Assembly: GCA_015059195.1 (NCBI GenBank)
Contig: SVAW01000001.1
Span: 145,575 to 209,574 of the forward strand
Reading direction: 5' to 3'
Source: Bacillota bacterium
GTDB lineage: Bacteria; Bacillota_I; Bacilli_A; RF39; UBA660
Length of the DNA: 64,000 nt
Made by a program: the position numbers and the translations under genes. Position 1 is the stretch's first letter; each line of letters opens with the position of its first letter. Under the pieces are notes generated by a model. That model was not told the origin of the DNA. It saw nothing but the letters and a program-made list of their open reading frames with translations, and did no database searches. This document shows, piece after piece, positions 1-64,000 of this stretch.

Positions 1-1065
1 ATGGTACAAGCGTTTGAAACATTATTATTAAATTTGGAAAATAACTATCAAGAAAACAAAAAGTATTCAATAAGTATTGGATCTAATAATAGTGAAGATG
101 GCAAATTGGTGATGGGATGTTTTCTAAATGTTATTGGTAATTTGGATAGACTTAATAACGTAGTAACTATTTTTAAAGTTGGTGCCTTTACCAATGAAGA
201 AATATTAAATAAGGTGTCTACTTTGATTTCTGAAAATAAAAATATCGCAATATCTTTCATTGATTCTAGCTATAATAAAGATGATAAATATGATGTAGAA
301 TATTTCAGTAATGGAAAGCGAGTATTTGAAAATTATGTTTACGAAGAAAAGACTTCTCGCGGAAGAATGATAGTGGCATCTGTTTCTATAAATATGGGAA
401 GGCTAGGGTTTAAATACGGGGGAAAACCAATCGCAGAATTTTACACAGAATTAGACGAGTGGCTAGATACAGCCAAAAGTTGTTTAATTACAATTTTTGA
501 AATTATTGGCGATAAAAATAAGGAAAATTATAAAGTTTTATTCAATCACAACATTCAAGATGATGACAAGTTGGAAAGTGGTCAAAAGGTAAGGAAAATC
601 ATTAAAAAGGGAGTATTAAATCTAGAACTTGCAGGGTTGTCAGAATGTGTCTTAAATTTGGAAAACGATTCTGATAAGCAAAAAGAGTTATTATATGAAA
701 TCATTCAATATGTTAATAATAAGTGCCAAAAGTATACAAAAGAGGCAAAAATGAATTTTGTAGTTAGTGAAACAAGTAAATTAAGACCATTGCAAAAACT
801 AATGCAAATCGATAAATCTATTTATGGAATTAGAAAAAATGTTACAGATAAAGAATATTACTCTAGAATTGATAGTATGTTTGAGTTTAAAAATTCTATA
901 AAAGAAGATTTAAGTTATATTGGAAAATATCAAAAGATACTAACTGGTGGCAATTACTTTAAGTTTATGCTATCTGCGGACACAAAACCAAAAGACATTG
1001 TAGATATTATTAATGAGGCAAAGATACATGATGTTGGATTTATGAAATTTGGAGTAAAAAAATAA
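1..1065 (+). CDS. NrdD-like (class III ribonucleotide reductase-like) paralogue, C-terminal part; 5' end lies outside the window
   Basis: ORF is open to the window edge. Segments VASVSINMGRLGF..AEFYTELDEWLDTAK and LNLELAGLSECVL parallel GVVTINIPRIAYL..EFYTMLEQKMNIA and TIGLVGMNEACL of the full NrdD at 1777-4107. It ends DVGFMKFGV where NrdD has RITGYYRPV. No Zn-ribbon cysteines. Stop codon is 1 nt before nrdG. Confidence 0.45.
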   Translation: MVQAFETLLLNLENNYQENKKYSISIGSNNSEDGKLVMGCFLNVIGNLDRLNNVVTIFKVGAFTNEEILNKVSTLISENKNIAISFIDSSYNKDDKYDVEYFSNGKRVFENYVYEEKTSRGRMIVASVSINMGRLGFKYGGKPIAEFYTELDEWLDTAKSCLITIFEIIGDKNKENYKVLFNHNIQDDDKLESGQKVRKIIKKGVLNLELAGLSECVLNLENDSDKQKELLYEIIQYVNNKCQKYTKEAKMNFVVSETSKLRPLQKLMQIDKSIYGIRKNVTDKEYYSRIDSMFEFKNSIKEDLSYIGKYQKILTGGNYFKFMLSADTKPKDIVDIINEAKIHDVGFMKFGVKK

Positions 1066-1066
1066 A

Positions 1067-1759
1067 ATGATAATCAGTGGTTTTCAGAAACTAACATTAG
1101 TAGATTATCCAGAACACATGGCTTGTTTAGTTTTTACTCAAGGCTGCAACTTTAGATGTCCATTTTGCCATAATAAGGAGTTAATTGAAGGTTTTGATAG
1201 TAAAAATGAAATAAGTGAAGATGAGATTTTTCAGTATTTAGATAAAAGAAAGGGTTTAATAGATGGTGTGTGTATCACTGGTGGAGAACCATTATTACAA
1301 AAAGATATCGCATTATTTATGAAATGTGTTAAAGATAAAGGGTACAAAATTAAACTAGATACTAATGGAAGTAAACCAGAAGTGTTAAAAAAAATAATTG
1401 ACGCAGGATTAGTTGATTATGTTGCGATGGATATCAAAAATTCATTTGACGGTTATGGCATTACTTCAGGAATAGACAATTTAGATATTAGTAATATTAA
1501 AAAAAGTATTGAGGTTTTAAAGAATTCAAACATTGATTATGAATTTAGAACAACAATAGTAAAAGAGTTACACAACTTTGATAAAATTCATGAGATTATT
1601 TCATATTTGGGGTCAGATGTTAAATATTATCTTCAAAATTATCGAGATTGTGAAACTGTATTAGTTAGGGGATTCCACGGTTTTGAAAGAAAAGAACTAT
1701 TGGATATAAAAAATCAATTAAATAAAGATTATCCTAATGTAAAGGTTAGAGGTATATAG
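1067..1759 (+). CDS. nrdG: anaerobic ribonucleoside-triphosphate reductase activating protein (radical SAM)
   Basis: CNFRCPFCHN radical-SAM CxxxCxxC motif, GGEPLL SAM-binding motif, ~230 aa, located immediately upstream of nrdD. Confidence 0.9.
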   Translation: MIISGFQKLTLVDYPEHMACLVFTQGCNFRCPFCHNKELIEGFDSKNEISEDEIFQYLDKRKGLIDGVCITGGEPLLQKDIALFMKCVKDKGYKIKLDTNGSKPEVLKKIIDAGLVDYVAMDIKNSFDGYGITSGIDNLDISNIKKSIEVLKNSNIDYEFRTTIVKELHNFDKIHEIISYLGSDVKYYLQNYRDCETVLVRGFHGFERKELLDIKNQLNKDYPNVKVRGI

Positions 1760-1776
1760 TAGAAAGAGGTAGAATT

Positions 1777-4107
1777 ATGTATAAAGTAAGAAAAAGAGAA
1801 GGTAAAATAGTTCCTTTTGATTTAAAGAAAATCACAGAAGCTATCACTAAGGCTTTTGAAGCAGAAAACAAAAAATATGATGAAGATGTAATCGATTTTT
1901 TAGGCTTAAAGGTTACTGCTGATTTTGAGCCAAAAGTTGTAGACAACATTATCAACGTTGAAGATATTCAAGATAGCGTTGAACAAGTATTAATTAAAGC
2001 TGGCTATGCAGAGGTTGCTAAAGCATATATCTTATATCGTCGCTTGCATGACAAAATGAGAAATATGAAATCAACTGTATTGGACTATAAAGATGTGGTT
2101 AATAGTTATGTTAATGTAACAGATTGGAGAGTAAAAGAAAACTCGACTGTAACCTATTCAGTTGGAGGACTTATTTTAAGTAACTCCGGAGCAATTACTG
2201 CTAATTATTGGCTAAGTGAAGTTTATGATGATGAAATTGCTGATGCACATCGTAATTGTGATTTACACTTGCACGATTTATCGATGCTGACAGGATATTG
2301 TGCGGGATGGAGTTTAAAGCAATTAATTCAAGATGGACTAGGCGGAATACCAGGAAAAATCACATCATCTCCAGCAAAACATTTATCAACATTGTGTAAT
2401 CAAATGGTAAATTTCCTAGGAATTATGCAAAATGAATGGGCCGGAGCACAAGCATTCTCATCATTTGATACTTATTTGGCTCCGTTTGTCAGAATTGATA
2501 ATTTAGATTATAAACAAACAAAACAATGTATTCAATCTTTTGTCTATGGGGTTAATACTCCAAGTCGCTGGGGAACACAAGCACCTTTCACAAACATTAC
2601 CCTAGATTGGACAGTGCCAAATGATCTTGCAGAACTTAACTGTATTGTTGGTGGAAAAGAAGTAGATTTTAAATATAAAGACTGCCAAAAAGAAATGGAT
2701 ATGATTAATAAAGCATTTATTGAAACGATGATTGAGGGAGATGCAAATGGACGTGGTTTCCAATATCCAATTCCAACATATTCAATTACTAAAGATTTTG
2801 ATTGGTCTGATAATGAAAATAATAAGTTATTATTTGAAATGACTGCCAAATATGGAACACCATATTTCTCAAATTATATTAATAGCGATATGGAACCAAG
2901 TGATGTTCGTAGTATGTGCTGTCGTTTAAGATTAGACTTAAGAGAATTAAGAAAAAAATCTGGAGGATTCTTTGGCAGCGGTGAATCAACAGGTTCAATT
3001 GGTGTTGTAACAATCAACATTCCAAGAATCGCATATTTAGCTAAAAATGAAAAAGAATTCTATACTATGCTAGAACAAAAAATGAATATTGCAGCTCGCA
3101 GTTTAAAAATTAAGAGAAATGTAATTACTAAGTTATTAGAAGAAGGATTATATCCATATACAAGAAGATATTTAGGTACATTTAACAATCATTTTTCTAC
3201 AATTGGATTAGTAGGTATGAATGAGGCTTGCTTAAATGCAAATTGGATAGGAAAAGACTTAACTAATGAAGAAGCTCAAGAATTTACTAAAAATGTCTTA
3301 AACTTTATGCGAGAAAAATTATCTGACTATCAAGAAGAGTATGGAGATTTATATAACTTAGAAGCTACCCCTGCTGAATCTACCACATATCGCTTTGCTA
3401 AAAAAGACAAGAGTCTATATCCAAACATTATTACGGCTGCTGAAAATGACGAGACTCCATTCTATACAAACAGTTCTCACTTGCCAGTAGGGTATACAGA
3501 AGATATTTTTGAGGCACTAGACATTCAAGATGAATTACAAACTCTATATACTTCTGGAACTGTATTCCATGCATTCTTAGGGGAAAGATTAGAAGATTGG
3601 AAAGCGGCTGCTAATTTAGTGAAAAAAATCGCCACAAACTATCGCCTTCCATATTATACACTGTCACCAATTTATTCTGTTTGTAAAAATCATGGATATA
3701 TTAATGGTGAGGTTTCTAAGTGCCCAAAATGTAATGAAGAAACAGAAATTTATAGTAGAATAACTGGATACTATCGTCCTGTTAAGAATTGGAATGATGG
3801 AAAAGCCCAAGAATATAAAAAGAGAAAAGCTTATGATTTAAATTGTTCTAAGGGGAAGGAAGAAAAACATGAAGATGGTATTATGCTGTTTGGAACTAAA
3901 ACTTGCCCAAACTGTAAAGCAGCAAGCAAATTATTAGAAAAAGAAGAAATCGTATATACATTTGTAGATGCAGAGGAACAACAAGAATTAACGAAAAAAT
4001 ATTCAGTAAGACAAGCACCAACATTAGTAGTGGTTAAAGATGGTGAAGCTACTAACATTGTCAATCTATCAAACATTAAAAAATTTATAGAAGAAGTTAA
4101 GAAATAG
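1777..4107 (+). CDS. nrdD: anaerobic (class III) ribonucleoside-triphosphate reductase with N-terminal ATP-cone and C-terminal glutaredoxin/NrdH-like redoxin domain
   Basis: ATP-cone-like start MYKVRKREGKIVPFD; SMCCRLRLD block; Zn-ribbon CPKCNEE plus glycyl-radical motif RITGYYRPV. There are ~85 extra C-terminal residues with a Trx fold and CPNC motif (LFGTKTCPNCKAASKLL...APTLVV). Confidence 0.9.
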   Translation: MYKVRKREGKIVPFDLKKITEAITKAFEAENKKYDEDVIDFLGLKVTADFEPKVVDNIINVEDIQDSVEQVLIKAGYAEVAKAYILYRRLHDKMRNMKSTVLDYKDVVNSYVNVTDWRVKENSTVTYSVGGLILSNSGAITANYWLSEVYDDEIADAHRNCDLHLHDLSMLTGYCAGWSLKQLIQDGLGGIPGKITSSPAKHLSTLCNQMVNFLGIMQNEWAGAQAFSSFDTYLAPFVRIDNLDYKQTKQCIQSFVYGVNTPSRWGTQAPFTNITLDWTVPNDLAELNCIVGGKEVDFKYKDCQKEMDMINKAFIETMIEGDANGRGFQYPIPTYSITKDFDWSDNENNKLLFEMTAKYGTPYFSNYINSDMEPSDVRSMCCRLRLDLRELRKKSGGFFGSGESTGSIGVVTINIPRIAYLAKNEKEFYTMLEQKMNIAARSLKIKRNVITKLLEEGLYPYTRRYLGTFNNHFSTIGLVGMNEACLNANWIGKDLTNEEAQEFTKNVLNFMREKLSDYQEEYGDLYNLEATPAESTTYRFAKKDKSLYPNIITAAENDETPFYTNSSHLPVGYTEDIFEALDIQDELQTLYTSGTVFHAFLGERLEDWKAAANLVKKIATNYRLPYYTLSPIYSVCKNHGYINGEVSKCPKCNEETEIYSRITGYYRPVKNWNDGKAQEYKKRKAYDLNCSKGKEEKHEDGIMLFGTKTCPNCKAASKLLEKEEIVYTFVDAEEQQELTKKYSVRQAPTLVVVKDGEATNIVNLSNIKKFIEEVKK

Positions 4108-4116
4108 GTAATATTT

Positions 4117-5013
4117 ATGTATGATGTTATTGTAATTGGGTGTGGGCCTGCAGGAATGACTTCCGCAATATATGCTGCACGTGCTAATAAAAAAGTATTA
4201 ATATTAGAAAAAGAAACGATAGGAGGGCAGATGGCATCTGCCCCTTTAATTGAAAATTACCCAGGATATAGTAGTATTAGTGGTAGTGAGCTTGCTAGCA
4301 AGATGTTTGACCAGATTATGGAATTAGATGTAGACTTTGAATTAGAAGAAGTAACTGTGATAATAGACGGCAAAGTAAAAAAAGTCGTTACTGATTCAAA
4401 TACATATGATACTAAAACCATAATTGTTGCTACAGGCTCTAAATATCGTTTATTAGGTTTAGAAAATGAAGAAGATTTGATAGGTAAAGGAATTCATTTT
4501 TGTACTTCTTGTGATGGAATATTTTTTAAAGATAAAACAGTTGCGGTCATTGGTGGAGGTAACAGTGCTGTTATTAATGCTATTACTATGTCAGATATTT
4601 GTAAAAAAGTATATGTTATTCAAAACCTTGAAAAGTTAACTGCTGAGAATATTTTAATAGATAAACTCAATCGAAAAGATAATGTAGAAATTATTACAAG
4701 CGCCACAGTAAAAAAGATAAACGGGGAAGATATTCTAACAGGTATTGTTATTGAGATTCTAAAAGAAGAAAAAGAAATTTTATTGGATGGTATGTTTATT
4801 TCAATCGGATTAGTTCCACAAAGTGAATTAGTAAAAAATGTTTTAAATATTAATCAGTACGGTTATATTGAATCAAATAATTGTAAAACAGATATCCAAG
4901 GAATCTTTGTTGCAGGTGATTGCCGCGATAAGGCATTTAGACAAATTACTATTTCAACAAGTGATGGGACAGTTGCCGCAACAGAAGCCATTAATTATCT
5001 AAATAATAATTGA
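4117..5013 (+). CDS. trxB: thioredoxin reductase-like flavoprotein (low-Mr TrxR family) lacking the NADPH 2'-phosphate-binding arginines
   Basis: FAD motif GCGPAG, redox pair CTSC (canonical CATC), second dinucleotide motif GGGNSA, C-terminal GDCRD. At the position of HRRDxxR the sequence is IQNLEKL. Confidence 0.85.
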   Translation: MYDVIVIGCGPAGMTSAIYAARANKKVLILEKETIGGQMASAPLIENYPGYSSISGSELASKMFDQIMELDVDFELEEVTVIIDGKVKKVVTDSNTYDTKTIIVATGSKYRLLGLENEEDLIGKGIHFCTSCDGIFFKDKTVAVIGGGNSAVINAITMSDICKKVYVIQNLEKLTAENILIDKLNRKDNVEIITSATVKKINGEDILTGIVIEILKEEKEILLDGMFISIGLVPQSELVKNVLNINQYGYIESNNCKTDIQGIFVAGDCRDKAFRQITISTSDGTVAATEAINYLNNN

Positions 5014-5110
5014 TAAGCTGAACAAGAAATAGTAGAATTAAAATAGACAAGGGAGTAAGATAGTATGGTTAGAGTAATTACAAAAAACAAGTTAACAAAA
5101 ATAACCACCT

Positions 5111-5119
5111 GGGGGGGGG
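5111..5119 (+). repeat. G9 homopolymer inside leader uORF (copy 1)
   Basis: Counted directly: cct ggggggggg attt. Same relative position as the tracts in copies 2 and 3. Confidence 0.9.
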
Positions 5120-5154
5120 ATTTAAGTAACCATACTATAACTAGCAAAATAAAT

Positions 5155-5211
5155 AAACACGAAAGAATTTTAGAAAATCCATCGTTCTAAAATTTGTTTT
5201 CGTGTTTTTTG
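5155..5211 (+). terminator. leader intrinsic terminator, copy 1
   Basis: AAACACGAAA-g-AATTTTAGAA / loop AATCCATCG / TTCTAAAATT-tgt-TTTCGTGTTT followed by a T-run. Confidence 0.7.
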
Positions 5212-5243
5212 TATGCCTTGTTAAGAATAGGAGGAGAAAAAAA

Positions 5244-5714
5244 GAAGTAGGAGCAGAGTACAATTGTAACTTAGGAGATAGAGATAGAACATTCTATGTA
5301 TTAGAAGCAGGAACAAGTAGCAAACCAGCAACATTAATACTAGAAGGAAATTATGATATAACAGCTCAAAGCTGGACAAATGCCAACACAGTAAAATTAG
5401 ATGAAATAGCTGAAGTATGGACAGAGCTAGATAGAAGTCAACTAGGACTTCCAAGTGCTGGTCAACTTGCAGCAGCATCTAATATTTCTTTGGAGGATTT
5501 CACAAAAGGCTCACAAATTAGTAGCTGGCTATATAGTTATCCTGGCCATGAAGATTGGGTAGCTATTGGACCGGTATATGGATACTGGACATCTACTCTT
5601 GATGCAGAGAGCTCTGGCCAGGCGTATCGTGTGTATGCTGATGGGACCCCTGGTTTTGCTAATGTGGATGATGATTATATTGGGGTTCGCCCAGTAATTT
5701 TATTAGGAGTTTAA
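5244..5714 (+). pseudogene. 5'-truncated type IV pilin-like paralogue (C-terminal cassette only; no start codon, no prepilin leader)
   Basis: nt 5244-5350 differ from 32167-32273 at only ~4 positions (EVGAEYNCNLGDRDRTFYVLEAGTSSKPATLILEGNYD). The SD is retained, but the ATG of the intact copies is replaced (aggaggagaaaaaAAgaag versus aggaggagaaaaaGATGaag). The frame stays open for 156 codons and ends with the family motif GYWTST...GVRPVILLGV. The track start at 5202 is a GTG inside the terminator stem. Confidence 0.7.
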
Positions 5715-5719
5715 AAATG

Positions 5720-5744
5720 AAATGGGATTCCCCATTTTATTTTT
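5720..5744 (+). terminator. intrinsic terminator after the truncated pilin cassette
   Basis: AAATGGG-attc-CCCATTT followed by TATTTTT. Confidence 0.6.
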
Positions 5745-5772
5745 GTTTAAAATATCAAATAGATGTGATAGA

Positions 5773-6270
5773 ATGTTAATAGGGTGGTTTGAAGTGGTAG
5801 CAAACAAATTAGGAATTATAAATTATGAAAGATTAGAACAAATCGAAAATAAAATTGTTTCTGTGAAGATAGAACTATTAGATGAAAATAGTAATTTTAA
5901 TATGACTGATTTAAATTTGGAGTTTTTAATTAGGATTCATAAATTTTTGTTTGGAGATATATACTATGATGATTATCTGGCACCGCGCACACTAAATCCT
6001 GATGAATTTGAAAAAGTCCATTCAATATTTGAATTGCTAGTTCAAATAGGTGCTTTTAGACAGAATTTAGAATTAATACCGGAGCTATTTATAAGACTAT
6101 GGGAAATGCAAATATTTAGAGATGGTAACACTAGAACTCTATATGCATTTTTAAAAATCTATGTTGCTGGATATCAATTGCCAATAGAATATAAAAAAGA
6201 TTTAAATATATCATCAGGTAAAAGCTTTGTATTAAATATGTGTCAACAAAAAATAGTTGACAACATATAA
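5773..6270 (+). CDS. Fic/DOC-family-like protein with degenerate active-site motif
   Basis: IHKFLFGDIY and QIFRDGNTRTLYAFL align with the Fic core (HPFxDGNGRxxR) but with H->Q, P->I and G->T. Start is uncertain: the ATG at 5722 lies inside a terminator, so 5773 or a downstream GTG is more likely. Confidence 0.5.
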   Translation: MLIGWFEVVANKLGIINYERLEQIENKIVSVKIELLDENSNFNMTDLNLEFLIRIHKFLFGDIYYDDYLAPRTLNPDEFEKVHSIFELLVQIGAFRQNLELIPELFIRLWEMQIFRDGNTRTLYAFLKIYVAGYQLPIEYKKDLNISSGKSFVLNMCQQKIVDNI

Positions 6271-6309
6271 TGGTTGTGGTATTATGTATAAGGAAAACGG
6301 AGGTGCTTT

Positions 6310-6594
6310 ATGGCAGTTAAATTAAGATTAAAAAGAATGGGAGCTAAAAAAAGACCTTTCTACCGTGTTGTAGCAGCTGATTCAAGAGGACCAAGAGATG
6401 GAAAATTTATTGAATTGATTGGTACTTATAATCCAATTACAGAACCAGCGGAAATCAAAATAGATGAAGAAAAAGCTATGAAATGGTTAAGAAATGGAGC
6501 TGAACCAACTGATACAGTTAGAGATCTTTTAAAACGTCAAGGAATTATTGAAAAATTCCATAATGAAAGAATGGCTAAAAAAGAAGGTAAATAA
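6310..6594 (+). CDS. rpsP: 30S ribosomal protein S16
   Basis: [26 protein letters not shown]; SD GGAGG upstream. Confidence 0.95.
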
Positions 6595-6596
6595 TT

Positions 6597-6839
6597 ATGA
6601 AATTAGTTGAGTTAACAGAATTTCTAGTTAAAAATTTAGTACGTGATCCAGAATCGGTTTCAGTAAGAGAAATTAGTGATGATGAAGAAATAATTATTGA
6701 AGTATTAGTTTCAGAAGATGAGATAGGTGCTGTAATCGGTAAGGGTGGAAGTATTGCTAATGCTATTAGAACTTTAGTATATGCATCATCCTATGTAAAT
6801 GGAGGAAAGAAAGTAAGAATTAATATTGATTCTATTTAA
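6597..6839 (+). CDS. khpA: KH-domain RNA-binding protein (YlqC/KhpA family)
   Basis: 80 aa, GxxG KH motif (IGKGGSIANAIR), conserved position directly after rpsP. Confidence 0.8.
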   Translation: MKLVELTEFLVKNLVRDPESVSVREISDDEEIIIEVLVSEDEIGAVIGKGGSIANAIRTLVYASSYVNGGKKVRINIDSI

Positions 6840-6860
6840 GAATATTAATTCTTTTTTTGT
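6838..6860 (+). terminator. intrinsic terminator after rpsP-khpA
   Basis: AAGAAT-atta-ATTCTT followed by T5. Confidence 0.55.
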
Positions 6861-6938
6861 TTTTGTATTGTTTTTGATTAAAAAAATGACTATTATGATA
6901 TAATTAAAATGTAGTATATAAACAATTTGGAGGTAAGT

Positions 6939-7739
6939 ATGAAAAAAAGATTTATTAGCGCTATTATAATGTTAGTTGTTTTTATTCCTTTATTGATATT
7001 AGGGGGTTCACTTTTTAATTTTGGTGTTTATATTGTTTCACTTTTGGCGTTACGTGAGTTTATAAATATAAAAAATGATAAGAAATATATTCCTTCTTTT
7101 ATTAAACTTATTTCATATATCATTTTAACTTTATTAATTCTTACTAATTCGCAGTTAAAAGAATTAACTTTCTCGATTGATTATCGTGTATTAGCAGCTT
7201 TATTTATTTCATATTTATTACCTACTGTTCTATATCATGATAGAGAAAAATATAGTGTTAATGATGCTTTTTATTTAATTGGTGGAGTATTGTTTTTAGG
7301 TATTTCGATGTCATTATTAATTTTAATTAGAAGTACTAATTTGGCTCTTTTAGTATATTTATTTTTAATTGCAATAATTACAGATACATATGCTTATATC
7401 GTAGGAAATTTAATTGGAAAACACAAAATGCTTGAGGTGATTTCTCCTAAGAAAACATGGGAAGGAATGATTGGTGGTACAGTATTTGCGATTATCTTTG
7501 GAACAGTATTTTTTCATTTATTTGTTTCCAATACTATGCCAGTCTTTGCAGTCATGATCATAACTTTATTCCTATCTATTTTGGCTCAATTTGGAGATTT
7601 AGTATTTTCCGCAATAAAAAGATATTTTGGTAAAAAAGATTTTTCTAATTTAATTAGTGGTCATGGTGGAGTACTAGATAGATTAGATAGTGTGATTTTT
7701 GTGCTATTGGGTTTTATATTTTTTATGTTTTTAATATAG
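6939..7739 (+). CDS. cdsA: phosphatidate cytidylyltransferase
   Basis: Multi-TM protein with C-terminal CTP-transferase signature SAIKRYFGKKDFSNLISGHGGVLDRLDS. SD GGAGG precedes ATG 6939. Confidence 0.85.
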   Translation: MKKRFISAIIMLVVFIPLLILGGSLFNFGVYIVSLLALREFINIKNDKKYIPSFIKLISYIILTLLILTNSQLKELTFSIDYRVLAALFISYLLPTVLYHDREKYSVNDAFYLIGGVLFLGISMSLLILIRSTNLALLVYLFLIAIITDTYAYIVGNLIGKHKMLEVISPKKTWEGMIGGTVFAIIFGTVFFHLFVSNTMPVFAVMIITLFLSILAQFGDLVFSAIKRYFGKKDFSNLISGHGGVLDRLDSVIFVLLGFIFFMFLI

Positions 7740-7748
7740 GAGGAACAT

Positions 7749-8786
7749 ATGACAATTATATATTTTATTTTAATTTTAGGTATTATAGTTTTTGTTCATG
7801 AGTTGGGTCACTTTTTGTTTGCTAAAAGAGCAGGTGTTTATGTTTATGAATTTTCGATAGGAATGGGGCCAAGAATTTTTAATTGGAAAAGAAAAAACGA
7901 CGAAACAGAGTATTCGATAAGATTATTTCCTATTGGTGGTTTTGTCCAAATGGCTGGTGAATCTGTAGAGGTTGACGAAAATATTCCTACAGAAAAAAGA
8001 TTGCAGTCAAAAACCTGGCTTCAAAGATTTATGACCGTGATTGCTGGAATTATGTTTAATTTTATTTTAGCAATTGTTACTTTATTTATTGTTGGCTTGA
8101 TTAATGGAGCACCAGAGAATAAAGCAATTGTAAGTTATGTAGATCCAGAAGGAAATGCTTATAAGGCAGGGCTAATGGAAGGAAGTATTATTACAAAAAT
8201 AGATGGGGTAAAAGTAAATACTTATGATAGACTATTACTAGAATATCAAGTGAGACTTGGTGACGATATCACTTTTGAAATTGTTAATAGTGATGGAAAT
8301 ACAAAAGTAATAACTATTACTCCACAAGAGATTAAAGAAAATGATATAGTTAGCTACAGATATGGATTTAATTTGTCTGATAATGTTGAAAAGGGTTTTT
8401 TAAAAGCTTTAAAATATGCATTCACAAAGACATGGTCTTTGATTGAACAAATGTTTTTTACAATTGTGTATTTATGCACAGGAAAGCTTAGTTTAAGTAG
8501 TTTATCTGGCCCTGTAGGAATATTTACAGTAGTAGGTGATGCTGCTGAAACTGGGTTTATTAATTTAATATATTTATTAGGTTTTATTAGTATTAATGTC
8601 GGGTTTATCAATTTACTTCCTCTTCCAGCATTTGATGGGGGACATATACTATTTTTAATCATTGAAAAGATCAAGGGGTCTCCAATTAACCCAAAGGTAG
8701 AAAACGTAATTCATTCGGTTGGCTTCTTTTTACTAATGTTATTAATGATTGTGATAACATATAACGATATTATTAGATTGTTTTAG
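7749..8786 (+). CDS. rseP: RIP site-2 zinc metalloprotease (RseP/RasP family) with PDZ domain
   Basis: HELGHF motif in TM1, central PDZ-like region, C-terminal NLLPLPAFDGG motif; follows cdsA as in many Firmicutes. Confidence 0.9.
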   Translation: MTIIYFILILGIIVFVHELGHFLFAKRAGVYVYEFSIGMGPRIFNWKRKNDETEYSIRLFPIGGFVQMAGESVEVDENIPTEKRLQSKTWLQRFMTVIAGIMFNFILAIVTLFIVGLINGAPENKAIVSYVDPEGNAYKAGLMEGSIITKIDGVKVNTYDRLLLEYQVRLGDDITFEIVNSDGNTKVITITPQEIKENDIVSYRYGFNLSDNVEKGFLKALKYAFTKTWSLIEQMFFTIVYLCTGKLSLSSLSGPVGIFTVVGDAAETGFINLIYLLGFISINVGFINLLPLPAFDGGHILFLIIEKIKGSPINPKVENVIHSVGFFLLMLLMIVITYNDIIRLF

Positions 8787-8789
8787 AAG

Positions 8790-9131
8790 GTGATTTTATT
8801 GAAGACTGCGCATTTAGATGAAGTATTAAATAATTGTCCATATTATGATGATATTATTAATTATACACCGGAAAAAGGAGACGACATTACCAAAGATATG
8901 ATCCGTTATTATCAGGATTATGTTTTCTTTAATTGGAATCAATTTGAAAAACTGAAAAAGATAGATATGATTTTAAATGAGTATATAAAAAATATTCGAT
9001 TTCAAAAATATATCAGGCGTCATTTTCAAGAAGTTGGTGATGCTTTACCAGTTTATGACATACTAGAAAGTCTTTACACTGATTATCAGTCCGAAACAAT
9101 GAAAAAAGTAGATAATACAAGATGGATTTAG
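8790..9131 (+). CDS. hypothetical protein
   Basis: ORF with SD AAGGTG; the real start is probably TTG 8799. No recognisable motifs. Confidence 0.45.
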   Translation: MILLKTAHLDEVLNNCPYYDDIINYTPEKGDDITKDMIRYYQDYVFFNWNQFEKLKKIDMILNEYIKNIRFQKYIRRHFQEVGDALPVYDILESLYTDYQSETMKKVDNTRWI

Positions 9132-9143
9132 GAAGTGAAATGA

Positions 9144-10040
9144 ATGCTTAAAATAGAGAATGTAACAAAATATTATGGGGATTTTAAAGCGGTAGATAAT
9201 TTATCTTTTGTGGTTGAACCGGGGGAAATTTTTGGATTATTAGGTGTAAATGGCGCAGGTAAAACAACAACATTTAGAATGATTATGGGGTTATTAGAAC
9301 CGACCGAAGGAACAATTACTTTAGATGGGAAGCCCATTGATTATTCTGTTACTGATCATATTGGGTTTTTAACCGAGGAGAGAAGTCTTCTTACTAAATT
9401 GACTGTATTAGAACAATGTGAGTTTTATGGGACGTTAAAAGGAATGAGTAATGAAAAAATTCATGAAAGATTAAATTATTTATTAGAAAAATTTGGAGTA
9501 CTTGAATATAAGAATAAAAAAATAAAAGAATTATCTAAAGGGAACCAACAAAAAATACAGTTTATAACTGCAATATTAAATGAACCCAAATTGCTTATTT
9601 TAGATGAACCATTTTCTGGATTAGATCCGTTTAACGTAGAATTATTCAAAAACGAGATAGTGGAAATGTCTAAAAGGGGAAGTATGATTATATTTTCATC
9701 TCATAGAATGGAGCACGTAGAATTATTTTGTAAAAAGATTGTGGTAATTATGCGTGGTTCATCAGTTTTAGAAGGATACTTAACTGATATTAAAGATAAG
9801 TATCGCAAAAAGAATATTTTAATTAAAGGAAATCTTGATGTTGATGCAATCTCTAAAATAAAGGGCGTAATTAGTATAGAAGCATTAGCTGATGAGTATC
9901 TTGTTAAAATTGAACATAATAATGTTTCTAATGAGGTGTTTAAAGCAATTAAAAACACGAATATAACAAAATTTGTAGTGGAAGAACCATCTTTAAATGA
10001 AATTTTTGTATCAAAAGTAGGTGAGTCTTATGAAAAGTAA
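9144..10040 (+). CDS. ABC transporter ATP-binding protein (ABC-2/NatA-like)
   Basis: Walker A GVNGAGKTT, signature LSKGNQQK, Walker B LLILDEP. Confidence 0.9.
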   Translation: MLKIENVTKYYGDFKAVDNLSFVVEPGEIFGLLGVNGAGKTTTFRMIMGLLEPTEGTITLDGKPIDYSVTDHIGFLTEERSLLTKLTVLEQCEFYGTLKGMSNEKIHERLNYLLEKFGVLEYKNKKIKELSKGNQQKIQFITAILNEPKLLILDEPFSGLDPFNVELFKNEIVEMSKRGSMIIFSSHRMEHVELFCKKIVVIMRGSSVLEGYLTDIKDKYRKKNILIKGNLDVDAISKIKGVISIEALADEYLVKIEHNNVSNEVFKAIKNTNITKFVVEEPSLNEIFVSKVGESYEK

Positions 10041-11358
10041 ATTAAATTACTTGATTAATATTAGTTTAAAACGTAAGATTAAGACTAAATGGTTTTTAAT
10101 TGCTAATATTTTGATTGCTGTAGTAATAGCCGGAATTATTAACATCGATAATATTATTAATGTATTTGGTGGTGATTTTAATAATCAGACTAAGCTTTAT
10201 ATTATAGATGAGACAGATTTAACTTATGAAATTTTTAAATCTGAACTAGAAGAAACTGGTTCGTTTTTGGATGATGGCGGCAAAATGAATTATGAGATTA
10301 TCAAAACTGATAAGACACATGATGAATTAAAAGAGATATTAGTTAATGTTAAAGAAGAGGAAACCAGTATTGTTATAACCTTTACGCATTCAGAGGAAAA
10401 TGTATTAGATGTTTCAATTCTAACCAAATCATATATCGATTTAATGGATACTCAAGTGTTAACTAGTGCAATAAATAATACAAAAACGACCATTGCTATT
10501 GCAAACTCTAATATTTCAGAGGATGTGCTTGCATCTATTTATAACCCAGTTAACATCGAAAGGATTTTTCTAGAAGAAGAAAAAAACAGTGAAGACGAAA
10601 ATATGGAAATGATTATGACAACAGTATTTCCAATTGTAATTTTACCATTCTTTATGCTTACTATATTTTTGGTTCAAATGATCGGTGCAGAAGTAAATGA
10701 TGAAAAGACAACACGTGGAATGGAAATAATTATTTCTAATGTTTCGCCAAAGACACACTTTTTTGCAAAAGTGGTTGCAGGTAATTTATTTGTAATTATT
10801 CAAGGCCTACTATTATTTCTTTATGCAGGGGTTGGGATAATTATTAGAAATGTTATTGGTGGTGATAGTCAAACTGCTGGAATTATTACAGAAATTGGTT
10901 CTATGGCATCATCAGTTATTTCTTCCAATATAGGTTCTTCGTTAATTTATATTGTTCCACTGACATTAGTGTTAATGTTATTGACGTTTGTTGCATATTC
11001 TTTATTAGCTGGAATACTTGCATCTATGACAACTAATACAGAAGATTTTCAACAGCTTCAAACTCCAATTATGATTATCTCATTAGTTGGTTATTATCTT
11101 GCAATGATGGCAGGGGTATTTAAGGGAGCAATATTTATAAAAGTATTATCATTTGTGCCATTTATCTCTGCAATTTTATCACCATCATTGATGGTGTTGG
11201 GGCAAATAGGGGTTATTGAAATTATTATTTCAATAATCTTAACAATTATAACAATTTGGATTTTGATAAAATATGGGCTTAGAATATATAAAGTAGGAAT
11301 TTTAAACTATTCTGCTAAAGATTTATGGAAAAAAATGTTTAAAGCGTTAAAAAAATAG
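10030..11358 (+). CDS. ABC-2 family permease (NatB-like)
   Basis: N-terminal TM, large extracytoplasmic loop, then ~5 C-terminal TM segments; translationally coupled to the ATPase gene. SD AGGTGAG precedes ATG 10030. Confidence 0.75.
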   Translation: MKSKLNYLINISLKRKIKTKWFLIANILIAVVIAGIINIDNIINVFGGDFNNQTKLYIIDETDLTYEIFKSELEETGSFLDDGGKMNYEIIKTDKTHDELKEILVNVKEEETSIVITFTHSEENVLDVSILTKSYIDLMDTQVLTSAINNTKTTIAIANSNISEDVLASIYNPVNIERIFLEEEKNSEDENMEMIMTTVFPIVILPFFMLTIFLVQMIGAEVNDEKTTRGMEIIISNVSPKTHFFAKVVAGNLFVIIQGLLLFLYAGVGIIIRNVIGGDSQTAGIITEIGSMASSVISSNIGSSLIYIVPLTLVLMLLTFVAYSLLAGILASMTTNTEDFQQLQTPIMIISLVGYYLAMMAGVFKGAIFIKVLSFVPFISAILSPSLMVLGQIGVIEIIISIILTIITIWILIKYGLRIYKVGILNYSAKDLWKKMFKALKK

Positions 11359-11408
11359 TGGACATTGGAATAATATATGTTATAATATCAAGAAAAGGAA
11401 GTGATTAT

Positions 11409-11777
11409 ATGGGCAAAAAAATGATGTTTCATCCTAAAAACATTTATTTTGGGAGTCTAACATTTAATGCATATCCTAAAGGTTATTATTACCAATCAGC
11501 GGAGGCTTATGAACAGATTATGGGGCCAAATGATAGTGCATCATATAGAAAGTTAGATGGGTCAACTTCTTTGTATCAAGAATTCTATAATGGAACAAAG
11601 GATTATTTATCTATTAGTCACCTTATACCAATGACTGAAGTAATGCCAGAAGAAAAACGAGAACAATTGGTTAGTAAAAGAACAATTCATTTATATTTGT
11701 TAAAATATAAATTTATGGGTGAACACAAGAGCAAACAATATGTGAAAATTAATGGTAATTTTCCACAATATAAGTAA
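11409..11777 (+). CDS. hypothetical protein
   Basis: ORF with SD AAAGGAAGTGA before ATG 11409. No recognisable motifs. Confidence 0.5.
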   Translation: MGKKMMFHPKNIYFGSLTFNAYPKGYYYQSAEAYEQIMGPNDSASYRKLDGSTSLYQEFYNGTKDYLSISHLIPMTEVMPEEKREQLVSKRTIHLYLLKYKFMGEHKSKQYVKINGNFPQYK

Positions 11778-11802
11778 ATATCAGCTTAAGCTGATATTTT
11801 TT
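11776..11802 (+). terminator. intrinsic terminator
   Basis: AAATATCAGC-ttaa-GCTGATATTT plus T-run. Confidence 0.7.
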
Positions 11803-11902
11803 GCATATTGATAAATATAATGTTACAAAAAACAATAAAATTTTATTGTTTCTAGGCAGCAATTCACAAATTTAAATTTTAACAAAAAAGTTACAAAAAA
11901 GA

Positions 11903-11930
11903 TTGTATTTGAATATAATTGTGTTATAAT
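11903..11930 (+). promoter_or_regulatory. sigma-A-type promoter for rpsB-tsf (extended -10)
   Basis: TTGTAT (11903-11908), 16-nt spacer, TGtTATAAT (11922-11930). Leaves a ~100-nt 5' UTR before rpsB. Confidence 0.5.
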
Positions 11931-12036
11931 AATTATGGCTTTTCAAAACACACGCGAATGGATTACTGTGTCTAGTGCCTAATGGTGATACATGTAAGAA
12001 GATATTTGCGGAGGAAAAAACAAAAGGAGGAATATT

Positions 12037-13086
12037 ATGACAGTTGTGTCTATGAATTATTTATTAGAAGCCGGAGTTCACTTTGGTCATCAAACTAAAA
12101 GATGGAATCCAAAAATGAAGGAATATATTTTTACTTCAAGAGATGATATTTATATTATCGATTTACAAAAAACTGCAAAGAAAATTGAAGAAGCATATGC
12201 TGCTTTAAAGGTTATTGCAGAAAATGGTGGAAAGGTTTTATTTGTTGGTACTAGAAAACAAGCTAGTGATGCAGTAAAAGAAGAAGCTCTTCGCAGTAAT
12301 TCTTATTATGTATCAGAAAGATGGTTAGGTGGTACATTAACAAACTTCAGAACAATCCGTAGAAGAGTTAAACGTCTTGAACAAATTGAAGAAATGGAAA
12401 AAAATGGAACTTTTGATTTACTTCCTAAAAAAGAAGTGATTGGATTAAAGAAAGAATATGAAAAATTAAATAAAGTGTTATGCGGTATTAGAGAAATGGC
12501 TAAATTACCAAATGCTTTATTTATAGTAGATCCATCAAAAGAATATATTGCTATTAGAGAAGCAAGAAAATTAAGAATCCCAGTATTTGGAATAGTTGAT
12601 ACTAACTGTGATCCAGACATGGTAGATTATGTTATTCCAGGAAATGATGACGCTATTCGTGCAGTTAAATTAATCACTGGTGTTATGGCTAACGCTATTG
12701 TTGAAGCACAAGGTGGAGAATTAGTTGACTATGTAAGTAGCGATGACAAAGGTAAAGACGCTAACGAAATCATGCAAAGAGCAGTTGATTCTGTAAAGAA
12801 AAGAGAACCAAGAAGACCAGAAGGAAATCGTAATTTTAATAAAAAATTTAATGATAAGAAAAAATTTGATAATAAATCATCTGAAAAAGTAGAAACTGTA
12901 AAATCTGAAAAAGAAGAAAATGCTGTTAAAGAAGAAGTTAAAACTGTTAAAGAAGAGAAAAGTGAAAAGCCAGTAGTTGATTTATCGACTAAAACAGTGG
13001 CAGAGCTTCGTGAAATGGCTAAGGATAAAGAAATTAAAGGCTATTCTACAATGAAAAAGGCTGAACTTGTAGAAGCTTTACAATAA
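12037..13086 (+). CDS. rpsB: 30S ribosomal protein S2 with ~100-aa Lys/Glu-rich C-terminal extension ending in a Rho_N/HeH-like motif
   Basis: [19 protein letters not shown] and the rest of the S2 core. The tail is [27 protein letters not shown]...[29 protein letters not shown]. Confidence 0.95.
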
Positions 13087-13092
13087 AACTAC

Positions 13093-13124
13093 AAAAGATG
13101 ATTAGCAATAATCATCTTTTATTT
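13093..13124 (+). terminator. hairpin between rpsB and tsf (terminator or attenuator)
   Basis: AAAAGATGATT-agcaat-AATCATCTTTT; weak trailing T-run. Confidence 0.5.
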
Positions 13125-13141
13125 ATAAAAGGAGGATATTT

Positions 13142-14020
13142 ATGATAAGTGCTAGTTTAGTAAAAGAATTAAGAGAAAAAACCGGAGCAGGAATGTTAGA
13201 CTGCAAAAAAGCCTTAGAGGAAAACAACGGAAATATTGAAGCTGCTATTGATTGGTTAAGAGAAAAAGGCATTTCAAAAGCTGCTAAAAAAGCTGAAAGA
13301 ATTGCTGCTGAAGGATTAGCTGCAATTTACACAGAAGGTAATGTTGCTGCAATCGTTGAAGTGAACTCAGAAACTGACTTTGTTGCTAAAAACGTTGAGT
13401 TTACTAGTATGGTTGATTCTATTTTAAAGGCAATTGTAGATAATAACCCAGAAACTACTGAAGATGTTTTAAACCTAGAAGTAGATGGACAAACAATCAA
13501 CGATTTAATTGTTGATAAAACAGCTAAAATTGGCGAAAAATTAAGCTTTAGAAGATTTACTAAAGTAACTAAAACAGATTCTGAAAACTTTGGTACATAT
13601 ATCCATATGGGGGGGAAAATTGCTGTTCTTACTATTGTGGATGGAGCAAGCGAAGAAGTTGCAAAAGAAGTTGCTATGCATGCTGCTGCAATGCGCCCTA
13701 TGTATACTAAATCAAGTGAAGTTCCTACAGAAGTATTAGAGAAAGAAAAAGCTATCATTAGAGAACAACTTTTAAATGAAGGAAAACCAGCTGATAGAAT
13801 TGATAATATTTTAGTTGGAAAAGTTAATAAATATTATGAAGATGTATGTTTAGAAAATCAAATTTTCGTTAAGGCAGAAAACAAAGAAACTGTTGCTACA
13901 TATGTTAAGAATAATGGTGGAGTTATTTCTTCAATGATTCGTTATGAAGTTGGAGAAGGAATGGAAAAACGTTCTGAAAACTTTGCTGAAGAAGTTGCTA
14001 AACAAATCGAAGGTAAATAA
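13142..14020 (+). CDS. tsf: translation elongation factor Ts
   Basis: VKELREKTGAGMLDCKKALEE UBA-like N-terminus; follows rpsB. Confidence 0.95.
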   Translation: MISASLVKELREKTGAGMLDCKKALEENNGNIEAAIDWLREKGISKAAKKAERIAAEGLAAIYTEGNVAAIVEVNSETDFVAKNVEFTSMVDSILKAIVDNNPETTEDVLNLEVDGQTINDLIVDKTAKIGEKLSFRRFTKVTKTDSENFGTYIHMGGKIAVLTIVDGASEEVAKEVAMHAAAMRPMYTKSSEVPTEVLEKEKAIIREQLLNEGKPADRIDNILVGKVNKYYEDVCLENQIFVKAENKETVATYVKNNGGVISSMIRYEVGEGMEKRSENFAEEVAKQIEGK

Positions 14021-14024
14021 AAAT

Positions 14025-14068
14025 AAAAGAACAATTACAAAGTTATTAGTAATTGTTCTTTTATTTTT
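14025..14068. terminator. bidirectional terminator between convergent tsf and yigZ
   Basis: AAAAGAACAATTAC (14025-14038) / GTAATTGTTCTTTT (14049-14062), T-run on the + strand. Overlaps the last codons of yigZ. Confidence 0.65.
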
Positions 14069-14625
14069 AGTTCAATAATTAAATTATTAAGTTTTTCTGT
14101 TATATTGGATAGTTGATCATTTGAAATTAACAATTCATAAGTGATGATATTATCGAAATTTTTATTTGCTATTGTAATCTCTTTTAGTACGTAATTAATT
14201 TGATCTATATTATGATAATTAAAACTAATTTCTATCTTATATCCTTCTACCAAATCTTTAACTTCTACAGTTTTTAAACATTCTGAAATAGAATTTGAAT
14301 AAGCTCTAACTAGACCACCAGCCCCTAATTTTATCCCGCCAAAATAGCGAATCACAACTGCCAAAATATAATTTAAATTGTTGTTTTCTAAAACATTTAG
14401 AATAGGCATTCCTGCAGTGCCACCGGGTTCGCCATCGTCGTTAAATCTTTTAATGTTTCCAATGATGTAAGAATAGCAAATATGTGTGGCATCATTATAT
14501 TGTTTGTTAAGATCATTTAAAATGTTTTTTGCTTCTTCTTCAGTTTGAATTTTAAATAATTTAGTAATAAATTTAGAACGTTCAATAACTATTTCATTTT
14601 GTACATCATATTCAATTGATTTCAT
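14035..14625 (-). CDS. yigZ: IMPACT/YigZ family protein (UPF0029)
   Basis: ERSKFI, HICYSYI and DDGEPGGTAGMPIL motifs of the YigZ N-terminal domain. Start chosen at MKSIEYD, with SD GGTGA. Confidence 0.8.
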   Translation of the reverse strand: MKSIEYDVQNEIVIERSKFITKLFKIQTEEEAKNILNDLNKQYNDATHICYSYIIGNIKRFNDDGEPGGTAGMPILNVLENNNLNYILAVVIRYFGGIKLGAGGLVRAYSNSISECLKTVEVKDLVEGYKIEISFNYHNIDQINYVLKEITIANKNFDNIITYELLISNDQLSNITEKLNNLIIELKIKEQLLITL

Positions 14626-14706
14626 AAAATCACCATTAATATTATAGCACATTTAAAAAAATATAAAAAACATACATATGGTATAATAAATGTGGGTGAA
14701 TGTTGT

Positions 14707-16323
14707 ATGAAAGATGAAGTTTTAGAGTCTGCCGGGTTAGTCTATTTTTATATTTGTGGCGTGATAGAAAACAAAGAAGTTCAAATGGTTACAATTGATA
14801 GTTATCGCTGTTTGGCTAATACTTTTTATGACAAAGTAAAAGAAATCTCTTTAGAAGTAGAAGAAGATGCTTATCACATTTTTGGAGTGATTGGCGATTG
14901 TAAAAAGATAGATTATATACGAAACAAGATATGTGATGGATTAAATTATAATGTTGAAAGAATAATTAATGATGAAAGAATACAAACTTCATTACCCGAA
15001 TTTGATGAGTATGGTAATAGCTTTTTTAGAGTAGTCCAAGAGTTTTTCTGCGATTATCCTGGTCATTTTCCCAGAACATTACAATTAGAACAAGAAAATA
15101 TGAGGGTATTTACCATATATATGGGAAACCCAGAGAATACTAAAAATGCTAAAGAGATAGAAACAATATTAAAATATTGGCTCTCAGGGGAAGAGATAAC
15201 AATGTTTGGAAGACAATTAATGATTCGGTCATTTTTTCTGCGCGATTTGGTCGGACGCAAAATTATAGATTGCATTCCTAATCAGATGTTATCATCTTGG
15301 AATTTATTGATAGAAGGTGGTATGAGGTTGCCTCTTGGTGAATATAACTCGTATACTAAAGAATGCGCAAATTTTAAAGAGTTAGGATGTTTCTCAATAT
15401 CTGGCATTAATGGTATGTTGATTGATCCAATTTATGGATTAGGGATTTATTTAATGCCAACAGAAATATGCATAGAATGGCACAAAGTATTTCTATTCGC
15501 GTGTTCTATTAGTAAACAGAAGTGGACTGAAGAATTGATAGAAAAAACATATTACAAGTTTTTAAGTTTTTTATGTGCTAATATTTGTATTGATTCAAGA
15601 GAAATTGATATTACCATAGATAGTAAAATCATAATCCCTAAAGACAAATATTTTGAAGTATTATTAAAACAAATTGAAACAATTAGAGGATTTTTAAAAG
15701 GAAAAGATGAATTGGTTATTTCAAAAGACTTACTACAAGTCATGAATTCAAGATATGTATATTTGCCATATATATATAGTATTGTAAATTTACATAATTT
15801 AGATAATAAAATATTTAATAAAATTGAATTCTCTAGTATGATTGAAAAGGCAGTAGTAGAAAAAGATAGTTTTCAAAAAGGTCTTCTTTGGGAAGGGGTT
15901 GCCGATTATTTTATAGAATGTGTTGATGGGTTAGAAATAAGCGCAAAAAGAATTAAAGCGGGTTTTCAAGAAATCGACTGTAGTATTGTAAATGTATCGC
16001 TTAATGATTCCTTGTGGCAACTGGGAGCGTATATTTTAGTAGAGTGTAAAAACTGGAATAGAAAGGTAGGGCTTGCCCAAATTAGAAATACTGCTTATAT
16101 TTCTAATATGAAGGGTAATAAAACTGCAATATTTATTACATCAAACGGTATTACAAAAAAAGCAAGAGAGGAAATAGAACGTTTGGTTCAAACAGGCTTA
16201 TATATTATATGCATTAATAAAAGAGACTTAAATCGTATTAGCAATAACAACGATTGCTTGGAACTTCTGTTAGATAAGTGGAGCGAATTAGACAACATAA
16301 AAAAAGAATACTTAATGATATAG
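14707..16323 (+). CDS. large uncharacterised protein with C-terminal Mrr-type (PD-(D/E)xK) restriction-endonuclease domain
   Basis: C-terminal ~130 aa: GLLWEGVADYF..EIDCSIVN..YILVECKNWNRKVGLAQIRN..AIFITSNGITKKAREE fits the Mrr_cat pattern (D...ExK, then the TT-type tail). The N-terminal ~400 aa has no motif I recognise. -10 TATAAT at ~14682. Confidence 0.6.
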   Translation: MKDEVLESAGLVYFYICGVIENKEVQMVTIDSYRCLANTFYDKVKEISLEVEEDAYHIFGVIGDCKKIDYIRNKICDGLNYNVERIINDERIQTSLPEFDEYGNSFFRVVQEFFCDYPGHFPRTLQLEQENMRVFTIYMGNPENTKNAKEIETILKYWLSGEEITMFGRQLMIRSFFLRDLVGRKIIDCIPNQMLSSWNLLIEGGMRLPLGEYNSYTKECANFKELGCFSISGINGMLIDPIYGLGIYLMPTEICIEWHKVFLFACSISKQKWTEELIEKTYYKFLSFLCANICIDSREIDITIDSKIIIPKDKYFEVLLKQIETIRGFLKGKDELVISKDLLQVMNSRYVYLPYIYSIVNLHNLDNKIFNKIEFSSMIEKAVVEKDSFQKGLLWEGVADYFIECVDGLEISAKRIKAGFQEIDCSIVNVSLNDSLWQLGAYILVECKNWNRKVGLAQIRNTAYISNMKGNKTAIFITSNGITKKAREEIERLVQTGLYIICINKRDLNRISNNNDCLELLLDKWSELDNIKKEYLMI

Positions 16324-16432
16324 AAAAGTGCATAAATATAATGCATTTTTTGTGTTTTTGACATAATCAAACAATTCTAAATATTGTTTATGTGAATAAA
16401 TTATAGTATAATGAAAATAGGATGTGAAAAGT

Positions 16433-17515
16433 ATGAAAGTAATCATAAGTGCGGGTGGGACAGGAGGACACATTTATCCTGCTCTAGCAATTATCAACAA
16501 AATTAAGGAAAAAGAACCGAATAGTGAGTTTTTATATATAGGTACTCATAATAGAATGGAAAAGGATATTGTTCCAAAACATAATATTCCATTTAAAACT
16601 ATCGAAATATATGGATTTTATCGAAAAAGAATATATCGTAATGTTAAAACGATTAAATGTTTTATCAATGGATATAGAGAATGTAAAAAAATAATAAAAG
16701 GGTTTAATCCTGATATAGTGATAGGTGTAGGGGGATATGTAACTGGGCCAGTAATATATGCTGCTAGCAAATTGGGATATCCTACATTCATTCATGAACA
16801 AAACAGTATTCCAGGTAAGTGTAATAAATTTTTAAGCAAGCATGCTAGTTTAATAGGAGTCTCTTTTGAGTCTAGTGCCAAAGATTTTCCACAGGGAAAA
16901 ACAATCTTTACTGGAAATCCTTGTAGTGAAGATGCCCTTAAAAAACCTGAGATAGCTAAAAGTGAGTTTGGACTTAGTGATTCTAAAAAGTTGATATTAA
17001 TTGTTATGGGTTCATTAGGCTCATCTAAAATTAATAACTTTTTTAAAGAATCCATTTCTATGTTCAAAAATAAAGATTATGAAGTTTTGTATGTTACGGG
17101 TAAGGATTCCTATGATTCATTTAAAAAGTTGAAAGCACCAAATAATGTTAAAATTGTTCCATATATTGAAAATATGACTAGAATTATGAAAAAAACAGAT
17201 ATAATAGTAAGTCGCGCCGGGGCTTCTACTTTAAGTGAAATTACCGCTCTTAACATTCCATCTATTTTAATACCGAGTCCATATGTTCCAGATAATCATC
17301 AGTTTAAGAATGCGATGGATTTAGTAAATAACGGTAGTGCAGTGATGCTAGAAGAAACAGAGTTAAAAGGTGATGCGTTAGTTAGAACTATTGACGCATT
17401 AATAAATGATTCTGGCAAAATCAAAAAGATACGTAGTAATTTAAAGAAGATGAGTGTTCCTAATAGTGCGACATTAATTTATGATAATATTAGAAGGCTT
17501 ATAGATAGGAAGTAA
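16433..17515 (+). CDS. murG: UDP-N-acetylglucosamine--N-acetylmuramyl-(pentapeptide) pyrophosphoryl-undecaprenol GlcNAc transferase
   Basis: GGTGGHIYPALA N-terminus; SRAGASTLSEI C-terminal motif. Confidence 0.9.
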   Translation: MKVIISAGGTGGHIYPALAIINKIKEKEPNSEFLYIGTHNRMEKDIVPKHNIPFKTIEIYGFYRKRIYRNVKTIKCFINGYRECKKIIKGFNPDIVIGVGGYVTGPVIYAASKLGYPTFIHEQNSIPGKCNKFLSKHASLIGVSFESSAKDFPQGKTIFTGNPCSEDALKKPEIAKSEFGLSDSKKLILIVMGSLGSSKINNFFKESISMFKNKDYEVLYVTGKDSYDSFKKLKAPNNVKIVPYIENMTRIMKKTDIIVSRAGASTLSEITALNIPSILIPSPYVPDNHQFKNAMDLVNNGSAVMLEETELKGDALVRTIDALINDSGKIKKIRSNLKKMSVPNSATLIYDNIRRLIDRK

Positions 17516-17518
17516 ATA

Positions 17519-18409
17519 ATGAATATATTAAAAGAGTTAAAAAAATTAAAATGCGGGAAAGTGGATACAATTAAGTTAAAAGATTATACTACCTATAAAG
17601 TGGGGGGAACGGCTACACTAATTTCTCCAAAAGATGTGAATAGCTTAATTAATGTATTAAAATTTCTCCAAGAAAATAATATAAAATATAAAATATTAGG
17701 GAACGGTTCTAATCTAATTTTTAATAATAGTGGATATGATGGTGTAGTAATTAGATTAGATGAATTTAATGCTTTAGATGTAAAAGGGAATACCATAAAG
17801 GTAGAAGCAGGTTATAGTTTGATGAAGCTAGCTCTTAAAATGTGCCGTTTAGGTTACACCGGAATGGAATTTGCAACGGGCATTCCTGGAACTATTGGTG
17901 GGGCTGTTTATATGAATGCCGGTGCCTATAAAAGCGACATGGGCTATATTGTTAAAAGTGTTAAAGTTTTAACTCCTGATTATAAAATTAAAACAATCTT
18001 AAATAAGGACTTAGATTTTCATTATCGTACATCTTTCTTTCAAAAAAATCCAGGCTATATATGTCTAGAAGCAACTATAGTGTTGCGTAAGGGTGACAAA
18101 GATGTAATTATGGAAATTGTAGATGAAAGAAAGAAACGTAGATTAGAAACACAGCCATTAGAATATCCTTCTGCTGGTAGTGTCTTTAGAAATCCAGAAG
18201 GAGACTTTGCTGGAAGATTAATAGAAGAAATTGGCTATAAGGGTAAAAGTATTGGTGGAGCCCAAGTCAGTCAAAAACATGCTAATTTTATTATTAACAG
18301 TGGTAATGCAACAGGTGAAGATATTAAAAAATTAATCTTTGAAATACAGGAAAAAGTAAAAGATGCTTATAATATCGAATTAAAAGTAGAACAAGAATTT
18401 GTAGAATAA
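17519..18409 (+). CDS. murB: UDP-N-acetylenolpyruvoylglucosamine reductase
   Basis: FAD-binding domain (YTTYKVGG, GNGSNL) and C-terminal SAGSVFRNP motif. Confidence 0.9.
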   Translation: MNILKELKKLKCGKVDTIKLKDYTTYKVGGTATLISPKDVNSLINVLKFLQENNIKYKILGNGSNLIFNNSGYDGVVIRLDEFNALDVKGNTIKVEAGYSLMKLALKMCRLGYTGMEFATGIPGTIGGAVYMNAGAYKSDMGYIVKSVKVLTPDYKIKTILNKDLDFHYRTSFFQKNPGYICLEATIVLRKGDKDVIMEIVDERKKRRLETQPLEYPSAGSVFRNPEGDFAGRLIEEIGYKGKSIGGAQVSQKHANFIINSGNATGEDIKKLIFEIQEKVKDAYNIELKVEQEFVE

Positions 18410-18421
18410 AAAGGTGATTTC

Positions 18422-19138
18422 ATGGCAACTTCAAGTAGAGGCAAGAAATATGTTCAAAAACAAACTAAAATGCTTCCTAAGAAAAAAAGAAGATTAAAAA
18501 TAGGAGCAATATTAATATGCTTAACGTTTTTAATTCTTTTTGGTAGCATTGTTTTTGGAATATTATCCCCAAAAATTACAAACATATATATTAGTGGGAA
18601 TAGCTATTTAAGTGACCAAGAAATTATTGAAATTGCAAAACTTGAAGATTACCCATCATCTATTGGGAATTTATCAATCATTATTAAGAAAAGATTAGAG
18701 CAACACGACTTAATTGTTAGTGCTAAAGTTAAGAAAAAATTTGCTAAAGTTTATATAGAAGTTATAGAAAATAAACCATTATTTTTTGACAGTAACACAA
18801 GCGAGACCGTCTTTAGCGACGATATAAGATTAAAAGAAAAGATTTCCAGCCCTATACTAGTAAATTATGTTCCAGATACTATTTATAATGAATTTGTTGA
18901 TGTAATGAGGCGGGTTAACTATGATGTATTAGAAAGAACATCCGAAATAATTTATAATCCTAATGAGGTAGATGAGGAAAGGTTTTTATTTGTAATGAAT
19001 GATAATAATTATGTTTACCTAACTTTAAACAAATTTACTAGTATTAATAACTATATAAGTATCATTAAAAAGTTTGAAGGGAAAAAAGGGATACTTTATT
19101 TAGATTCGGGAGAATATTTTAAGGTTTTAGATAATTAG
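18422..19138 (+). CDS. divIB: cell division protein DivIB/FtsQ (POTRA domain)
   Basis: Basic N-terminus, single TM, then a POTRA-like segment (ITNIYISGNSYLSDQEI). Lies between murB and ftsA. Confidence 0.7.
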   Translation: MATSSRGKKYVQKQTKMLPKKKRRLKIGAILICLTFLILFGSIVFGILSPKITNIYISGNSYLSDQEIIEIAKLEDYPSSIGNLSIIIKKRLEQHDLIVSAKVKKKFAKVYIEVIENKPLFFDSNTSETVFSDDIRLKEKISSPILVNYVPDTIYNEFVDVMRRVNYDVLERTSEIIYNPNEVDEERFLFVMNDNNYVYLTLNKFTSINNYISIIKKFEGKKGILYLDSGEYFKVLDN

Positions 19139-19216
19139 GAAGAAATTTCTAATTTTTTCTTTTACTTTTTTTATAAATTATAGTATAATTATGTTAGGAT
19201 TGTAGGAGATGATATA

Positions 19217-20464
19217 GTGAAGCATATTTTTAGTAGCGTTGATATTGGTTCCGATACAATTAAAGTAGTAGTATGTGAACTATATAAGGGTAAATTAAAT
19301 TTATTGGCTGCATCATCTGTGAAATCAAAGGGAATAAAAAAAGGGCTTATTACTGATTTTGAAGCTGCTTCAGTTTCAATGAGGAAAGCAATTACTGAGG
19401 TTGAAGGAATGCTTGGGATAAAAATAAAAAAAGTTATTATTTCAGTACCTTCTTATTTTGCTGACTTTTTGGTTGTTAAAGGGGAAACAAAGGTAACAGG
19501 AGAAGAACATATTGTGACTGGCGATGATATAATTGAGGTTTTACAAAATGCGATGAAAGATAAGCTAATGCCTGGTAAAGAAATGGTTACAATGTTACCT
19601 ATTGATTTTAAACTAGACGACAAAGAAGGTATTAAGGATCCTAAGGGATTAGTTGGAAACACATTATCGGCGAGAGCTGTTATGGCAACAACTCCTAAGA
19701 AAAATATTTATTCAGTAGTTAGTTTAATGGATAATATAGGAATAGAAATTGTGGACATCTCTTTAAACCCTATAGGAAATAGTTATGCATTTCGTTCAAA
19801 AGAAATGGACGCACAAGTAGGTGCTATTGTTGATGTTGGCGCAGAAACTACAACAGTTGCCTTATATAATAAGGGAATTATAGTTAAAAGTTCTATTATT
19901 GCAATGGGAAGTAGAAACATCGATAATGATTTAGCATATATCTACAAAGTAGACTTAAATCAAGCAAGAAAAATTAAAGAAAAATTTGCTTTAGCGCATA
20001 AAAAATACGCAAGTACTAGTGAGACATATGAAGTTAAAATGGAAGAAGAAACTATTAGAATTAATCAATTTGAAACTTCGGAAATTGTTATGTCTAGAAT
20101 TGAAGAAATTTTAACACTTGCGCGCAAAGAAATTAATATTTTAACAAATCGTAAAGTAGATTATGTGATTGTTACTGGTGGCACTAGTAATATGGCTCAT
20201 TTTGATTATATTGCTGAAGATATTTTTGGCAAAGATGTTATCATTGGTGATGTCAAGTTAGTAGGAATCAGACATAACAAATTTTCAGCATGTGTTGGGA
20301 ACATAGTTTATTTTATAAATAAATTAAAATTAAAAGGTAAAAATTTTACAATGATAAGTTCTTCTGATATGGAGGAATTAGAAACACCTAAAAAGGGTAT
20401 AATAAATAATATTTCAAATGAATCAATGTTGGGAAAAGTATTTGGCTACTTTTTTGGCGAATAG
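19217..20464 (+). CDS. ftsA: cell division protein FtsA
   Basis: Actin-like ATPase motifs (VDIGSDTIKVVV, VDVGAETT, VTGGTSNM); upstream of ftsZ. Confidence 0.9.
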   Translation: MKHIFSSVDIGSDTIKVVVCELYKGKLNLLAASSVKSKGIKKGLITDFEAASVSMRKAITEVEGMLGIKIKKVIISVPSYFADFLVVKGETKVTGEEHIVTGDDIIEVLQNAMKDKLMPGKEMVTMLPIDFKLDDKEGIKDPKGLVGNTLSARAVMATTPKKNIYSVVSLMDNIGIEIVDISLNPIGNSYAFRSKEMDAQVGAIVDVGAETTTVALYNKGIIVKSSIIAMGSRNIDNDLAYIYKVDLNQARKIKEKFALAHKKYASTSETYEVKMEEETIRINQFETSEIVMSRIEEILTLARKEINILTNRKVDYVIVTGGTSNMAHFDYIAEDIFGKDVIIGDVKLVGIRHNKFSACVGNIVYFINKLKLKGKNFTMISSSDMEELETPKKGIINNISNESMLGKVFGYFFGE

Positions 20465-20476
20465 AGGAGGATAAGC

Positions 20477-21556
20477 ATGTTTGGTGGATTAGAAATGGAT
20501 CAATTAGCTAAAATCAAGGTAATTGGAGTAGGTGGCGGAGGAAATAACGCTGTTAATAGAATGATTGAATCAGGAGTAAAAGGAGTAGACTTTATTGTTG
20601 CAAATACAGATTTGCAAGTACTAAATAACTCTAAAGCTCCAGTAAAAATACAGATTGGAACAGAACTTACTAATGGTTTAGGTGCAGGAGCAAACCCACA
20701 AATTGGGCGTGAGGCTGCCTTAGAATCAAAAGCTGAAATTGAAGCTGCATTAGAAGGAGCTGATATGGTTTTTGTTACTTGTGGAATGGGTGGAGGAACT
20801 GGTACAGGAGCTGCCCCAGTAGTTGCATCAATCGCACAAGAAATGGGAGCTTTAACTGTAGGTATTGTTACAAAACCTTTCTCATTTGAAGGGAAAAAAC
20901 GTATGGAACAAGCATTAAGTGGTTTAGATGAATTAAAGAAACACGTAGACACACTAATTGTTATTCCGAATGACCGTTTAAGAGATATCATTGATAAATC
21001 TACACCATTATTAGATTCATTCAAAGAAGTAGATAATGTATTAAGACGTGGTGTACAATCAATTTCAGACTTAATTGCGGTAGCTGGGTTAATCAACTTA
21101 GACTTTGCTGACGTAAAAGCAGTTATGGAAAAACGTGGTAATGCCTTAATTGGAATCGGAATTGGTATGGGAGAAAATAGAGCTGCAGAAGCTGCAAAAC
21201 AAGCTGTAGAAAGTCCACTTCTAGAAACAAGCATTAGTGGTGCAACAGATGCAATCATTAACGTTACTGGTGGTTCTAATTTAACACTTTTCGAAGTAGA
21301 AGAAGCTGCAGAGGTTATTAGAACAAGCGCTAATACAGATATTAATACAATATTTGGTGCAGTTATTAATGAAAACTTGAATGATGAAATCATTGTTACA
21401 GTAATTGCAACTGGTTTTGAAGATAAAACAGATCCACTATATCACTCTTATTCCACTACAGCTCGTGAAGAATTAAGAAAAACTGCAGAGGATGCTGGAG
21501 ATAATTCAGATGATGAAGCTTCAATTCCTTCGTTCTTAAGAAAAAGAGGATTTTAA
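20477..21556 (+). CDS. ftsZ: cell division GTPase FtsZ
   Basis: [17 protein letters not shown] and the tubulin signature [11 protein letters not shown]. Confidence 0.97.
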
Positions 21557-21672
21557 AATAAACGAAACGTCATAAATGGCGTTTTTTTGATTGCCATATT
21601 TAAATTAAATGTATTACCTATAAAACGACACAATAATCAGTGTTGTTTTTTTATAATATATTTGGTGATGCA

Positions 21673-22446
21673 ATGAAAATATATGTAGACCTAGTATTAT
21701 TTATAAACTTTGCATTTGATTTTTTGCTATTATTATCTGTCTCGATATTATTAAGAAGAAAAACAAGCATTAATAAAATTTTATTTGGTGCATTTTTAGG
21801 TAGTCTTAGTGTGCTTTTGCTATTTATCGAAATTAATTCTATAGAATTATTTTGTTTTAAAATAGTTATCAGCGTTCTAATGATTTTAGCTTCGTTTGGT
21901 TTTAAAAGTATTAAATATTTTTTAAAAAATATAGGATATTTTTATATGTCTAGTATTGTTTTAGGTGGTTTTTTATATTTTTTAAATATAGAGTTTTCTT
22001 ACAAACAGGAAGGTCTTGTATTTTTTCACAAGGGTTTAAGTATAAATTTTATATTTTTAATCATATTTTCACCAATAATTATATACATTTATGTAAAGCA
22101 AGGATTGCGTCTTAAAAACAACTATAGTAAATATCACAAAGTAAAAGTTAAAGTTGGTGGTAAAAGAATTGAATGTGTTGGCTATGTAGATACAGGAAAT
22201 AAAGTTGTAGATCCATATTTTAATAGAAGTATCATTTTTATGAATAAACATCTGGAGTTAAACGGTAATTTTATAATGGTTCCTTATCAAACAATTGATA
22301 AGGGGGGAGTTATAAAATGTTACAAAGTAGATAGTGTTAAGATAGATAATAAAGAAGTTGGTAATAATTATTTGGTTAGTTTTATCAATCAAAAAATAGG
22401 CATTGATGGAGTAGATTGCATATTGCCAGAGATTATGGAGGAATAA
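21673..22446 (+). CDS. spoIIGA: sigma-E processing aspartic peptidase SpoIIGA
   Basis: Five N-terminal TM segments, catalytic GYVDTGN motif, immediately upstream of sigE. Confidence 0.85.
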   Translation: MKIYVDLVLFINFAFDFLLLLSVSILLRRKTSINKILFGAFLGSLSVLLLFIEINSIELFCFKIVISVLMILASFGFKSIKYFLKNIGYFYMSSIVLGGFLYFLNIEFSYKQEGLVFFHKGLSINFIFLIIFSPIIIYIYVKQGLRLKNNYSKYHKVKVKVGGKRIECVGYVDTGNKVVDPYFNRSIIFMNKHLELNGNFIMVPYQTIDKGGVIKCYKVDSVKIDNKEVGNNYLVSFINQKIGIDGVDCILPEIMEE

Positions 22447-22448
22447 AA

Positions 22449-23141
22449 ATGTTAAGAAAAATCATTAATTCAATTATTAGAATTTTTAAAAGTGAAGAAT
22501 CAATTTTTTTTGTAGGGAGTGCTGATAAGCTTCCAGAACCACTTTCTAAGGAAGATGAAATATATTATGTAACACTGTCTAATGCAGGGGATGAAGCAGC
22601 TCGCTCAAAACTAATCGAACATAATCTGCGATTAGTCGTATTTTTATCAAAAAAATATGAAAATACCGGAGTAGATTTGGAGGATTTAGTTAGCATTGGA
22701 ACTATCGGTTTGATAAAGGGAGTAAATACTTATAAATTGGATAAAAATATAAAATTGGCTACTTATGCATCAAGATGCATAGATAATGAAATACTAATGT
22801 TTCTAAGAAAAAACAAAAAGAGAAGAGGTGAGGTTAGCTTTGAAGACAGCCTAAGTTATGATTCAGAAGGAAATGAACTTCATTTAGAAGATATTTTAGG
22901 AACAGAACCTGATGTAGTAACAAAGGGAATAGAAGAAGAAAATGATAAAAAGGAGCTCTACTGTGAAATTGAAAAATTAAACGAAAGAGATAAGGAAATC
23001 ATGGTGTTAAGATATGGTCTTTTTAATCATGAAGAAATGACACAAAAAGATGTTGCGGAAAAGTTAGGTATTAGCCAATCATATATTTCTAGAATCGAAA
23101 AGAAGGTAATTAGAAAGCTTAGAGCGCTTTCAAAATATTAA
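22449..23141 (+). CDS. sigE: sporulation sigma factor SigE (pro-sigma-E)
   Basis: Close to B. subtilis SigE: LPEPLSKEDE, LIEHNLRLVVFLSKKYENTG, DLVSIGTIGLIKGVNTY, KLATYASRCIDNEILMFLR, GISQSYISRIEKK. Confidence 0.9.
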   Translation: MLRKIINSIIRIFKSEESIFFVGSADKLPEPLSKEDEIYYVTLSNAGDEAARSKLIEHNLRLVVFLSKKYENTGVDLEDLVSIGTIGLIKGVNTYKLDKNIKLATYASRCIDNEILMFLRKNKKRRGEVSFEDSLSYDSEGNELHLEDILGTEPDVVTKGIEEENDKKELYCEIEKLNERDKEIMVLRYGLFNHEEMTQKDVAEKLGISQSYISRIEKKVIRKLRALSKY

Positions 23142-23148
23142 ATATCTG

Positions 23149-23177
23149 TTGACAAACCAAACAGAAAACTATAAAAT
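23149..23177 (+). promoter_or_regulatory. sigma-A-type promoter of pilin-leader copy 2
   Basis: TTGACA 23149-23154, 17-nt spacer, TAAAAT 23172-23177. Confidence 0.6.
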
Positions 23178-23249
23178 TAAAATAGACAAGGGAGTAAGAT
23201 AGTATGGTTAGAGTAATTACAAAAATTAAATTAACAAAAATAACCACCT

Positions 23250-23259
23250 GGGGGTGGGG
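23250..23259 (+). repeat. interrupted G tract G5-T-G4 inside leader uORF (copy 2)
   Basis: Counted directly: cacct ggggg t gggg tattt. Confidence 0.9.
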
Positions 23260-23295
23260 TATTTAAGTAACCATACTATAACTAGCAAAATAAAT

Positions 23296-23352
23296 AAACA
23301 CGAAAGAATTTTAGAAAATCCATCGTTCTAAAATTTGTTTTCGTGTTTTTTT
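23296..23352 (+). terminator. leader intrinsic terminator, copy 2
   Basis: Identical hairpin to copies 1 and 3, followed by T7. Confidence 0.7.
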
Positions 23353-23384
23353 GTGTACCTTGTTAAAAATAGGAGGAGAAAAAG

Positions 23385-24266
23385 ATGAAGAAAAAAGGAT
23401 TTACACTAATTGAATTACTAGCGGTAATAGTAGTACTCGCAATAATAGCGTTAATCGCAACACTAATAGTAATGAATGTAATTAGTAATGCTTCTAAGGG
23501 AGCAGCAGAAAGAAGTGCGGATAATTATATTAAAGCAGTAGAAACATTAATCGCAACAGAAAGGTTAGAAGGAAACAAAATAGCAGATGGTACTTATACA
23601 ATCGGGACAGATGGAAATCTTCAATTTGAAACTGTGGAGTTGAGCGGAATAAAACCAAGTGGAGGAACAATCACAATTAAAGATGGACAAGTAGTTAAAG
23701 AAAAGACCTCAATTATCGTGGGAAATTATACTGTTACTTTTGAAAACGGAAATGCAAAAGCTAAAGAGTTAGCTAAACTAGATGATTTATGTAATTTGGA
23801 AGTTGTAACACATGAGGTAGGGGCAGAATACACCTGTGACTTAGGAGACGGACATAATAGAATATTCTACGTATTAGAAGCAGGAACAAGCAGTAGACCG
23901 GCAACATTAATATTAGAAAATAACTTTGATACTGGGGGATCTCATGGTTGGACAGGAGTGGAACAAACGCTATATGACATATCGATGGCTTGGCCAAAAT
24001 TAGATAGAAGCCAAATAGGAGTGCCAAGTGTTGAGCAAATAATGGTAGCGGATGGAAAAGCTGCAGATGCTTATTTAAACAACGAGTCCGAAGATGTGCA
24101 TTTAGAGAATGATTGGCTATATGATTTTCAAGAAAGAGTAGGCTATTGGACATCTAGCCTTGATGGTTATGATGGTGCTTGGCTTATCTTTTCAAATGGT
24201 GAAGTTGGTACGGCTCCATTGACAGATAAGCATGAGGTTAGACCAGTAATTAGGTTGGCTCTTTAA
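23385..24266 (+). CDS. type IV pilin/pseudopilin-like protein (prepilin N-terminal cleavage/methylation motif) with variable C-terminal YWTS...VRPV domain
   Basis: MKKKGFTLIELLAVIVVLAIIALIA has Gly-1, Phe+1 and Glu+5. The C-terminus GYWTSS...HEVRPVIRLAL resembles DUF1566/C-type-lectin-like tails. Paralogue of 31722-32636. Confidence 0.8.
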   Translation: MKKKGFTLIELLAVIVVLAIIALIATLIVMNVISNASKGAAERSADNYIKAVETLIATERLEGNKIADGTYTIGTDGNLQFETVELSGIKPSGGTITIKDGQVVKEKTSIIVGNYTVTFENGNAKAKELAKLDDLCNLEVVTHEVGAEYTCDLGDGHNRIFYVLEAGTSSRPATLILENNFDTGGSHGWTGVEQTLYDISMAWPKLDRSQIGVPSVEQIMVADGKAADAYLNNESEDVHLENDWLYDFQERVGYWTSSLDGYDGAWLIFSNGEVGTAPLTDKHEVRPVIRLAL

Positions 24267-24292
24267 GAATATCTTTTTAGATATTCTTTTTG
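24265..24292 (+). terminator. intrinsic terminator after pilin copy 2
   Basis: AAGAATATC-ttttta-GATATTCTT plus T-run. Confidence 0.7.
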
Positions 24293-24362
24293 TTAGTTTT
24301 AAACATATTGCCAAACAAAATATAATATGTTAAACTAATACATAGTGAAGGAGGAATCACTT

Positions 24363-24575
24363 GTGCAAATAGTTTTAATGATTGTATCAATTTTATTAAT
24401 CGCTTTAGCGTTACTTCAAAGTGGTAAAGCAGAAAGTGCTTCTAATGCCATTACTGGAGGAAATGATAGTTTATTTGCTAATCGTAAAGAAAGAGGCGGA
24501 GAATTAGTTATTAGTCGTATTACTTTAGGATTAGGGATTGTATTCTTTATTATTTGTTTAATTATAGGATTTTAA
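24363..24575 (+). CDS. secG: preprotein translocase subunit SecG
   Basis: ~70 aa, two TM segments, LLQSGK motif. SD GAAGGAGG lies 8 nt before GTG 24363. Confidence 0.8.
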   Translation: MQIVLMIVSILLIALALLQSGKAESASNAITGGNDSLFANRKERGGELVISRITLGLGIVFFIICLIIGF

Positions 24576-24680
24576 GTGTAAAGATATTTACACTTTTCTT
24601 TTTGTAAAATTTACTTAATATATGGTGAAAATTAGCATTCAACTCAATTTTCTGTTATAATATTTTATAGGGTGTATATT

Positions 24681-25706
24681 ATGAAAAGCATATATAATTA
24701 TACATTAGAAGAATTAGAAAGTTATTTTTTAAACATTGGTGAAAAAAAGTTTAAAGCTACTCAAGTTTTTGAATGGCTTTATCGTAAACGAGTACAATCT
24801 TTTGATGAAATGAGTAATATAAAAAAAGATGTGATAGATAGATTAAAAGAAGACTTTGAATTAAATACTTTAGAATTATTAGAGCATAAGAGTGATATTG
24901 ACGTTCATAAGTTTTTATTTCGTTTAACTGATAATGAAAAAATAGAAGCAGTGCTAATGAATCACGATTATGGAAATAGTATATGCGTATCTACTCAAGT
25001 AGGATGTAATATGGGGTGTTCTTTTTGTGAAAGTGGACGTTTAAAAAAAATCAGAAATTTAGAAACTAGTGAGATAGTTTTACAATTCTTATTAGTAGAA
25101 AAGCTATTGGGGATAAAAATCACACATGTAGTAATAATGGGTATAGGAGAGCCATTTGACAATTATGATAATGTCATGAATTTTATAGATATCTTAAATA
25201 CTGGAAAAGGCATAGATTTAGGTGCGCGTCATATTACTTTATCTACTTGTGGTATCGTTCCAAAGATTAAAGAGTTTGCTGAATTTGGTAAACAAGTAAA
25301 TCTAGCCATTTCACTTCATGCACCAAATAATACTTTACGTAATAAGCTAATGAATATTAATAAGGCTTATCCTATAGAACAAGTAATAGATGCAATTAAA
25401 GAATATATAAATAAGACTAATCGCAGAGTTACTTTTGAATATATTTTATTAAAAGGAGTTAATGATACAAAAGAATGTGCTTTAGAACTTTCTAAGTTAC
25501 TAAAAGGTATGAACTGTTATGTAAATTTAATTCCTTACAATGAAACAAGTCATATTGAATATAAAAAAAGTAGTCAAGAAGACATTATGAATTTTTACGA
25601 TATTTTAAAGAAAAATAATATAGGAGTTACGATTAGAAGAGAGTTTGGTTCTAAGGTAAATGCGGCTTGTGGACAACTTAGATCTAAATACGAGGAGGTC
25701 AAATGA
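24681..25706 (+). CDS. rlmN: 23S rRNA/tRNA adenine-C2 methyltransferase RlmN (radical SAM)
   Basis: CNMGCSFCESG radical-SAM cluster motif, GIGEP, and C-terminal AACGQL catalytic Cys. Confidence 0.9.
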   Translation: MKSIYNYTLEELESYFLNIGEKKFKATQVFEWLYRKRVQSFDEMSNIKKDVIDRLKEDFELNTLELLEHKSDIDVHKFLFRLTDNEKIEAVLMNHDYGNSICVSTQVGCNMGCSFCESGRLKKIRNLETSEIVLQFLLVEKLLGIKITHVVIMGIGEPFDNYDNVMNFIDILNTGKGIDLGARHITLSTCGIVPKIKEFAEFGKQVNLAISLHAPNNTLRNKLMNINKAYPIEQVIDAIKEYINKTNRRVTFEYILLKGVNDTKECALELSKLLKGMNCYVNLIPYNETSHIEYKKSSQEDIMNFYDILKKNNIGVTIRREFGSKVNAACGQLRSKYEEVK

Positions 25707-26443
25707 TGGATTATGGATATTTAACTGATCCAGGTAAAGTTAGGGATCATAATGAAGACAGTGTTATAGTTACTAAAAATATATCTAACGAATGTTTGTT
25801 AGCAGTAGCTGATGGAATGGGCGGACATCGTGGCGGAGAAATTGCTTCAAGTATTGCAATATCTCATATAGGAAAACGTTTCTCTGAAATCAGCAGTATT
25901 GGTAATAAAGAAGATGCGATTAATTGGATTAAGGATGTAGTAAGTGAAGCAAACGTGCAAATTTATAAATATACTAGTGAGAATCCTGAAAGCACCGGTA
26001 TGGGGACTACCTTAGTTATGGCAGTATTAACTCGTGATTTTCTATTGTTTGGTAATATTGGTGATTCATCTGGTTATGTATTGAAAAATGAAAAGTTACA
26101 TAAAATTACTTCTGATCATACACTAGTAAATCTGCTAGTTAAATCAGGTGAGTTAACTGAAGAAGAAGCTAAGGATCATCCACGAAAGAATGTACTAATG
26201 AGAGCTTTAGGAGCAACTACGAAAGTAGAAATGGATGTTTTTGACGTAGAAACAGATGTAGATGGAATCATGTTATGTAGTGATGGACTTACAAATATGT
26301 TAGATGATGAGCAAATTGCCAAAGTGTTAAGTGAAAAAAGCTCTATAGATGAGAGACTTAATAAATTGATTGTAAAAAGCAACAATCGAGGTGGAACGGA
26401 TAATATATCAGTAACATTCTTAGAAATGAAGGAAGGTGAGTAA
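25703..26443 (+). CDS. prpC: PP2C-family Ser/Thr protein phosphatase
   Basis: RDHNEDS, ADGMGGH and GGTDNIS motifs; upstream of and coupled to prkC. Confidence 0.9.
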   Translation: MMDYGYLTDPGKVRDHNEDSVIVTKNISNECLLAVADGMGGHRGGEIASSIAISHIGKRFSEISSIGNKEDAINWIKDVVSEANVQIYKYTSENPESTGMGTTLVMAVLTRDFLLFGNIGDSSGYVLKNEKLHKITSDHTLVNLLVKSGELTEEEAKDHPRKNVLMRALGATTKVEMDVFDVETDVDGIMLCSDGLTNMLDDEQIAKVLSEKSSIDERLNKLIVKSNNRGGTDNISVTFLEMKEGE

Positions 26444-26444
26444 T

Positions 26445-28178
26445 ATGGTTATCAAGGGACAAAAAATAAACGATCGTTATCAAATTATTAGAACCATTGG
26501 TGAAGGTGGGATGGCTAATGTTTATTTAGCCCATGATACGATTTTAGATCGTGAAGTTGCAGTAAAACTTTTACGTGGAGACTTAGCGGATGATGAAAAG
26601 TTTGTTAGACGTTTCCAAAGAGAAGCTATATCGGCTTCATCATTATCACATCCGAACATTGTTGAAATGTATGATGTAGGAGAAGATGACGGAAAATATT
26701 ATATTGTAATGGAATATGTCGATGGTAAAACATTAAAAAGTTTAGTAAAACGTCGCGGGAGTTTAACTTTGACTGAAGTAGTAGATATCATGTTGCAACT
26801 AACATCTGCTGTTGCCTGTGCTCATGATAGCTATATCATTCACAGAGACATAAAACCACAGAATGTTTTGATTAAAGAAGACGGTACAGTTAAAATTACT
26901 GACTTTGGAATTGCAATGGCATTAAATAGTAATGAACTAACACAAACAAATTCAGTAATGGGTTCAGTTCACTATCTTCCTCCAGAACAAGCAAATGGTA
27001 GTGGTTCAACGATTAAAAGCGATATTTATTCATTAGGAATTTTAATGTTTGAATTGTTAACAGGTAAGCTTCCGTTTAAGGGTGAGAATGCTGTTGAAAT
27101 CGCAATCAAGCAAATGAAAGATCAAATACCTAGTGTATGTTCTATAAACCCTGAAATCCCGCAAGCTATTGAAAATATTATTTTAAAGGCTTGTGCTAAA
27201 AATCCAAAGAATAGATATGAAAATGTGTTGGAGATGCATGACGATATTAAGAATGCATTAATGGAAGAAAGAAAAAATGAACAAAGAATTACTTATCGTT
27301 ATTCTGAACACGACCTAGAAGAAACAAAAGTAATGCCAGCTTTAAATAAAGCGAGTAAAGCGGAAACAAAACAAGATGATTTAAAAGAAATCACAAAAAG
27401 TGACAAGAGAATGAACGGTATTATTATTGGTTTGGTGGTAACTGCAATTTCTTTAATTACTATTATTTCACTAGTAATACTAATTCCTGCGCTTTCTAAA
27501 GAGAAAGAAATTATTGTACCAGATGTTTCTAACATGAGTGTTGTAGATGCTGAAAAGAAATTAAAAGATTTAGGATTTACAATTAATATTGAAAACACTT
27601 ATAAACCATCAGATACAGTTAAAGAAGGCGATGTTTTGGGAACAAGTCCTGTGAGTGGAGTATCTAGAAAAGAGGGTACTGAAATAACCTTAATTATATC
27701 AAGTGGTGAAGAGGGCATTATAGTTGAAAATTATATAGGTAAAAACTATTACGAAGTAAAGGGAAGGCTAGAAGCTAATGGTATTGTTGTTACTGTTGAG
27801 AAAAAAGAAGTAGAAGATAAAACTCTAACTGAAAATACTATTATTGAGCAATATCCTGAAGTAGGAACTAAAGTTATTCAAGGTGGAACAGTTAAACTTG
27901 TAGTACCAGATGTTATTACAAAATATCCTAACTTTGTTAGTGAAGGATGGACTGTAGAAGATATTCAAATTTTTTGTGATGAATATGGATTAACTTTAAC
28001 TGTAGTAGAAGAAGAGACAGAACTTTATCCTGCTGGAAGAGTTATTAAGCAAAGTAGAAATGCGGATTCTCGTGTTATAGCTGGAGTTAGTTTAAAAATT
28101 ACAATAGCAAAAGAACCAACCATAGAAGAACCAATAATTCCAATTATTCCACATGAAGAACCAGAAGGAAGTAATTAA
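26445..28178 (+). CDS. prkC: Ser/Thr protein kinase PrkC with extracellular PASTA repeats
   Basis: GEGGMANVY, HRDIKPQN and DFGIA kinase motifs, a single TM, then three PASTA-like repeats. Confidence 0.9.
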   Translation: MVIKGQKINDRYQIIRTIGEGGMANVYLAHDTILDREVAVKLLRGDLADDEKFVRRFQREAISASSLSHPNIVEMYDVGEDDGKYYIVMEYVDGKTLKSLVKRRGSLTLTEVVDIMLQLTSAVACAHDSYIIHRDIKPQNVLIKEDGTVKITDFGIAMALNSNELTQTNSVMGSVHYLPPEQANGSGSTIKSDIYSLGILMFELLTGKLPFKGENAVEIAIKQMKDQIPSVCSINPEIPQAIENIILKACAKNPKNRYENVLEMHDDIKNALMEERKNEQRITYRYSEHDLEETKVMPALNKASKAETKQDDLKEITKSDKRMNGIIIGLVVTAISLITIISLVILIPALSKEKEIIVPDVSNMSVVDAEKKLKDLGFTINIENTYKPSDTVKEGDVLGTSPVSGVSRKEGTEITLIISSGEEGIIVENYIGKNYYEVKGRLEANGIVVTVEKKEVEDKTLTENTIIEQYPEVGTKVIQGGTVKLVVPDVITKYPNFVSEGWTVEDIQIFCDEYGLTLTVVEEETELYPAGRVIKQSRNADSRVIAGVSLKITIAKEPTIEEPIIPIIPHEEPEGSN

Positions 28179-29011
28179 TGGAAGGTATTATTATAAAAAA
28201 TATTAGTAATGATTATACTGTACGATGCGATAAAAACCATTACACATGTAAGCCTAGGGGGAAATTTCGTAAAGATAAAATTTCTCCTGTTGTAGGTGAT
28301 TATGTAGAAATAGATGAAAAAAACAACTATATATTAGAAATAAAGCCAAGAAAAAATGAACTGATTAGACCTACTGTTTCTAATATAGATCAAGCAGTCA
28401 TAATTATGAGTATTGCTTATCCTGATTTCTCAGATAATTTATTAGATAAATTACTAGTAATATTGGAGTTTAATAATATAAAACCAATTATCTGCTTCAC
28501 TAAATTAGATTTATTAAAAAGCGATGAAAGAGAAGAGGCAAATAATTTTATGAACTATTATAAACATATTGGTTATGAGGTTTATAATAATACAGAATTA
28601 GAAAAAATTAAAAATATATTTAAAGATAAAGTAACTGTGTTTACTGGCCAAAGTGGTGCGGGAAAATCCACACTAATAAATAAACTTAATCCAGAATTAA
28701 ATTTAAAAACTGATGAAATATCTATGGCATTAGGTCGAGGTAAACATACCACTCGTCATGTTGAATTAATTGACTTATATGGTGGCCTAGTTGCAGATAC
28801 CCCAGGATTTTCCAATGTGTCATTTATAGGGATGGAATTATCTGATATTAGAGATAATTTCATTGAATTTAATGAATATCGTGATAAATGCGAATATAAG
28901 GACTGCATGCATAATAACGAAGCTAATTGTGCGATAAAAGAGGCATTAGAGCAAGGCAATATTTTAATGAGTCGTTATAAAAATTATTTGAAATTTACGG
29001 ATAGAAGGTGA
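28178..29011 (+). CDS. rsgA: ribosome small-subunit-dependent GTPase A
   Basis: Circularly permuted GTPase: TKLDL, GQSGAGKSTLIN, DTPGF, and a C-terminal Zn-finger cysteine/histidine set. Confidence 0.9.
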   Translation: MEGIIIKNISNDYTVRCDKNHYTCKPRGKFRKDKISPVVGDYVEIDEKNNYILEIKPRKNELIRPTVSNIDQAVIIMSIAYPDFSDNLLDKLLVILEFNNIKPIICFTKLDLLKSDEREEANNFMNYYKHIGYEVYNNTELEKIKNIFKDKVTVFTGQSGAGKSTLINKLNPELNLKTDEISMALGRGKHTTRHVELIDLYGGLVADTPGFSNVSFIGMELSDIRDNFIEFNEYRDKCEYKDCMHNNEANCAIKEALEQGNILMSRYKNYLKFTDRR

Positions 29012-29014
29012 GTT

Positions 29015-29668
29015 ATGAAAGTATCCGCATCGTTTTTATCTATTAATGATGATTTAGAAAAAAATATTATTAAATTAGATAAAACAACTATCGATTATTT
29101 GCACCTGGATATTATGGATGGAAAATTTGTTAAAAATAAAACATGGGATATAAAAAATATTAAAAAGTTATTAAAAAATACACAAAAACCGAAAGATGTA
29201 CATTTAATGGTTAGTAATATTAAAAAATATGTTAAACAATTTAGAAAATTAAAGCCTGAATATATTACTTTTCATTATGAAGCTACTAAAAATTGTTTTG
29301 CAATGATGGGATTAATCAAAAAATATGGTATTAAGGTAGGGATTTCGATAAAACCCAATACACCGGTAGAAAAATTAAACCCATATTTCAAATATTTAAA
29401 TTTAATTTTAGTTATGAGTGTAGAACCGGGTGAGGGCGGTCAAGAATTTATCCCTGAAACTATAGATAAAATAAAACAATTAGACGTTATAAGAAAAGCA
29501 AATAAATATCAATATTTAATAGAAGTTGATGGTGGAATTAATAACCAGAATATTAATTTATTAAGAGAAAACAATGTTGATATTGTAGTTGCCGGAAGTT
29601 ATATTACTAGTATCAAAGGATACCAAAGAAGAGTGGATAAATTAAAAGCTGATATAACGAAGCAGTAG
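29015..29668 (+). CDS. rpe: ribulose-phosphate 3-epimerase
   Basis: LHLDIMDG, MSVEPGEGGQEF and VDGGIN motifs. Confidence 0.9.
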   Translation: MKVSASFLSINDDLEKNIIKLDKTTIDYLHLDIMDGKFVKNKTWDIKNIKKLLKNTQKPKDVHLMVSNIKKYVKQFRKLKPEYITFHYEATKNCFAMMGLIKKYGIKVGISIKPNTPVEKLNPYFKYLNLILVMSVEPGEGGQEFIPETIDKIKQLDVIRKANKYQYLIEVDGGINNQNINLLRENNVDIVVAGSYITSIKGYQRRVDKLKADITKQ

Positions 29669-29697
29669 TAATTAGATTAGAAATTGATTAATTAGAG

Positions 29698-29728
29698 AAA
29701 CATACAAAGTTAGTTTGTATGTTTTAAT
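29698..29728 (+). terminator. intrinsic terminator after rpe
   Basis: AAACATACAAA-gttag-TTTGTATGTTT; short T-rich tail. Confidence 0.55.
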
Positions 29729-29776
29729 TTGTATATTTTTAAGTTATGTGATAATATATACGGCACTGGTGATGTT

Positions 29777-30727
29777 ATGATTACTTTTAATGAAATTAAT
29801 AAACATGGAATTATTGAACTAGTTAGGGAACATAAGTTTGAATTACATAAAACAATAGGGTTAGATAGCAAATATACTTTTGGTATTGAAATAGAATTTG
29901 AAAAGGCTCCGCTAGATAGCCTAAAAAATACTGGGCATTGGAAATTAGAAGATGAGACGGTTATTTCAAAAAACACAGTCAGTCAAACCTGTGGAGGAGA
30001 ACTTGTTAGTCCCATTTTAACCGACAATCCAAATAGTTGGTTAGAAATTCAAGCAATGTGTAGTGAGTTAGTTAACAATGGTGCAGTAACCTCTGAGTAT
30101 ACTGGTGGGCATATACATATTGGTTCACAAATAATAGGGTCAAACCCAGACAATATTAGAATATTTTTAAAAATGTGGGAATTATTTGAAAGAGAGATTT
30201 ATTATTTTTCTTATGGATATGATGATAGAGCGAGATTAGGCGTTGATAGGTATGCAAAGCCAGTAGGGAAACAATTAAATCGATTGAGAACTAGCAAAAC
30301 CGGATATAATCGTTTTACAACCTTTTACTGTTGGATGAATTATTTCAGAACTCATTATACGGCCAAGTTTGAAGGAGTTAGCTTTAAAAACTTTCGTGGA
30401 TGTGAAATGGATGAGGGTAATACAATAGAAATAAGATGCCCTAATGGCACCTTAAATCCTATAATATGGCAAAACAATGTAAACTTTTTTACTCGTTTAA
30501 TGTTAAGTTGCCGGGCAGACAAGGTTGATGAACAATTGCTAGATTACTTATTGTTTAAAAAGAAATCCAGTGATCTTTGTTTTGAAAATTTTAATATCCC
30601 AGATATTGGTCAAGCAGTTTTATTTAGCAATATGATATATGATGATGAAATAGAACAATTAACGTTTTTAAAGCAATGTTTAAAATTATTTACAGAAGAT
30701 GAAAAAAACAAGAATTATTCACTATGA
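29777..30727 (+). CDS. putative amidoligase (glutamine-synthetase-like, Amidoligase_2 family)
   Basis: Motif series FGIEIEFE, GGELVSPIL, YTGGHIHIG, NTIEIRCPNGTLNP matches the family pattern GxExEf / ElvSp / GlHvHv / tiEfR..gT. Extended -10 TGtGATAAT upstream. The 3' end overlaps sigK by 13 nt, in convergent orientation. Confidence 0.5.
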   Translation: MITFNEINKHGIIELVREHKFELHKTIGLDSKYTFGIEIEFEKAPLDSLKNTGHWKLEDETVISKNTVSQTCGGELVSPILTDNPNSWLEIQAMCSELVNNGAVTSEYTGGHIHIGSQIIGSNPDNIRIFLKMWELFEREIYYFSYGYDDRARLGVDRYAKPVGKQLNRLRTSKTGYNRFTTFYCWMNYFRTHYTAKFEGVSFKNFRGCEMDEGNTIEIRCPNGTLNPIIWQNNVNFFTRLMLSCRADKVDEQLLDYLLFKKKSSDLCFENFNIPDIGQAVLFSNMIYDDEIEQLTFLKQCLKLFTEDEKNKNYSL

Positions 30728-31416
30728 TTCTTGTTTTTTATAAACTCTCTTAGAAGTTTGGTTAAAGCTCTTTTTTCAATTCTAGAAACATAACTTCTGG
30801 AAATTCCTAAATCATTCGCAATATCTTTTTGGGTTGCTTCATCTTGATTGTCTAGTCCATATCTTTTTATAATAATCTTTTTTTCTTGTTCTGTTAACAC
30901 GTTAAAATAGTTCTTTAATAAAGAAATATTATCTTTTGTATGAATGTCCATCGCAAAATCTGGCTTAGGAGTTTTTAAAATATCTAAAAAAGTTATTTCA
31001 TTACCGTCTTTATCAAAACCAATTGATTCGTTAATACTCACATTCTTATTATTTTTTTTGTTATTTCGATAATACATTAATATTTCATTTTCAATACATC
31101 TTGCACAATAGGTAGTTATTCTAGTTCCATGTTTATATGAATATGAATCAATACCTTTGATAAGACCGATAGTTCCAATACTTATTAAATCATCTGTATC
31201 ATCTTTTTTAGTATCATATTTTTTTACAATATGAGCAACTAGTCTCAAGTTGTGTTCAATTAATTTAGCTCGCGCATCTTTATCCCCAACTTTAGCTAGT
31301 TCAATATATCTATCTTCTTCTTCTTTGGAAAGGGGATCAGGAAACAAATTATTCGAGTAAGCAGCACTAAAAATGTAAAAGTCTTTAAACAAAAATTTTA
31401 AAATTTTTTTAAACAT
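30715..31416 (-). CDS. sigK: sporulation sigma factor SigK (pro-sigma-K), uninterrupted
   Basis: SNNLFPDPLSKEEEDRYIEL, ARAKLIEHNLRLVAHIVKKY, DLISIGTIGLIKGIDSY, CARCIENEILMYYR and GISRSYVSRIEKRAL closely follow B. subtilis SigK. A CATACAcT motif (mother-cell -10-like) lies at 31434-31441 on the - strand. Confidence 0.85.
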   Translation of the reverse strand: MFKKILKFLFKDFYIFSAAYSNNLFPDPLSKEEEDRYIELAKVGDKDARAKLIEHNLRLVAHIVKKYDTKKDDTDDLISIGTIGLIKGIDSYSYKHGTRITTYCARCIENEILMYYRNNKKNNKNVSINESIGFDKDGNEITFLDILKTPKPDFAMDIHTKDNISLLKNYFNVLTEQEKKIIIKRYGLDNQDEATQKDIANDLGISRSYVSRIEKRALTKLLREFIKNKNHSE

Positions 31417-31487
31417 AAATCACTCCTTAATAAAGTGTATGCTTTTAGTAATTTAATTGAATTTGTCCGATTAACATTGATGGGTTA

Positions 31488-31516
31488 TTGACAAAATGAA
31501 CTAATAATTATAAAAT
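31488..31516 (+). promoter_or_regulatory. sigma-A-type promoter of pilin-leader copy 3
   Basis: TTGACA 31488-31493, 17-nt spacer, TAAAAT 31511-31516. Confidence 0.6.
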
Positions 31517-31587
31517 TAAAATAGACAAGGAGTAAGATAGTATGGTTAGAGTAATTACAAAAAACAAGTTAACAAAAATAACCAGCT

Positions 31588-31596
31588 GGGGGGGGG
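31588..31596 (+). repeat. G9 homopolymer inside leader uORF (copy 3)
   Basis: Counted directly: cagct ggggggggg tattt. Confidence 0.9.
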
Positions 31597-31632
31597 TATT
31601 TAAGTAACCATACTATAACTAGAAAAATAAAT

Positions 31633-31690
31633 AAACACGAAAGAATTTTAGAAAATCCATCGTTCTAAAATTTGTTTTCGTGTTTTTTTG
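31633..31690 (+). terminator. leader intrinsic terminator, copy 3
   Basis: AAACACGAAA-g-AATTTTAGAA / AATCCATCG / TTCTAAAATT-tgt-TTTCGTGTTT plus T7, ending ~30 nt before the pilin ATG. Confidence 0.7.
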
Positions 31691-31721
31691 TGTACCTTGT
31701 TAAAAATAGGAGGAAAGAAAG

Positions 31722-32636
31722 ATGAAAAAAAGAGGATTTACACTAATTGAATTACTAGCGGTAATAGTAGTACTAGCAATAATAGCGTTAATCGCAACAC
31801 CAATAGTAATGAATGTAATTAGTAATGCACAAAAAGGAGCAGCAGAAAGAAGTGCAGATAACTACGTAAAAGCAGTAGAAACATTAATTGCAACAGAAAG
31901 ATTAGATGGAGAACCAGTAGAGGATGGGACATATGAAATTGATGAAAACGGAAATCTTAAATCTGGTGATATTGAACTTACAGTTGAGTTAAATGGAACA
32001 AAACCAAGTGGAGGAAGTATTGAAATTAAAGATGGACAAGTAGTTAAAAATGAAAGTTCAATTAAGGTAGGAGATTATACAGTAGTCTATAAAGATGGAG
32101 CAGCATCTATTAAAGAATTAGCCAAACTATTAGATGTATGTGAGTTAACAGATGGAGAAGACAATGAAGTAGGAGCAGAGTACAATTGTAACTTAGGAGA
32201 TAGAGATAGAACATTCTATGTATTAGAAGCAGGAACAAGTAGTAAACCAGCAACATTAATATTAGAAGGTAACTATGATACAGAAACGTTAGTGTGGTGT
32301 GTAAGCAAATTTGACAATTCTTGCCAAGCAGAGGGGCCAAATGCTAAACTAGATGCTATAGCCAAAAATTCATGGACTAAACTAGATAGAAGTCAAATAG
32401 GAATACCAAGTGCAAGTCAAATTGTAGTAGCAGATGGAAAAGAGGCCGATGCTTATTTAGAGGCTCCTGATTTAGATAACGAGTGGCTATATGGTGATGA
32501 TTATTGGACATCTACACCTTATACTGGTGACTTAGATAACGTGTGGTATGTTGATTTTAACGGTAGTATGAATTTAGGCATAATTGTTGATGACAGCACG
32601 TGTGGTGTTCGACCAGTAATTTTATTAGACGTCTAA
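31722..32636 (+). CDS. type IV pilin/pseudopilin-like protein with variable C-terminal YWTS...VRPV domain
   Basis: MKKRGFTLIELLAVIVVLAIIALIA prepilin motif. First ~70 aa are ~90 percent identical to 23385-24266. Central block VGAEYNCNLGDRDRTFYVLEAGTSSKPATLILEGNYD is shared with the 5244 cassette. C-terminus DYWTST...CGVRPVILLDV. Confidence 0.8.
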   Translation: MKKRGFTLIELLAVIVVLAIIALIATPIVMNVISNAQKGAAERSADNYVKAVETLIATERLDGEPVEDGTYEIDENGNLKSGDIELTVELNGTKPSGGSIEIKDGQVVKNESSIKVGDYTVVYKDGAASIKELAKLLDVCELTDGEDNEVGAEYNCNLGDRDRTFYVLEAGTSSKPATLILEGNYDTETLVWCVSKFDNSCQAEGPNAKLDAIAKNSWTKLDRSQIGIPSASQIVVADGKEADAYLEAPDLDNEWLYGDDYWTSTPYTGDLDNVWYVDFNGSMNLGIIVDDSTCGVRPVILLDV

Positions 32637-32637
32637 G

Positions 32638-32667
32638 AAAAACTGATAAATTTTATCAGTTTTTTTG
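32638..32667 (+). terminator. intrinsic terminator after pilin copy 3
   Basis: AAACTGAT-aaatttt-ATCAGTTT plus T-run. Confidence 0.65.
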
Positions 32668-32722
32668 TGCTTAAAAAAGGATATTAAGTTTTATTGTTGA
32701 ATATTAGGTATGAGGAGGTAAA

Positions 32723-34162
32723 ATGAAAAAAATAGTTTTTAGTGTTTTTGTGTTTTTAGGACTGATCTATAATATTTCTGCTCAAGAGGTTTATTATTCC
32801 AATTATAGTGAATCAAGAATCTGTTCTACTGAAAATCAAGAATCGTCGGAATTGATAAATGTAGAAGCAGAAAGAAGATATAGATTTTATAGTAATCACG
32901 AGAAAGGAGAATATCATAGTTTATTAGAAGAGAATTCGGGATTTCAATTTGTAGATTTGGATAAAAAAATAGATAGTGAGTATAGCTCTTGGAGTACAGA
33001 AATTCCATTAAATGTAGAAAAACGTGTTATTGAGACTAAAGTTATATATAGTGTAAAACGTCCCAAGCCAATTAAAAATTTTTATATTACAAATACCGGA
33101 GATACTAATATAATTCTAGATAATATAGAAATTTATTTCGACGGGAAAAGTGTTGCTTATAAATCTTCAACAGATTTGGTAGGAGAGCAATATATTATTC
33201 AGAGTGGAGATTATCTAAAATTGAGTTTAAATAGTTATTACGACTTACAAAAAATTATAATTAAAATTGATGAAGCTAATTTTTCACAAGATAATGAACT
33301 TCATATTTCTGCAACAGTTCCTTCTAGCGACGGAACATATTATATCAGCTATTTTAGAGTTAATTTAGATAATACTAATAATAAAAATATTGTGATTTCT
33401 GCGCGCGATTGGATTAGAACGAATGCTCAATATGATGATGAAATCATTTTGGAATATAATCCGGATGAGCCACTATCCATTCTTTCAGAGACAAAATATT
33501 ATCGTTACCAGGATCCAGCATTTTACTTTTATAATATTTATAAAGATTATATAGATGGATATTTTAATGAATATTCGGAATTTATTAAAGATGAAAACGA
33601 TTTTTTAGATTTTTATTGTATTAGAACGAGAGAAAAATTCGAAATAGCAAAAGAAGTAGAAATCGTCGATTATAATCAGAAAATATCAGATTTTATAAAC
33701 TCTACAGTAAATTATACAGTAAAAGGTGATTTTAATATGTATAAAAATGGTATATATTCATTAGAATTTATTACAGATTTTATAACTCTAAAGAAGAATG
33801 TTGTTGTAAATATTAAAGAAAATCTATTACACAATTGTGATAACCAATGTGAAGATATGCGAAAAAATTTAGACGAAACTAACGGAAAATATGAGCAAAG
33901 TATTGAAAAACTAGAAAAATTAAAAATTGAAAATAATAAATTAATTCAAGATATCAACAATTTGTCACAAGTTAATGATATTTTAAGACAAGAACTGAGG
34001 TGTAAAATATGTAGTCTTAACTTAAAAAGTGAAAATCTAAAAACTGATGATGTTAATGCAATAGATAAAGCAAATATAGTATGTTTAGCCCTGATAGTTT
34101 TAGTATTGATAGTATTACTGCTAATTTTTTTGAAAAATTTGTCTAATAAAAATAAGTTCTAA
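32723..34162 (+). CDS. secreted, C-terminally membrane-anchored protein with coiled-coil segment (unknown function)
   Basis: Signal peptide MKKIVFSVFVFLGLIYNISAQE; heptad-rich region (KYEQSIEKLEKLKIENNKLIQDINNLSQVNDILRQEL); C-terminal TM IVCLALIVLVLIVLLLIFL. Confidence 0.6.
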   Translation: MKKIVFSVFVFLGLIYNISAQEVYYSNYSESRICSTENQESSELINVEAERRYRFYSNHEKGEYHSLLEENSGFQFVDLDKKIDSEYSSWSTEIPLNVEKRVIETKVIYSVKRPKPIKNFYITNTGDTNIILDNIEIYFDGKSVAYKSSTDLVGEQYIIQSGDYLKLSLNSYYDLQKIIIKIDEANFSQDNELHISATVPSSDGTYYISYFRVNLDNTNNKNIVISARDWIRTNAQYDDEIILEYNPDEPLSILSETKYYRYQDPAFYFYNIYKDYIDGYFNEYSEFIKDENDFLDFYCIRTREKFEIAKEVEIVDYNQKISDFINSTVNYTVKGDFNMYKNGIYSLEFITDFITLKKNVVVNIKENLLHNCDNQCEDMRKNLDETNGKYEQSIEKLEKLKIENNKLIQDINNLSQVNDILRQELRCKICSLNLKSENLKTDDVNAIDKANIVCLALIVLVLIVLLLIFLKNLSNKNKF

Positions 34163-34224
34163 TTTTGTCGAACATGTATAAAATTAAAATTTCCTGTGCT
34201 AAATTATAATAGCGAGGTGATAAT

Positions 34225-34572
34225 TTGCTAAATATAGGCTATGAATTTCGAAAAGGAATACTATTTATTCGTCTTAGCGGTGTTTTAACTAAGAACACTG
34301 TTGATAAACTCCAAAATGAGGTCACTGATATGATAAAAGATAATGGTATTCGCAATGTTGTATTCAATATTAGTGATTTAAATGTTATTGATATTAAGGG
34401 AATTAATAGTTTGCTCTATAATTATGAACTTTGTAAAAATAATCAAGGTCAAAGCTTACTGTGTGGTCTTAAAAATTCTTTAGTAAGACATAGAATTGAA
34501 AATAGTAGATTATTAAAATATATGAATGAAACGAGTGATGAATTAAGTGCATTTAATATAATAAATTTATAA
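34225..34572 (+). CDS. spoIIAA: STAS-domain anti-sigma-factor antagonist (SpoIIAA-like) lacking the phospho-acceptor serine
   Basis: Aligns along its length with B. subtilis SpoIIAA (ILFIRLSGVL / VLCIRLTGEL). The DSSG motif is DIKG here (34390-34401). TTG start with SD GAGGTGA. Confidence 0.7.
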   Translation: MLNIGYEFRKGILFIRLSGVLTKNTVDKLQNEVTDMIKDNGIRNVVFNISDLNVIDIKGINSLLYNYELCKNNQGQSLLCGLKNSLVRHRIENSRLLKYMNETSDELSAFNIINL

Positions 34573-34582
34573 GGAGAAAAAT

Positions 34583-35248
34583 ATGGACGAAGAATTAGCT
34601 AGACTAATTAAGGAAAATGAAAAATTAATTCACAAAATCACACACTTATTTAGTAATTATTCTAGCAAAGAAGATTTGTTTCAAGTTGGATGCATTGGTT
34701 TAATTAAAGCTTATAATAATTATAGAGAAGGATTTAATACTAGGTTTTCTACATATGCATATTCATATATTTTAGGGGAGATTAAAAAATATATTAGAGA
34801 AGATAAAGGTATAAAAATAAGTAGAGATATTACAAAGCTTAATCTAAAAATTGAAAAGGCCTATTTAGTATTAGCACAAAGATTAATGCGAGAACCAAGT
34901 AAGCAAGAGCTAGCAGAATATTTGGGAATAGCAGAATATTATATAAATGAGGCTATGTGTGCTAACCATGTTTTACAAAGTTTAGATGAACCGATTGCAA
35001 GTGATTCTAAGGAGTTAACTCTTTATGATACTGTATCACGAGTAGAGTCTATGGACATGGATACTTTAATAGCTTTAAAAAGGGAGCTTGCTTTATTAGA
35101 CAAATCGGATTATCAAATTATTAGCGAACATTACTTACAAGATAAAAGTCAAAGTGAAATTGCAGAAAACATGGGACTAAATCAAGTACAAATATCACGT
35201 CGAGAGCAAAAGATTTTATCAAAACTAAAAAATAGACTAGCAGCTTAA
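34583..35248 (+). CDS. sigF: sporulation sigma factor SigF-like (group 3, SigF/SigG/SigB clade)
   Basis: DLFQVGCIGLIKAYNNY, RFSTYAYSYILGEIKKYIRED and GLNQVQISRREQKIL. Located 10 nt after the spoIIAA-like gene. Confidence 0.75.
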   Translation: MDEELARLIKENEKLIHKITHLFSNYSSKEDLFQVGCIGLIKAYNNYREGFNTRFSTYAYSYILGEIKKYIREDKGIKISRDITKLNLKIEKAYLVLAQRLMREPSKQELAEYLGIAEYYINEAMCANHVLQSLDEPIASDSKELTLYDTVSRVESMDMDTLIALKRELALLDKSDYQIISEHYLQDKSQSEIAENMGLNQVQISRREQKILSKLKNRLAA

Positions 35249-35610
35249 TTGTTGTTTAGTCTATTTTTTAATTCTCTTTCTAATGCAGGTAAACCATATT
35301 CTTTATTATAATAGTTTGGATATTCGTTTAAATGTGCTAACGCTATTTTTGCGGTCATTATGGGATCATTATTAGTTACATTAGTACGTTCATTTACTAT
35401 TCCATGCTCTAGTTCAATATTATATCCTGTTATAAAGTCTTGGATTGAGAACTTATCTAAGTGAATATTTAACTTGTTGATTAAGACAACCGCATTTTCA
35501 ATATCTAACCTAAAACCACCTAATATATTGTATAAATTTATTTTCAAATTGATAAAAATAATATATAATTGTTTTAGGAGATGATTATATGACACCACAT
35601 ATTGAGGCAA
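35245..35610 (-). CDS. small conserved hypothetical protein (ELEH...AHLNEYPNYY motif)
   Basis: ORF convergent with sigF. The annotated start overlaps the deoD start region; I could not find an internal start with an SD, so the 5' end is uncertain. Confidence 0.45.
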   Translation of the reverse strand: MPQYVVSYNHLLKQLYIIFINLKINLYNILGGFRLDIENAVVLINKLNIHLDKFSIQDFITGYNIELEHGIVNERTNVTNNDPIMTAKIALAHLNEYPNYYNKEYGLPALERELKNRLNNN

Positions 35611-36290
35611 AAAAAGAAGATATTGCTAAAGTAGTATTAATGCCTGGAGATCCACTTCGTGCAAAAATGATTGCTGAAACTTTTTTAGAAAATCCAAGAC
35701 TTGTAAATCAGGTGCGTAATATTTATGCATATACTGGGACATATAAAGGCAAAGAGGTAACAGTAATGGCATCAGGGATGGGCATGCCAAGCATGGGAAT
35801 TTATTCGTATGAACTTTTTAAATTCTATGATGTAGATAGTATTATTCGTGTTGGTTCTGCTGGAGCTTATACTAAAGATTTAAATTTATATGACGTAATT
35901 TTAGTTAATGCATCTTACTCAGATTCGAGTTATGCTAAAGTACAGAGTGGTAATGAAGATGTAATTTTACATGCTTCAAGTAATTTAAATTTTTATTTAC
36001 AAGATGCAGCTAATAATCTAAATATTCCACTTACTATTGCAAATATCTATAGTACTGATGTTTTTTATAAAAAAGAAGATAATTATAAAGAGTTATATAA
36101 TAAATATGGATGTTTAGCGGTAGATATGGAATCCTTTGCTTTATTTCAAAATGCCAATCTTTTAAATAAAAAAGCAGCATGTTTACTGACTATTTCTGAT
36201 AATCTAGAAACAAAAGAGGAAACTACTTCGTTAGAACGTCAGAATTCATTTAAAAAAATGATTGAAATTGCTTTAGAATCGATATTATAA
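35589..36290 (+). CDS. deoD: purine nucleoside phosphorylase, DeoD type
   Basis: MTPHIEAKKEDIAKVVLMPGDPLRAK and GMGMPSMGIYSYELF motifs. Confidence 0.9.
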   Translation: MTPHIEAKKEDIAKVVLMPGDPLRAKMIAETFLENPRLVNQVRNIYAYTGTYKGKEVTVMASGMGMPSMGIYSYELFKFYDVDSIIRVGSAGAYTKDLNLYDVILVNASYSDSSYAKVQSGNEDVILHASSNLNFYLQDAANNLNIPLTIANIYSTDVFYKKEDNYKELYNKYGCLAVDMESFALFQNANLLNKKAACLLTISDNLETKEETTSLERQNSFKKMIEIALESIL

Positions 36291-36329
36291 AATATCGATT
36301 TTAACGTATAATAAGAAAGAGGTGAACCT

Positions 36330-37598
36330 ATGAATTATAAAAAATATGACTTACTTTCATATCAACTTCATTGTGTGAAAATAGATAAATTTAGAAAATC
36401 ACAAATAACTATTAATTTTAAGCGAAAGGTGCGAAAAGAAGAAATTACTTTGCGTACTCTGTTATCAAAAGTTTTAACAGAATCTAGCAAAACCTATCCT
36501 AATAGTAGAAAAATTGCTATCGAGACCGAAAACTTATATAATGCTTCATTTGGTGCTGGCTCGTATATTTCGGGTAATTATTCGGTTATTAGCTTTGACT
36601 GCATGTTTTTAAATGATGAGTGGATAGAGGATAATTTGTTTGAAAAAAGTGTAGGTTTCTTGTTGGAACTTATAATGAATCCACATGTTGAAGATGGGAA
36701 GTTCTTTGAAAAAAGTTTTAACCTAGCTAAGGCATCATTAGAACAAGAAATTAAGTCTATTAAAGATAATCCAAACCAATATGGAGCAATCAGATTATAT
36801 GAAGAAATTGACGCTAACTCTGTAGCTTCGTATAATGGAATCGGTTACTTAGAAGATTTAGAAAAGATTACTGCAAGAGATTTATACGAGTATTATAAAA
36901 CAATGCTTACAAATGATTTAGTAGATGTCTTTATTATTTCACCGAAAGAACCCGAAGACGTTAAAGAAATGTTTGGTTCTAAATTTAAACTAAATGTATT
37001 AAAAAAACAAGGTGAAAGCCATTTCGTTTTATATAACAAATATCGCAAGAGAAACAAGATTGTTCATGAACAAAGTAATTTTAAACAAAGCCAGATTTTG
37101 GTAGCTTGTAAATTTGATGAATTAACTGATTTTGAAAGAAAATATGTTAGTACTATTTATTCATATATATTAGGTGGAGGCCCTTCATCTAAATTATTTG
37201 CAACTGTAAGAGAGGAAAATTCTCTTTGTTATTCAATTTCTAGCTCTTTTAAAGGGATATACCAGTTTTTAATTATATCTGCAGGAATTGATGCAAAAGA
37301 TTTTAAAAAGTGTTTAAGACTTATCAAGCAGGAATTAAAAAATATGGCTCAAGGAAAATTTGAAGCAGAAAAAATTGATGAAGCTAAAATCACTTATCTT
37401 AATAGTTTTAAAGAACTAAAAGATTCGCCGTCTAGAATATTAGGCACTTATGTGAGTCATGAATATTTAAATTCAGACTTAATTGATGAAAGAGAAGAAA
37501 AAATTAAACAAGTTACTAAAGACATGATTATAGAATTTGCTAAAAAATTACATGTTGATACAGTTTATGTATTAGAGGGAAGTGATGATGATGAATAA
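36330..37598 (+). CDS. M16-family peptidase-like protein (no HxxEH motif; probably the non-catalytic partner)
   Basis: ~420 aa with insulinase-like layout, paired with and overlapping the next M16 gene (a YmfF/YmfH-like pair). Confidence 0.7.
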   Translation: MNYKKYDLLSYQLHCVKIDKFRKSQITINFKRKVRKEEITLRTLLSKVLTESSKTYPNSRKIAIETENLYNASFGAGSYISGNYSVISFDCMFLNDEWIEDNLFEKSVGFLLELIMNPHVEDGKFFEKSFNLAKASLEQEIKSIKDNPNQYGAIRLYEEIDANSVASYNGIGYLEDLEKITARDLYEYYKTMLTNDLVDVFIISPKEPEDVKEMFGSKFKLNVLKKQGESHFVLYNKYRKRNKIVHEQSNFKQSQILVACKFDELTDFERKYVSTIYSYILGGGPSSKLFATVREENSLCYSISSSFKGIYQFLIISAGIDAKDFKKCLRLIKQELKNMAQGKFEAEKIDEAKITYLNSFKELKDSPSRILGTYVSHEYLNSDLIDEREEKIKQVTKDMIIEFAKKLHVDTVYVLEGSDDDE

Positions 37599-38874
37599 GA
37601 TTGAACTTAGTCACTTAGGATATACTGTTTATCATGAAAAATTAGAAAACGGACTAAATGTATATGTTCTTCCTAAAAATGATGTTAACAACATATATAC
37701 TACATTCACTACTAATTACGGTTCGAATGAAGTAGAGTTTATTCCTATAGGGGAAAAGAAGATGATAAAGGTGCCATTAGGGATTGCGCACTTTTTAGAA
37801 CACAAAATGTTTGAACAAGAAAACGGGGAAGATCCTTTCAAGTTTTTTGGTGAACGTGGTAGTGATGCTAATGCAAATACTAATTATTTTAAAACCACAT
37901 ATTTATTCTCTGGGCCAGAGTTTTTTGATGATAACATGAATTTTTTATTAGATTATGTTCAATCGCCTCATTTTACTGATCAGAATGTTGAAAAAGAAAA
38001 AGGTATTATAGAACAAGAAATTAAAATGTATCAAGATAATCCTTATTCAAGAATGTATGAAGCTATTCTGGCTAACTCTCTAACAAATAATCCTATGAAA
38101 AATCCGGTTATCGGCAATATTAAAAGTATAAAACAAATAACAAAGGAAGATCTATACGCTTGTTACAACACTTTTTATCATCCATCAAATATGTTTGTAG
38201 TTGTTACTGGTAATGTTGAACCTACCCAAGTTTTTGACTTAATTAAAGAAAATCAAGCAAAAAAAGAGTTCCCTAAGGAACAGTCAATAGTTATAAAAGA
38301 TTTTAAAGAACCTGATACCGTGAAGAAAAAAGAAGAAGTAATAAATATGTCGGTAACTATTCCTAAAGTTGCGATTGCCTATAAAATAAACTGTAATAAG
38401 ATTAAAGGATATGAACCAAGGCGGGTACGTCAATATTTATCATTATTTTTTGATATAAAATTTGGTGCAACATCAATAATAAACGAAGAGTTGCGAGAAA
38501 CAGAAGTTGTTACAGATTCTATAAACGGATTTACTATAGATGCTATTTCGCATAGTATCGGAGGCGTAATTGCTGAAACAAAGCATTCAGAAGAGTTTTT
38601 AAAATCAGTAAAACAGGAAATAACTAAAAGGAATGTTTCCGAAGAGGATTTTGAAAGAAAGAAGAAGACAATGATTAGCTCACTATTATTTATGAGTGAT
38701 AATATATTTGGCTTAAATAATAATCTAGTTCATTATTTAAATAGGTATCAGGAAATTATTGATAATATTTATGATGAAATTAAGAGTCTGAATATAAAAG
38801 AATTTAATGATATTATTGAACAGTTAGATTTCAATAACTATAATACAGTTATCATAAAATCAAAGGATGCTTAA
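37585..38874 (+). CDS. M16-family zinc peptidase (insulinase-like)
   Basis: Inverted zinc motif HFLEH (GIAHFLEHKMFE). Confidence 0.8.
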   Translation: MMMNKIELSHLGYTVYHEKLENGLNVYVLPKNDVNNIYTTFTTNYGSNEVEFIPIGEKKMIKVPLGIAHFLEHKMFEQENGEDPFKFFGERGSDANANTNYFKTTYLFSGPEFFDDNMNFLLDYVQSPHFTDQNVEKEKGIIEQEIKMYQDNPYSRMYEAILANSLTNNPMKNPVIGNIKSIKQITKEDLYACYNTFYHPSNMFVVVTGNVEPTQVFDLIKENQAKKEFPKEQSIVIKDFKEPDTVKKKEEVINMSVTIPKVAIAYKINCNKIKGYEPRRVRQYLSLFFDIKFGATSIINEELRETEVVTDSINGFTIDAISHSIGGVIAETKHSEEFLKSVKQEITKRNVSEEDFERKKKTMISSLLFMSDNIFGLNNNLVHYLNRYQEIIDNIYDEIKSLNIKEFNDIIEQLDFNNYNTVIIKSKDA

Positions 38875-38886
38875 AGCATCCTTTTT
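38863..38886 (+). terminator. intrinsic terminator
   Basis: AAGGATGCT-taa-AGCATCCTT plus T-run; includes the stop codon. Confidence 0.7.
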
Positions 38887-38958
38887 AAAATTATAAATTT
38901 GTAAAAACGTATTTAAAATTTAATTGATATGGTTTATAATAAGTTTGTTGGTGAGACT

Positions 38959-39795
38959 ATGGAAGACAGATACAAGGATATAGAAAAGAGTATAATTAAA
39001 AAATATCGTAAGCAAATATGGGCAAGATTTGTAAAAGCGATTAATGAATACCAATTGATTAGTGAAAATGATAGAATCGCTGTGTGTATTTCTGGTGGCA
39101 AAGACTCATTTTTAATGGCAAAATGTTTTCAAGAAATTCAAAGACATGGCAAAATGAATTTCGATTTAGTTTTTTTGGTAATGAATCCCGGATATAATGA
39201 GAAAAATTTAAATAAAATAAAAGAAAATGCAGAACTTATGAATATTCCAATTGAAATGTTTGATAGCGGTATATTTGAATATGTGAATACTTTGGAAGAA
39301 GGTTCGCCTTGTTACTTGTGTGCGAGGATGAGAAGGGGTAACTTATATAGTAAAGCTAAAGAATTAGGGTGCAACAAAATAGCTTTAGGACACCATTATG
39401 ATGATGTGTTAGAAACTATTCTTTTGAATATATTTTATGGCGGAGAGATAAAAACCATGCTTCCTAAATTACATAGTACTAATTTTGATGGTATGGAATT
39501 AATTAGACCCATGTATTTAGTAAAAGAAAAAGATATTAAAGCCTGGGTAAATTTTAATGATTTGGAGTTTTTAAATTGTGCTTGTAAGTTTACTGAAGAA
39601 AACTATCAACAAATAGAAACTAATTCTAAGCGATTAGAAATGAAAAGGCTTATTGAAGGTTTACGAAAAACAAGTCCTTATATTGAGGATAGTTTGTTTA
39701 AAAGCGTCGATAATATTAACTTAAATGCAGTAATGGGCTATAAAAAAGACGGACAAAAATATAGTTTTTTAGATGATTATGAATCGAAAAAATAA
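38959..39795 (+). CDS. PP-loop ATPase, TtcA-like tRNA thiolation enzyme
   Basis: SGGKDS PP-loop plus cysteine motifs SPCYLCARMRRG and CACKF. Confidence 0.75.
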   Translation: MEDRYKDIEKSIIKKYRKQIWARFVKAINEYQLISENDRIAVCISGGKDSFLMAKCFQEIQRHGKMNFDLVFLVMNPGYNEKNLNKIKENAELMNIPIEMFDSGIFEYVNTLEEGSPCYLCARMRRGNLYSKAKELGCNKIALGHHYDDVLETILLNIFYGGEIKTMLPKLHSTNFDGMELIRPMYLVKEKDIKAWVNFNDLEFLNCACKFTEENYQQIETNSKRLEMKRLIEGLRKTSPYIEDSLFKSVDNINLNAVMGYKKDGQKYSFLDDYESKK

Positions 39796-39797
39796 GG

Positions 39798-39820
39798 CCT
39801 AATTTTTAAAATTAGGTTTT
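39798..39820 (+). terminator. intrinsic terminator
   Basis: CCTAATTT-tta-AAATTAGG plus TTTT. Confidence 0.6.
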
Positions 39821-39893
39821 GGTTTTGTAGCTAGCCTTGTTTGTTGCGTTATAATATGAATTATGATATCCTATAAAATAGGAGGTATATGCA

Positions 39894-40220
39894 ATGAATC
39901 TTATAACAATAATTTTATTTATATTAATAGTTTTGTTTTTTATAGTATGCAATCTTAATAAAAATCACAAAATAAACAGTAGCGATAATATAAAAACAGG
40001 CAAAGAAGGTTTTGATGTCAAAAAGTTATTATATGGAATAATTCTTTTTATACCTATATTTATAGCATACTATTTTTTAATAGCATTTGTATCACTTATT
40101 CCATTATTTTATATAGCAGGACCTGAAAGTGGTGCTTGGGCTTACGCAATAGTATTGGGATTTGCAGGTTCACTTATACTTACCATTATAACTTTAATAA
40201 AAATATTGTCTAAAAAATAG
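39894..40220 (+). CDS. small integral membrane protein (3 predicted TM)
   Basis: Strong SD AGGAGG; hydrophobic segments. Confidence 0.5.
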   Translation: MNLITIILFILIVLFFIVCNLNKNHKINSSDNIKTGKEGFDVKKLLYGIILFIPIFIAYYFLIAFVSLIPLFYIAGPESGAWAYAIVLGFAGSLILTIITLIKILSKK

Positions 40221-40380
40221 GAAGAAGCTAGTTAAACTAGTTTTTCTTTTGTAAAAATTTTGGCCTTATTGGGTATTAAAACTATCATCTAAAATAATAT
40301 TAAGAAAATTTTCAAAGGCAACCGCGTTTGACGTTTAAAAATAATAATTTCTGACCATGATAAAATGGAAGGAGGCCAAA

Positions 40381-41157
40381 ATGGCACGTCATAAAGTTGA
40401 GATTTGTGGCGTGAATACTGCGAATATAAAGGTTTTGACAAATGAAGAAATGGTTGCTTTGTTTAGAAAATTTCAAGATGGAGATTTAATGGCAAAAGAA
40501 GAGTTAGTCAATGGTAATTTGAAATTGGTTTTATCCATTCTTCGTAAATATAACAATAGAACAGACAATATGGATGATTTATTTCAAGTAGGATGCATTG
40601 GTCTTATAAAGGCTATAGATAATTTTGATTTAAATCATGAAGTAAAATTTTCTACATATGCAGTTCCTATGATTTTAGGTGAAGTAAAGAGATACTTGCG
40701 TGATAATAGTAGTGTAAGAATTGCAAGAAGTATCAAAGATACCGCATATCAAGCGATGAAAATCAAAGAGGAATTAACCAATAAATATGGGCGGGAACCG
40801 AAGATTTCGGATATCGCAAAAGAGTTGAATATTACAGAGTTTGAAGTAGTTAATGCTCTTGAAGCTATGCGGGAAACAATTAGTATGTATGAACCTATTT
40901 ATAATGATGGCGGGGATACCATTTATCTAGCAGATCAACTTCAAGATAAAAGCGATACTTTATATGATAAAGAAACAAAAATATCTTTAAAAGATGCTAT
41001 AAATAAATTAAAAGATAAAGAAAAAGATATTATATTAGAGCGTTATATTATTGGCAAAACCCAGATGGAACTAGCTGAAGAAATTGGAATTTCTCAGGCT
41101 CAAATTTCTAGGCTAGAAAAAAGTGGTTTAGAAAGTTTGAAGAAAATGATATTGTGA
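40381..41157 (+). CDS. sigG: sporulation sigma factor SigG
   Basis: MARHKVEICGVNTANIKVLTNEEM, NGNLKLVLSILRKYNNR, DDLFQVGCIGLIKAIDNFDL, KFSTYAVPMILGEVKRYLRDN and GISQAQISRLEK follow B. subtilis SigG. SD GGAGG before ATG 40381. Confidence 0.9.
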   Translation: MARHKVEICGVNTANIKVLTNEEMVALFRKFQDGDLMAKEELVNGNLKLVLSILRKYNNRTDNMDDLFQVGCIGLIKAIDNFDLNHEVKFSTYAVPMILGEVKRYLRDNSSVRIARSIKDTAYQAMKIKEELTNKYGREPKISDIAKELNITEFEVVNALEAMRETISMYEPIYNDGGDTIYLADQLQDKSDTLYDKETKISLKDAINKLKDKEKDIILERYIIGKTQMELAEEIGISQAQISRLEKSGLESLKKMIL

Positions 41158-41190
41158 ATATCATTTTTTGTTATACATAAGTTTAAATAG

Positions 41191-41430
41191 GTGGTGTTAG
41201 TGAGACTTTCTGATTTACAACACAAAGATGTTATAAATATTATTGATGGTAGTAAGGTTGGTAATATAATTGATATTAAAATTGATTCAAATGGCAATAT
41301 GGAAGGGCTGGTTGTAGAAAAAAGTAAATTTTTTATTTCTATGTTTTCAACTAAAGATGAATTAGAAATAAAATGGAATCAAATTGAAAAGATAGGGGAG
41401 GATGTTATTCTTGTTAACGTAAAGCTTTGA
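41191..41430 (+). CDS. YlmC/YmxH-family PRC-barrel sporulation protein
   Basis: LSDLQHKDVINIIDGSKVGNIIDIKID...IKWNQIEKIGEDVILV; typical partner downstream of sigG. Start could be GTG 41200. Confidence 0.75.
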   Translation: MVLVRLSDLQHKDVINIIDGSKVGNIIDIKIDSNGNMEGLVVEKSKFFISMFSTKDELEIKWNQIEKIGEDVILVNVKL

Positions 41431-41458
41431 TGGTATAATATAATTAGGAGTTGAAGTT

Positions 41459-42487
41459 ATGAAGAAAATAAAAATCAATATGCTATCTATGGCGGATAAA
41501 GTTGATGGGCAAGGTGTAGGAAGTGCTTATTTGGAACAAGTGGAATTAGTAAAATCTTCTCCCAAATTTGAAGTTCTAATTAATAGTAAGGAAAAAACGG
41601 ATATTGTTCATTCACACACAATAGAACCAAAAAATTATTTGAAGATGAAATTTAATAAGGGTGTTAATGTTGCTTATTGTCACTTTTTGCCAGAAACGCT
41701 GGATGGAAGTATTAAATTACCAAGGTTATTTTTTAATATTTTTAAAAAATATGTAGTGAGTTTTTATAAACAAGCGGATTATTTGGTAGTAGTAAATCCA
41801 ATCTTTATTGATGATTTAGCTCGTCATGGCGTTAAACGTGAAAAAATCAAATATATTCCTAATTATGTTTCAAAAGAACAGTTTTTTAAGAAAAGTAAAA
41901 AAGAAGTTAAAGAAATTCGTCAAAGATATGAGATAGATAATGATAAATTTGTAGTACTAGGGGTTGGACAAGTACAAACTCGTAAAGGTGTATTAGATTT
42001 TATAGAGGTGGCTAAAAAATTGCCTGATATGCAATTTGTTTGGTGTGGTGGATTTTCATTTGGTGCAATTACCGATGGATACGAAGAATTAAAAAAGGTA
42101 TATGAGAACCCTCCTAAAAATGTTAAATTTTTAGGTATTATTCCAAGGGAACAAATGAATGATATGTATAATATGGCTGATGTATTATTTATGCCTTCTT
42201 ATAATGAGCTATTTCCAATGTCTATATTGGAGGCGGTAAATAGTGAAAAGCCACTATTGTTAAGAGATTTAGATTTGTATAAAGATATTCTTTTTAAAAA
42301 GTATATTAGTGGAAAGAATAATAAACAATTTGTGACGCAACTAAAAAAATTAGAAGATGATAAAGCTTTCTATAAAGAAGAGAGTATTCATTCTAAAGAA
42401 ATTAATCAATTTTATAGTAAAGAAAATGTATTAAAAATTTGGGAAGAATTTTATACTGGGATTGTTGGAAATAAGATTCAAGATTAA
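41459..42487 (+). CDS. GT4-family glycosyltransferase
   Basis: GT-B layout with C-terminal NELFPMSILEA (EX7E-like) motif. Confidence 0.7.
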   Translation: MKKIKINMLSMADKVDGQGVGSAYLEQVELVKSSPKFEVLINSKEKTDIVHSHTIEPKNYLKMKFNKGVNVAYCHFLPETLDGSIKLPRLFFNIFKKYVVSFYKQADYLVVVNPIFIDDLARHGVKREKIKYIPNYVSKEQFFKKSKKEVKEIRQRYEIDNDKFVVLGVGQVQTRKGVLDFIEVAKKLPDMQFVWCGGFSFGAITDGYEELKKVYENPPKNVKFLGIIPREQMNDMYNMADVLFMPSYNELFPMSILEAVNSEKPLLLRDLDLYKDILFKKYISGKNNKQFVTQLKKLEDDKAFYKEESIHSKEINQFYSKENVLKIWEEFYTGIVGNKIQD

Positions 42488-42509
42488 AGACGCCGCAAGG
42501 TGTCTTTTT
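42486..42509 (+). terminator. intrinsic terminator (GNRA loop)
   Basis: AAAGACGCC-gcaa-GGTGTCTTT plus T-run. Confidence 0.7.
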
Positions 42510-42544
42510 ATGTTAATTTATGTTATAATTAATTGGGTGATATT

Positions 42545-44074
42545 ATGTCAGACCAAAAAGGAAGTTTGAAAGATAGATTGCGTTCTTGGAATATATTTTT
42601 AAGATATCGCTTAAACGTAGCTAAGAAAAAACAACAAGAAAAAAATAGAAAAAAAGCTATTAAAAGAGAAGAACAGAAAAGAGTACAAATGGTTGCAAGT
42701 GGCAAATACTATAGTAAACCTAAAATATTTGGAATAACTCTTGTTGGACTATTTTTTGGAATCTTTGAGAGCAAGATAGATAAACATGCTAAGATAGAAC
42801 AACTGGAATCTGAAATTAATGATTTGGATCAAAATATTAATAAAATAAATAGTGATAAAGAATTCAGAGACCTAGAGAAAAGAATAGTAATTATAAAATC
42901 TAAAAACAGATTCAATGATTCTATTATCCAACGATTAAATGCCTGTGGAATAAAATTAGAGAATATTAAAAGAAAACAAGTTCCCACAAATAAACGTGAA
43001 CGTGAATTAGGTCAGATGGATAAAAATGCTTTAAGCGCAGTATATACTCCTGTTTTAGAAATCAAAGTAATGAATAAGGAATTAAAGGGGTATAATAAAA
43101 AGCTTAAGGAAATAAACGCTAAAATTAAGGCTACTACAGCATATAACAGTTTATACGAGTTGGAATTTGAAATAAAACAATTAAAGATTAAAATTAATGA
43201 TTTATTGAATAAATATCATAACCTTAAAGAATTACCTGGATTTGATAATTTACAGAATGTTTTAGATATTTCAGAAATAGATTTGTTAGAATTAAGGTTT
43301 AATGCCAACTCGATTAATGCCCAAATAAAAATGTGTAATGAGTCCTTAGACGATATAGAGCAGAGGCGAAAACAGTTATTAGAACCAAAAATTAAAACTA
43401 AAGGTGCGCCTGAAAAGGATAAAAAGAAGGAAAAACACGAAAAAAAGAAAAACGAAGAAAAAAAGCAAGAATCCAAAAATGATGATAAATTATTGGAAGT
43501 TAAACTTGCTCAAAAAATTGTTTTAGATAGATTGATAATTGAGCAAAAGAATATCGAAAGGTTTCAAAAAAACTTGGTAAAGATGACTGTAAAAAAAAGA
43601 AGAAAGAGTATTCTTTCTTATGCTGGAGGAATTTTATCATCTATTATAAATTTTGGGTTAAGTTTATTTCCGATATCGTTGTTTAAAAATAAATTGATTG
43701 GTGGGCTTGTTAGTGGAATCATGGTTAATAATTCATTAAAGAGTATTAGAAAGGTATTGACACCAGAAACGGATACTGTTTATATTTTATTTAGTGATTT
43801 CGAAAAAGAATTATATAAAACTGAGGACTATCTAAACAGTATGGGATATATATGCAGTGATTCACTAAATCAAATAAACGAAATTAGATCTACCCTTGAT
43901 CATCAATATGGAAATGATATAGAATATAGTGATTTAATATCAAAATATTTACGAGATTTAGATCAAGTAGAAGCACAAATCCTAGCTGAACAAGAGATGA
44001 TTATGAATATGCAAGAGCAAATAACAGAGACAAAAGTAAGTAATAAACAAAAAATAAAAGATTTATATAATTAG
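42545..44074 (+). CDS. membrane-associated coiled-coil protein (unknown function)
   Basis: Basic N-terminus, TM ITLVGLFFGIF, long heptad-rich Lys/Glu region, second hydrophobic block ILSYAGGILSSIINFGLSLFPISLF. Confidence 0.55.
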   Translation: MSDQKGSLKDRLRSWNIFLRYRLNVAKKKQQEKNRKKAIKREEQKRVQMVASGKYYSKPKIFGITLVGLFFGIFESKIDKHAKIEQLESEINDLDQNINKINSDKEFRDLEKRIVIIKSKNRFNDSIIQRLNACGIKLENIKRKQVPTNKRERELGQMDKNALSAVYTPVLEIKVMNKELKGYNKKLKEINAKIKATTAYNSLYELEFEIKQLKIKINDLLNKYHNLKELPGFDNLQNVLDISEIDLLELRFNANSINAQIKMCNESLDDIEQRRKQLLEPKIKTKGAPEKDKKKEKHEKKKNEEKKQESKNDDKLLEVKLAQKIVLDRLIIEQKNIERFQKNLVKMTVKKRRKSILSYAGGILSSIINFGLSLFPISLFKNKLIGGLVSGIMVNNSLKSIRKVLTPETDTVYILFSDFEKELYKTEDYLNSMGYICSDSLNQINEIRSTLDHQYGNDIEYSDLISKYLRDLDQVEAQILAEQEMIMNMQEQITETKVSNKQKIKDLYN

Positions 44075-44114
44075 TGTTAATTGTTTTAATGCAAAAGATA
44101 ATAAGGGGATATAA

Positions 44115-44210
44115 ATGGATTATAGATATCAGACAAAGGATGAAGCAACAATTTCATTATCAAGAAATTTAAAAGAACTAACAGAATTAAGAACAAAAGT
44201 AGGTGAATAA
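44115..44210 (+). CDS. possible 31-aa small ORF coupled to rbgA
   Basis: SD GGGGA lies 6 nt before the ATG. Sequence MDYRYQTKDEATISLSRNLKELTELRTKVGE. Its stop TAA (44208-44210) abuts the rbgA ATG 44212, and the rbgA SD lies inside it. Confidence 0.25.
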   Translation: MDYRYQTKDEATISLSRNLKELTELRTKVGE

Positions 44211-44211
44211 C

Positions 44212-45081
44212 ATGAACGAAAATAAAACAAATATAAATTGGTATCCTGGCCATATGGCAAAAACCAAGAGATTGATTAGAGAAAATATAGACAAAATAGA
44301 TATAGTTTACGAGGTGGTGGATGCTAGAATTCCATATTCAACAAGAGTAAGGGAATTAGATGAGGCAATTCTAAATAAACCAAGAATAGTTATTTTTACT
44401 AAGATGGACTTATGTGATAAGTTAGAAACCGCAAAATGGGTTAGACATTATGAAAAACAAGGTGATTGTGTTATTACTTTAGATTTAGAACATAATCCTA
44501 ATTTAAAGTCATTGTTTGTAAAAACCAAGGAATTGATGGAAATAAAGAACCACAAACTAGTAGCTAAGGGAATGAAAGAAAGAAAGCCTAGAGTTTTAAT
44601 TATTGGGGTTCCTAATGCGGGCAAATCCACACTTATCAATCGTTTAGTTGGTAAAAAAGCTGTTAATGTCGGAAATAAACCAGGGGTAACAAAAGATCTA
44701 AATTGGATCAGAATTAATGAAGAAATTGAATTATTAGATACTCCAGGAATTTTGTGGCCAAAACTATCCCAAGATGTGGTTGCATTTAATCTAGCTTGTT
44801 TTACTGCTATTCGTGAAGAAATTTTACCAATCTATGAAGTTATTGAATATTTCCTTATTAATCTGTACAAATATTACCCTGAAAAATTACAAAGTCGTTA
44901 TGGACTAACAGAAATTGATGAAGATATTATTAATACTCTAGATTTAATTGGTAAAAGAAGAGGATGCCTTATTAAGGGTGGAGAGGTTGATTACGATAAG
45001 GTAATTCAAATTATTATGAGTGATATTAAAGATGGATTAATTAATAATATTACATTTGACAGGTTTGAGGAACTAGTATGA
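44212..45081 (+). CDS. rbgA: ribosome biogenesis GTPase A (YlqF/RbgA)
   Basis: NINWYPGHMAKTKR, circularly permuted G motifs (TKMDL, GVPNAGKSTLINRL, DTPGI). Confidence 0.9.
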   Translation: MNENKTNINWYPGHMAKTKRLIRENIDKIDIVYEVVDARIPYSTRVRELDEAILNKPRIVIFTKMDLCDKLETAKWVRHYEKQGDCVITLDLEHNPNLKSLFVKTKELMEIKNHKLVAKGMKERKPRVLIIGVPNAGKSTLINRLVGKKAVNVGNKPGVTKDLNWIRINEEIELLDTPGILWPKLSQDVVAFNLACFTAIREEILPIYEVIEYFLINLYKYYPEKLQSRYGLTEIDEDIINTLDLIGKRRGCLIKGGEVDYDKVIQIIMSDIKDGLINNITFDRFEELV

Positions 45082-45449
45082 TAGGAGAAATTAATTCACT
45101 TGCTCTAGCTTATATAGGGGATGCAGTTTATGAACTTTGTGTGCGTGAATATTTAATATCTAAAGGTTTGTGTAAGGTAAAAGAATTGCAACAAGAATCC
45201 ATTAAATATGTGAGCGCGAAAGGACAATACCAAATATTAAGTAAAATGATAGACGAACGCTTTTTTAACGATGAAGAATTAAATATGATTTTTAGAGCCA
45301 GAAATCATAAAATAGAACATCGGCCAAAAAGTTGTGATATAGCTACGTATAAATATGCGACAGGATTTGAAGCTATTATTGGGTATTTATACTTAAATAA
45401 AAATTATAATCGTATTAATGAAATAATGGATTACATAAGAGGTGAGTAA
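45078..45449 (+). CDS. mrnC: mini-ribonuclease III
   Basis: LALAYIGDAVYEL RNase III signature, ~120 aa, upstream of rlmB-sigH as in Bacillus. Confidence 0.85.
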   Translation: MIGEINSLALAYIGDAVYELCVREYLISKGLCKVKELQQESIKYVSAKGQYQILSKMIDERFFNDEELNMIFRARNHKIEHRPKSCDIATYKYATGFEAIIGYLYLNKNYNRINEIMDYIRGE

Positions 45450-45450
45450 C

Positions 45451-46155
45451 ATGTATGTATATGGTAAAAATGTAGCGAATGAAATTTTAAAAAATAGAAA
45501 AAAAATAAAAAAAGCATTTTTATATAAAGACTTTTCTGATAATAAAATTATAGAGAGTTTAAAATGTCAAAATGTTAGCACCAAATTTCTTTCAAAACTA
45601 GAATTAGATAAAATGGTGGATGGAAATCATCAAGGCATAATTATAGAAATTGAAGATTATCAATATTCAGATATTGAAGAATTATTGGTTAAAGAAGACC
45701 CGTTGTTAGTAATATTAGATCATTTGGAAGACCCACATAATTTTGGTGCAATTATTCGTACTTGTGAAGCTGCTGGTGTTGACGGAATCATAATTCCTAA
45801 AAATAGAAGTGTAGATGTTAATAGTACGGTAATGCGTACTAGTGTGGGAGCACTAGATAATGTAAAAGTAGCTCAAGTTACTAATTTAAAAAATACAATT
45901 AATTATTTAAAAAATAAAGGATTTTGGATTGTTGGAACAGATATGGATGGAACTAATTATCAAAAGATTGATTACAAAGGAAAAATTGCAATTGTCACTG
46001 GCAGTGAGGGCTTTGGAATGAGTAGAATTGTAAAAGAAGCATGTGATTTTATTGCAACAATTCCTATGAAAGGAAGTATTAATAGTTTAAATGCTAGCGT
46101 TGCAACTGCATTAGTGGTATATGAAGCTGTTAATCAAAGAGCAAATGAACTATAG
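45451..46155 (+). CDS. rlmB: 23S rRNA 2'-O-ribose G methyltransferase (SpoU/TrmH family, RlmB-like)
   Basis: DPHNFGAIIRT, GSEGFGMS and SLNASVA SpoU motifs. Confidence 0.85.
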   Translation: MYVYGKNVANEILKNRKKIKKAFLYKDFSDNKIIESLKCQNVSTKFLSKLELDKMVDGNHQGIIIEIEDYQYSDIEELLVKEDPLLVILDHLEDPHNFGAIIRTCEAAGVDGIIIPKNRSVDVNSTVMRTSVGALDNVKVAQVTNLKNTINYLKNKGFWIVGTDMDGTNYQKIDYKGKIAIVTGSEGFGMSRIVKEACDFIATIPMKGSINSLNASVATALVVYEAVNQRANEL

Positions 46156-46753
46156 AGATTATAATGATTTTGAACTTCTTTCATATGTAAGTGATGATAA
46201 TGAAGAAGCCGGTGAAGTCTTATTTGAAAAATATCGCCCTTTAATTAGTGCAACAGCCAATAGATTATATTATTATTGTAAAAATACAGGATTAGAAATA
46301 AATGATTTAATTCAAGAAGGAATGCTAGGATTAAATTTAGCTATGAATTCTTTTAATGAGGAAAAAGAAACTAGTTTTTACACATATGCTAAAAAATGTA
46401 TTGAACGAAGAATTATTAGTTTGGTTGTAAGCTCCCGTAGGCTGAAACACAAATTTTTAAATGAATCATTGTCTTTTGAGATTAATGATGAAGTTTCACA
46501 GTCGTTTATTTACGAAAAAAATTTAGGTGATAATAGCTATAATCCTGAAGAAATATTAGTAAATAGTGAGTCTTTTGAAGAATTTATACAAGAAGTTAAT
46601 AGTCATTTAACCGAATTTGAAGTACAAGTTTTTGAATTAAAATTAAATGGATTTGATTATAAAGAGATCGCTGAAATACTAGACAAAGATACTAAGTCAA
46701 TTGATAACGCATTACAAAGAATAAAAGTTAAAATTAAAAGAATTAGAGGATAG
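46145..46753 (+). CDS. sigH: sigma factor SigH
   Basis: DLIQEGMLGL, SFYTYAKKCIERRI and KSIDNALQRIK match B. subtilis SigH; conserved context after mrnC-rlmB. The start could instead be 46121. Confidence 0.8.
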   Translation: MNYRDYNDFELLSYVSDDNEEAGEVLFEKYRPLISATANRLYYYCKNTGLEINDLIQEGMLGLNLAMNSFNEEKETSFYTYAKKCIERRIISLVVSSRRLKHKFLNESLSFEINDEVSQSFIYEKNLGDNSYNPEEILVNSESFEEFIQEVNSHLTEFEVQVFELKLNGFDYKEIAEILDKDTKSIDNALQRIKVKIKRIRG

Positions 46754-46756
46754 TAT

Positions 46757-47524
46757 ATGAAAAGAATAAAAGAGTTTTTAAGGGTGTTGTTGTATCCGGG
46801 GTTATTGTTACTAGCTCAATATGTGTCTATTTTCATATTTACATTTATTTTTAATATTAGTAATACATATGAGGTAGGAAGTAATGAGTATGTAGAAAGT
46901 TTAGCCTACTTTTTTTCAGATTATAGAGTGATAATAGTAATACTTAGTGTTTTACTTTTAATACCACTATTTAAGAAAAAATGTAATTTCAATAAATTAA
47001 GCACAAATAAATATAGTATTATGTTGCTGGTGTTAAATGGAATTAGTTTTGCACTTGTTTATAATTTAACATTGCTTCATTTGAATAAACATCTAAATTT
47101 TACTAATATATTTGATTCAAGTAATACTAATTTATTTCTTGCATTGATTGCTTCTGGCATAATAGGTCCAATTATGGAAGAACTAATTTTCAGAAACATT
47201 GTTTATGAACGATTTAAAAAATCGTATAAACCAATTATTGCGATAGCATTAACAGGGTTATTATTTGGCTTGTTTCATGGAAATATTATTCAATTTTTGT
47301 ATGCGTTTTTGCTTAATTTTATACTTATATTTGTATATGAAAAATTTCAAAGCATATATGCCCCTATAGTTGTTCATGTGTCGGCTAATTGTGGATTACA
47401 GTTGTTTTTAACATTTATAAATTATAACAATATATATATTAGTAGTATGTTTTTAATAATTAATATAATGATTTTAATAACTTCTTATAAATTATTAAAT
47501 CTTAACACTGAGAAAAATGAGTAA
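46757..47524 (+). CDS. CPBP-family intramembrane glutamic endopeptidase
   Basis: EELIFRN and FGLFH motifs in a multi-TM protein. Confidence 0.75.
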   Translation: MKRIKEFLRVLLYPGLLLLAQYVSIFIFTFIFNISNTYEVGSNEYVESLAYFFSDYRVIIVILSVLLLIPLFKKKCNFNKLSTNKYSIMLLVLNGISFALVYNLTLLHLNKHLNFTNIFDSSNTNLFLALIASGIIGPIMEELIFRNIVYERFKKSYKPIIAIALTGLLFGLFHGNIIQFLYAFLLNFILIFVYEKFQSIYAPIVVHVSANCGLQLFLTFINYNNIYISSMFLIINIMILITSYKLLNLNTEKNE

Positions 47525-47539
47525 TCTCAGTGTTTTTGT
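47508..47539 (+). terminator. intrinsic terminator
   Basis: CACTGAGA-(11 nt)-TCTCAGTG plus T5. Confidence 0.7.
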
Positions 47540-47596
47540 TAATTGACATAACATATTATTAATTGTAGAATAAAATCTTAATGAGGAGTGATCTTA

Positions 47597-48508
47597 GTGG
47601 GACGAATAGAAAGTGTTTTTGATAATTATACTTCTAGATTTTTATCTGAAAATGATAATAAAGCGGGTTATGCAGATAAATATAATCATTCTTATTTTGT
47701 CATGCAGGAATCTTTGTTGGTAGATCAAACTTTTACTCAATATAATACAAGCTTTCAAGAACTTTTAAAAATACAAAGTTTATATCATGATATTGGAAGA
47801 TTTCTTCAGTTAAAGTTGGTGGGGAGCTTTTCTGATTACGCTTTGTCACAGCGGTTAACTGGTATTTGTGATCATGGAGATTTGGGTTCAACCATTATGC
47901 ATGATGAGCTGTTAAGAGAACTATTTCCTAAAGATAATATTTTTGATGAAGAAATTGCTAAAGTTATAAGATTACATACTAAAGATAATAAAGGTCTTTT
48001 AAAATTTATAAAAAGAGAGCTTATTGAACGATTTAAAAATTATGATTTAAGGGATCTATTTGTTTCGCAAAAATCTGGTCAAGAAAGGACAGCTTTAACC
48101 GCAGTAAATACTGCAATTATTCAAGACGCTGACAGATTAGATATTTTTAGAAAAATAGTAAATAGAATTTGGGTTCCCAATGTTAGTCATGAAAATATCC
48201 ATGAGCAGGTGTGGAGCTGGTTTTATGAAGGGAACCTACCATCTATTAACGAGCTAAAGAAAATGGGATATTGGAATGCGAATGTGGGACATTTGATTAG
48301 AATGAACTTTATCAATCAGATGTACTTAGTTCCGGAATTGCAAAAAATTCGCGATGAACAATTAATTCAGAGAGTTTATACTGTGAGTGGCAATGAAATA
48401 GTAAAACCTGCATATGATTTTGCCATTGAAAAACTAGATAGTTTAATTGATGAAAGTGAAGATAAAATATTAGTCAAAAAAAGGTATACTGGTGAATCAA
48501 TCGGTTAA
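47597..48508 (+). CDS. HD-domain phosphohydrolase-like protein
   Basis: LYHDIGRF (HD) and QDADRLD motifs. SD GAGGAG before GTG 47597. Confidence 0.6.
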   Translation: MGRIESVFDNYTSRFLSENDNKAGYADKYNHSYFVMQESLLVDQTFTQYNTSFQELLKIQSLYHDIGRFLQLKLVGSFSDYALSQRLTGICDHGDLGSTIMHDELLRELFPKDNIFDEEIAKVIRLHTKDNKGLLKFIKRELIERFKNYDLRDLFVSQKSGQERTALTAVNTAIIQDADRLDIFRKIVNRIWVPNVSHENIHEQVWSWFYEGNLPSINELKKMGYWNANVGHLIRMNFINQMYLVPELQKIRDEQLIQRVYTVSGNEIVKPAYDFAIEKLDSLIDESEDKILVKKRYTGESIG

Positions 48509-48524
48509 TAAATTTCGTGTTCAT

Positions 48525-48562
48525 AAAACGTTTTTATTAGAAATATAATAAAAGCGTTTTTT
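48525..48562 (+). terminator. intrinsic terminator
   Basis: AAAACGTTTTTATTA-gaaata-TAATAAAAGCGTTTT (one G-U pair) plus TT. Confidence 0.6.
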
Positions 48563-48650
48563 AATGGATTATTAGAAGTTTTAATTTACATTTCTATGTA
48601 AAATTGTTTTTATTATAAACAATAATTGTGGTAAAATATATGTAGGTGAT

Positions 48651-49388
48651 ATGATGTTAAAGACTATAAGAGGAGTAAATGTCAATTATATAAATTATGG
48701 TACTGGAAAAGATACAATAGTTTTACTTCATGGTTGGGGTCAAAATATTGAAATGATGCAGCCAATAGGGAATGGTTTAAGTAAGAATTACAGTATTGTT
48801 ATTATAGATCTTCCTGGGTTTGGGTTAAGTGAGGAACCTAAAGGTATATGGACACTATATGATTATGTAGAATGTGTCCATGAATTGTTAGAAGGTTTAA
48901 AAGTATCTAATCCGATTTTAATGGGCCATTCTTTTGGTGGAAAAATAAGTTTATTATATGCTAGCAAATATGGGGTTAAAAAGTTAGTAGTATTTGGGAG
49001 CCCATTTAAAAGGGAAATAACAAAATTATCATTAAAAACAAAAATACTAAAAGAATTAAAAAAGATTCCTGGAATCAACAAACTTGAATTATTTGCAAAA
49101 AAACACATGGGTTCTACAGATTATAGAAATGCTAGTGAAGTAATGAGAAAAATATTAGTAGAACATGTTAACCTAGATATTACTGAAGAGGTCAAAAAAA
49201 TAAAGTGCTCAACTTTAATTATATGGGGGACCAATGATGAAGCAGTATCAATTAATGATGCTTATGAATTAGAAAAGTTAATTAAAGATGCAGGAGTTGT
49301 TTCCTATGAGGGATGCACTCACTATGCATATTTGGAAAGATTGGGTCAAACCATTAATGTTTTAAATAGTTTCTTAGGAGGTAAATAG
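48651..49388 (+). CDS. alpha/beta-fold hydrolase
   Basis: HGWG oxyanion region and nucleophile elbow GHSFGG. Confidence 0.75.
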   Translation: MMLKTIRGVNVNYINYGTGKDTIVLLHGWGQNIEMMQPIGNGLSKNYSIVIIDLPGFGLSEEPKGIWTLYDYVECVHELLEGLKVSNPILMGHSFGGKISLLYASKYGVKKLVVFGSPFKREITKLSLKTKILKELKKIPGINKLELFAKKHMGSTDYRNASEVMRKILVEHVNLDITEEVKKIKCSTLIIWGTNDEAVSINDAYELEKLIKDAGVVSYEGCTHYAYLERLGQTINVLNSFLGGK

Positions 49389-50975
49389 ATGGGCTGGTTT
49401 TTATTAAGTTTAATTCCATTTCTATTTTATGGAATATTAAAAACAAAAAAGATTTTACACATTTTACAACAAAATTGGTATAACGACGGTAATCGCTATA
49501 TTAATTGGATTAAAAATAATGTTAAAAAGGTATTTTATTCTTTTGATGCTTTATTTGTAATTTTTGTTTTAGGGTTAATTTTACCATATAAATATCTATT
49601 AATATTATTTATAGCATTTTATGTAGTTTCGTTTGTCCTACTACATAAAAAGAGCAAATTAGAGCAAGTGAAAAAACCACTGGTAGTAACAGCTAGAATA
49701 AAGAGATTAATTATGACATCTTTAGTTTTTTATGCTATTGCAATAACTGTTATGTGTTTAACATTTGATGAAAAATATGTGTGGCTTTATTATTTAGGTT
49801 TAGGGTTGACTATGTATCTACAATATATTTATTTATATTTGGTTAATATTGTAAATAAGCCAATTGAAAAGCAAGTGTTTTATCATTTTAGAAGACAAGC
49901 TGTAAAAAAGTTAAAAAGTATGAGTAATATGAGTGTCGTTGGAATTACTGGAAGTTATGGTAAAACAAGTAGTAAAAATATTTTAAGTGATATTTTAAAT
50001 ATTAAATTTAACGCGTTTCCAACTCCTAAAAATTTCAACACTACTTATGGAATGATTAATACTATCAACAATTATTTAGATAAGTTTAATGATATATTTA
50101 TCGCAGAAATGGGAGCGTTTAAAGTTGGGGAGATTCAAGAAATTTGTGATTTAGTTCGACCAAAATATGGAATATTAACCACTATAGGTACTGCTCATTT
50201 AGAAAGTTTTGGAAATAGAGAAAATATTCAAAAAGGAAAATTTGAACTAATCGAATCATTACCTAGTGATGGAGTAGGCGTTCTTAATGGTGATGATCCA
50301 TATCAATTAAATTATCAACTTAAGAACAACTGTAAAATATTATGGATTGGAATTGACAATAAAGATGTTGATTTTTATGCAGAAAATATCAAATTGTCAA
50401 ATAAAGGCATGGAGTTTGATGTAAAAATCAAGGGTGATAAAACAAAATATCATTTTGCAACAAGATTGCTAGGACGCGCGAATATATATAATATTTTATC
50501 AGGGATTGCCTTAGGATATTATCTTGGTATAAGTATGGAAGATTTATATCGTGGTGTTAAAAAAGTAAACTCGATTGAACATAGACTAGAGCTAAAGAAA
50601 ATGGGGAATATTAATATTATTGATGACGCTTATAATTCAAATCCTGTAGGTTCAAAAATGGCACTAGATGTTTTAAATCTTATGCCTGGTAAAAAGATTA
50701 TTGTTACTCCAGGAATGATAGAATTAGGAGCTGAGCAATATAATTTGAATTTTGAATTTGGTACTTATATTGCAGATATTTGCGATGAAGTAATTTTAAT
50801 TGGTAGAGAGCAAACTAAACCAATCTTTGATGGATTAGAAAGTAAAAAATATAATAAGAAGCATATTCACATTTTACAAGATGTAAGAAAGGCATTTCCA
50901 TTAATGAGAAGTTTAGGCGATGATGAAACTTATGTTTTATTGGAAAATGATTTGCCAGATATTTTTAATGAGTGA
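49389..50975 (+). CDS. murF: Mur ligase (MurF-like, UDP-MurNAc-tripeptide--D-Ala-D-Ala ligase) with N-terminal ~4-TM membrane domain
   Basis: GITGSYGKTSSK P-loop, TTIGTAHLE and IIDDAYNSNP motifs. The first ~165 aa are hydrophobic helices. Adjacent to ddl. Confidence 0.75.
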   Translation: MGWFLLSLIPFLFYGILKTKKILHILQQNWYNDGNRYINWIKNNVKKVFYSFDALFVIFVLGLILPYKYLLILFIAFYVVSFVLLHKKSKLEQVKKPLVVTARIKRLIMTSLVFYAIAITVMCLTFDEKYVWLYYLGLGLTMYLQYIYLYLVNIVNKPIEKQVFYHFRRQAVKKLKSMSNMSVVGITGSYGKTSSKNILSDILNIKFNAFPTPKNFNTTYGMINTINNYLDKFNDIFIAEMGAFKVGEIQEICDLVRPKYGILTTIGTAHLESFGNRENIQKGKFELIESLPSDGVGVLNGDDPYQLNYQLKNNCKILWIGIDNKDVDFYAENIKLSNKGMEFDVKIKGDKTKYHFATRLLGRANIYNILSGIALGYYLGISMEDLYRGVKKVNSIEHRLELKKMGNINIIDDAYNSNPVGSKMALDVLNLMPGKKIIVTPGMIELGAEQYNLNFEFGTYIADICDEVILIGREQTKPIFDGLESKKYNKKHIHILQDVRKAFPLMRSLGDDETYVLLENDLPDIFNE

Positions 50976-51083
50976 TAATATAAATATGTTTTGATAGAGT
51001 TGATTTGTTGGTTACTAAAAGCTATAATATATTTATGTATTAAAAAATACTTGGTGGAATGATTTAAATAGGAGAGTGAAGTT

Positions 51084-52271
51084 ATGAAGATAAAAATAGG
51101 AGTCATATTTGGTGGTGAAACAGTAGAACATGAAGTTAGTATTATCACTGCAGTTCAAGCTATGAATAGTATGGATGAAGACAAATATGAAATTATTCCG
51201 ATATATATTGCGAAAGACCGTACTTGGTATACCGGTGCTATGCTAAAGGAAATAGAGGTTTATAAAAATTTTGATGATTTAAAAAAATATGCTAAGAAGG
51301 TTAGTTTATGCAAAAGAGACGGTGGATTTTACTTAGTAAATACTAAGGGCTTAATTCGTCGTGATGTATGTGAACTAGATATTGCATTTCCAATAGTACA
51401 TGGGAACAATGCAGAAGATGGTACTTTGCAAGGACATCTAGATACAGTGGGAATTCCATACGTTGGAAGTAGAGTATTGGGTTCTGCTTTAGGTCAAGAT
51501 AAAGTAATTATGAAACAAATCTTTGAAAGTTGTAATTTACCAATTGCTCCATATACTTGGTTTTATGATTGTGAGTATCTAGATGATTCTGATAGAATAA
51601 AAAAAGGAATTGACAAATTAGGATATCCGGTAATAGTAAAACCAGCATCTTTAGGTAGTAGTGTTGGAATTATGGTTGCTAAAAATGAGACAGAATTAGA
51701 AGAGGCAATTAATGATGCATTAAAGTATGATACTAAAATAGTAGTGGAAAAAGTAATTGAAAACATGATAGAAGTAAACTGTAGCGTTCTTGGAAACTAC
51801 GAACATCAAACAACTAGCGAATTAGAAGAAGTAATGGGTTCTGAGGAGTTCCTTACTTATAAAGATAAATATTTGGGTAATGCTAAAGGCGGCAAATCTA
51901 AGGGTATGGCTTCAACCAACCGGATAATACCAGCAAGAATTAGTAAAGAACTTAGAGAAGAAATAGAGAGTTTATCTAAAAAGGTATTTAGATGCTTAAA
52001 TTTAAGTGGGGTATGTAGAATTGATTATTTGGTGGATCAAAAAGCGCATAAAGCATATATTAATGAACCAAATACAATTCCAGGTTCTCTAGCATTCTAT
52101 TTATGGGAACCAACAGGTAAAAAATATTCTGAATTATTGGATGAGATGATTACTTTAGCTATTAAAGATTATAAAAATAGAAGCAAAAAAATATACTCAT
52201 TTGATACTAATATTTTAAGTAACTTTAGTGGAAGTAAAGGATTAAAAGGTCTTAAAGGAAAACTAAAATAG
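51084..52271 (+). CDS. ddl: D-alanine--D-alanine ligase
   Basis: GVIFGGETVEHEVS, ATP-grasp core (PVIVKPASLGSSVGI) and EPNTIPG motifs. Confidence 0.9.
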   Translation: MKIKIGVIFGGETVEHEVSIITAVQAMNSMDEDKYEIIPIYIAKDRTWYTGAMLKEIEVYKNFDDLKKYAKKVSLCKRDGGFYLVNTKGLIRRDVCELDIAFPIVHGNNAEDGTLQGHLDTVGIPYVGSRVLGSALGQDKVIMKQIFESCNLPIAPYTWFYDCEYLDDSDRIKKGIDKLGYPVIVKPASLGSSVGIMVAKNETELEEAINDALKYDTKIVVEKVIENMIEVNCSVLGNYEHQTTSELEEVMGSEEFLTYKDKYLGNAKGGKSKGMASTNRIIPARISKELREEIESLSKKVFRCLNLSGVCRIDYLVDQKAHKAYINEPNTIPGSLAFYLWEPTGKKYSELLDEMITLAIKDYKNRSKKIYSFDTNILSNFSGSKGLKGLKGKLK

Positions 52272-52290
52272 TAGAACTCTACTATTTTTT
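52267..52290 (+). terminator. intrinsic terminator after ddl
   Basis: AATAGTAG-aact-CTACTATT plus T-run. Confidence 0.65.
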
Positions 52291-52327
52291 AATAATTATC
52301 ATTAAAAATTATGATATAGTAATACTG

Positions 52328-52918
52328 GTGATTAAATTGAGGAAAACAGAATTTGATTTAGAATGTTATAAAAAAACAATTAAAGTAATACGAACTGTAT
52401 TTAATACATTATATTGCCCTAACATTGAAGGGTTAGAAAATTTACAGTGCGAATCCGGTTTTATTTTGGCGGGTAATCACAAGTCCCTATTAGATGTGCC
52501 ACTGCTTGCGAGCGCAGTAGAACCGCATGTTCATTTTATGGGGAAAAAAGAGCTGTTTGACAAACGATTACTCAACTATATATTTACTAAATTAGGCGCC
52601 TTCCCAGTAGATCGTGATGGTATAGATATAAATGCGATTAAAATAGCAATGAAGTTATTAAGAGAAGATGAAGTATTAGGGATATTTCCGGAAGGCACCA
52701 GAAACAAGGGAATCGAACTATTACCTTTTAAAGAAGGAACTACTAGAATTGCCGCAAAGACTAAAAAGCCTATCATTCCGTTTGGGATAAGTGGAGAATA
52801 TAAATTGCGAGGCGGTATAACGATTAGGTTTGGTGAAGCTATTGATTTCAATATAATATCTGTAGATAGCGAAAATGAATATCTTCGAGCTAAGGTAAAA
52901 GAATTGATTATCAAATAA
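52328..52918 (+). CDS. plsC: 1-acyl-sn-glycerol-3-phosphate acyltransferase
   Basis: NHKSLLD (HX4D) and FPEGTR motifs. Start codon uncertain. Confidence 0.8.
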   Translation: MIKLRKTEFDLECYKKTIKVIRTVFNTLYCPNIEGLENLQCESGFILAGNHKSLLDVPLLASAVEPHVHFMGKKELFDKRLLNYIFTKLGAFPVDRDGIDINAIKIAMKLLREDEVLGIFPEGTRNKGIELLPFKEGTTRIAAKTKKPIIPFGISGEYKLRGGITIRFGEAIDFNIISVDSENEYLRAKVKELIIK

Positions 52919-53037
52919 ATAAAAAATATTTTGATGCAATAACAAATGAACTGATAAATTAAATATTTATCGGTTTTTTATTTTAAATTTATAGAAAAAG
53001 CCTTTAGTTTTTGATATACTTAATAATAGGTGATAAT

Positions 53038-53931
53038 ATGAAAATTTTAGTAATTGGTCACGCAGCTTATGATATGACTTTTCCGTTAGATAAATTCCCA
53101 GAAGAAAACACAAAAAATAGAGTTTCTAAAAGAGTAGAATGCGGAGGGGGGCCTTCTTATAATGCAGCCTATTTATTAGGTAAGTGGGGAATGGATGTAC
53201 ATTTTGCTGGTGTAGTTGGTAATGATAATTTTGGAAGAAGAGTTGCTCATCAACTACAAACTGTGGGTATTAAAACTAAGTATCTACAAATGAGTGATAA
53301 ATTTCCAACTACCAACAGTATTATTATTGCTAATACTAGTATTGGAAGTAGAACAGTGTTTACATACCGTCCAGAAAATATGCAAATGGAGGATTTTGAA
53401 CTTGATTTTGAACCAGACATCATACTTATGGATGGGCAAGAATATGATTTATCAATGAAGTTTATCAAAAAGTATCCTAATTCAGTTACAATAATTGATG
53501 CCGGAAGACCTAAAGAAAAAATCATAGAGTTAGCTAAAATGGTTAATTACGTAGTATGTTCTAAAGAGTTTGCAGAAACAGTAACTGGTATAAAAATGCA
53601 AGAAAATAGTTCTGTCATTAATTTATATAAAAAGATGGAGAGTATTTTCCCGGGTAAAATAATTGTTACATTAGAATCTAAAGGGGCTTTGTATAAATAT
53701 AATAATCAGATTAAGATAATGCCGTCATTAAGGGTTAAGGCAATTGATTCAACGGGTGCAGGTGATATATTTCATGGGGCCTTTACTTATGCGATTTCCC
53801 ACAACTATGATTTAGAAAAAGCAATCATGATTTCTAACGTAGCGGGGGCTTTATCAGTGACTAAGATAGGAAGCCTAGCATCCATGCCAGAAAAAGTAGA
53901 TATAAAGGAATATATTCATGACTTTAAATAG
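53038..53931 (+). CDS. PfkB-family carbohydrate kinase (ribokinase-like)
   Basis: N-terminal GG dipeptide region (ECGGGPSYNAA) and C-terminal DSTGAGD motif. Confidence 0.8.
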   Translation: MKILVIGHAAYDMTFPLDKFPEENTKNRVSKRVECGGGPSYNAAYLLGKWGMDVHFAGVVGNDNFGRRVAHQLQTVGIKTKYLQMSDKFPTTNSIIIANTSIGSRTVFTYRPENMQMEDFELDFEPDIILMDGQEYDLSMKFIKKYPNSVTIIDAGRPKEKIIELAKMVNYVVCSKEFAETVTGIKMQENSSVINLYKKMESIFPGKIIVTLESKGALYKYNNQIKIMPSLRVKAIDSTGAGDIFHGAFTYAISHNYDLEKAIMISNVAGALSVTKIGSLASMPEKVDIKEYIHDFK

Positions 53932-54184
53932 TGTTATATATGTAGATTCACTTCCTAAATTAGATTTACATGGTTTAGATAGAGAAACTGCGCGAGTATT
54001 AATTAATGATTTTATTCGTGATAATAAGATTATGAAAAATGAAATTATTAATATTGTACATGGACGTGGTAGTGGGGTTTTGAGAGAAACAACTTATCAA
54101 ACTTTGAAAGCTAATAAAAACATAGTGGAGTTTAAATCTTTTTATAACAATGATGGCTGTACAATTGCTAAAATAAAGATTTGA
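53918..54184 (+). CDS. Smr-domain protein
   Basis: LDLHG and IVHGRGSGVLR Smr motifs; 88 aa. Confidence 0.75.
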   Translation: MTLNSVIYVDSLPKLDLHGLDRETARVLINDFIRDNKIMKNEIINIVHGRGSGVLRETTYQTLKANKNIVEFKSFYNNDGCTIAKIKI

Positions 54185-54278
54185 CAAACTCGAAAAAAAT
54201 GATACAATATATACCGACAACGAGATACTGACCATAAAATGGCGGAAATTTGACAAAAATTAATATTTATGTTAGTAT
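54181..54278 (+). promoter_or_regulatory. tandem sigma-A-type promoters plus conserved box upstream of 54310 gene
   Basis: P1 is TTGACA 54181-54186 with TGaTACAAT 54200-54208. The box ATATACCGACAACGAGATA lies at 54209-54227. P2 is TTGACA 54250-54255, 17 nt, TGtTAGTAT 54270-54278. The same architecture occurs at 57744-57842. Confidence 0.45.
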
Positions 54279-54309
54279 AGACGCCAACAAATCAAAAGGG
54301 GGATTTAAT

Positions 54310-55692
54310 ATGTACGAAGAAAGAGAAAGATTTTCAGTTAGAGACGTAATATTACAAATTATTTTAGTAGTATTATTTGTATTCTTATTATTGTGGTTGT
54401 TTCCAACCAAAAGTTATGTAGATAACAAAGTGGGAAACACTTTAAACCCAATAAATCAACAGTTGTTCTCACAAAACATTAATACAATGAAAGAAGCTGC
54501 AACTAGTTATTTTACAACATCTAGATTACCAAAAAATATTGGTGATAAAGAAACATTAACACTAGGAGATATGTTAGATAAGAAATTATTAATACCATTC
54601 TTAGATAGTAATAATAATCAATGTAGTTTGACAGAATCTTATGTAGAAATTACTAAGATGGATGACGAATACATTTTAAAGGTAAATCTAAGTTGTAGTG
54701 ATAATAGTGACTATATTTTAGTTCATCTAGGATGCTATAGTTACTGTGAAAATGGATTATGTGAGAAACAAGAGGAGACCAAACCAGTAGTAAAACCAAC
54801 AATTACTCAAAAATACAAATATGAATATGAATTAGTAACTAATGGTAAATGGGGAGAATGGTCAAGTTGGTCAAATTGGTCTAAAGTTAAAGTAGACAAA
54901 ACTGATTATCGTAATGTTAAAACTAAAAATGAAAAAGTAATAACTGGTACAGAAACTATTAAAGTTGGTACAGAAACAATTACAAAAGATGCTAAGGAAA
55001 ATGTTAATTACTATTGTCCTAAAGGATACACGAGAGAAGGAACACGTTGTACTCGTCCAGTTACAAAAACTGAGACAATTGACGCTACAAAAAATGCAAA
55101 AGATAATTGTCCAAGTGGATATACTTTGAATGGCAATGAATGTAGTAAAGAAGTTACTTATTTATCTTCTTATAAAAAAGGTGACTATGTAAAAACAGTT
55201 TATAATGCATCTAGTGTTCCAAAAGATACAAACAAATATTTTTATAAAGAAGTTGGGGCTGACTACGTTTATGCTTGTGAAGGAAGTTGTGCTTTCAAAT
55301 GGGTATACACATATGAAGTTTATAAATCAACTCCAGTTTACAAAACAAAAGTTGAAACAGTTGCAAAAAACACAACAACAACATACAGTTGTCCAAGTGG
55401 ATATACATTAAGTGGAACAAAATGTAATAAACAAGTTACAACAACTCAAACAATAAATGCATCAAAAAATGTTACATATAGTTGTGATGCTGGTGAATTA
55501 TCTGGTAAAAGCTGTATAACATATAAAGATAAATATGAAACAATTAATATATATGAAACAGTGACATACTATAGCTATCAAGAAAGAAAATATATTTCTG
55601 GAGAGCGCAAAATAGTATGGAGTACTACCAAAAACGATACAAAATTAATTGAGCAAGGTTACAAGTTGACTGGCAAAACACAAAAAATATAA
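54310..55692 (+). CDS. N-terminally anchored extracytoplasmic protein with Trp-ladder and repeated Cys-hairpin modules
   Basis: SD AAGGGGGA. TM DVILQIILVVLFVFLLLWLF. WGEWSSWSNWS motif. Repeats YYCPKGYTREGTRC / NCPSGYTLNGNEC / YSCPSGYTLSGTKC / YSCDAGELSGKSC are separated by T-rich linkers. Confidence 0.6.
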   Translation: MYEERERFSVRDVILQIILVVLFVFLLLWLFPTKSYVDNKVGNTLNPINQQLFSQNINTMKEAATSYFTTSRLPKNIGDKETLTLGDMLDKKLLIPFLDSNNNQCSLTESYVEITKMDDEYILKVNLSCSDNSDYILVHLGCYSYCENGLCEKQEETKPVVKPTITQKYKYEYELVTNGKWGEWSSWSNWSKVKVDKTDYRNVKTKNEKVITGTETIKVGTETITKDAKENVNYYCPKGYTREGTRCTRPVTKTETIDATKNAKDNCPSGYTLNGNECSKEVTYLSSYKKGDYVKTVYNASSVPKDTNKYFYKEVGADYVYACEGSCAFKWVYTYEVYKSTPVYKTKVETVAKNTTTTYSCPSGYTLSGTKCNKQVTTTQTINASKNVTYSCDAGELSGKSCITYKDKYETINIYETVTYYSYQERKYISGERKIVWSTTKNDTKLIEQGYKLTGKTQKI

Positions 55693-55698
55693 AAACGT

Positions 55699-55729
55699 AA
55701 AAGAAGTGCTGAAAAGCACTTCTTTGTTT
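55699..55729 (+). terminator. intrinsic terminator
   Basis: AAAAGAAGTGCT-gaaa-AGCACTTCTTT then GTTTG. Confidence 0.65.
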
Positions 55730-55799
55730 GACAAAGCACATCTTTTTGTGATATCCTTAGTATAGGATAGAGGCGAGTTGAATAGAGGAGGTGGATAAT

Positions 55800-56219
55800 A
55801 TGAAAGAAAGCTTTGTATTTGATTATATAAATGAAAATGAATTTAAAAAGTTAGAACGTTCACTAAAAAAATATAACATGTTAGCCTATAAAAAATTATA
55901 TTTCGAATATTATCCATCATTAAAAGAGGGTAATTTTTTAGGCGAATTGGTTTCTACCAATCAAAATAATGGTTCTAGAACCTATGAACTTAAGTTACCA
56001 ACCGATATTATGTTTTCTAAAGTGCATGGAGATATTAAACTACATTATCACGTATATGAGAAAGATAATACGGTAATGCTTGATACAATCACCCCGGAAG
56101 ATATATTAACAGAGGGGCATCAGTCAGAGTTAGTCACTTATAAAGGAGTTATGGTTTCTAAACAACATTCTGAAAAAGATTTATTTAAAATAAACTTATT
56201 AAATATGATACAAAAATAA
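55800..56219 (+). CDS. hypothetical protein
   Basis: SD GAGGAGG before ATG 55800. No recognisable motif. Confidence 0.5.
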   Translation: MKESFVFDYINENEFKKLERSLKKYNMLAYKKLYFEYYPSLKEGNFLGELVSTNQNNGSRTYELKLPTDIMFSKVHGDIKLHYHVYEKDNTVMLDTITPEDILTEGHQSELVTYKGVMVSKQHSEKDLFKINLLNMIQK

Positions 56220-56247
56220 CGCTTATGTTAGGTTAAGCGTTATTTTT
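56216..56247. terminator. bidirectional terminator between convergent genes
   Basis: ATAACGCTTA-(8 nt)-TAAGCGTTAT plus T-run. Confidence 0.65.
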
Positions 56248-57411
56248 ATTTATCAATTGGACATATGAATCATACACTTCTTTTATAGCGTCATCCCAAT
56301 GTTTATATAAGTCCAGATATGCATTTTTACTAACAGACTCTAATAGTTTTCTGTTTTCTAAAACTTCAATAATTTTATCTGAGTATGCTCCAACAGTATG
56401 TTCTGATAAAAATCCATTTACATTATCTGTAATGGTTCCTGCAGTAGCGGCACCTTTTAAAAAGATACCAGGAGTTTCTTGAGATGCTGCTTCAATCTGT
56501 ACTATAGATGATGCATCATAGATAGATGGAAATAGGAACAAATCGGCTCTTTTATAATATTTTGCTAGTTCCTCTCGATCTGTGATTTTTCCACACATAA
56601 CAACCTCGTTTTCCAACTGCAACTTTTGGATATGATTTCTTAATATTTCTTCATCTTGCCCACATCCCACATAAAGCATTTTAAACTTCAACTTTGGCCT
56701 TTTTTCTTTAACTGCTTTTAAGGAATCGGCAATGAACAATATATTTTTTAAAATGTTAATTCTACCTACAAATAAAAATACTTTTTCATTAGCCTTTATT
56801 TGATGTTTTTTGTTGATATATTTTATTGCATTTTTACTTTCTTTTATTGGCAACATTTCTGTTGCATTATTCATGGTTTTCGGTAGGCATTTATACCCAT
56901 AATCTTTATAAAATATATTTGCAACTTCTTGATTTACCGCCCAACACTGATCACATTTATTAAAAATATTTATTAATTTACTATTTAATTTAGTCGCAAT
57001 TGTATCCGATTTTATGATTCTCAAAATATCTTGTTTAAACTGGCTATGCATGGTTGCAACGCATGGGATATTGTGTTTTTTGGAATATTTTATACCTAGG
57101 CTTCCTAAGGTAAATGGAGAATGTATGTGTACAATATCTAAGTTATAATTTTTTAGTTTTTTGCTAAAATCCCTGCTAAAAAATGGAATAGGAAGAGAAT
57201 AGTCCATAAATGGGACTTTTATTGAATTGCATCTAACTACTGTATATGGTAATACAGAATCATCGTAGTATTCATTAGTTTTAGGGACAAATACAATTAC
57301 ATTTCCATATTTCATTAGCCTTCTGGCGTAGTTATCTACAACCATAATAACCCCATCCGTCATTGGAAAAAAAGCATCGCAGAATATTCCTATTGTTATT
57401 TCTTTTTTCAT
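56233..57411 (-). CDS. GT4-family glycosyltransferase (glycolipid-synthase-like)
   Basis: N-terminus IGIFCDAFFPMTDGV is typical of diacylglycerol glycosyltransferases. C-terminal PSIYDASSIVQIEA (EX7E-like) motif. Confidence 0.75.
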   Translation of the reverse strand: MKKEITIGIFCDAFFPMTDGVIMVVDNYARRLMKYGNVIVFVPKTNEYYDDSVLPYTVVRCNSIKVPFMDYSLPIPFFSRDFSKKLKNYNLDIVHIHSPFTLGSLGIKYSKKHNIPCVATMHSQFKQDILRIIKSDTIATKLNSKLINIFNKCDQCWAVNQEVANIFYKDYGYKCLPKTMNNATEMLPIKESKNAIKYINKKHQIKANEKVFLFVGRINILKNILFIADSLKAVKEKRPKLKFKMLYVGCGQDEEILRNHIQKLQLENEVVMCGKITDREELAKYYKRADLFLFPSIYDASSIVQIEAASQETPGIFLKGAATAGTITDNVNGFLSEHTVGAYSDKIIEVLENRKLLESVSKNAYLDLYKHWDDAIKEVYDSYVQLINKNNA

Positions 57412-57438
57412 AATAACTCCTTTATTAATAATATATTA

Positions 57439-57466
57439 AAACTCGAACTTTTAAAAGTTCGAGTTT
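57439..57466. terminator. perfect palindromic hairpin downstream of the tRNA pair
   Basis: AAACTCGAACTTTT/AAAAGTTCGAGTTT. Weak U-tract, so efficiency is uncertain. Confidence 0.5.
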
Positions 57467-57476
57467 CTTATCAATC

Positions 57477-57561
57477 TGGTGCGAGTGAAGGGACTTGAAC
57501 CCCCATGCCGTAAGGCGCTAGATCCTAAGTCTAGTGCGTCTGCCAATTTCGCCACACTCGC
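57477..57561 (-). tRNA. tRNA-Leu (anticodon UAG), CCA encoded
   Basis: Reverse complement is GCGAGTGTGGCGAAATTGG...CTAGA-CTTAGGA-TCTAG...long variable arm...GGTTCAAGTCC...CACTCGCACCA. It has a 7-bp acceptor stem and a class II variable arm. Confidence 0.9.
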
Positions 57562-57573
57562 AATAAAATAAAG

Positions 57574-57650
57574 TGGTGGACCCTGTAGGACTCGAACCTA
57601 CGACCGCCCGGTTATGAGCCGGATGCTCTAACCAACTGAGCTAAGGGTCC
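57574..57650 (-). tRNA. tRNA with CAU anticodon, elongator type; probably tRNA-Ile2 (lysidine) rather than Met
   Basis: Reverse complement is GGACCCTTAGCTCAGTTGGTTAGAGCA-TCCGG-CTCATAA-CCGGG-CGGTC-GTAGGTTCGAGTCCTAC-AGGGTCCACCA. The body resembles Bacillus tRNA-Ile(CAU) as I remember it. There are no initiator features. Confidence 0.85.
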
Positions 57651-57670
57651 AGAATCATCACTGCTTTTAT

Positions 57671-57699
57671 ATAATATCATATTAGTAAACTTTATGCAA
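57671..57699 (-). promoter_or_regulatory. sigma-A-type promoter for the tRNA pair
   Basis: On the - strand: TTGCAT (57699-57694), 17-nt spacer, TATTAT (57676-57671). Confidence 0.5.
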
Positions 57700-57743
57700 T
57701 ATTTTTTTGAAAAATATCATGAAAATCAATTAATTTATCAAAT

Positions 57744-57842
57744 TTGACAAATGATAAAAATAGTATATAATATATACCAACAACGAGGATATATTATATA
57801 TATAAAGAAAAATTTGACAAAACAAGTGTTTCATGATAGAAT
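57744..57842 (+). promoter_or_regulatory. tandem sigma-A-type promoters plus conserved box upstream of 57876 gene
   Basis: P1 is TTGACA 57744-57749 with TATAAT 57766-57771. The box ATATACCAACAACGAGGATA follows from 57772. P2 is TTGACA 57814-57819, 17 nt, TGaTAGAAT 57834-57842. The SD AAGGGGGAT is as at 54310. Confidence 0.45.
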
Positions 57843-57875
57843 AAGGCACAATTATTACAAAAGGGGGATGTAATT

Positions 57876-58811
57876 ATGGAAAAAGAGACAGTAAAAGTAA
57901 AAGGTGGAAAAGTAACGAAGTTTGCAAGTGATGAAAAGCTAGCTAAGTTAAAAGCTGGTTGGCAAAAACACAAAGCAAGAATTATTGCTATTGGATTAAC
58001 AATTATTGTGTTGATAGGTTCAGTAATTTTATTCTTTGTTAATAAGAGTAAAAATAATAACAAAACAAACACTATAGGCACAAGCCAACACAATCCTGAT
58101 ACAGGCAATAAGAAAGAAAAATACAGTAGAGAATTACTAGCTGATAGAATTAATAGTTTTGGAGAAACTGCTAAAACAAATGGATTAGAGCTAACACCTG
58201 AAGAAGTTAGAACTTTAGCTACACTAATTAATATTGATCAAATAGTTAGTGAAGATTCTGAATTAGCTAAAGAATTATATGATGGTAAAAATGCTCAAGA
58301 TATTTTATCAAATGCAGGACATGTAATTGGTAAATTAATGACTAGTTCATTATCAAATAATTTCAAAACTCCAATGAACTTAAGCTTGTTAGTTGTTGGC
58401 AATGATTATGATAAAAGTGTATTAACTAAATTAGAAAGTTATCGTGATGAATTAACTGCATTGAGAGCTGAGGAACCAGGAGAACATAGAGTAGAATTTG
58501 GAACTAAAGAAGAAAAAGAAAGATTCGACCAAATTATTAGCGATGTATTAATGTTCTATGGTATGACTGCGGACGGTTTATCAATTAATGGAGAAAATGG
58601 TGTTATCCAATCAATGGGTGATGGAGCGCGTTTTGCTTCAGTATTAGTTATGAATGAAATTCTGTTAGGTAATAGAAATTTATTAACTACAGAACAAATT
58701 CAAGCATTTGAAGCTTTAATGTCAAATGAGCCAGCTACTGCAAATCTTCATAGAATTATTGAAGGTTGTCAAACAACAGAAGTTGAACCTGATAAAGTAA
58801 AAACAAAATAG
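57876..58811 (+). CDS. N-terminally anchored extracytoplasmic protein (unknown function)
   Basis: Basic cytoplasmic N-terminus, TM IIAIGLTIIVLIGSVILFFV, then a helical soluble domain. Confidence 0.6.
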   Translation: MEKETVKVKGGKVTKFASDEKLAKLKAGWQKHKARIIAIGLTIIVLIGSVILFFVNKSKNNNKTNTIGTSQHNPDTGNKKEKYSRELLADRINSFGETAKTNGLELTPEEVRTLATLINIDQIVSEDSELAKELYDGKNAQDILSNAGHVIGKLMTSSLSNNFKTPMNLSLLVVGNDYDKSVLTKLESYRDELTALRAEEPGEHRVEFGTKEEKERFDQIISDVLMFYGMTADGLSINGENGVIQSMGDGARFASVLVMNEILLGNRNLLTTEQIQAFEALMSNEPATANLHRIIEGCQTTEVEPDKVKTK

Positions 58812-58832
58812 TCCTTTGTGACTATTTTTTTT
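58807..58832 (+). terminator. intrinsic terminator
   Basis: AATAGTC-ctttgt-GACTATT plus T6. Confidence 0.65.
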
Positions 58833-58861
58833 ATGCTTCATAATATAAATTAGGTGATATT

Positions 58862-59818
58862 ATGGATGAATTAATTGGGAATACACCGCTTATTAAAATT
58901 AAGTATCAATATAATGGAAAGTTAAAAGAAGTATATATAAAATTAGAACAATATAACTTAAGTGGAAGCATTAAAGATAGAATGGCGCATTATATTATAA
59001 AAAAAGCATACGAAAGTATGAGGCTAAAATCAGGACAGACTATAATAGAGGCAACTAGTGGAAATACTGGAATTTCATTTTGTGCATTAGGCAATTATTT
59101 TAATAATCCAGTTGTTATTTTTATGCCGGATTGGGTAAGTATAGAGAGAAAACAAATAATGGAAATGTATGGCGCGAAAGTTTACTTAGTTAGTAAGGAA
59201 GCTGGCGGATTTAAAAAGTGTATTGAGCTTGCAGATGAATTGAGTTTAAAAATAGATGGGTTTAGGCCTAATCAATTTAGTAATCAAGATAATGTCGCAG
59301 CGCATTATATTACTACTGGGCAAGAAATAGTAGATAAAATTCATGATGTTGGTGGATTTGTAAGTGGCATAGGTACTGGTGGAACTTTGATGGGTATTGG
59401 TCAAAAGTTAAAAGAAGTTAATCCTAACGTTATTTTGTGTGCGGTAGAACCAGATAAAATGCCGTTGCTTACTAAAAATGAAGTTATTTCTAATCACAAA
59501 ATTGATGGAATCGGGGATGCCTTCATTCCGAAATTAGTAAACGTTGATGTGATTGATCGGGTATTGGATATTAACGATGATGACGCCATAAATATGGCAA
59601 AATTATTGTGTCAAAAGCTGGGACTCGGCGTCGGGATATCAAGCGGTGCCAATTTTTTAGGCAGTGTTCTTTTAAATGAAGAGGACATAGGAAAAGTGGT
59701 CAGTGTTTTTTCTGACGATAACAAAAAATATTTAAGTACAGACTTAAGTAAGGATATCCAATATAATTCACAATTTCTTTCAAATAAAATTGAATTAATC
59801 TCGTATGAGATTATTTAA
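58862..59818 (+). CDS. cysK: cysteine synthase / O-acetylserine sulfhydrylase (PLP-dependent)
   Basis: PLP-lysine motif SGSIKDRMA, TSGNTG loop, GIGTGGT. Confidence 0.85.
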   Translation: MDELIGNTPLIKIKYQYNGKLKEVYIKLEQYNLSGSIKDRMAHYIIKKAYESMRLKSGQTIIEATSGNTGISFCALGNYFNNPVVIFMPDWVSIERKQIMEMYGAKVYLVSKEAGGFKKCIELADELSLKIDGFRPNQFSNQDNVAAHYITTGQEIVDKIHDVGGFVSGIGTGGTLMGIGQKLKEVNPNVILCAVEPDKMPLLTKNEVISNHKIDGIGDAFIPKLVNVDVIDRVLDINDDDAINMAKLLCQKLGLGVGISSGANFLGSVLLNEEDIGKVVSVFSDDNKKYLSTDLSKDIQYNSQFLSNKIELISYEII

Positions 59819-59850
59819 ATATATGATATAATTAAATTGGAGTTGATTAT

Positions 59851-61245
59851 ATGAAAATATATAATACATTAACTAAACAAATTGAAGAGTTTATTCCAAA
59901 TGAAGAAGGTAAAGTTTCAATGTATACATGTGGACCTACAGTATATCATTTTGCTCATATCGGGAATCTTCGTACATATATATTTGAAGATGTTTTAGAG
60001 CGTACTTTAAATTACTTAGGGTATGAAGTTACTCGTGTTATGAATATAACAGATGTCGGACATTTAAGTAGTGACTCTGATACTGGTGAAGATAAAATGT
60101 TGAAGGGCGCGAAGAGGGAAAAAAAGACTGTGTTAGAAATAGCAGATTTTTATACCGAAGCATTTAAAAAGGATTGTGTTAAATTAAATATCAATTGGCC
60201 TAACATTGTATCAAAAGCAACCGATAATATTGATTATTATATAAAAATTATAAGTAAACTACTTAGTAATGGTAAGGCATATATTGCTGGTGGCAATGTT
60301 TATTTTGATACATCGACTTTAGAAGATTATTATAAATTAACTAATCATAAAGAAGATGAACTAGTTGTTGGTGTACGTGATGGAGTAGAACATGATAATA
60401 ACAAAAGAAATCAAGCGGACTTTGTTTTATGGTTTACTAAATCTAAGTTTGATGATCAAGAGTTAAAATGGGATAGCCCTTGGGGTTATGGTTATCCTGG
60501 ATGGCATATTGAGTGTTCTGGTATATCAATGCGTTATTTAGGGGAATACTTAGATATTCACTGTGGTGGGGTGGATAATATATTCCCACACCATACTAAT
60601 GAGATAGCTCAATCTGAAAGTTTCTTAGGACATAAGTGGTGTAATTATTGGGTGCATGGGGAACATTTAAATGATCAATCAGGAAAGATGAGTAAATCTA
60701 ACGGGGAATTTTTAACGATTTCGTTATTAGAAAGTAAAGGATATAACCCTATTTGGTATAGATTTATGTGTCTGGGCTCTCATTATCGAAAAGTTTTAGT
60801 ATTTAGTTATGATGCACTTGAAAATGCCAAACAAGCATATATTAAATTAAAAAACAAAATATCTAATTTAAAAGATAACGGGGAAGTGGACTTAGAAAAA
60901 TTAGAAGTATACTCAATAGAGTTTAAAGAGGCATTAGAAAGTGATTTAAATACTTCTGGTGCAATTACAACGCTTCATAATGTTTTAAAAAGTGATTTGA
61001 ATGATGCATCTAAAATCTATTTAATAAATGAATTTGATAAAGTTTTAGGGTTAAATTTATTAGAAAATGATAATAATAAATTAGATAGTGGATTAGAACA
61101 ATATATAAATGATAAAATCATAGAAAGAAATTTAGCTAAACAAAATAGAGATTATTTATTAGCAGATGCTATTCGTGATGAATTAAAAGAAAAAGGGATT
61201 ATCATTAAAGATACTAGAGAAGGTACAACGTTTGAGATAATTTAA
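59851..61245 (+). CDS. cysS: cysteine--tRNA ligase
   Basis: Class I motifs HIGN and KMSKS; CGPTVY N-terminus. Confidence 0.95.
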   Translation: MKIYNTLTKQIEEFIPNEEGKVSMYTCGPTVYHFAHIGNLRTYIFEDVLERTLNYLGYEVTRVMNITDVGHLSSDSDTGEDKMLKGAKREKKTVLEIADFYTEAFKKDCVKLNINWPNIVSKATDNIDYYIKIISKLLSNGKAYIAGGNVYFDTSTLEDYYKLTNHKEDELVVGVRDGVEHDNNKRNQADFVLWFTKSKFDDQELKWDSPWGYGYPGWHIECSGISMRYLGEYLDIHCGGVDNIFPHHTNEIAQSESFLGHKWCNYWVHGEHLNDQSGKMSKSNGEFLTISLLESKGYNPIWYRFMCLGSHYRKVLVFSYDALENAKQAYIKLKNKISNLKDNGEVDLEKLEVYSIEFKEALESDLNTSGAITTLHNVLKSDLNDASKIYLINEFDKVLGLNLLENDNNKLDSGLEQYINDKIIERNLAKQNRDYLLADAIRDELKEKGIIIKDTREGTTFEII

Positions 61246-61256
61246 GAGGTGATAAA

Positions 61257-61955
61257 ATGAATTATATGTTATGGGGTTATGAAACTTGGTTTACTGTGGT
61301 ATTATCAATTGTTGGGTTTATAATAATATTATGGGCACAAACAACAGTTAATAGTTCATATAAAAAATATAAGAAAATTAAGACTACTAAAGGATTAAGT
61401 GGGCAAGAAGTAGCTCGTGCTATATTAGATAGGAATGGATTAAAAGATATTTATGTTGTAGAAACTAGGGGTGAGTTATCTGATCATTATGATCCTTCTA
61501 GAAAGGTAATTCGTTTATCTAAAGAAATTTTTCATGGGGATACCATTGCTGCAGCAGCAGTGGCAGCGCATGAATGCGGCCACGCTATTCAAGATAAAGA
61601 TGGATATATTTTTATGAAGATTAGATCATTTTTAGTTCCGGTAGTAAATCTAGTTACATATATCGGATATATAGTTGCATTTATTTCGATTTTTGCTGGA
61701 GCTACGGGATATTTGAAAATAAGTATATTGATGATTTTAGCTGCATTGTTATTTCAACTAGTAACTTTGCCTGTTGAATTTGATGCATCTAAAAGAGCGA
61801 ATGAGGAATTATTAAAATTAAATTTAGTTAGCCATGATGAAGTAATTCAAACTAAAAGTATGTTGAAATCAGCAGCGCTAACTTATGTAGCTAGTTTTAT
61901 TTCTTCACTTCTTAACTTGTTGAGATTGGTGATTATGCTAAACGATAGAGATTAA
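61257..61955 (+). CDS. membrane zinc metallopeptidase (putative neutral zinc metallopeptidase family)
   Basis: HECGHA (HExxH) motif flanked by TM segments. Confidence 0.8.
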   Translation: MNYMLWGYETWFTVVLSIVGFIIILWAQTTVNSSYKKYKKIKTTKGLSGQEVARAILDRNGLKDIYVVETRGELSDHYDPSRKVIRLSKEIFHGDTIAAAAVAAHECGHAIQDKDGYIFMKIRSFLVPVVNLVTYIGYIVAFISIFAGATGYLKISILMILAALLFQLVTLPVEFDASKRANEELLKLNLVSHDEVIQTKSMLKSAALTYVASFISSLLNLLRLVIMLNDRD

Positions 61956-62047
61956 TCTATTGTTTTTAAATAGCTAGATTTATAAAGTATAAACCACTTT
62001 ATCTTTTAGATAATTTATTGGCGTGGTATAATAAGTGTGGTGGTATT

Positions 62048-62917
62048 ATGAATGGGGTTTTACTTATAAATAAAGAAAAAGGTTATACTAGTAGAGATGT
62101 AGTAAATAAAGTTAGTAAAATATTAGGAATTAAACAGATAGGCCATACAGGCACCTTAGATCCTATGGCAACCGGAGTTTTAGTTTTATGTGTTGGGGAA
62201 GCTACTAAATTAAATGAAATTTTAACTGCAAATTATAAAGAATATGAAGCTGAAATTACTTTAGGGGTTCTTACTGACACACTAGATGTGACGGGTACCA
62301 TATTAAAAGAAGAATGTGTAAATTTTAGTTTAGAACAAATATTAGAAGCTTTAAAATGTATTAAGGGGAAATATATACAGGAAACTCCTATTTATTCCGC
62401 AGTAAAAGTTAACGGAAAAAAGTTATATGAATATGCTAGAAACAATGAAGAAGTTACTTTACCAAAAAGAGAAGTTGACATTAAAGAAATTGAATTAATT
62501 AGCGATATAAAGAGAATAGATGATAAAGTAATATTTAGTATAAAATGTTTAGTTAGTAAAGGCACATATATTAGGACTCTTGCTTATGATATCGCTAAAA
62601 TCTTGGGAACAGTTGGTGTTATGAGTAAATTAAACAGAACTAAACAAGGTAGATTTGGTATTAACGCATGTGTTACATTAGATGATATAGCCAATGGCAA
62701 TTATCAATTAATTACAATAGAAGATGCATTAATAGATTATAAGAAGGTACAAGTAGATACTTATTTAGAAGAAAGAATTAGGAATGGTAGTATTTTACAA
62801 AACAGGTATGGATGCCCAGTTTTGTTTGTAAATAGTCAAAATAAAGCATTAGCGTTGTACCAGCCATACGATAAAGATAACACTAAAATTAAACCTTGGA
62901 AGATGTTTGTAAATTAA
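62048..62917 (+). CDS. truB: tRNA pseudouridine-55 synthase
   Basis: GHTGTLDPMATGVL catalytic Asp motif. -10 TATAAT lies upstream of ATG 62048. Confidence 0.9.
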   Translation: MNGVLLINKEKGYTSRDVVNKVSKILGIKQIGHTGTLDPMATGVLVLCVGEATKLNEILTANYKEYEAEITLGVLTDTLDVTGTILKEECVNFSLEQILEALKCIKGKYIQETPIYSAVKVNGKKLYEYARNNEEVTLPKREVDIKEIELISDIKRIDDKVIFSIKCLVSKGTYIRTLAYDIAKILGTVGVMSKLNRTKQGRFGINACVTLDDIANGNYQLITIEDALIDYKKVQVDTYLEERIRNGSILQNRYGCPVLFVNSQNKALALYQPYDKDNTKIKPWKMFVN

Positions 62918-62944
62918 AAATTGCTTTTTTAAGCAATTTTATTT
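62917..62944 (+). terminator. intrinsic terminator after truB
   Basis: AAAATTGCTT-tttt-AAGCAATTTT. Confidence 0.65.
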
Positions 62945-63065
62945 AGTTAAATTATGCTTGCATAAAATAAAAAATTATTGTATATTATTAGTGTACTTAT
63001 TCTTGGATTTGGGAAACTCCAACCCAATCTCGGTATAAGCGAATATAGAGTAAAGGAGAGATAAT

Positions 63066-63335
63066 ATGGCTTTAAGTAAAGAAAGAAAATCAGAAATCGT
63101 TAAAAAATATGGTAAAACTGCTACTGACACAGGTTCAGCAGAAGTACAAATTGCGGTTTTAACTGAAGAAATTAACGCATTAACTGAACACTTAAAAGAA
63201 CATAAACATGATTTCCATTCTAGAAGAGGAATGCTTAAAAAAGTAGGACAAAGAAGAAGCTTGTTAAACTACTTAGTTAAGAATGACGTTACTAGATACC
63301 GTGAAATTGTTAAGAGTTTAGGTTTAAGAAAATAA
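63066..63335 (+). CDS. rpsO: 30S ribosomal protein S15
   Basis: 89 aa; [33 protein letters not shown]. Confidence 0.95.
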
Positions 63336-63395
63336 TATATAAATAGTAGGCACTTTTTTAAGTGTCTTTATTTTTAATCAAAAGGAGGAGTAGAA

Positions 63396-64000
63396 ATGAA
63401 AAAAATATTCGAATTAGATTTTAGAGGGAAAAAAATTGTTGTTGAAAATGGTGAAATGGCTAAACAAGCAAATGGAGCGGTTTTAGTTAGATATGGTGAT
63501 ACTGTAGTATTATCAACAGCTGTAGTAAAAAAGGAAGCTAATGTATTATCAGATTTTTTTCCATTAATGGTAATTTATCAAGAAAAATTATATTCTGTTG
63601 GTAAAATTCCAGGAGGATTTATTAAAAGGGAAGGACGTCCTACTGATGCTGCTACACTTGCTGCACGTATGATTGATCGCCCGATGAGACCAATGTTCAA
63701 AGAAAACTTTAAAAATGAAGTGCAGGTTGTTAACACAGTTTTATCAGTTGATACAGATAACTCTCCAGAATTAACAGCAATGTTCGGTACATCTTTAGCA
63801 GTTGGAATTAGTGAAATACCTTTTGATGGACCAATTGCAGGAGTAAAAGTTGGACATGTTAACGGAGAATTTATTATTAACCCAACACCAGCTGAATTAG
63901 AAATTTCTGATATTGATTTAACTGTTGCGGGGACTAAAGATGCTATTAATATGGTTGAAGCAGGAGCAAAAGAGGTTTCTGAAGATTTAATGTTAGAAGC
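63396..64000 (+). CDS. pnp: polyribonucleotide nucleotidyltransferase (PNPase), N-terminal part; continues beyond the window
   Basis: SD AAGGAGGAG precedes ATG 63396. Hand translation gives [43 protein letters not shown]...[22 protein letters not shown], the typical first RNase PH domain. Follows rpsO. Confidence 0.9.

Follow-up and report, generated by a model that had tools for sequence, protein, structure and literature searches.

The closest described system is that of Streptococcus gallolyticus, in which the pilus loci pil1 and pil3 lie behind a leader-peptide gene containing GCAGA repeats and a transcription terminator (Danne et al. 2014, PLoS Pathog, PMC3894217). Out-of-frame changes in the repeat give a longer peptide that ends within the hairpin or beyond it, and transcription rises about 11-fold; mutants of the ATG or ribosome-binding site, with three stop codons or with the terminator deleted all behave as the model predicts. 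Isolates in which the peptide stops at least 28 nt upstream of the hairpin mostly have low expression, and those with stops in or past the hairpin have high expression, with a switching rate of about 5 x 10^-3 per cell per generation; trp attenuation is discussed in the same work (PMC3894217). The original prediction for the locus described here held that a mechanism of this kind had not been described, which is wrong given this precedent. Literature searches returned no further example of the combined repeat, leader-peptide and terminator mechanism.

In attenuation of E. coli pyrBI and trp, the ribosome that translates the leader peptide trails the polymerase closely and is a physical obstacle to terminator formation. 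Both sense a metabolite through the rates of transcription and translation, and trp uses an antiterminator hairpin; the leader analysed here differs in having a genetic input (tract length) and no alternative hairpin. In Moraxella catarrhalis uspA1, a poly-G tract in the 5' untranslated region alters the mRNA level according to its length, and similarly lies between the transcription start and an adhesin gene; we know of no uORF or terminator logic for uspA1. The tract itself resembles the G tracts of Campylobacter jejuni (G8-G11 in an AT-rich genome, associated with genes for surface structures; PMC11955535) and the poly-G loci pilC, lgt and pgtA of Neisseria (PMC2192423, PMC2193922), where a gain or loss of one G sets the reading frame. 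In the C. jejuni and Neisseria loci the tract belongs to the structural gene, so that it is the protein itself that is cut short, whereas here it is in a separate leader ORF, leaves the structural gene intact and would act on termination.

The window (the whole stretch of DNA that was analysed, 64 kb) is a chromosomal segment of a spore-forming Firmicute with 29% GC, including spoIIGA-sigE, sigG, spoIIAA-sigF, ftsAZ, murBG and ribosomal protein genes. The encoded FtsZ shares about 87% identity with that of MAGs that carry the labels Bacilli bacterium and Candidatus Fimihabitans intestinipullorum. A leader of about 200 nt is present in three copies, here named A, B and C, the last two being the repeats that had been placed at 23172-23384 and 5036-5236. 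The copies and the genes behind them are as follows.

31488-31721, forward strand: leader copy A.
31708-32636, forward strand: prepilin-type gene of 304 aa (ATG at 31722) with its Shine-Dalgarno sequence AGGAGG; Pfam N_methyl match.
23149-23384, forward strand: leader copy B, with the promoter at 23149-23177, a uORF of 20 aa at 23204-23266, the interrupted tract GGGGGTGGGG at 23250-23259 and a terminator at 23299-23352; it precedes the pilin gene at 23385-24266.
5010-5236, forward strand: leader copy C, with the promoter at 5010-5038 (TTGATA, 17 nt, TAGAAT), a uORF in the long frame (41 aa) at 5065-5190, G9 at 5111-5119 and a terminator at 5158-5210 (U6).
5202-5714, forward strand: 5'-truncated pilin paralogue, C-terminal domain only, joined directly to leader copy C.

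The three copies share 88-94% identity, extending into about 130 nt of coding sequence, and are recent paralogues; they provide no independent evidence, which comes from other contigs. They occupy three different uORF frames. A G9 run at the same position in all three copies had been reported, which holds for copy A and partly for copy C, where G9 is present but the T that follows the tract is absent, so that the uORF is already in the long frame of 41 aa. It does not hold for copy B, where 23250-23259 reads GGGGGTGGGG (G5TG4); this copy is identical in five assemblies.

In copies A and B, the prepilin gene is joined directly to the leader and lacks a promoter of its own; between the terminator and the ATG at 31722 none was found, and there is no room for one. 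The 31722 product starts with MKKRGFTLIELLAVIVVLAIIALIATP, which comprises a class III signal, the G/FTLIE motif and a hydrophobic alpha-1 helix, as in prepilins, and its residues 2-60 align to the solved PilE, MshA and PilA, making the N-terminus type IV pilin-like. It is one of a large protein family whose members mostly come from MAGs named Firmicutes bacterium. The pilin gene behind copy C is without its first ~147 codons, and the 5202 paralogue corresponds to residues 149-304 of the 31722 gene with 48% identity, the first 38 aa being nearly identical. No pilus assembly machinery (prepilin peptidase, PilB ATPase, PilC platform) was found within the 64-kb window.

Copy A contains the following features, including a helix, P1, that encloses the uORF start and the tract, and a long-range pairing, P0.

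31488-31516, forward strand: sigma-A-type promoter TTGACA, 17 nt, TAAAAT (11 of 12 positions match the consensus).
31524-31532, forward strand: P0 left arm GACAAGG at the RNA 5' terminus, overlapping the uORF Shine-Dalgarno sequence AAGGAG (31527-31532).
31537-31548, forward strand: P1 left arm ATAGTATGGTTA, which includes the uORF AUG.
31542-31607, forward strand: leader uORF in the present G9 phase, 21 codons (MVRVITKNKLTKITSWGGVFK) and TAA.
31588-31596, forward strand: G9 homopolymer in the sequence, the proposed slipped-strand switch.
31598-31616, forward strand: conserved TATTTAAGTAACC block and P1 right arm (31605-31616).
31633-31689, forward strand: predicted intrinsic terminator, with the stem at 31633-31685, a 9-nt loop at 31654-31662 and U7 at 31683-31689.
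31695-31701, forward strand: P0 right arm CCTTGTT, predicted to pair with 31524-31530 in read-through transcripts only.

Most of this architecture had been read from the letters alone, and the individual elements were recovered: the promoter at 31488-31516, the Shine-Dalgarno sequence followed by a 9-nt gap and the ATG at 31542, and the 12-bp helix 31537-31548/31605-31616, which is in the minimum-free-energy fold. The hand translations are also right, with 21 aa for G9, 20 aa for G10 and 41 or 42 aa for G8 and G11, as is the long-frame stop for G8 and G11, TAA 31666-31668, which falls within the terminator 3' arm. The transcript probably starts near 31523. The promoter is also kept in homologous leaders, and the element at 31524-31532 (P0 left arm and uORF Shine-Dalgarno sequence) is invariant in 13 leaders. 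The region of TATTTAAGTAACC and the P1 right arm holds two early stops in different frames, TAA 31601-31603 and TAA 31605-31607.

In the 13-sequence alignment P1 has no covariation, two variants each disrupt one pair, and folding of the P1 domain gives weak z-scores (-0.7 to -2.9). The P0 arms (GACAAGG/CCUUGUU) are invariant, so that covariation gives no proof of their pairing; as it stands, the alignment neither supports nor refutes P1 and P0. P1 may hide the AUG or act as a pause, and P0 may be a 5' stabiliser or block the uORF Shine-Dalgarno sequence in read-through mRNA. With the AUG buried in P1, initiation of the uORF may be inefficient. A role of CCUUGU in sequestering the pilin Shine-Dalgarno sequence was rejected because the motif is kept where that sequence is about 100 nt further downstream; CCUUGU more plausibly pairs with the RNA 5' end. 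At the loci concerned, about 100 extra nt lie between the terminator and the pilin Shine-Dalgarno sequence, and this stretch could hold a second promoter that bypasses the switch.

As in S. gallolyticus pil1 and pil3, the leader combines a promoter, a Shine-Dalgarno sequence and ATG opening a leader ORF with a repeat, a predicted terminator and a promoterless pilus gene, in a Firmicute host with several pilus loci per genome that carry the same device. The spacing is also similar, the short peptides of S. gallolyticus stopping ~28-39 nt before the hairpin and the early stops of the window leader 25-29 nt before it. In sequence, the window leader has the leader ORF, the repeat and the frame-dependent stop positions of the S. 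gallolyticus design, along with the predicted terminator. There is no GCAGA array in the window leader and the resemblance is mechanistic only; the absence of sequence homology to the pil1 leader points to an independent origin. The window clade has a homopolymer of G9-G11 in place of 13-22 GCAGA pentamers, single prepilin-type (type IV-like) genes in place of sortase-pilus operons, and one frame of three predicted on, whereas in pil1 the peptide is longer in both out-of-frame classes. P1 and P0 are additional, predicted helices of the window clade, which also has many more copies and mosaic leaders.

The G tract was said to be very unusual in this AT-rich DNA, and the counts bear this out: the window has two G runs of at least 8, both in leaders, where 0.013 are expected (64 kb, 29% GC), and its longest C run is at most 5. 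Tracts at orthologous and paralogous leaders are G8, G9, G10, G11, G5TG4, G4TG5 and G5AG5. Leaders L035, L036 and L041 have G11 and L039 has G10, this being the sole indel in 6,436 aligned bp with 0 mismatches; similarly, G9 in L042 against G8 in L044 is the sole indel in 11,212 bp with 1 mismatch. L037 has G10 where L045 and L040 have G11, the leaders of L037 and L045 being otherwise identical and that of L040 mosaic. The interrupted tracts are constant (G5TG4 in five assemblies, G5AG5 in four), and the window G9 locus is G9 in 7 of 7 assemblies. By comparison of orthologous loci between samples, the repeat copy number in the leader ORF therefore varies.

The differences were seen between consensus assemblies from separate samples, all of them short-read metagenomes, and the contigs often break or switch partner at the repeated leader. 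Both points speak for errors of sequencing or assembly in a long homopolymer, at a locus that does not vary in phase. Such an origin is regarded as quite improbable, given that equal lengths recur in independent assemblies (G9 in seven, G11 in four and G9 in three at the P0006 locus), that no other indel occurs within 6-11 kb, and that variation is restricted to uninterrupted tracts and most frequent in the longest. The compared regions have no A or T run longer than 8, so the G tracts are the longest homopolymers there. Slipped-strand mispairing predicts both the increase of variation with tract length and its arrest by interruptions, and slippage is the presumed cause of the tract differences.

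Homologous leaders were collected from contigs encoding members of the pilin family, giving 14 distinct and three partial leaders in two lineages, namely the window species group and L001 with L047-L050. The two lineages are closely related, and their leaders are homogenised by recombination. The leader is absent upstream of the L005-L007 pilin (44% identical, from human gut samples), which restricts the device to a sub-clade, and no contigs encoding P0002 and P0005 are on record. Pattern scans with AATAGACAAGG/ATAGACAAGG...TTTAAGTAAC gave only random matches in two collections without members of this lineage (4 of 4 on metagenome contigs and 13 of 13 on genome contigs), and a scan of viral contigs with the leader patterns gave one match, also random. 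A search with the long-form peptide found eight peptide clusters on about 80 contigs, that is, long-frame alleles in nature. With so few long-form clusters and scans that return only chance matches, the device appears to be confined to a narrow clade.

The uORF Shine-Dalgarno sequence and ATG are invariant in 13 leaders, and the A-rich spacer that links the ATG to the tract is strongly diverged and changes in length by non-multiples of 3. The ATG frame has no stops in 10 distinct interiors, where the other two frames have 24 and 17. The probability of an open frame in shuffled sequence is 0.28-0.50 per interior and about 0.02 jointly for about four independent types; since the leaders fall in two closely related lineages and are homogenised by recombination, these ORF statistics rest on ~4-5 independent interiors. 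Read in this way, the uORF frame is maintained as an open frame. Its peptide sequence is not conserved, as expected of a leader peptide.

Beyond the tract, the first TAA of frame 0 is at +6 and that of frame 2 at +2, both within the invariant TATTTAAGTAACC, and each of these frames has 2-5 stops; frame 1 is open to +67 (TAA in the terminator 3' arm) in all variants of the window lineage. In L001 and L047, whose terminator stems differ in sequence with compensatory changes, frame 1 is open across the whole terminator and ends at TAA or TAG just after CCTTGT. The early stops are thus 25-29 nt short of the terminator stem, and the late stop falls within its 3' arm or, in L001 and L047, after the U run, in line with the earlier statement that two of the phases release the ribosome at least 25 nt upstream. 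Comparison of homologous leaders, as the original prediction had proposed, shows that the ATG, both early stops and a third frame left open are kept in the second lineage.

Gene callers annotate the long form as a gene of 40-42 aa on several contigs, its stop is within the terminator as in many small genes, and the eight peptide clusters are in the protein database; all this would also suit an independent small gene (a peptide of 40-42 aa or an sRNA of ~165 nt) that itself varies in phase, with the pilin expressed by leaky read-through or from another promoter. This is considered improbable. The peptide upstream of the tract is not conserved, P1 and the terminator account for the conservation downstream, and two of the three frames give peptides of 18-21 aa with unrelated C-termini. 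The module is also always joined to a prepilin gene, which in the window copies is promoterless.

The hairpin with T7 that had been proposed at 31633-31689 is predicted by folding, at -19.1 kcal/mol with its U7 (z = -5.6), and was missed by a simple terminator scanner. Across the leaders, the terminators have energies of -19 to -26 kcal/mol and z-scores of -5.6 to -7.6, with three compensatory pairs in the 13-sequence alignment. Constrained and masked folding found no upstream partner for the terminator 5' arm, the energy being equal with or without the arm available, in accordance with the earlier failure to find an alternative antiterminator pairing. The hairpin still forms when a ribosome footprint is masked at the early stops, and it is lost when the footprint lies over the 5' arm or at the late stop. 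A pairing of the terminator loop AUCCAUC with the G run was considered and rejected, as the loop is not kept in L047.

Classical riboswitches had been argued against in the original prediction, and this stands on the same folding together with the Rfam searches. At the gathering threshold, the whole window gave only tRNAs as real matches and no leader family, and at E <= 10 the leader gave only chance miRNA-type matches below gathering scores. Neither an antiterminator nor an Rfam match being found, a riboswitch is unlikely, which leaves occlusion by the ribosome or by a trans-acting protein. A helix such as P1 followed by a terminator is the typical riboswitch layout, a terminator-type c-di-GMP-II riboswitch lies upstream of pilA1 in Clostridioides difficile, and the T-interrupted tracts give a perfect CCACC-UGGG-GGUGG or CCCACC/GGUGGG hairpin; P1 could on these grounds close the aptamer of a ligand- or tRNA-sensing RNA with a G-rich segment (for example, the CCACC/GGUGG hairpin) in its binding core. 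Such a sensor is nonetheless regarded as very improbable: no Rfam family matches even at E <= 10 (c-di-GMP-I and -II included), conservation is poor in the A-rich interior, whose length varies, the P1-domain z-scores are those given above, the tract varies in length with an A interruption breaking the hairpin, and there is no expression platform, as nothing competes with the terminator. The G run as one strand of a conserved CCACC/GGUGG hairpin was likewise rejected, since an A.G mismatch arises with pure tracts and the L047 tract is interrupted by A.

The lack of a cis antiterminator fits read-through mediated by a protein as well as by a ribosome, and a real attenuator could yield to a factor acting in trans (an antiterminator protein that binds RNA, for example, or a processive antiterminator resembling NusG) or to a physiological signal, with the tract and uORF incidental and the indels neutral. 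P1, P0 and the loop AUCCAUC, which are highly conserved and have no role in the ribosome model, speak for this, as does the constancy of the window G9 in seven assemblies. Such a factor would leave unexplained why the ATG frame is free of stops in every interior when the other frames are rich in TAA, why one post-tract frame is open across two diverged terminators, and why a G run of 9-11 nt is kept at 29% GC where no other homopolymer exceeds 8; the loop motif, moreover, is not kept in L047. Control by a trans-acting factor is rated unlikely.

Here it is proposed that the leaders are probably stochastic, phase-variable leader-peptide attenuators, with a poly-G frame switch, for prepilin-type genes, convergent with the type known from S. 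gallolyticus. In this model, the strong sigma-A-type promoter would start an RNA that begins with the Shine-Dalgarno sequence and AUG, and the short ORF would pass the A-rich spacer and enter the G tract, where replication slippage by one G in either direction would shift the frame that leaves the tract. In two frames, the ribosome would halt at one of the two TAA in TATTTAAGTAACC, 25-29 nt before the stem, so that the hairpin with U7 would form, transcription would end at ~165 nt and the promoterless pilin gene would be off or low. In the third frame, the ribosome would continue through the 5' arm and loop and stop inside the 3' arm (window lineage) or after the U run (L001/L047 lineage); trailing the polymerase, it would block the hairpin and allow transcription into the pilin gene. 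Tracts interrupted by T or A would be locked alleles. The 31722 pilin (G9, 21-aa peptide) is accordingly predicted by the model to be off or low, the 23385 pilin (G5TG4) locked off or low, and the truncated 5202 copy on.

Of the original reading, which has the uORF frame follow from the tract phase and decide whether a ribosome covers the terminator, the core is strengthened by the tract polymorphism, the open uORF, the stop geometry and the lack of an antiterminator, at the level of sequence and fold; its claims to novelty and to a pure G9 in all copies fell. The termination efficiency and ribosome-mediated read-through are predictions of the model. In Bacillus subtilis, transcription and translation are reported to be largely uncoupled, which would weaken a model in which the ribosome follows the polymerase; S. 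gallolyticus shows that it is feasible in a Firmicute.

A broader reading, tentative and less likely than not, is that at least 8-10 scattered prepilin genes each have their own poly-G attenuator and exchange cassettes through a shared module, providing phase and antigenic variation in an uncultured spore-forming gut commensal of the Bacillota. The conserved promoter-leader-N-terminus module of ~300 bp would be the recombination site, cassette swaps would yield the mosaic leaders and the truncated silent copies, the AUG-containing P1 would synchronise ribosome and polymerase, and the origin would be independent of that of the S. gallolyticus switch.

Because the structural gene is intact in every phase, scans for repeats within coding genes or promoters miss switches of this kind; the searchable signature is a Shine-Dalgarno sequence and ATG, a repeat, two closed frames and one open frame, and a terminator. 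If the proposed mechanism is true, it would be the second, independently evolved case of leader-peptide/terminator phase variation, and the design would be recurrent and not a streptococcal curiosity. It would also be a first in three respects (homopolymer tract, prepilin-type target genes, uncultured gut commensal as host), and the many loci per genome would give combinatorial surface variation in gut Firmicutes.

A 7-bp predicted pairing, GACAAGG with CCUUGUU, is invariant across the leaders, being formed in the window by 31524-31530 and 31695-31701 and found also in leader copies B and C and in every homologue. Its GACAAGG arm lies at the very 5' end and overlaps the uORF Shine-Dalgarno (SD) sequence, and its CCUUGUU arm is located just past the terminator; the helix can form in read-through transcripts only, and it may serve as a 5' stabiliser or as a shut-off of the uORF. 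In some loci of related contigs, about 100 extra nt separate CCTTGTTA from the pilin SD, as follows:

L035, 9908-10000, extra segment
L042, 9909-10000, extra segment
L045, 9908-10000, extra segment
L047, 8800-8904, extra segment

This segment contains the conserved blocks AAAAAATGTAAA, TATATAC...GTATA inverted repeats and ATATACAAAATAATATATACTGAA, and may act as an additional regulatory element or as another promoter able to bypass the switch.

The junctions between leaders and pilins were compared among L037, L045 and L040, among L042, L043 and window 31488, and between L003 and L004. The same upstream neighbour leads through the leader to different pilins (IPPT-leader-P0035 or IPPT-leader-P0045), and the same pilin, P0025, has either EzrA or sigG upstream. 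The leader of L040 combines the L037 and L035 types, a mosaic whose crossover lies close to the tract, and in L003 and L004 very different leader interiors precede an identical pilin. These alternative junctions and mosaics reflect either real recombination at the repeat of about 300 bp or chimeric assemblies. In the window, the 'on'-frame leader copy C (5010-5236) runs straight into a pilin paralogue reduced to its C-terminal half (5202-5714), with neither the N-terminal helix nor an ATG; this junction falls in a segment having 96% identity to window 32163-32280. The truncated pilin may represent a pseudogene, or else a silent cassette used in recombination; the next gene is:

5722-6270, Fic/DOC gene

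The longest A or T run in the window is 8 nt or less, although A+T is 71%, and the only other long G run, a G7 in the EF-Ts gene (13609-13615), has the same length between assemblies. In an Mrr-like restriction endonuclease gene (Mrr_cat, 14692-16323), one assembly lacks 2 nt (CA) but is otherwise identical (window 14981-14982 versus L028 1599); this deletion lies outside any repeat and splits the gene into ORFs of 98 and 407 aa. Elsewhere, a C-terminal Rho_N domain (E = 4e-10) was found in ribosomal protein S2 (349 aa, 12037-13086), and ribosomal protein L20 of a related contig (L032 16029-16589) has a C-terminal Rho_N domain too. Rfam at gathering level returned nothing in the entire window besides two tRNA genes, and several sizeable ORFs (306-513 aa) had no Pfam match, one of which (480 aa) contains an internal 61-nt repeat (79% identity, 282 nt spacing) with a CPSGYT-like motif:

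57480-57650, reverse strand, two adjacent tRNA genes
32723-34162, ORF without Pfam match
42533-44074, ORF without Pfam match
47588-48508, ORF without Pfam match
54250-55692, ORF without Pfam match
57876-58811, ORF without Pfam match

Sporulation genes repeatedly adjoin the leader-pilin modules, both in L001, L035, L042 and L047 and at these window sites:

22416-23141, adjoining 23385
30715-31416, reverse strand, adjoining 31722
34225-35248

The modules are positioned after spoIIGA-sigE, divergent from sigG and near spoIIAA-sigF, as well as before spoVAC/D/E, spoIIIAH-gerE-gerM and SASP genes. Despite these neighbours, their promoters are sigma-A-like, and the adjacency may be a coincidence or may correspond to preferred insertion sites.
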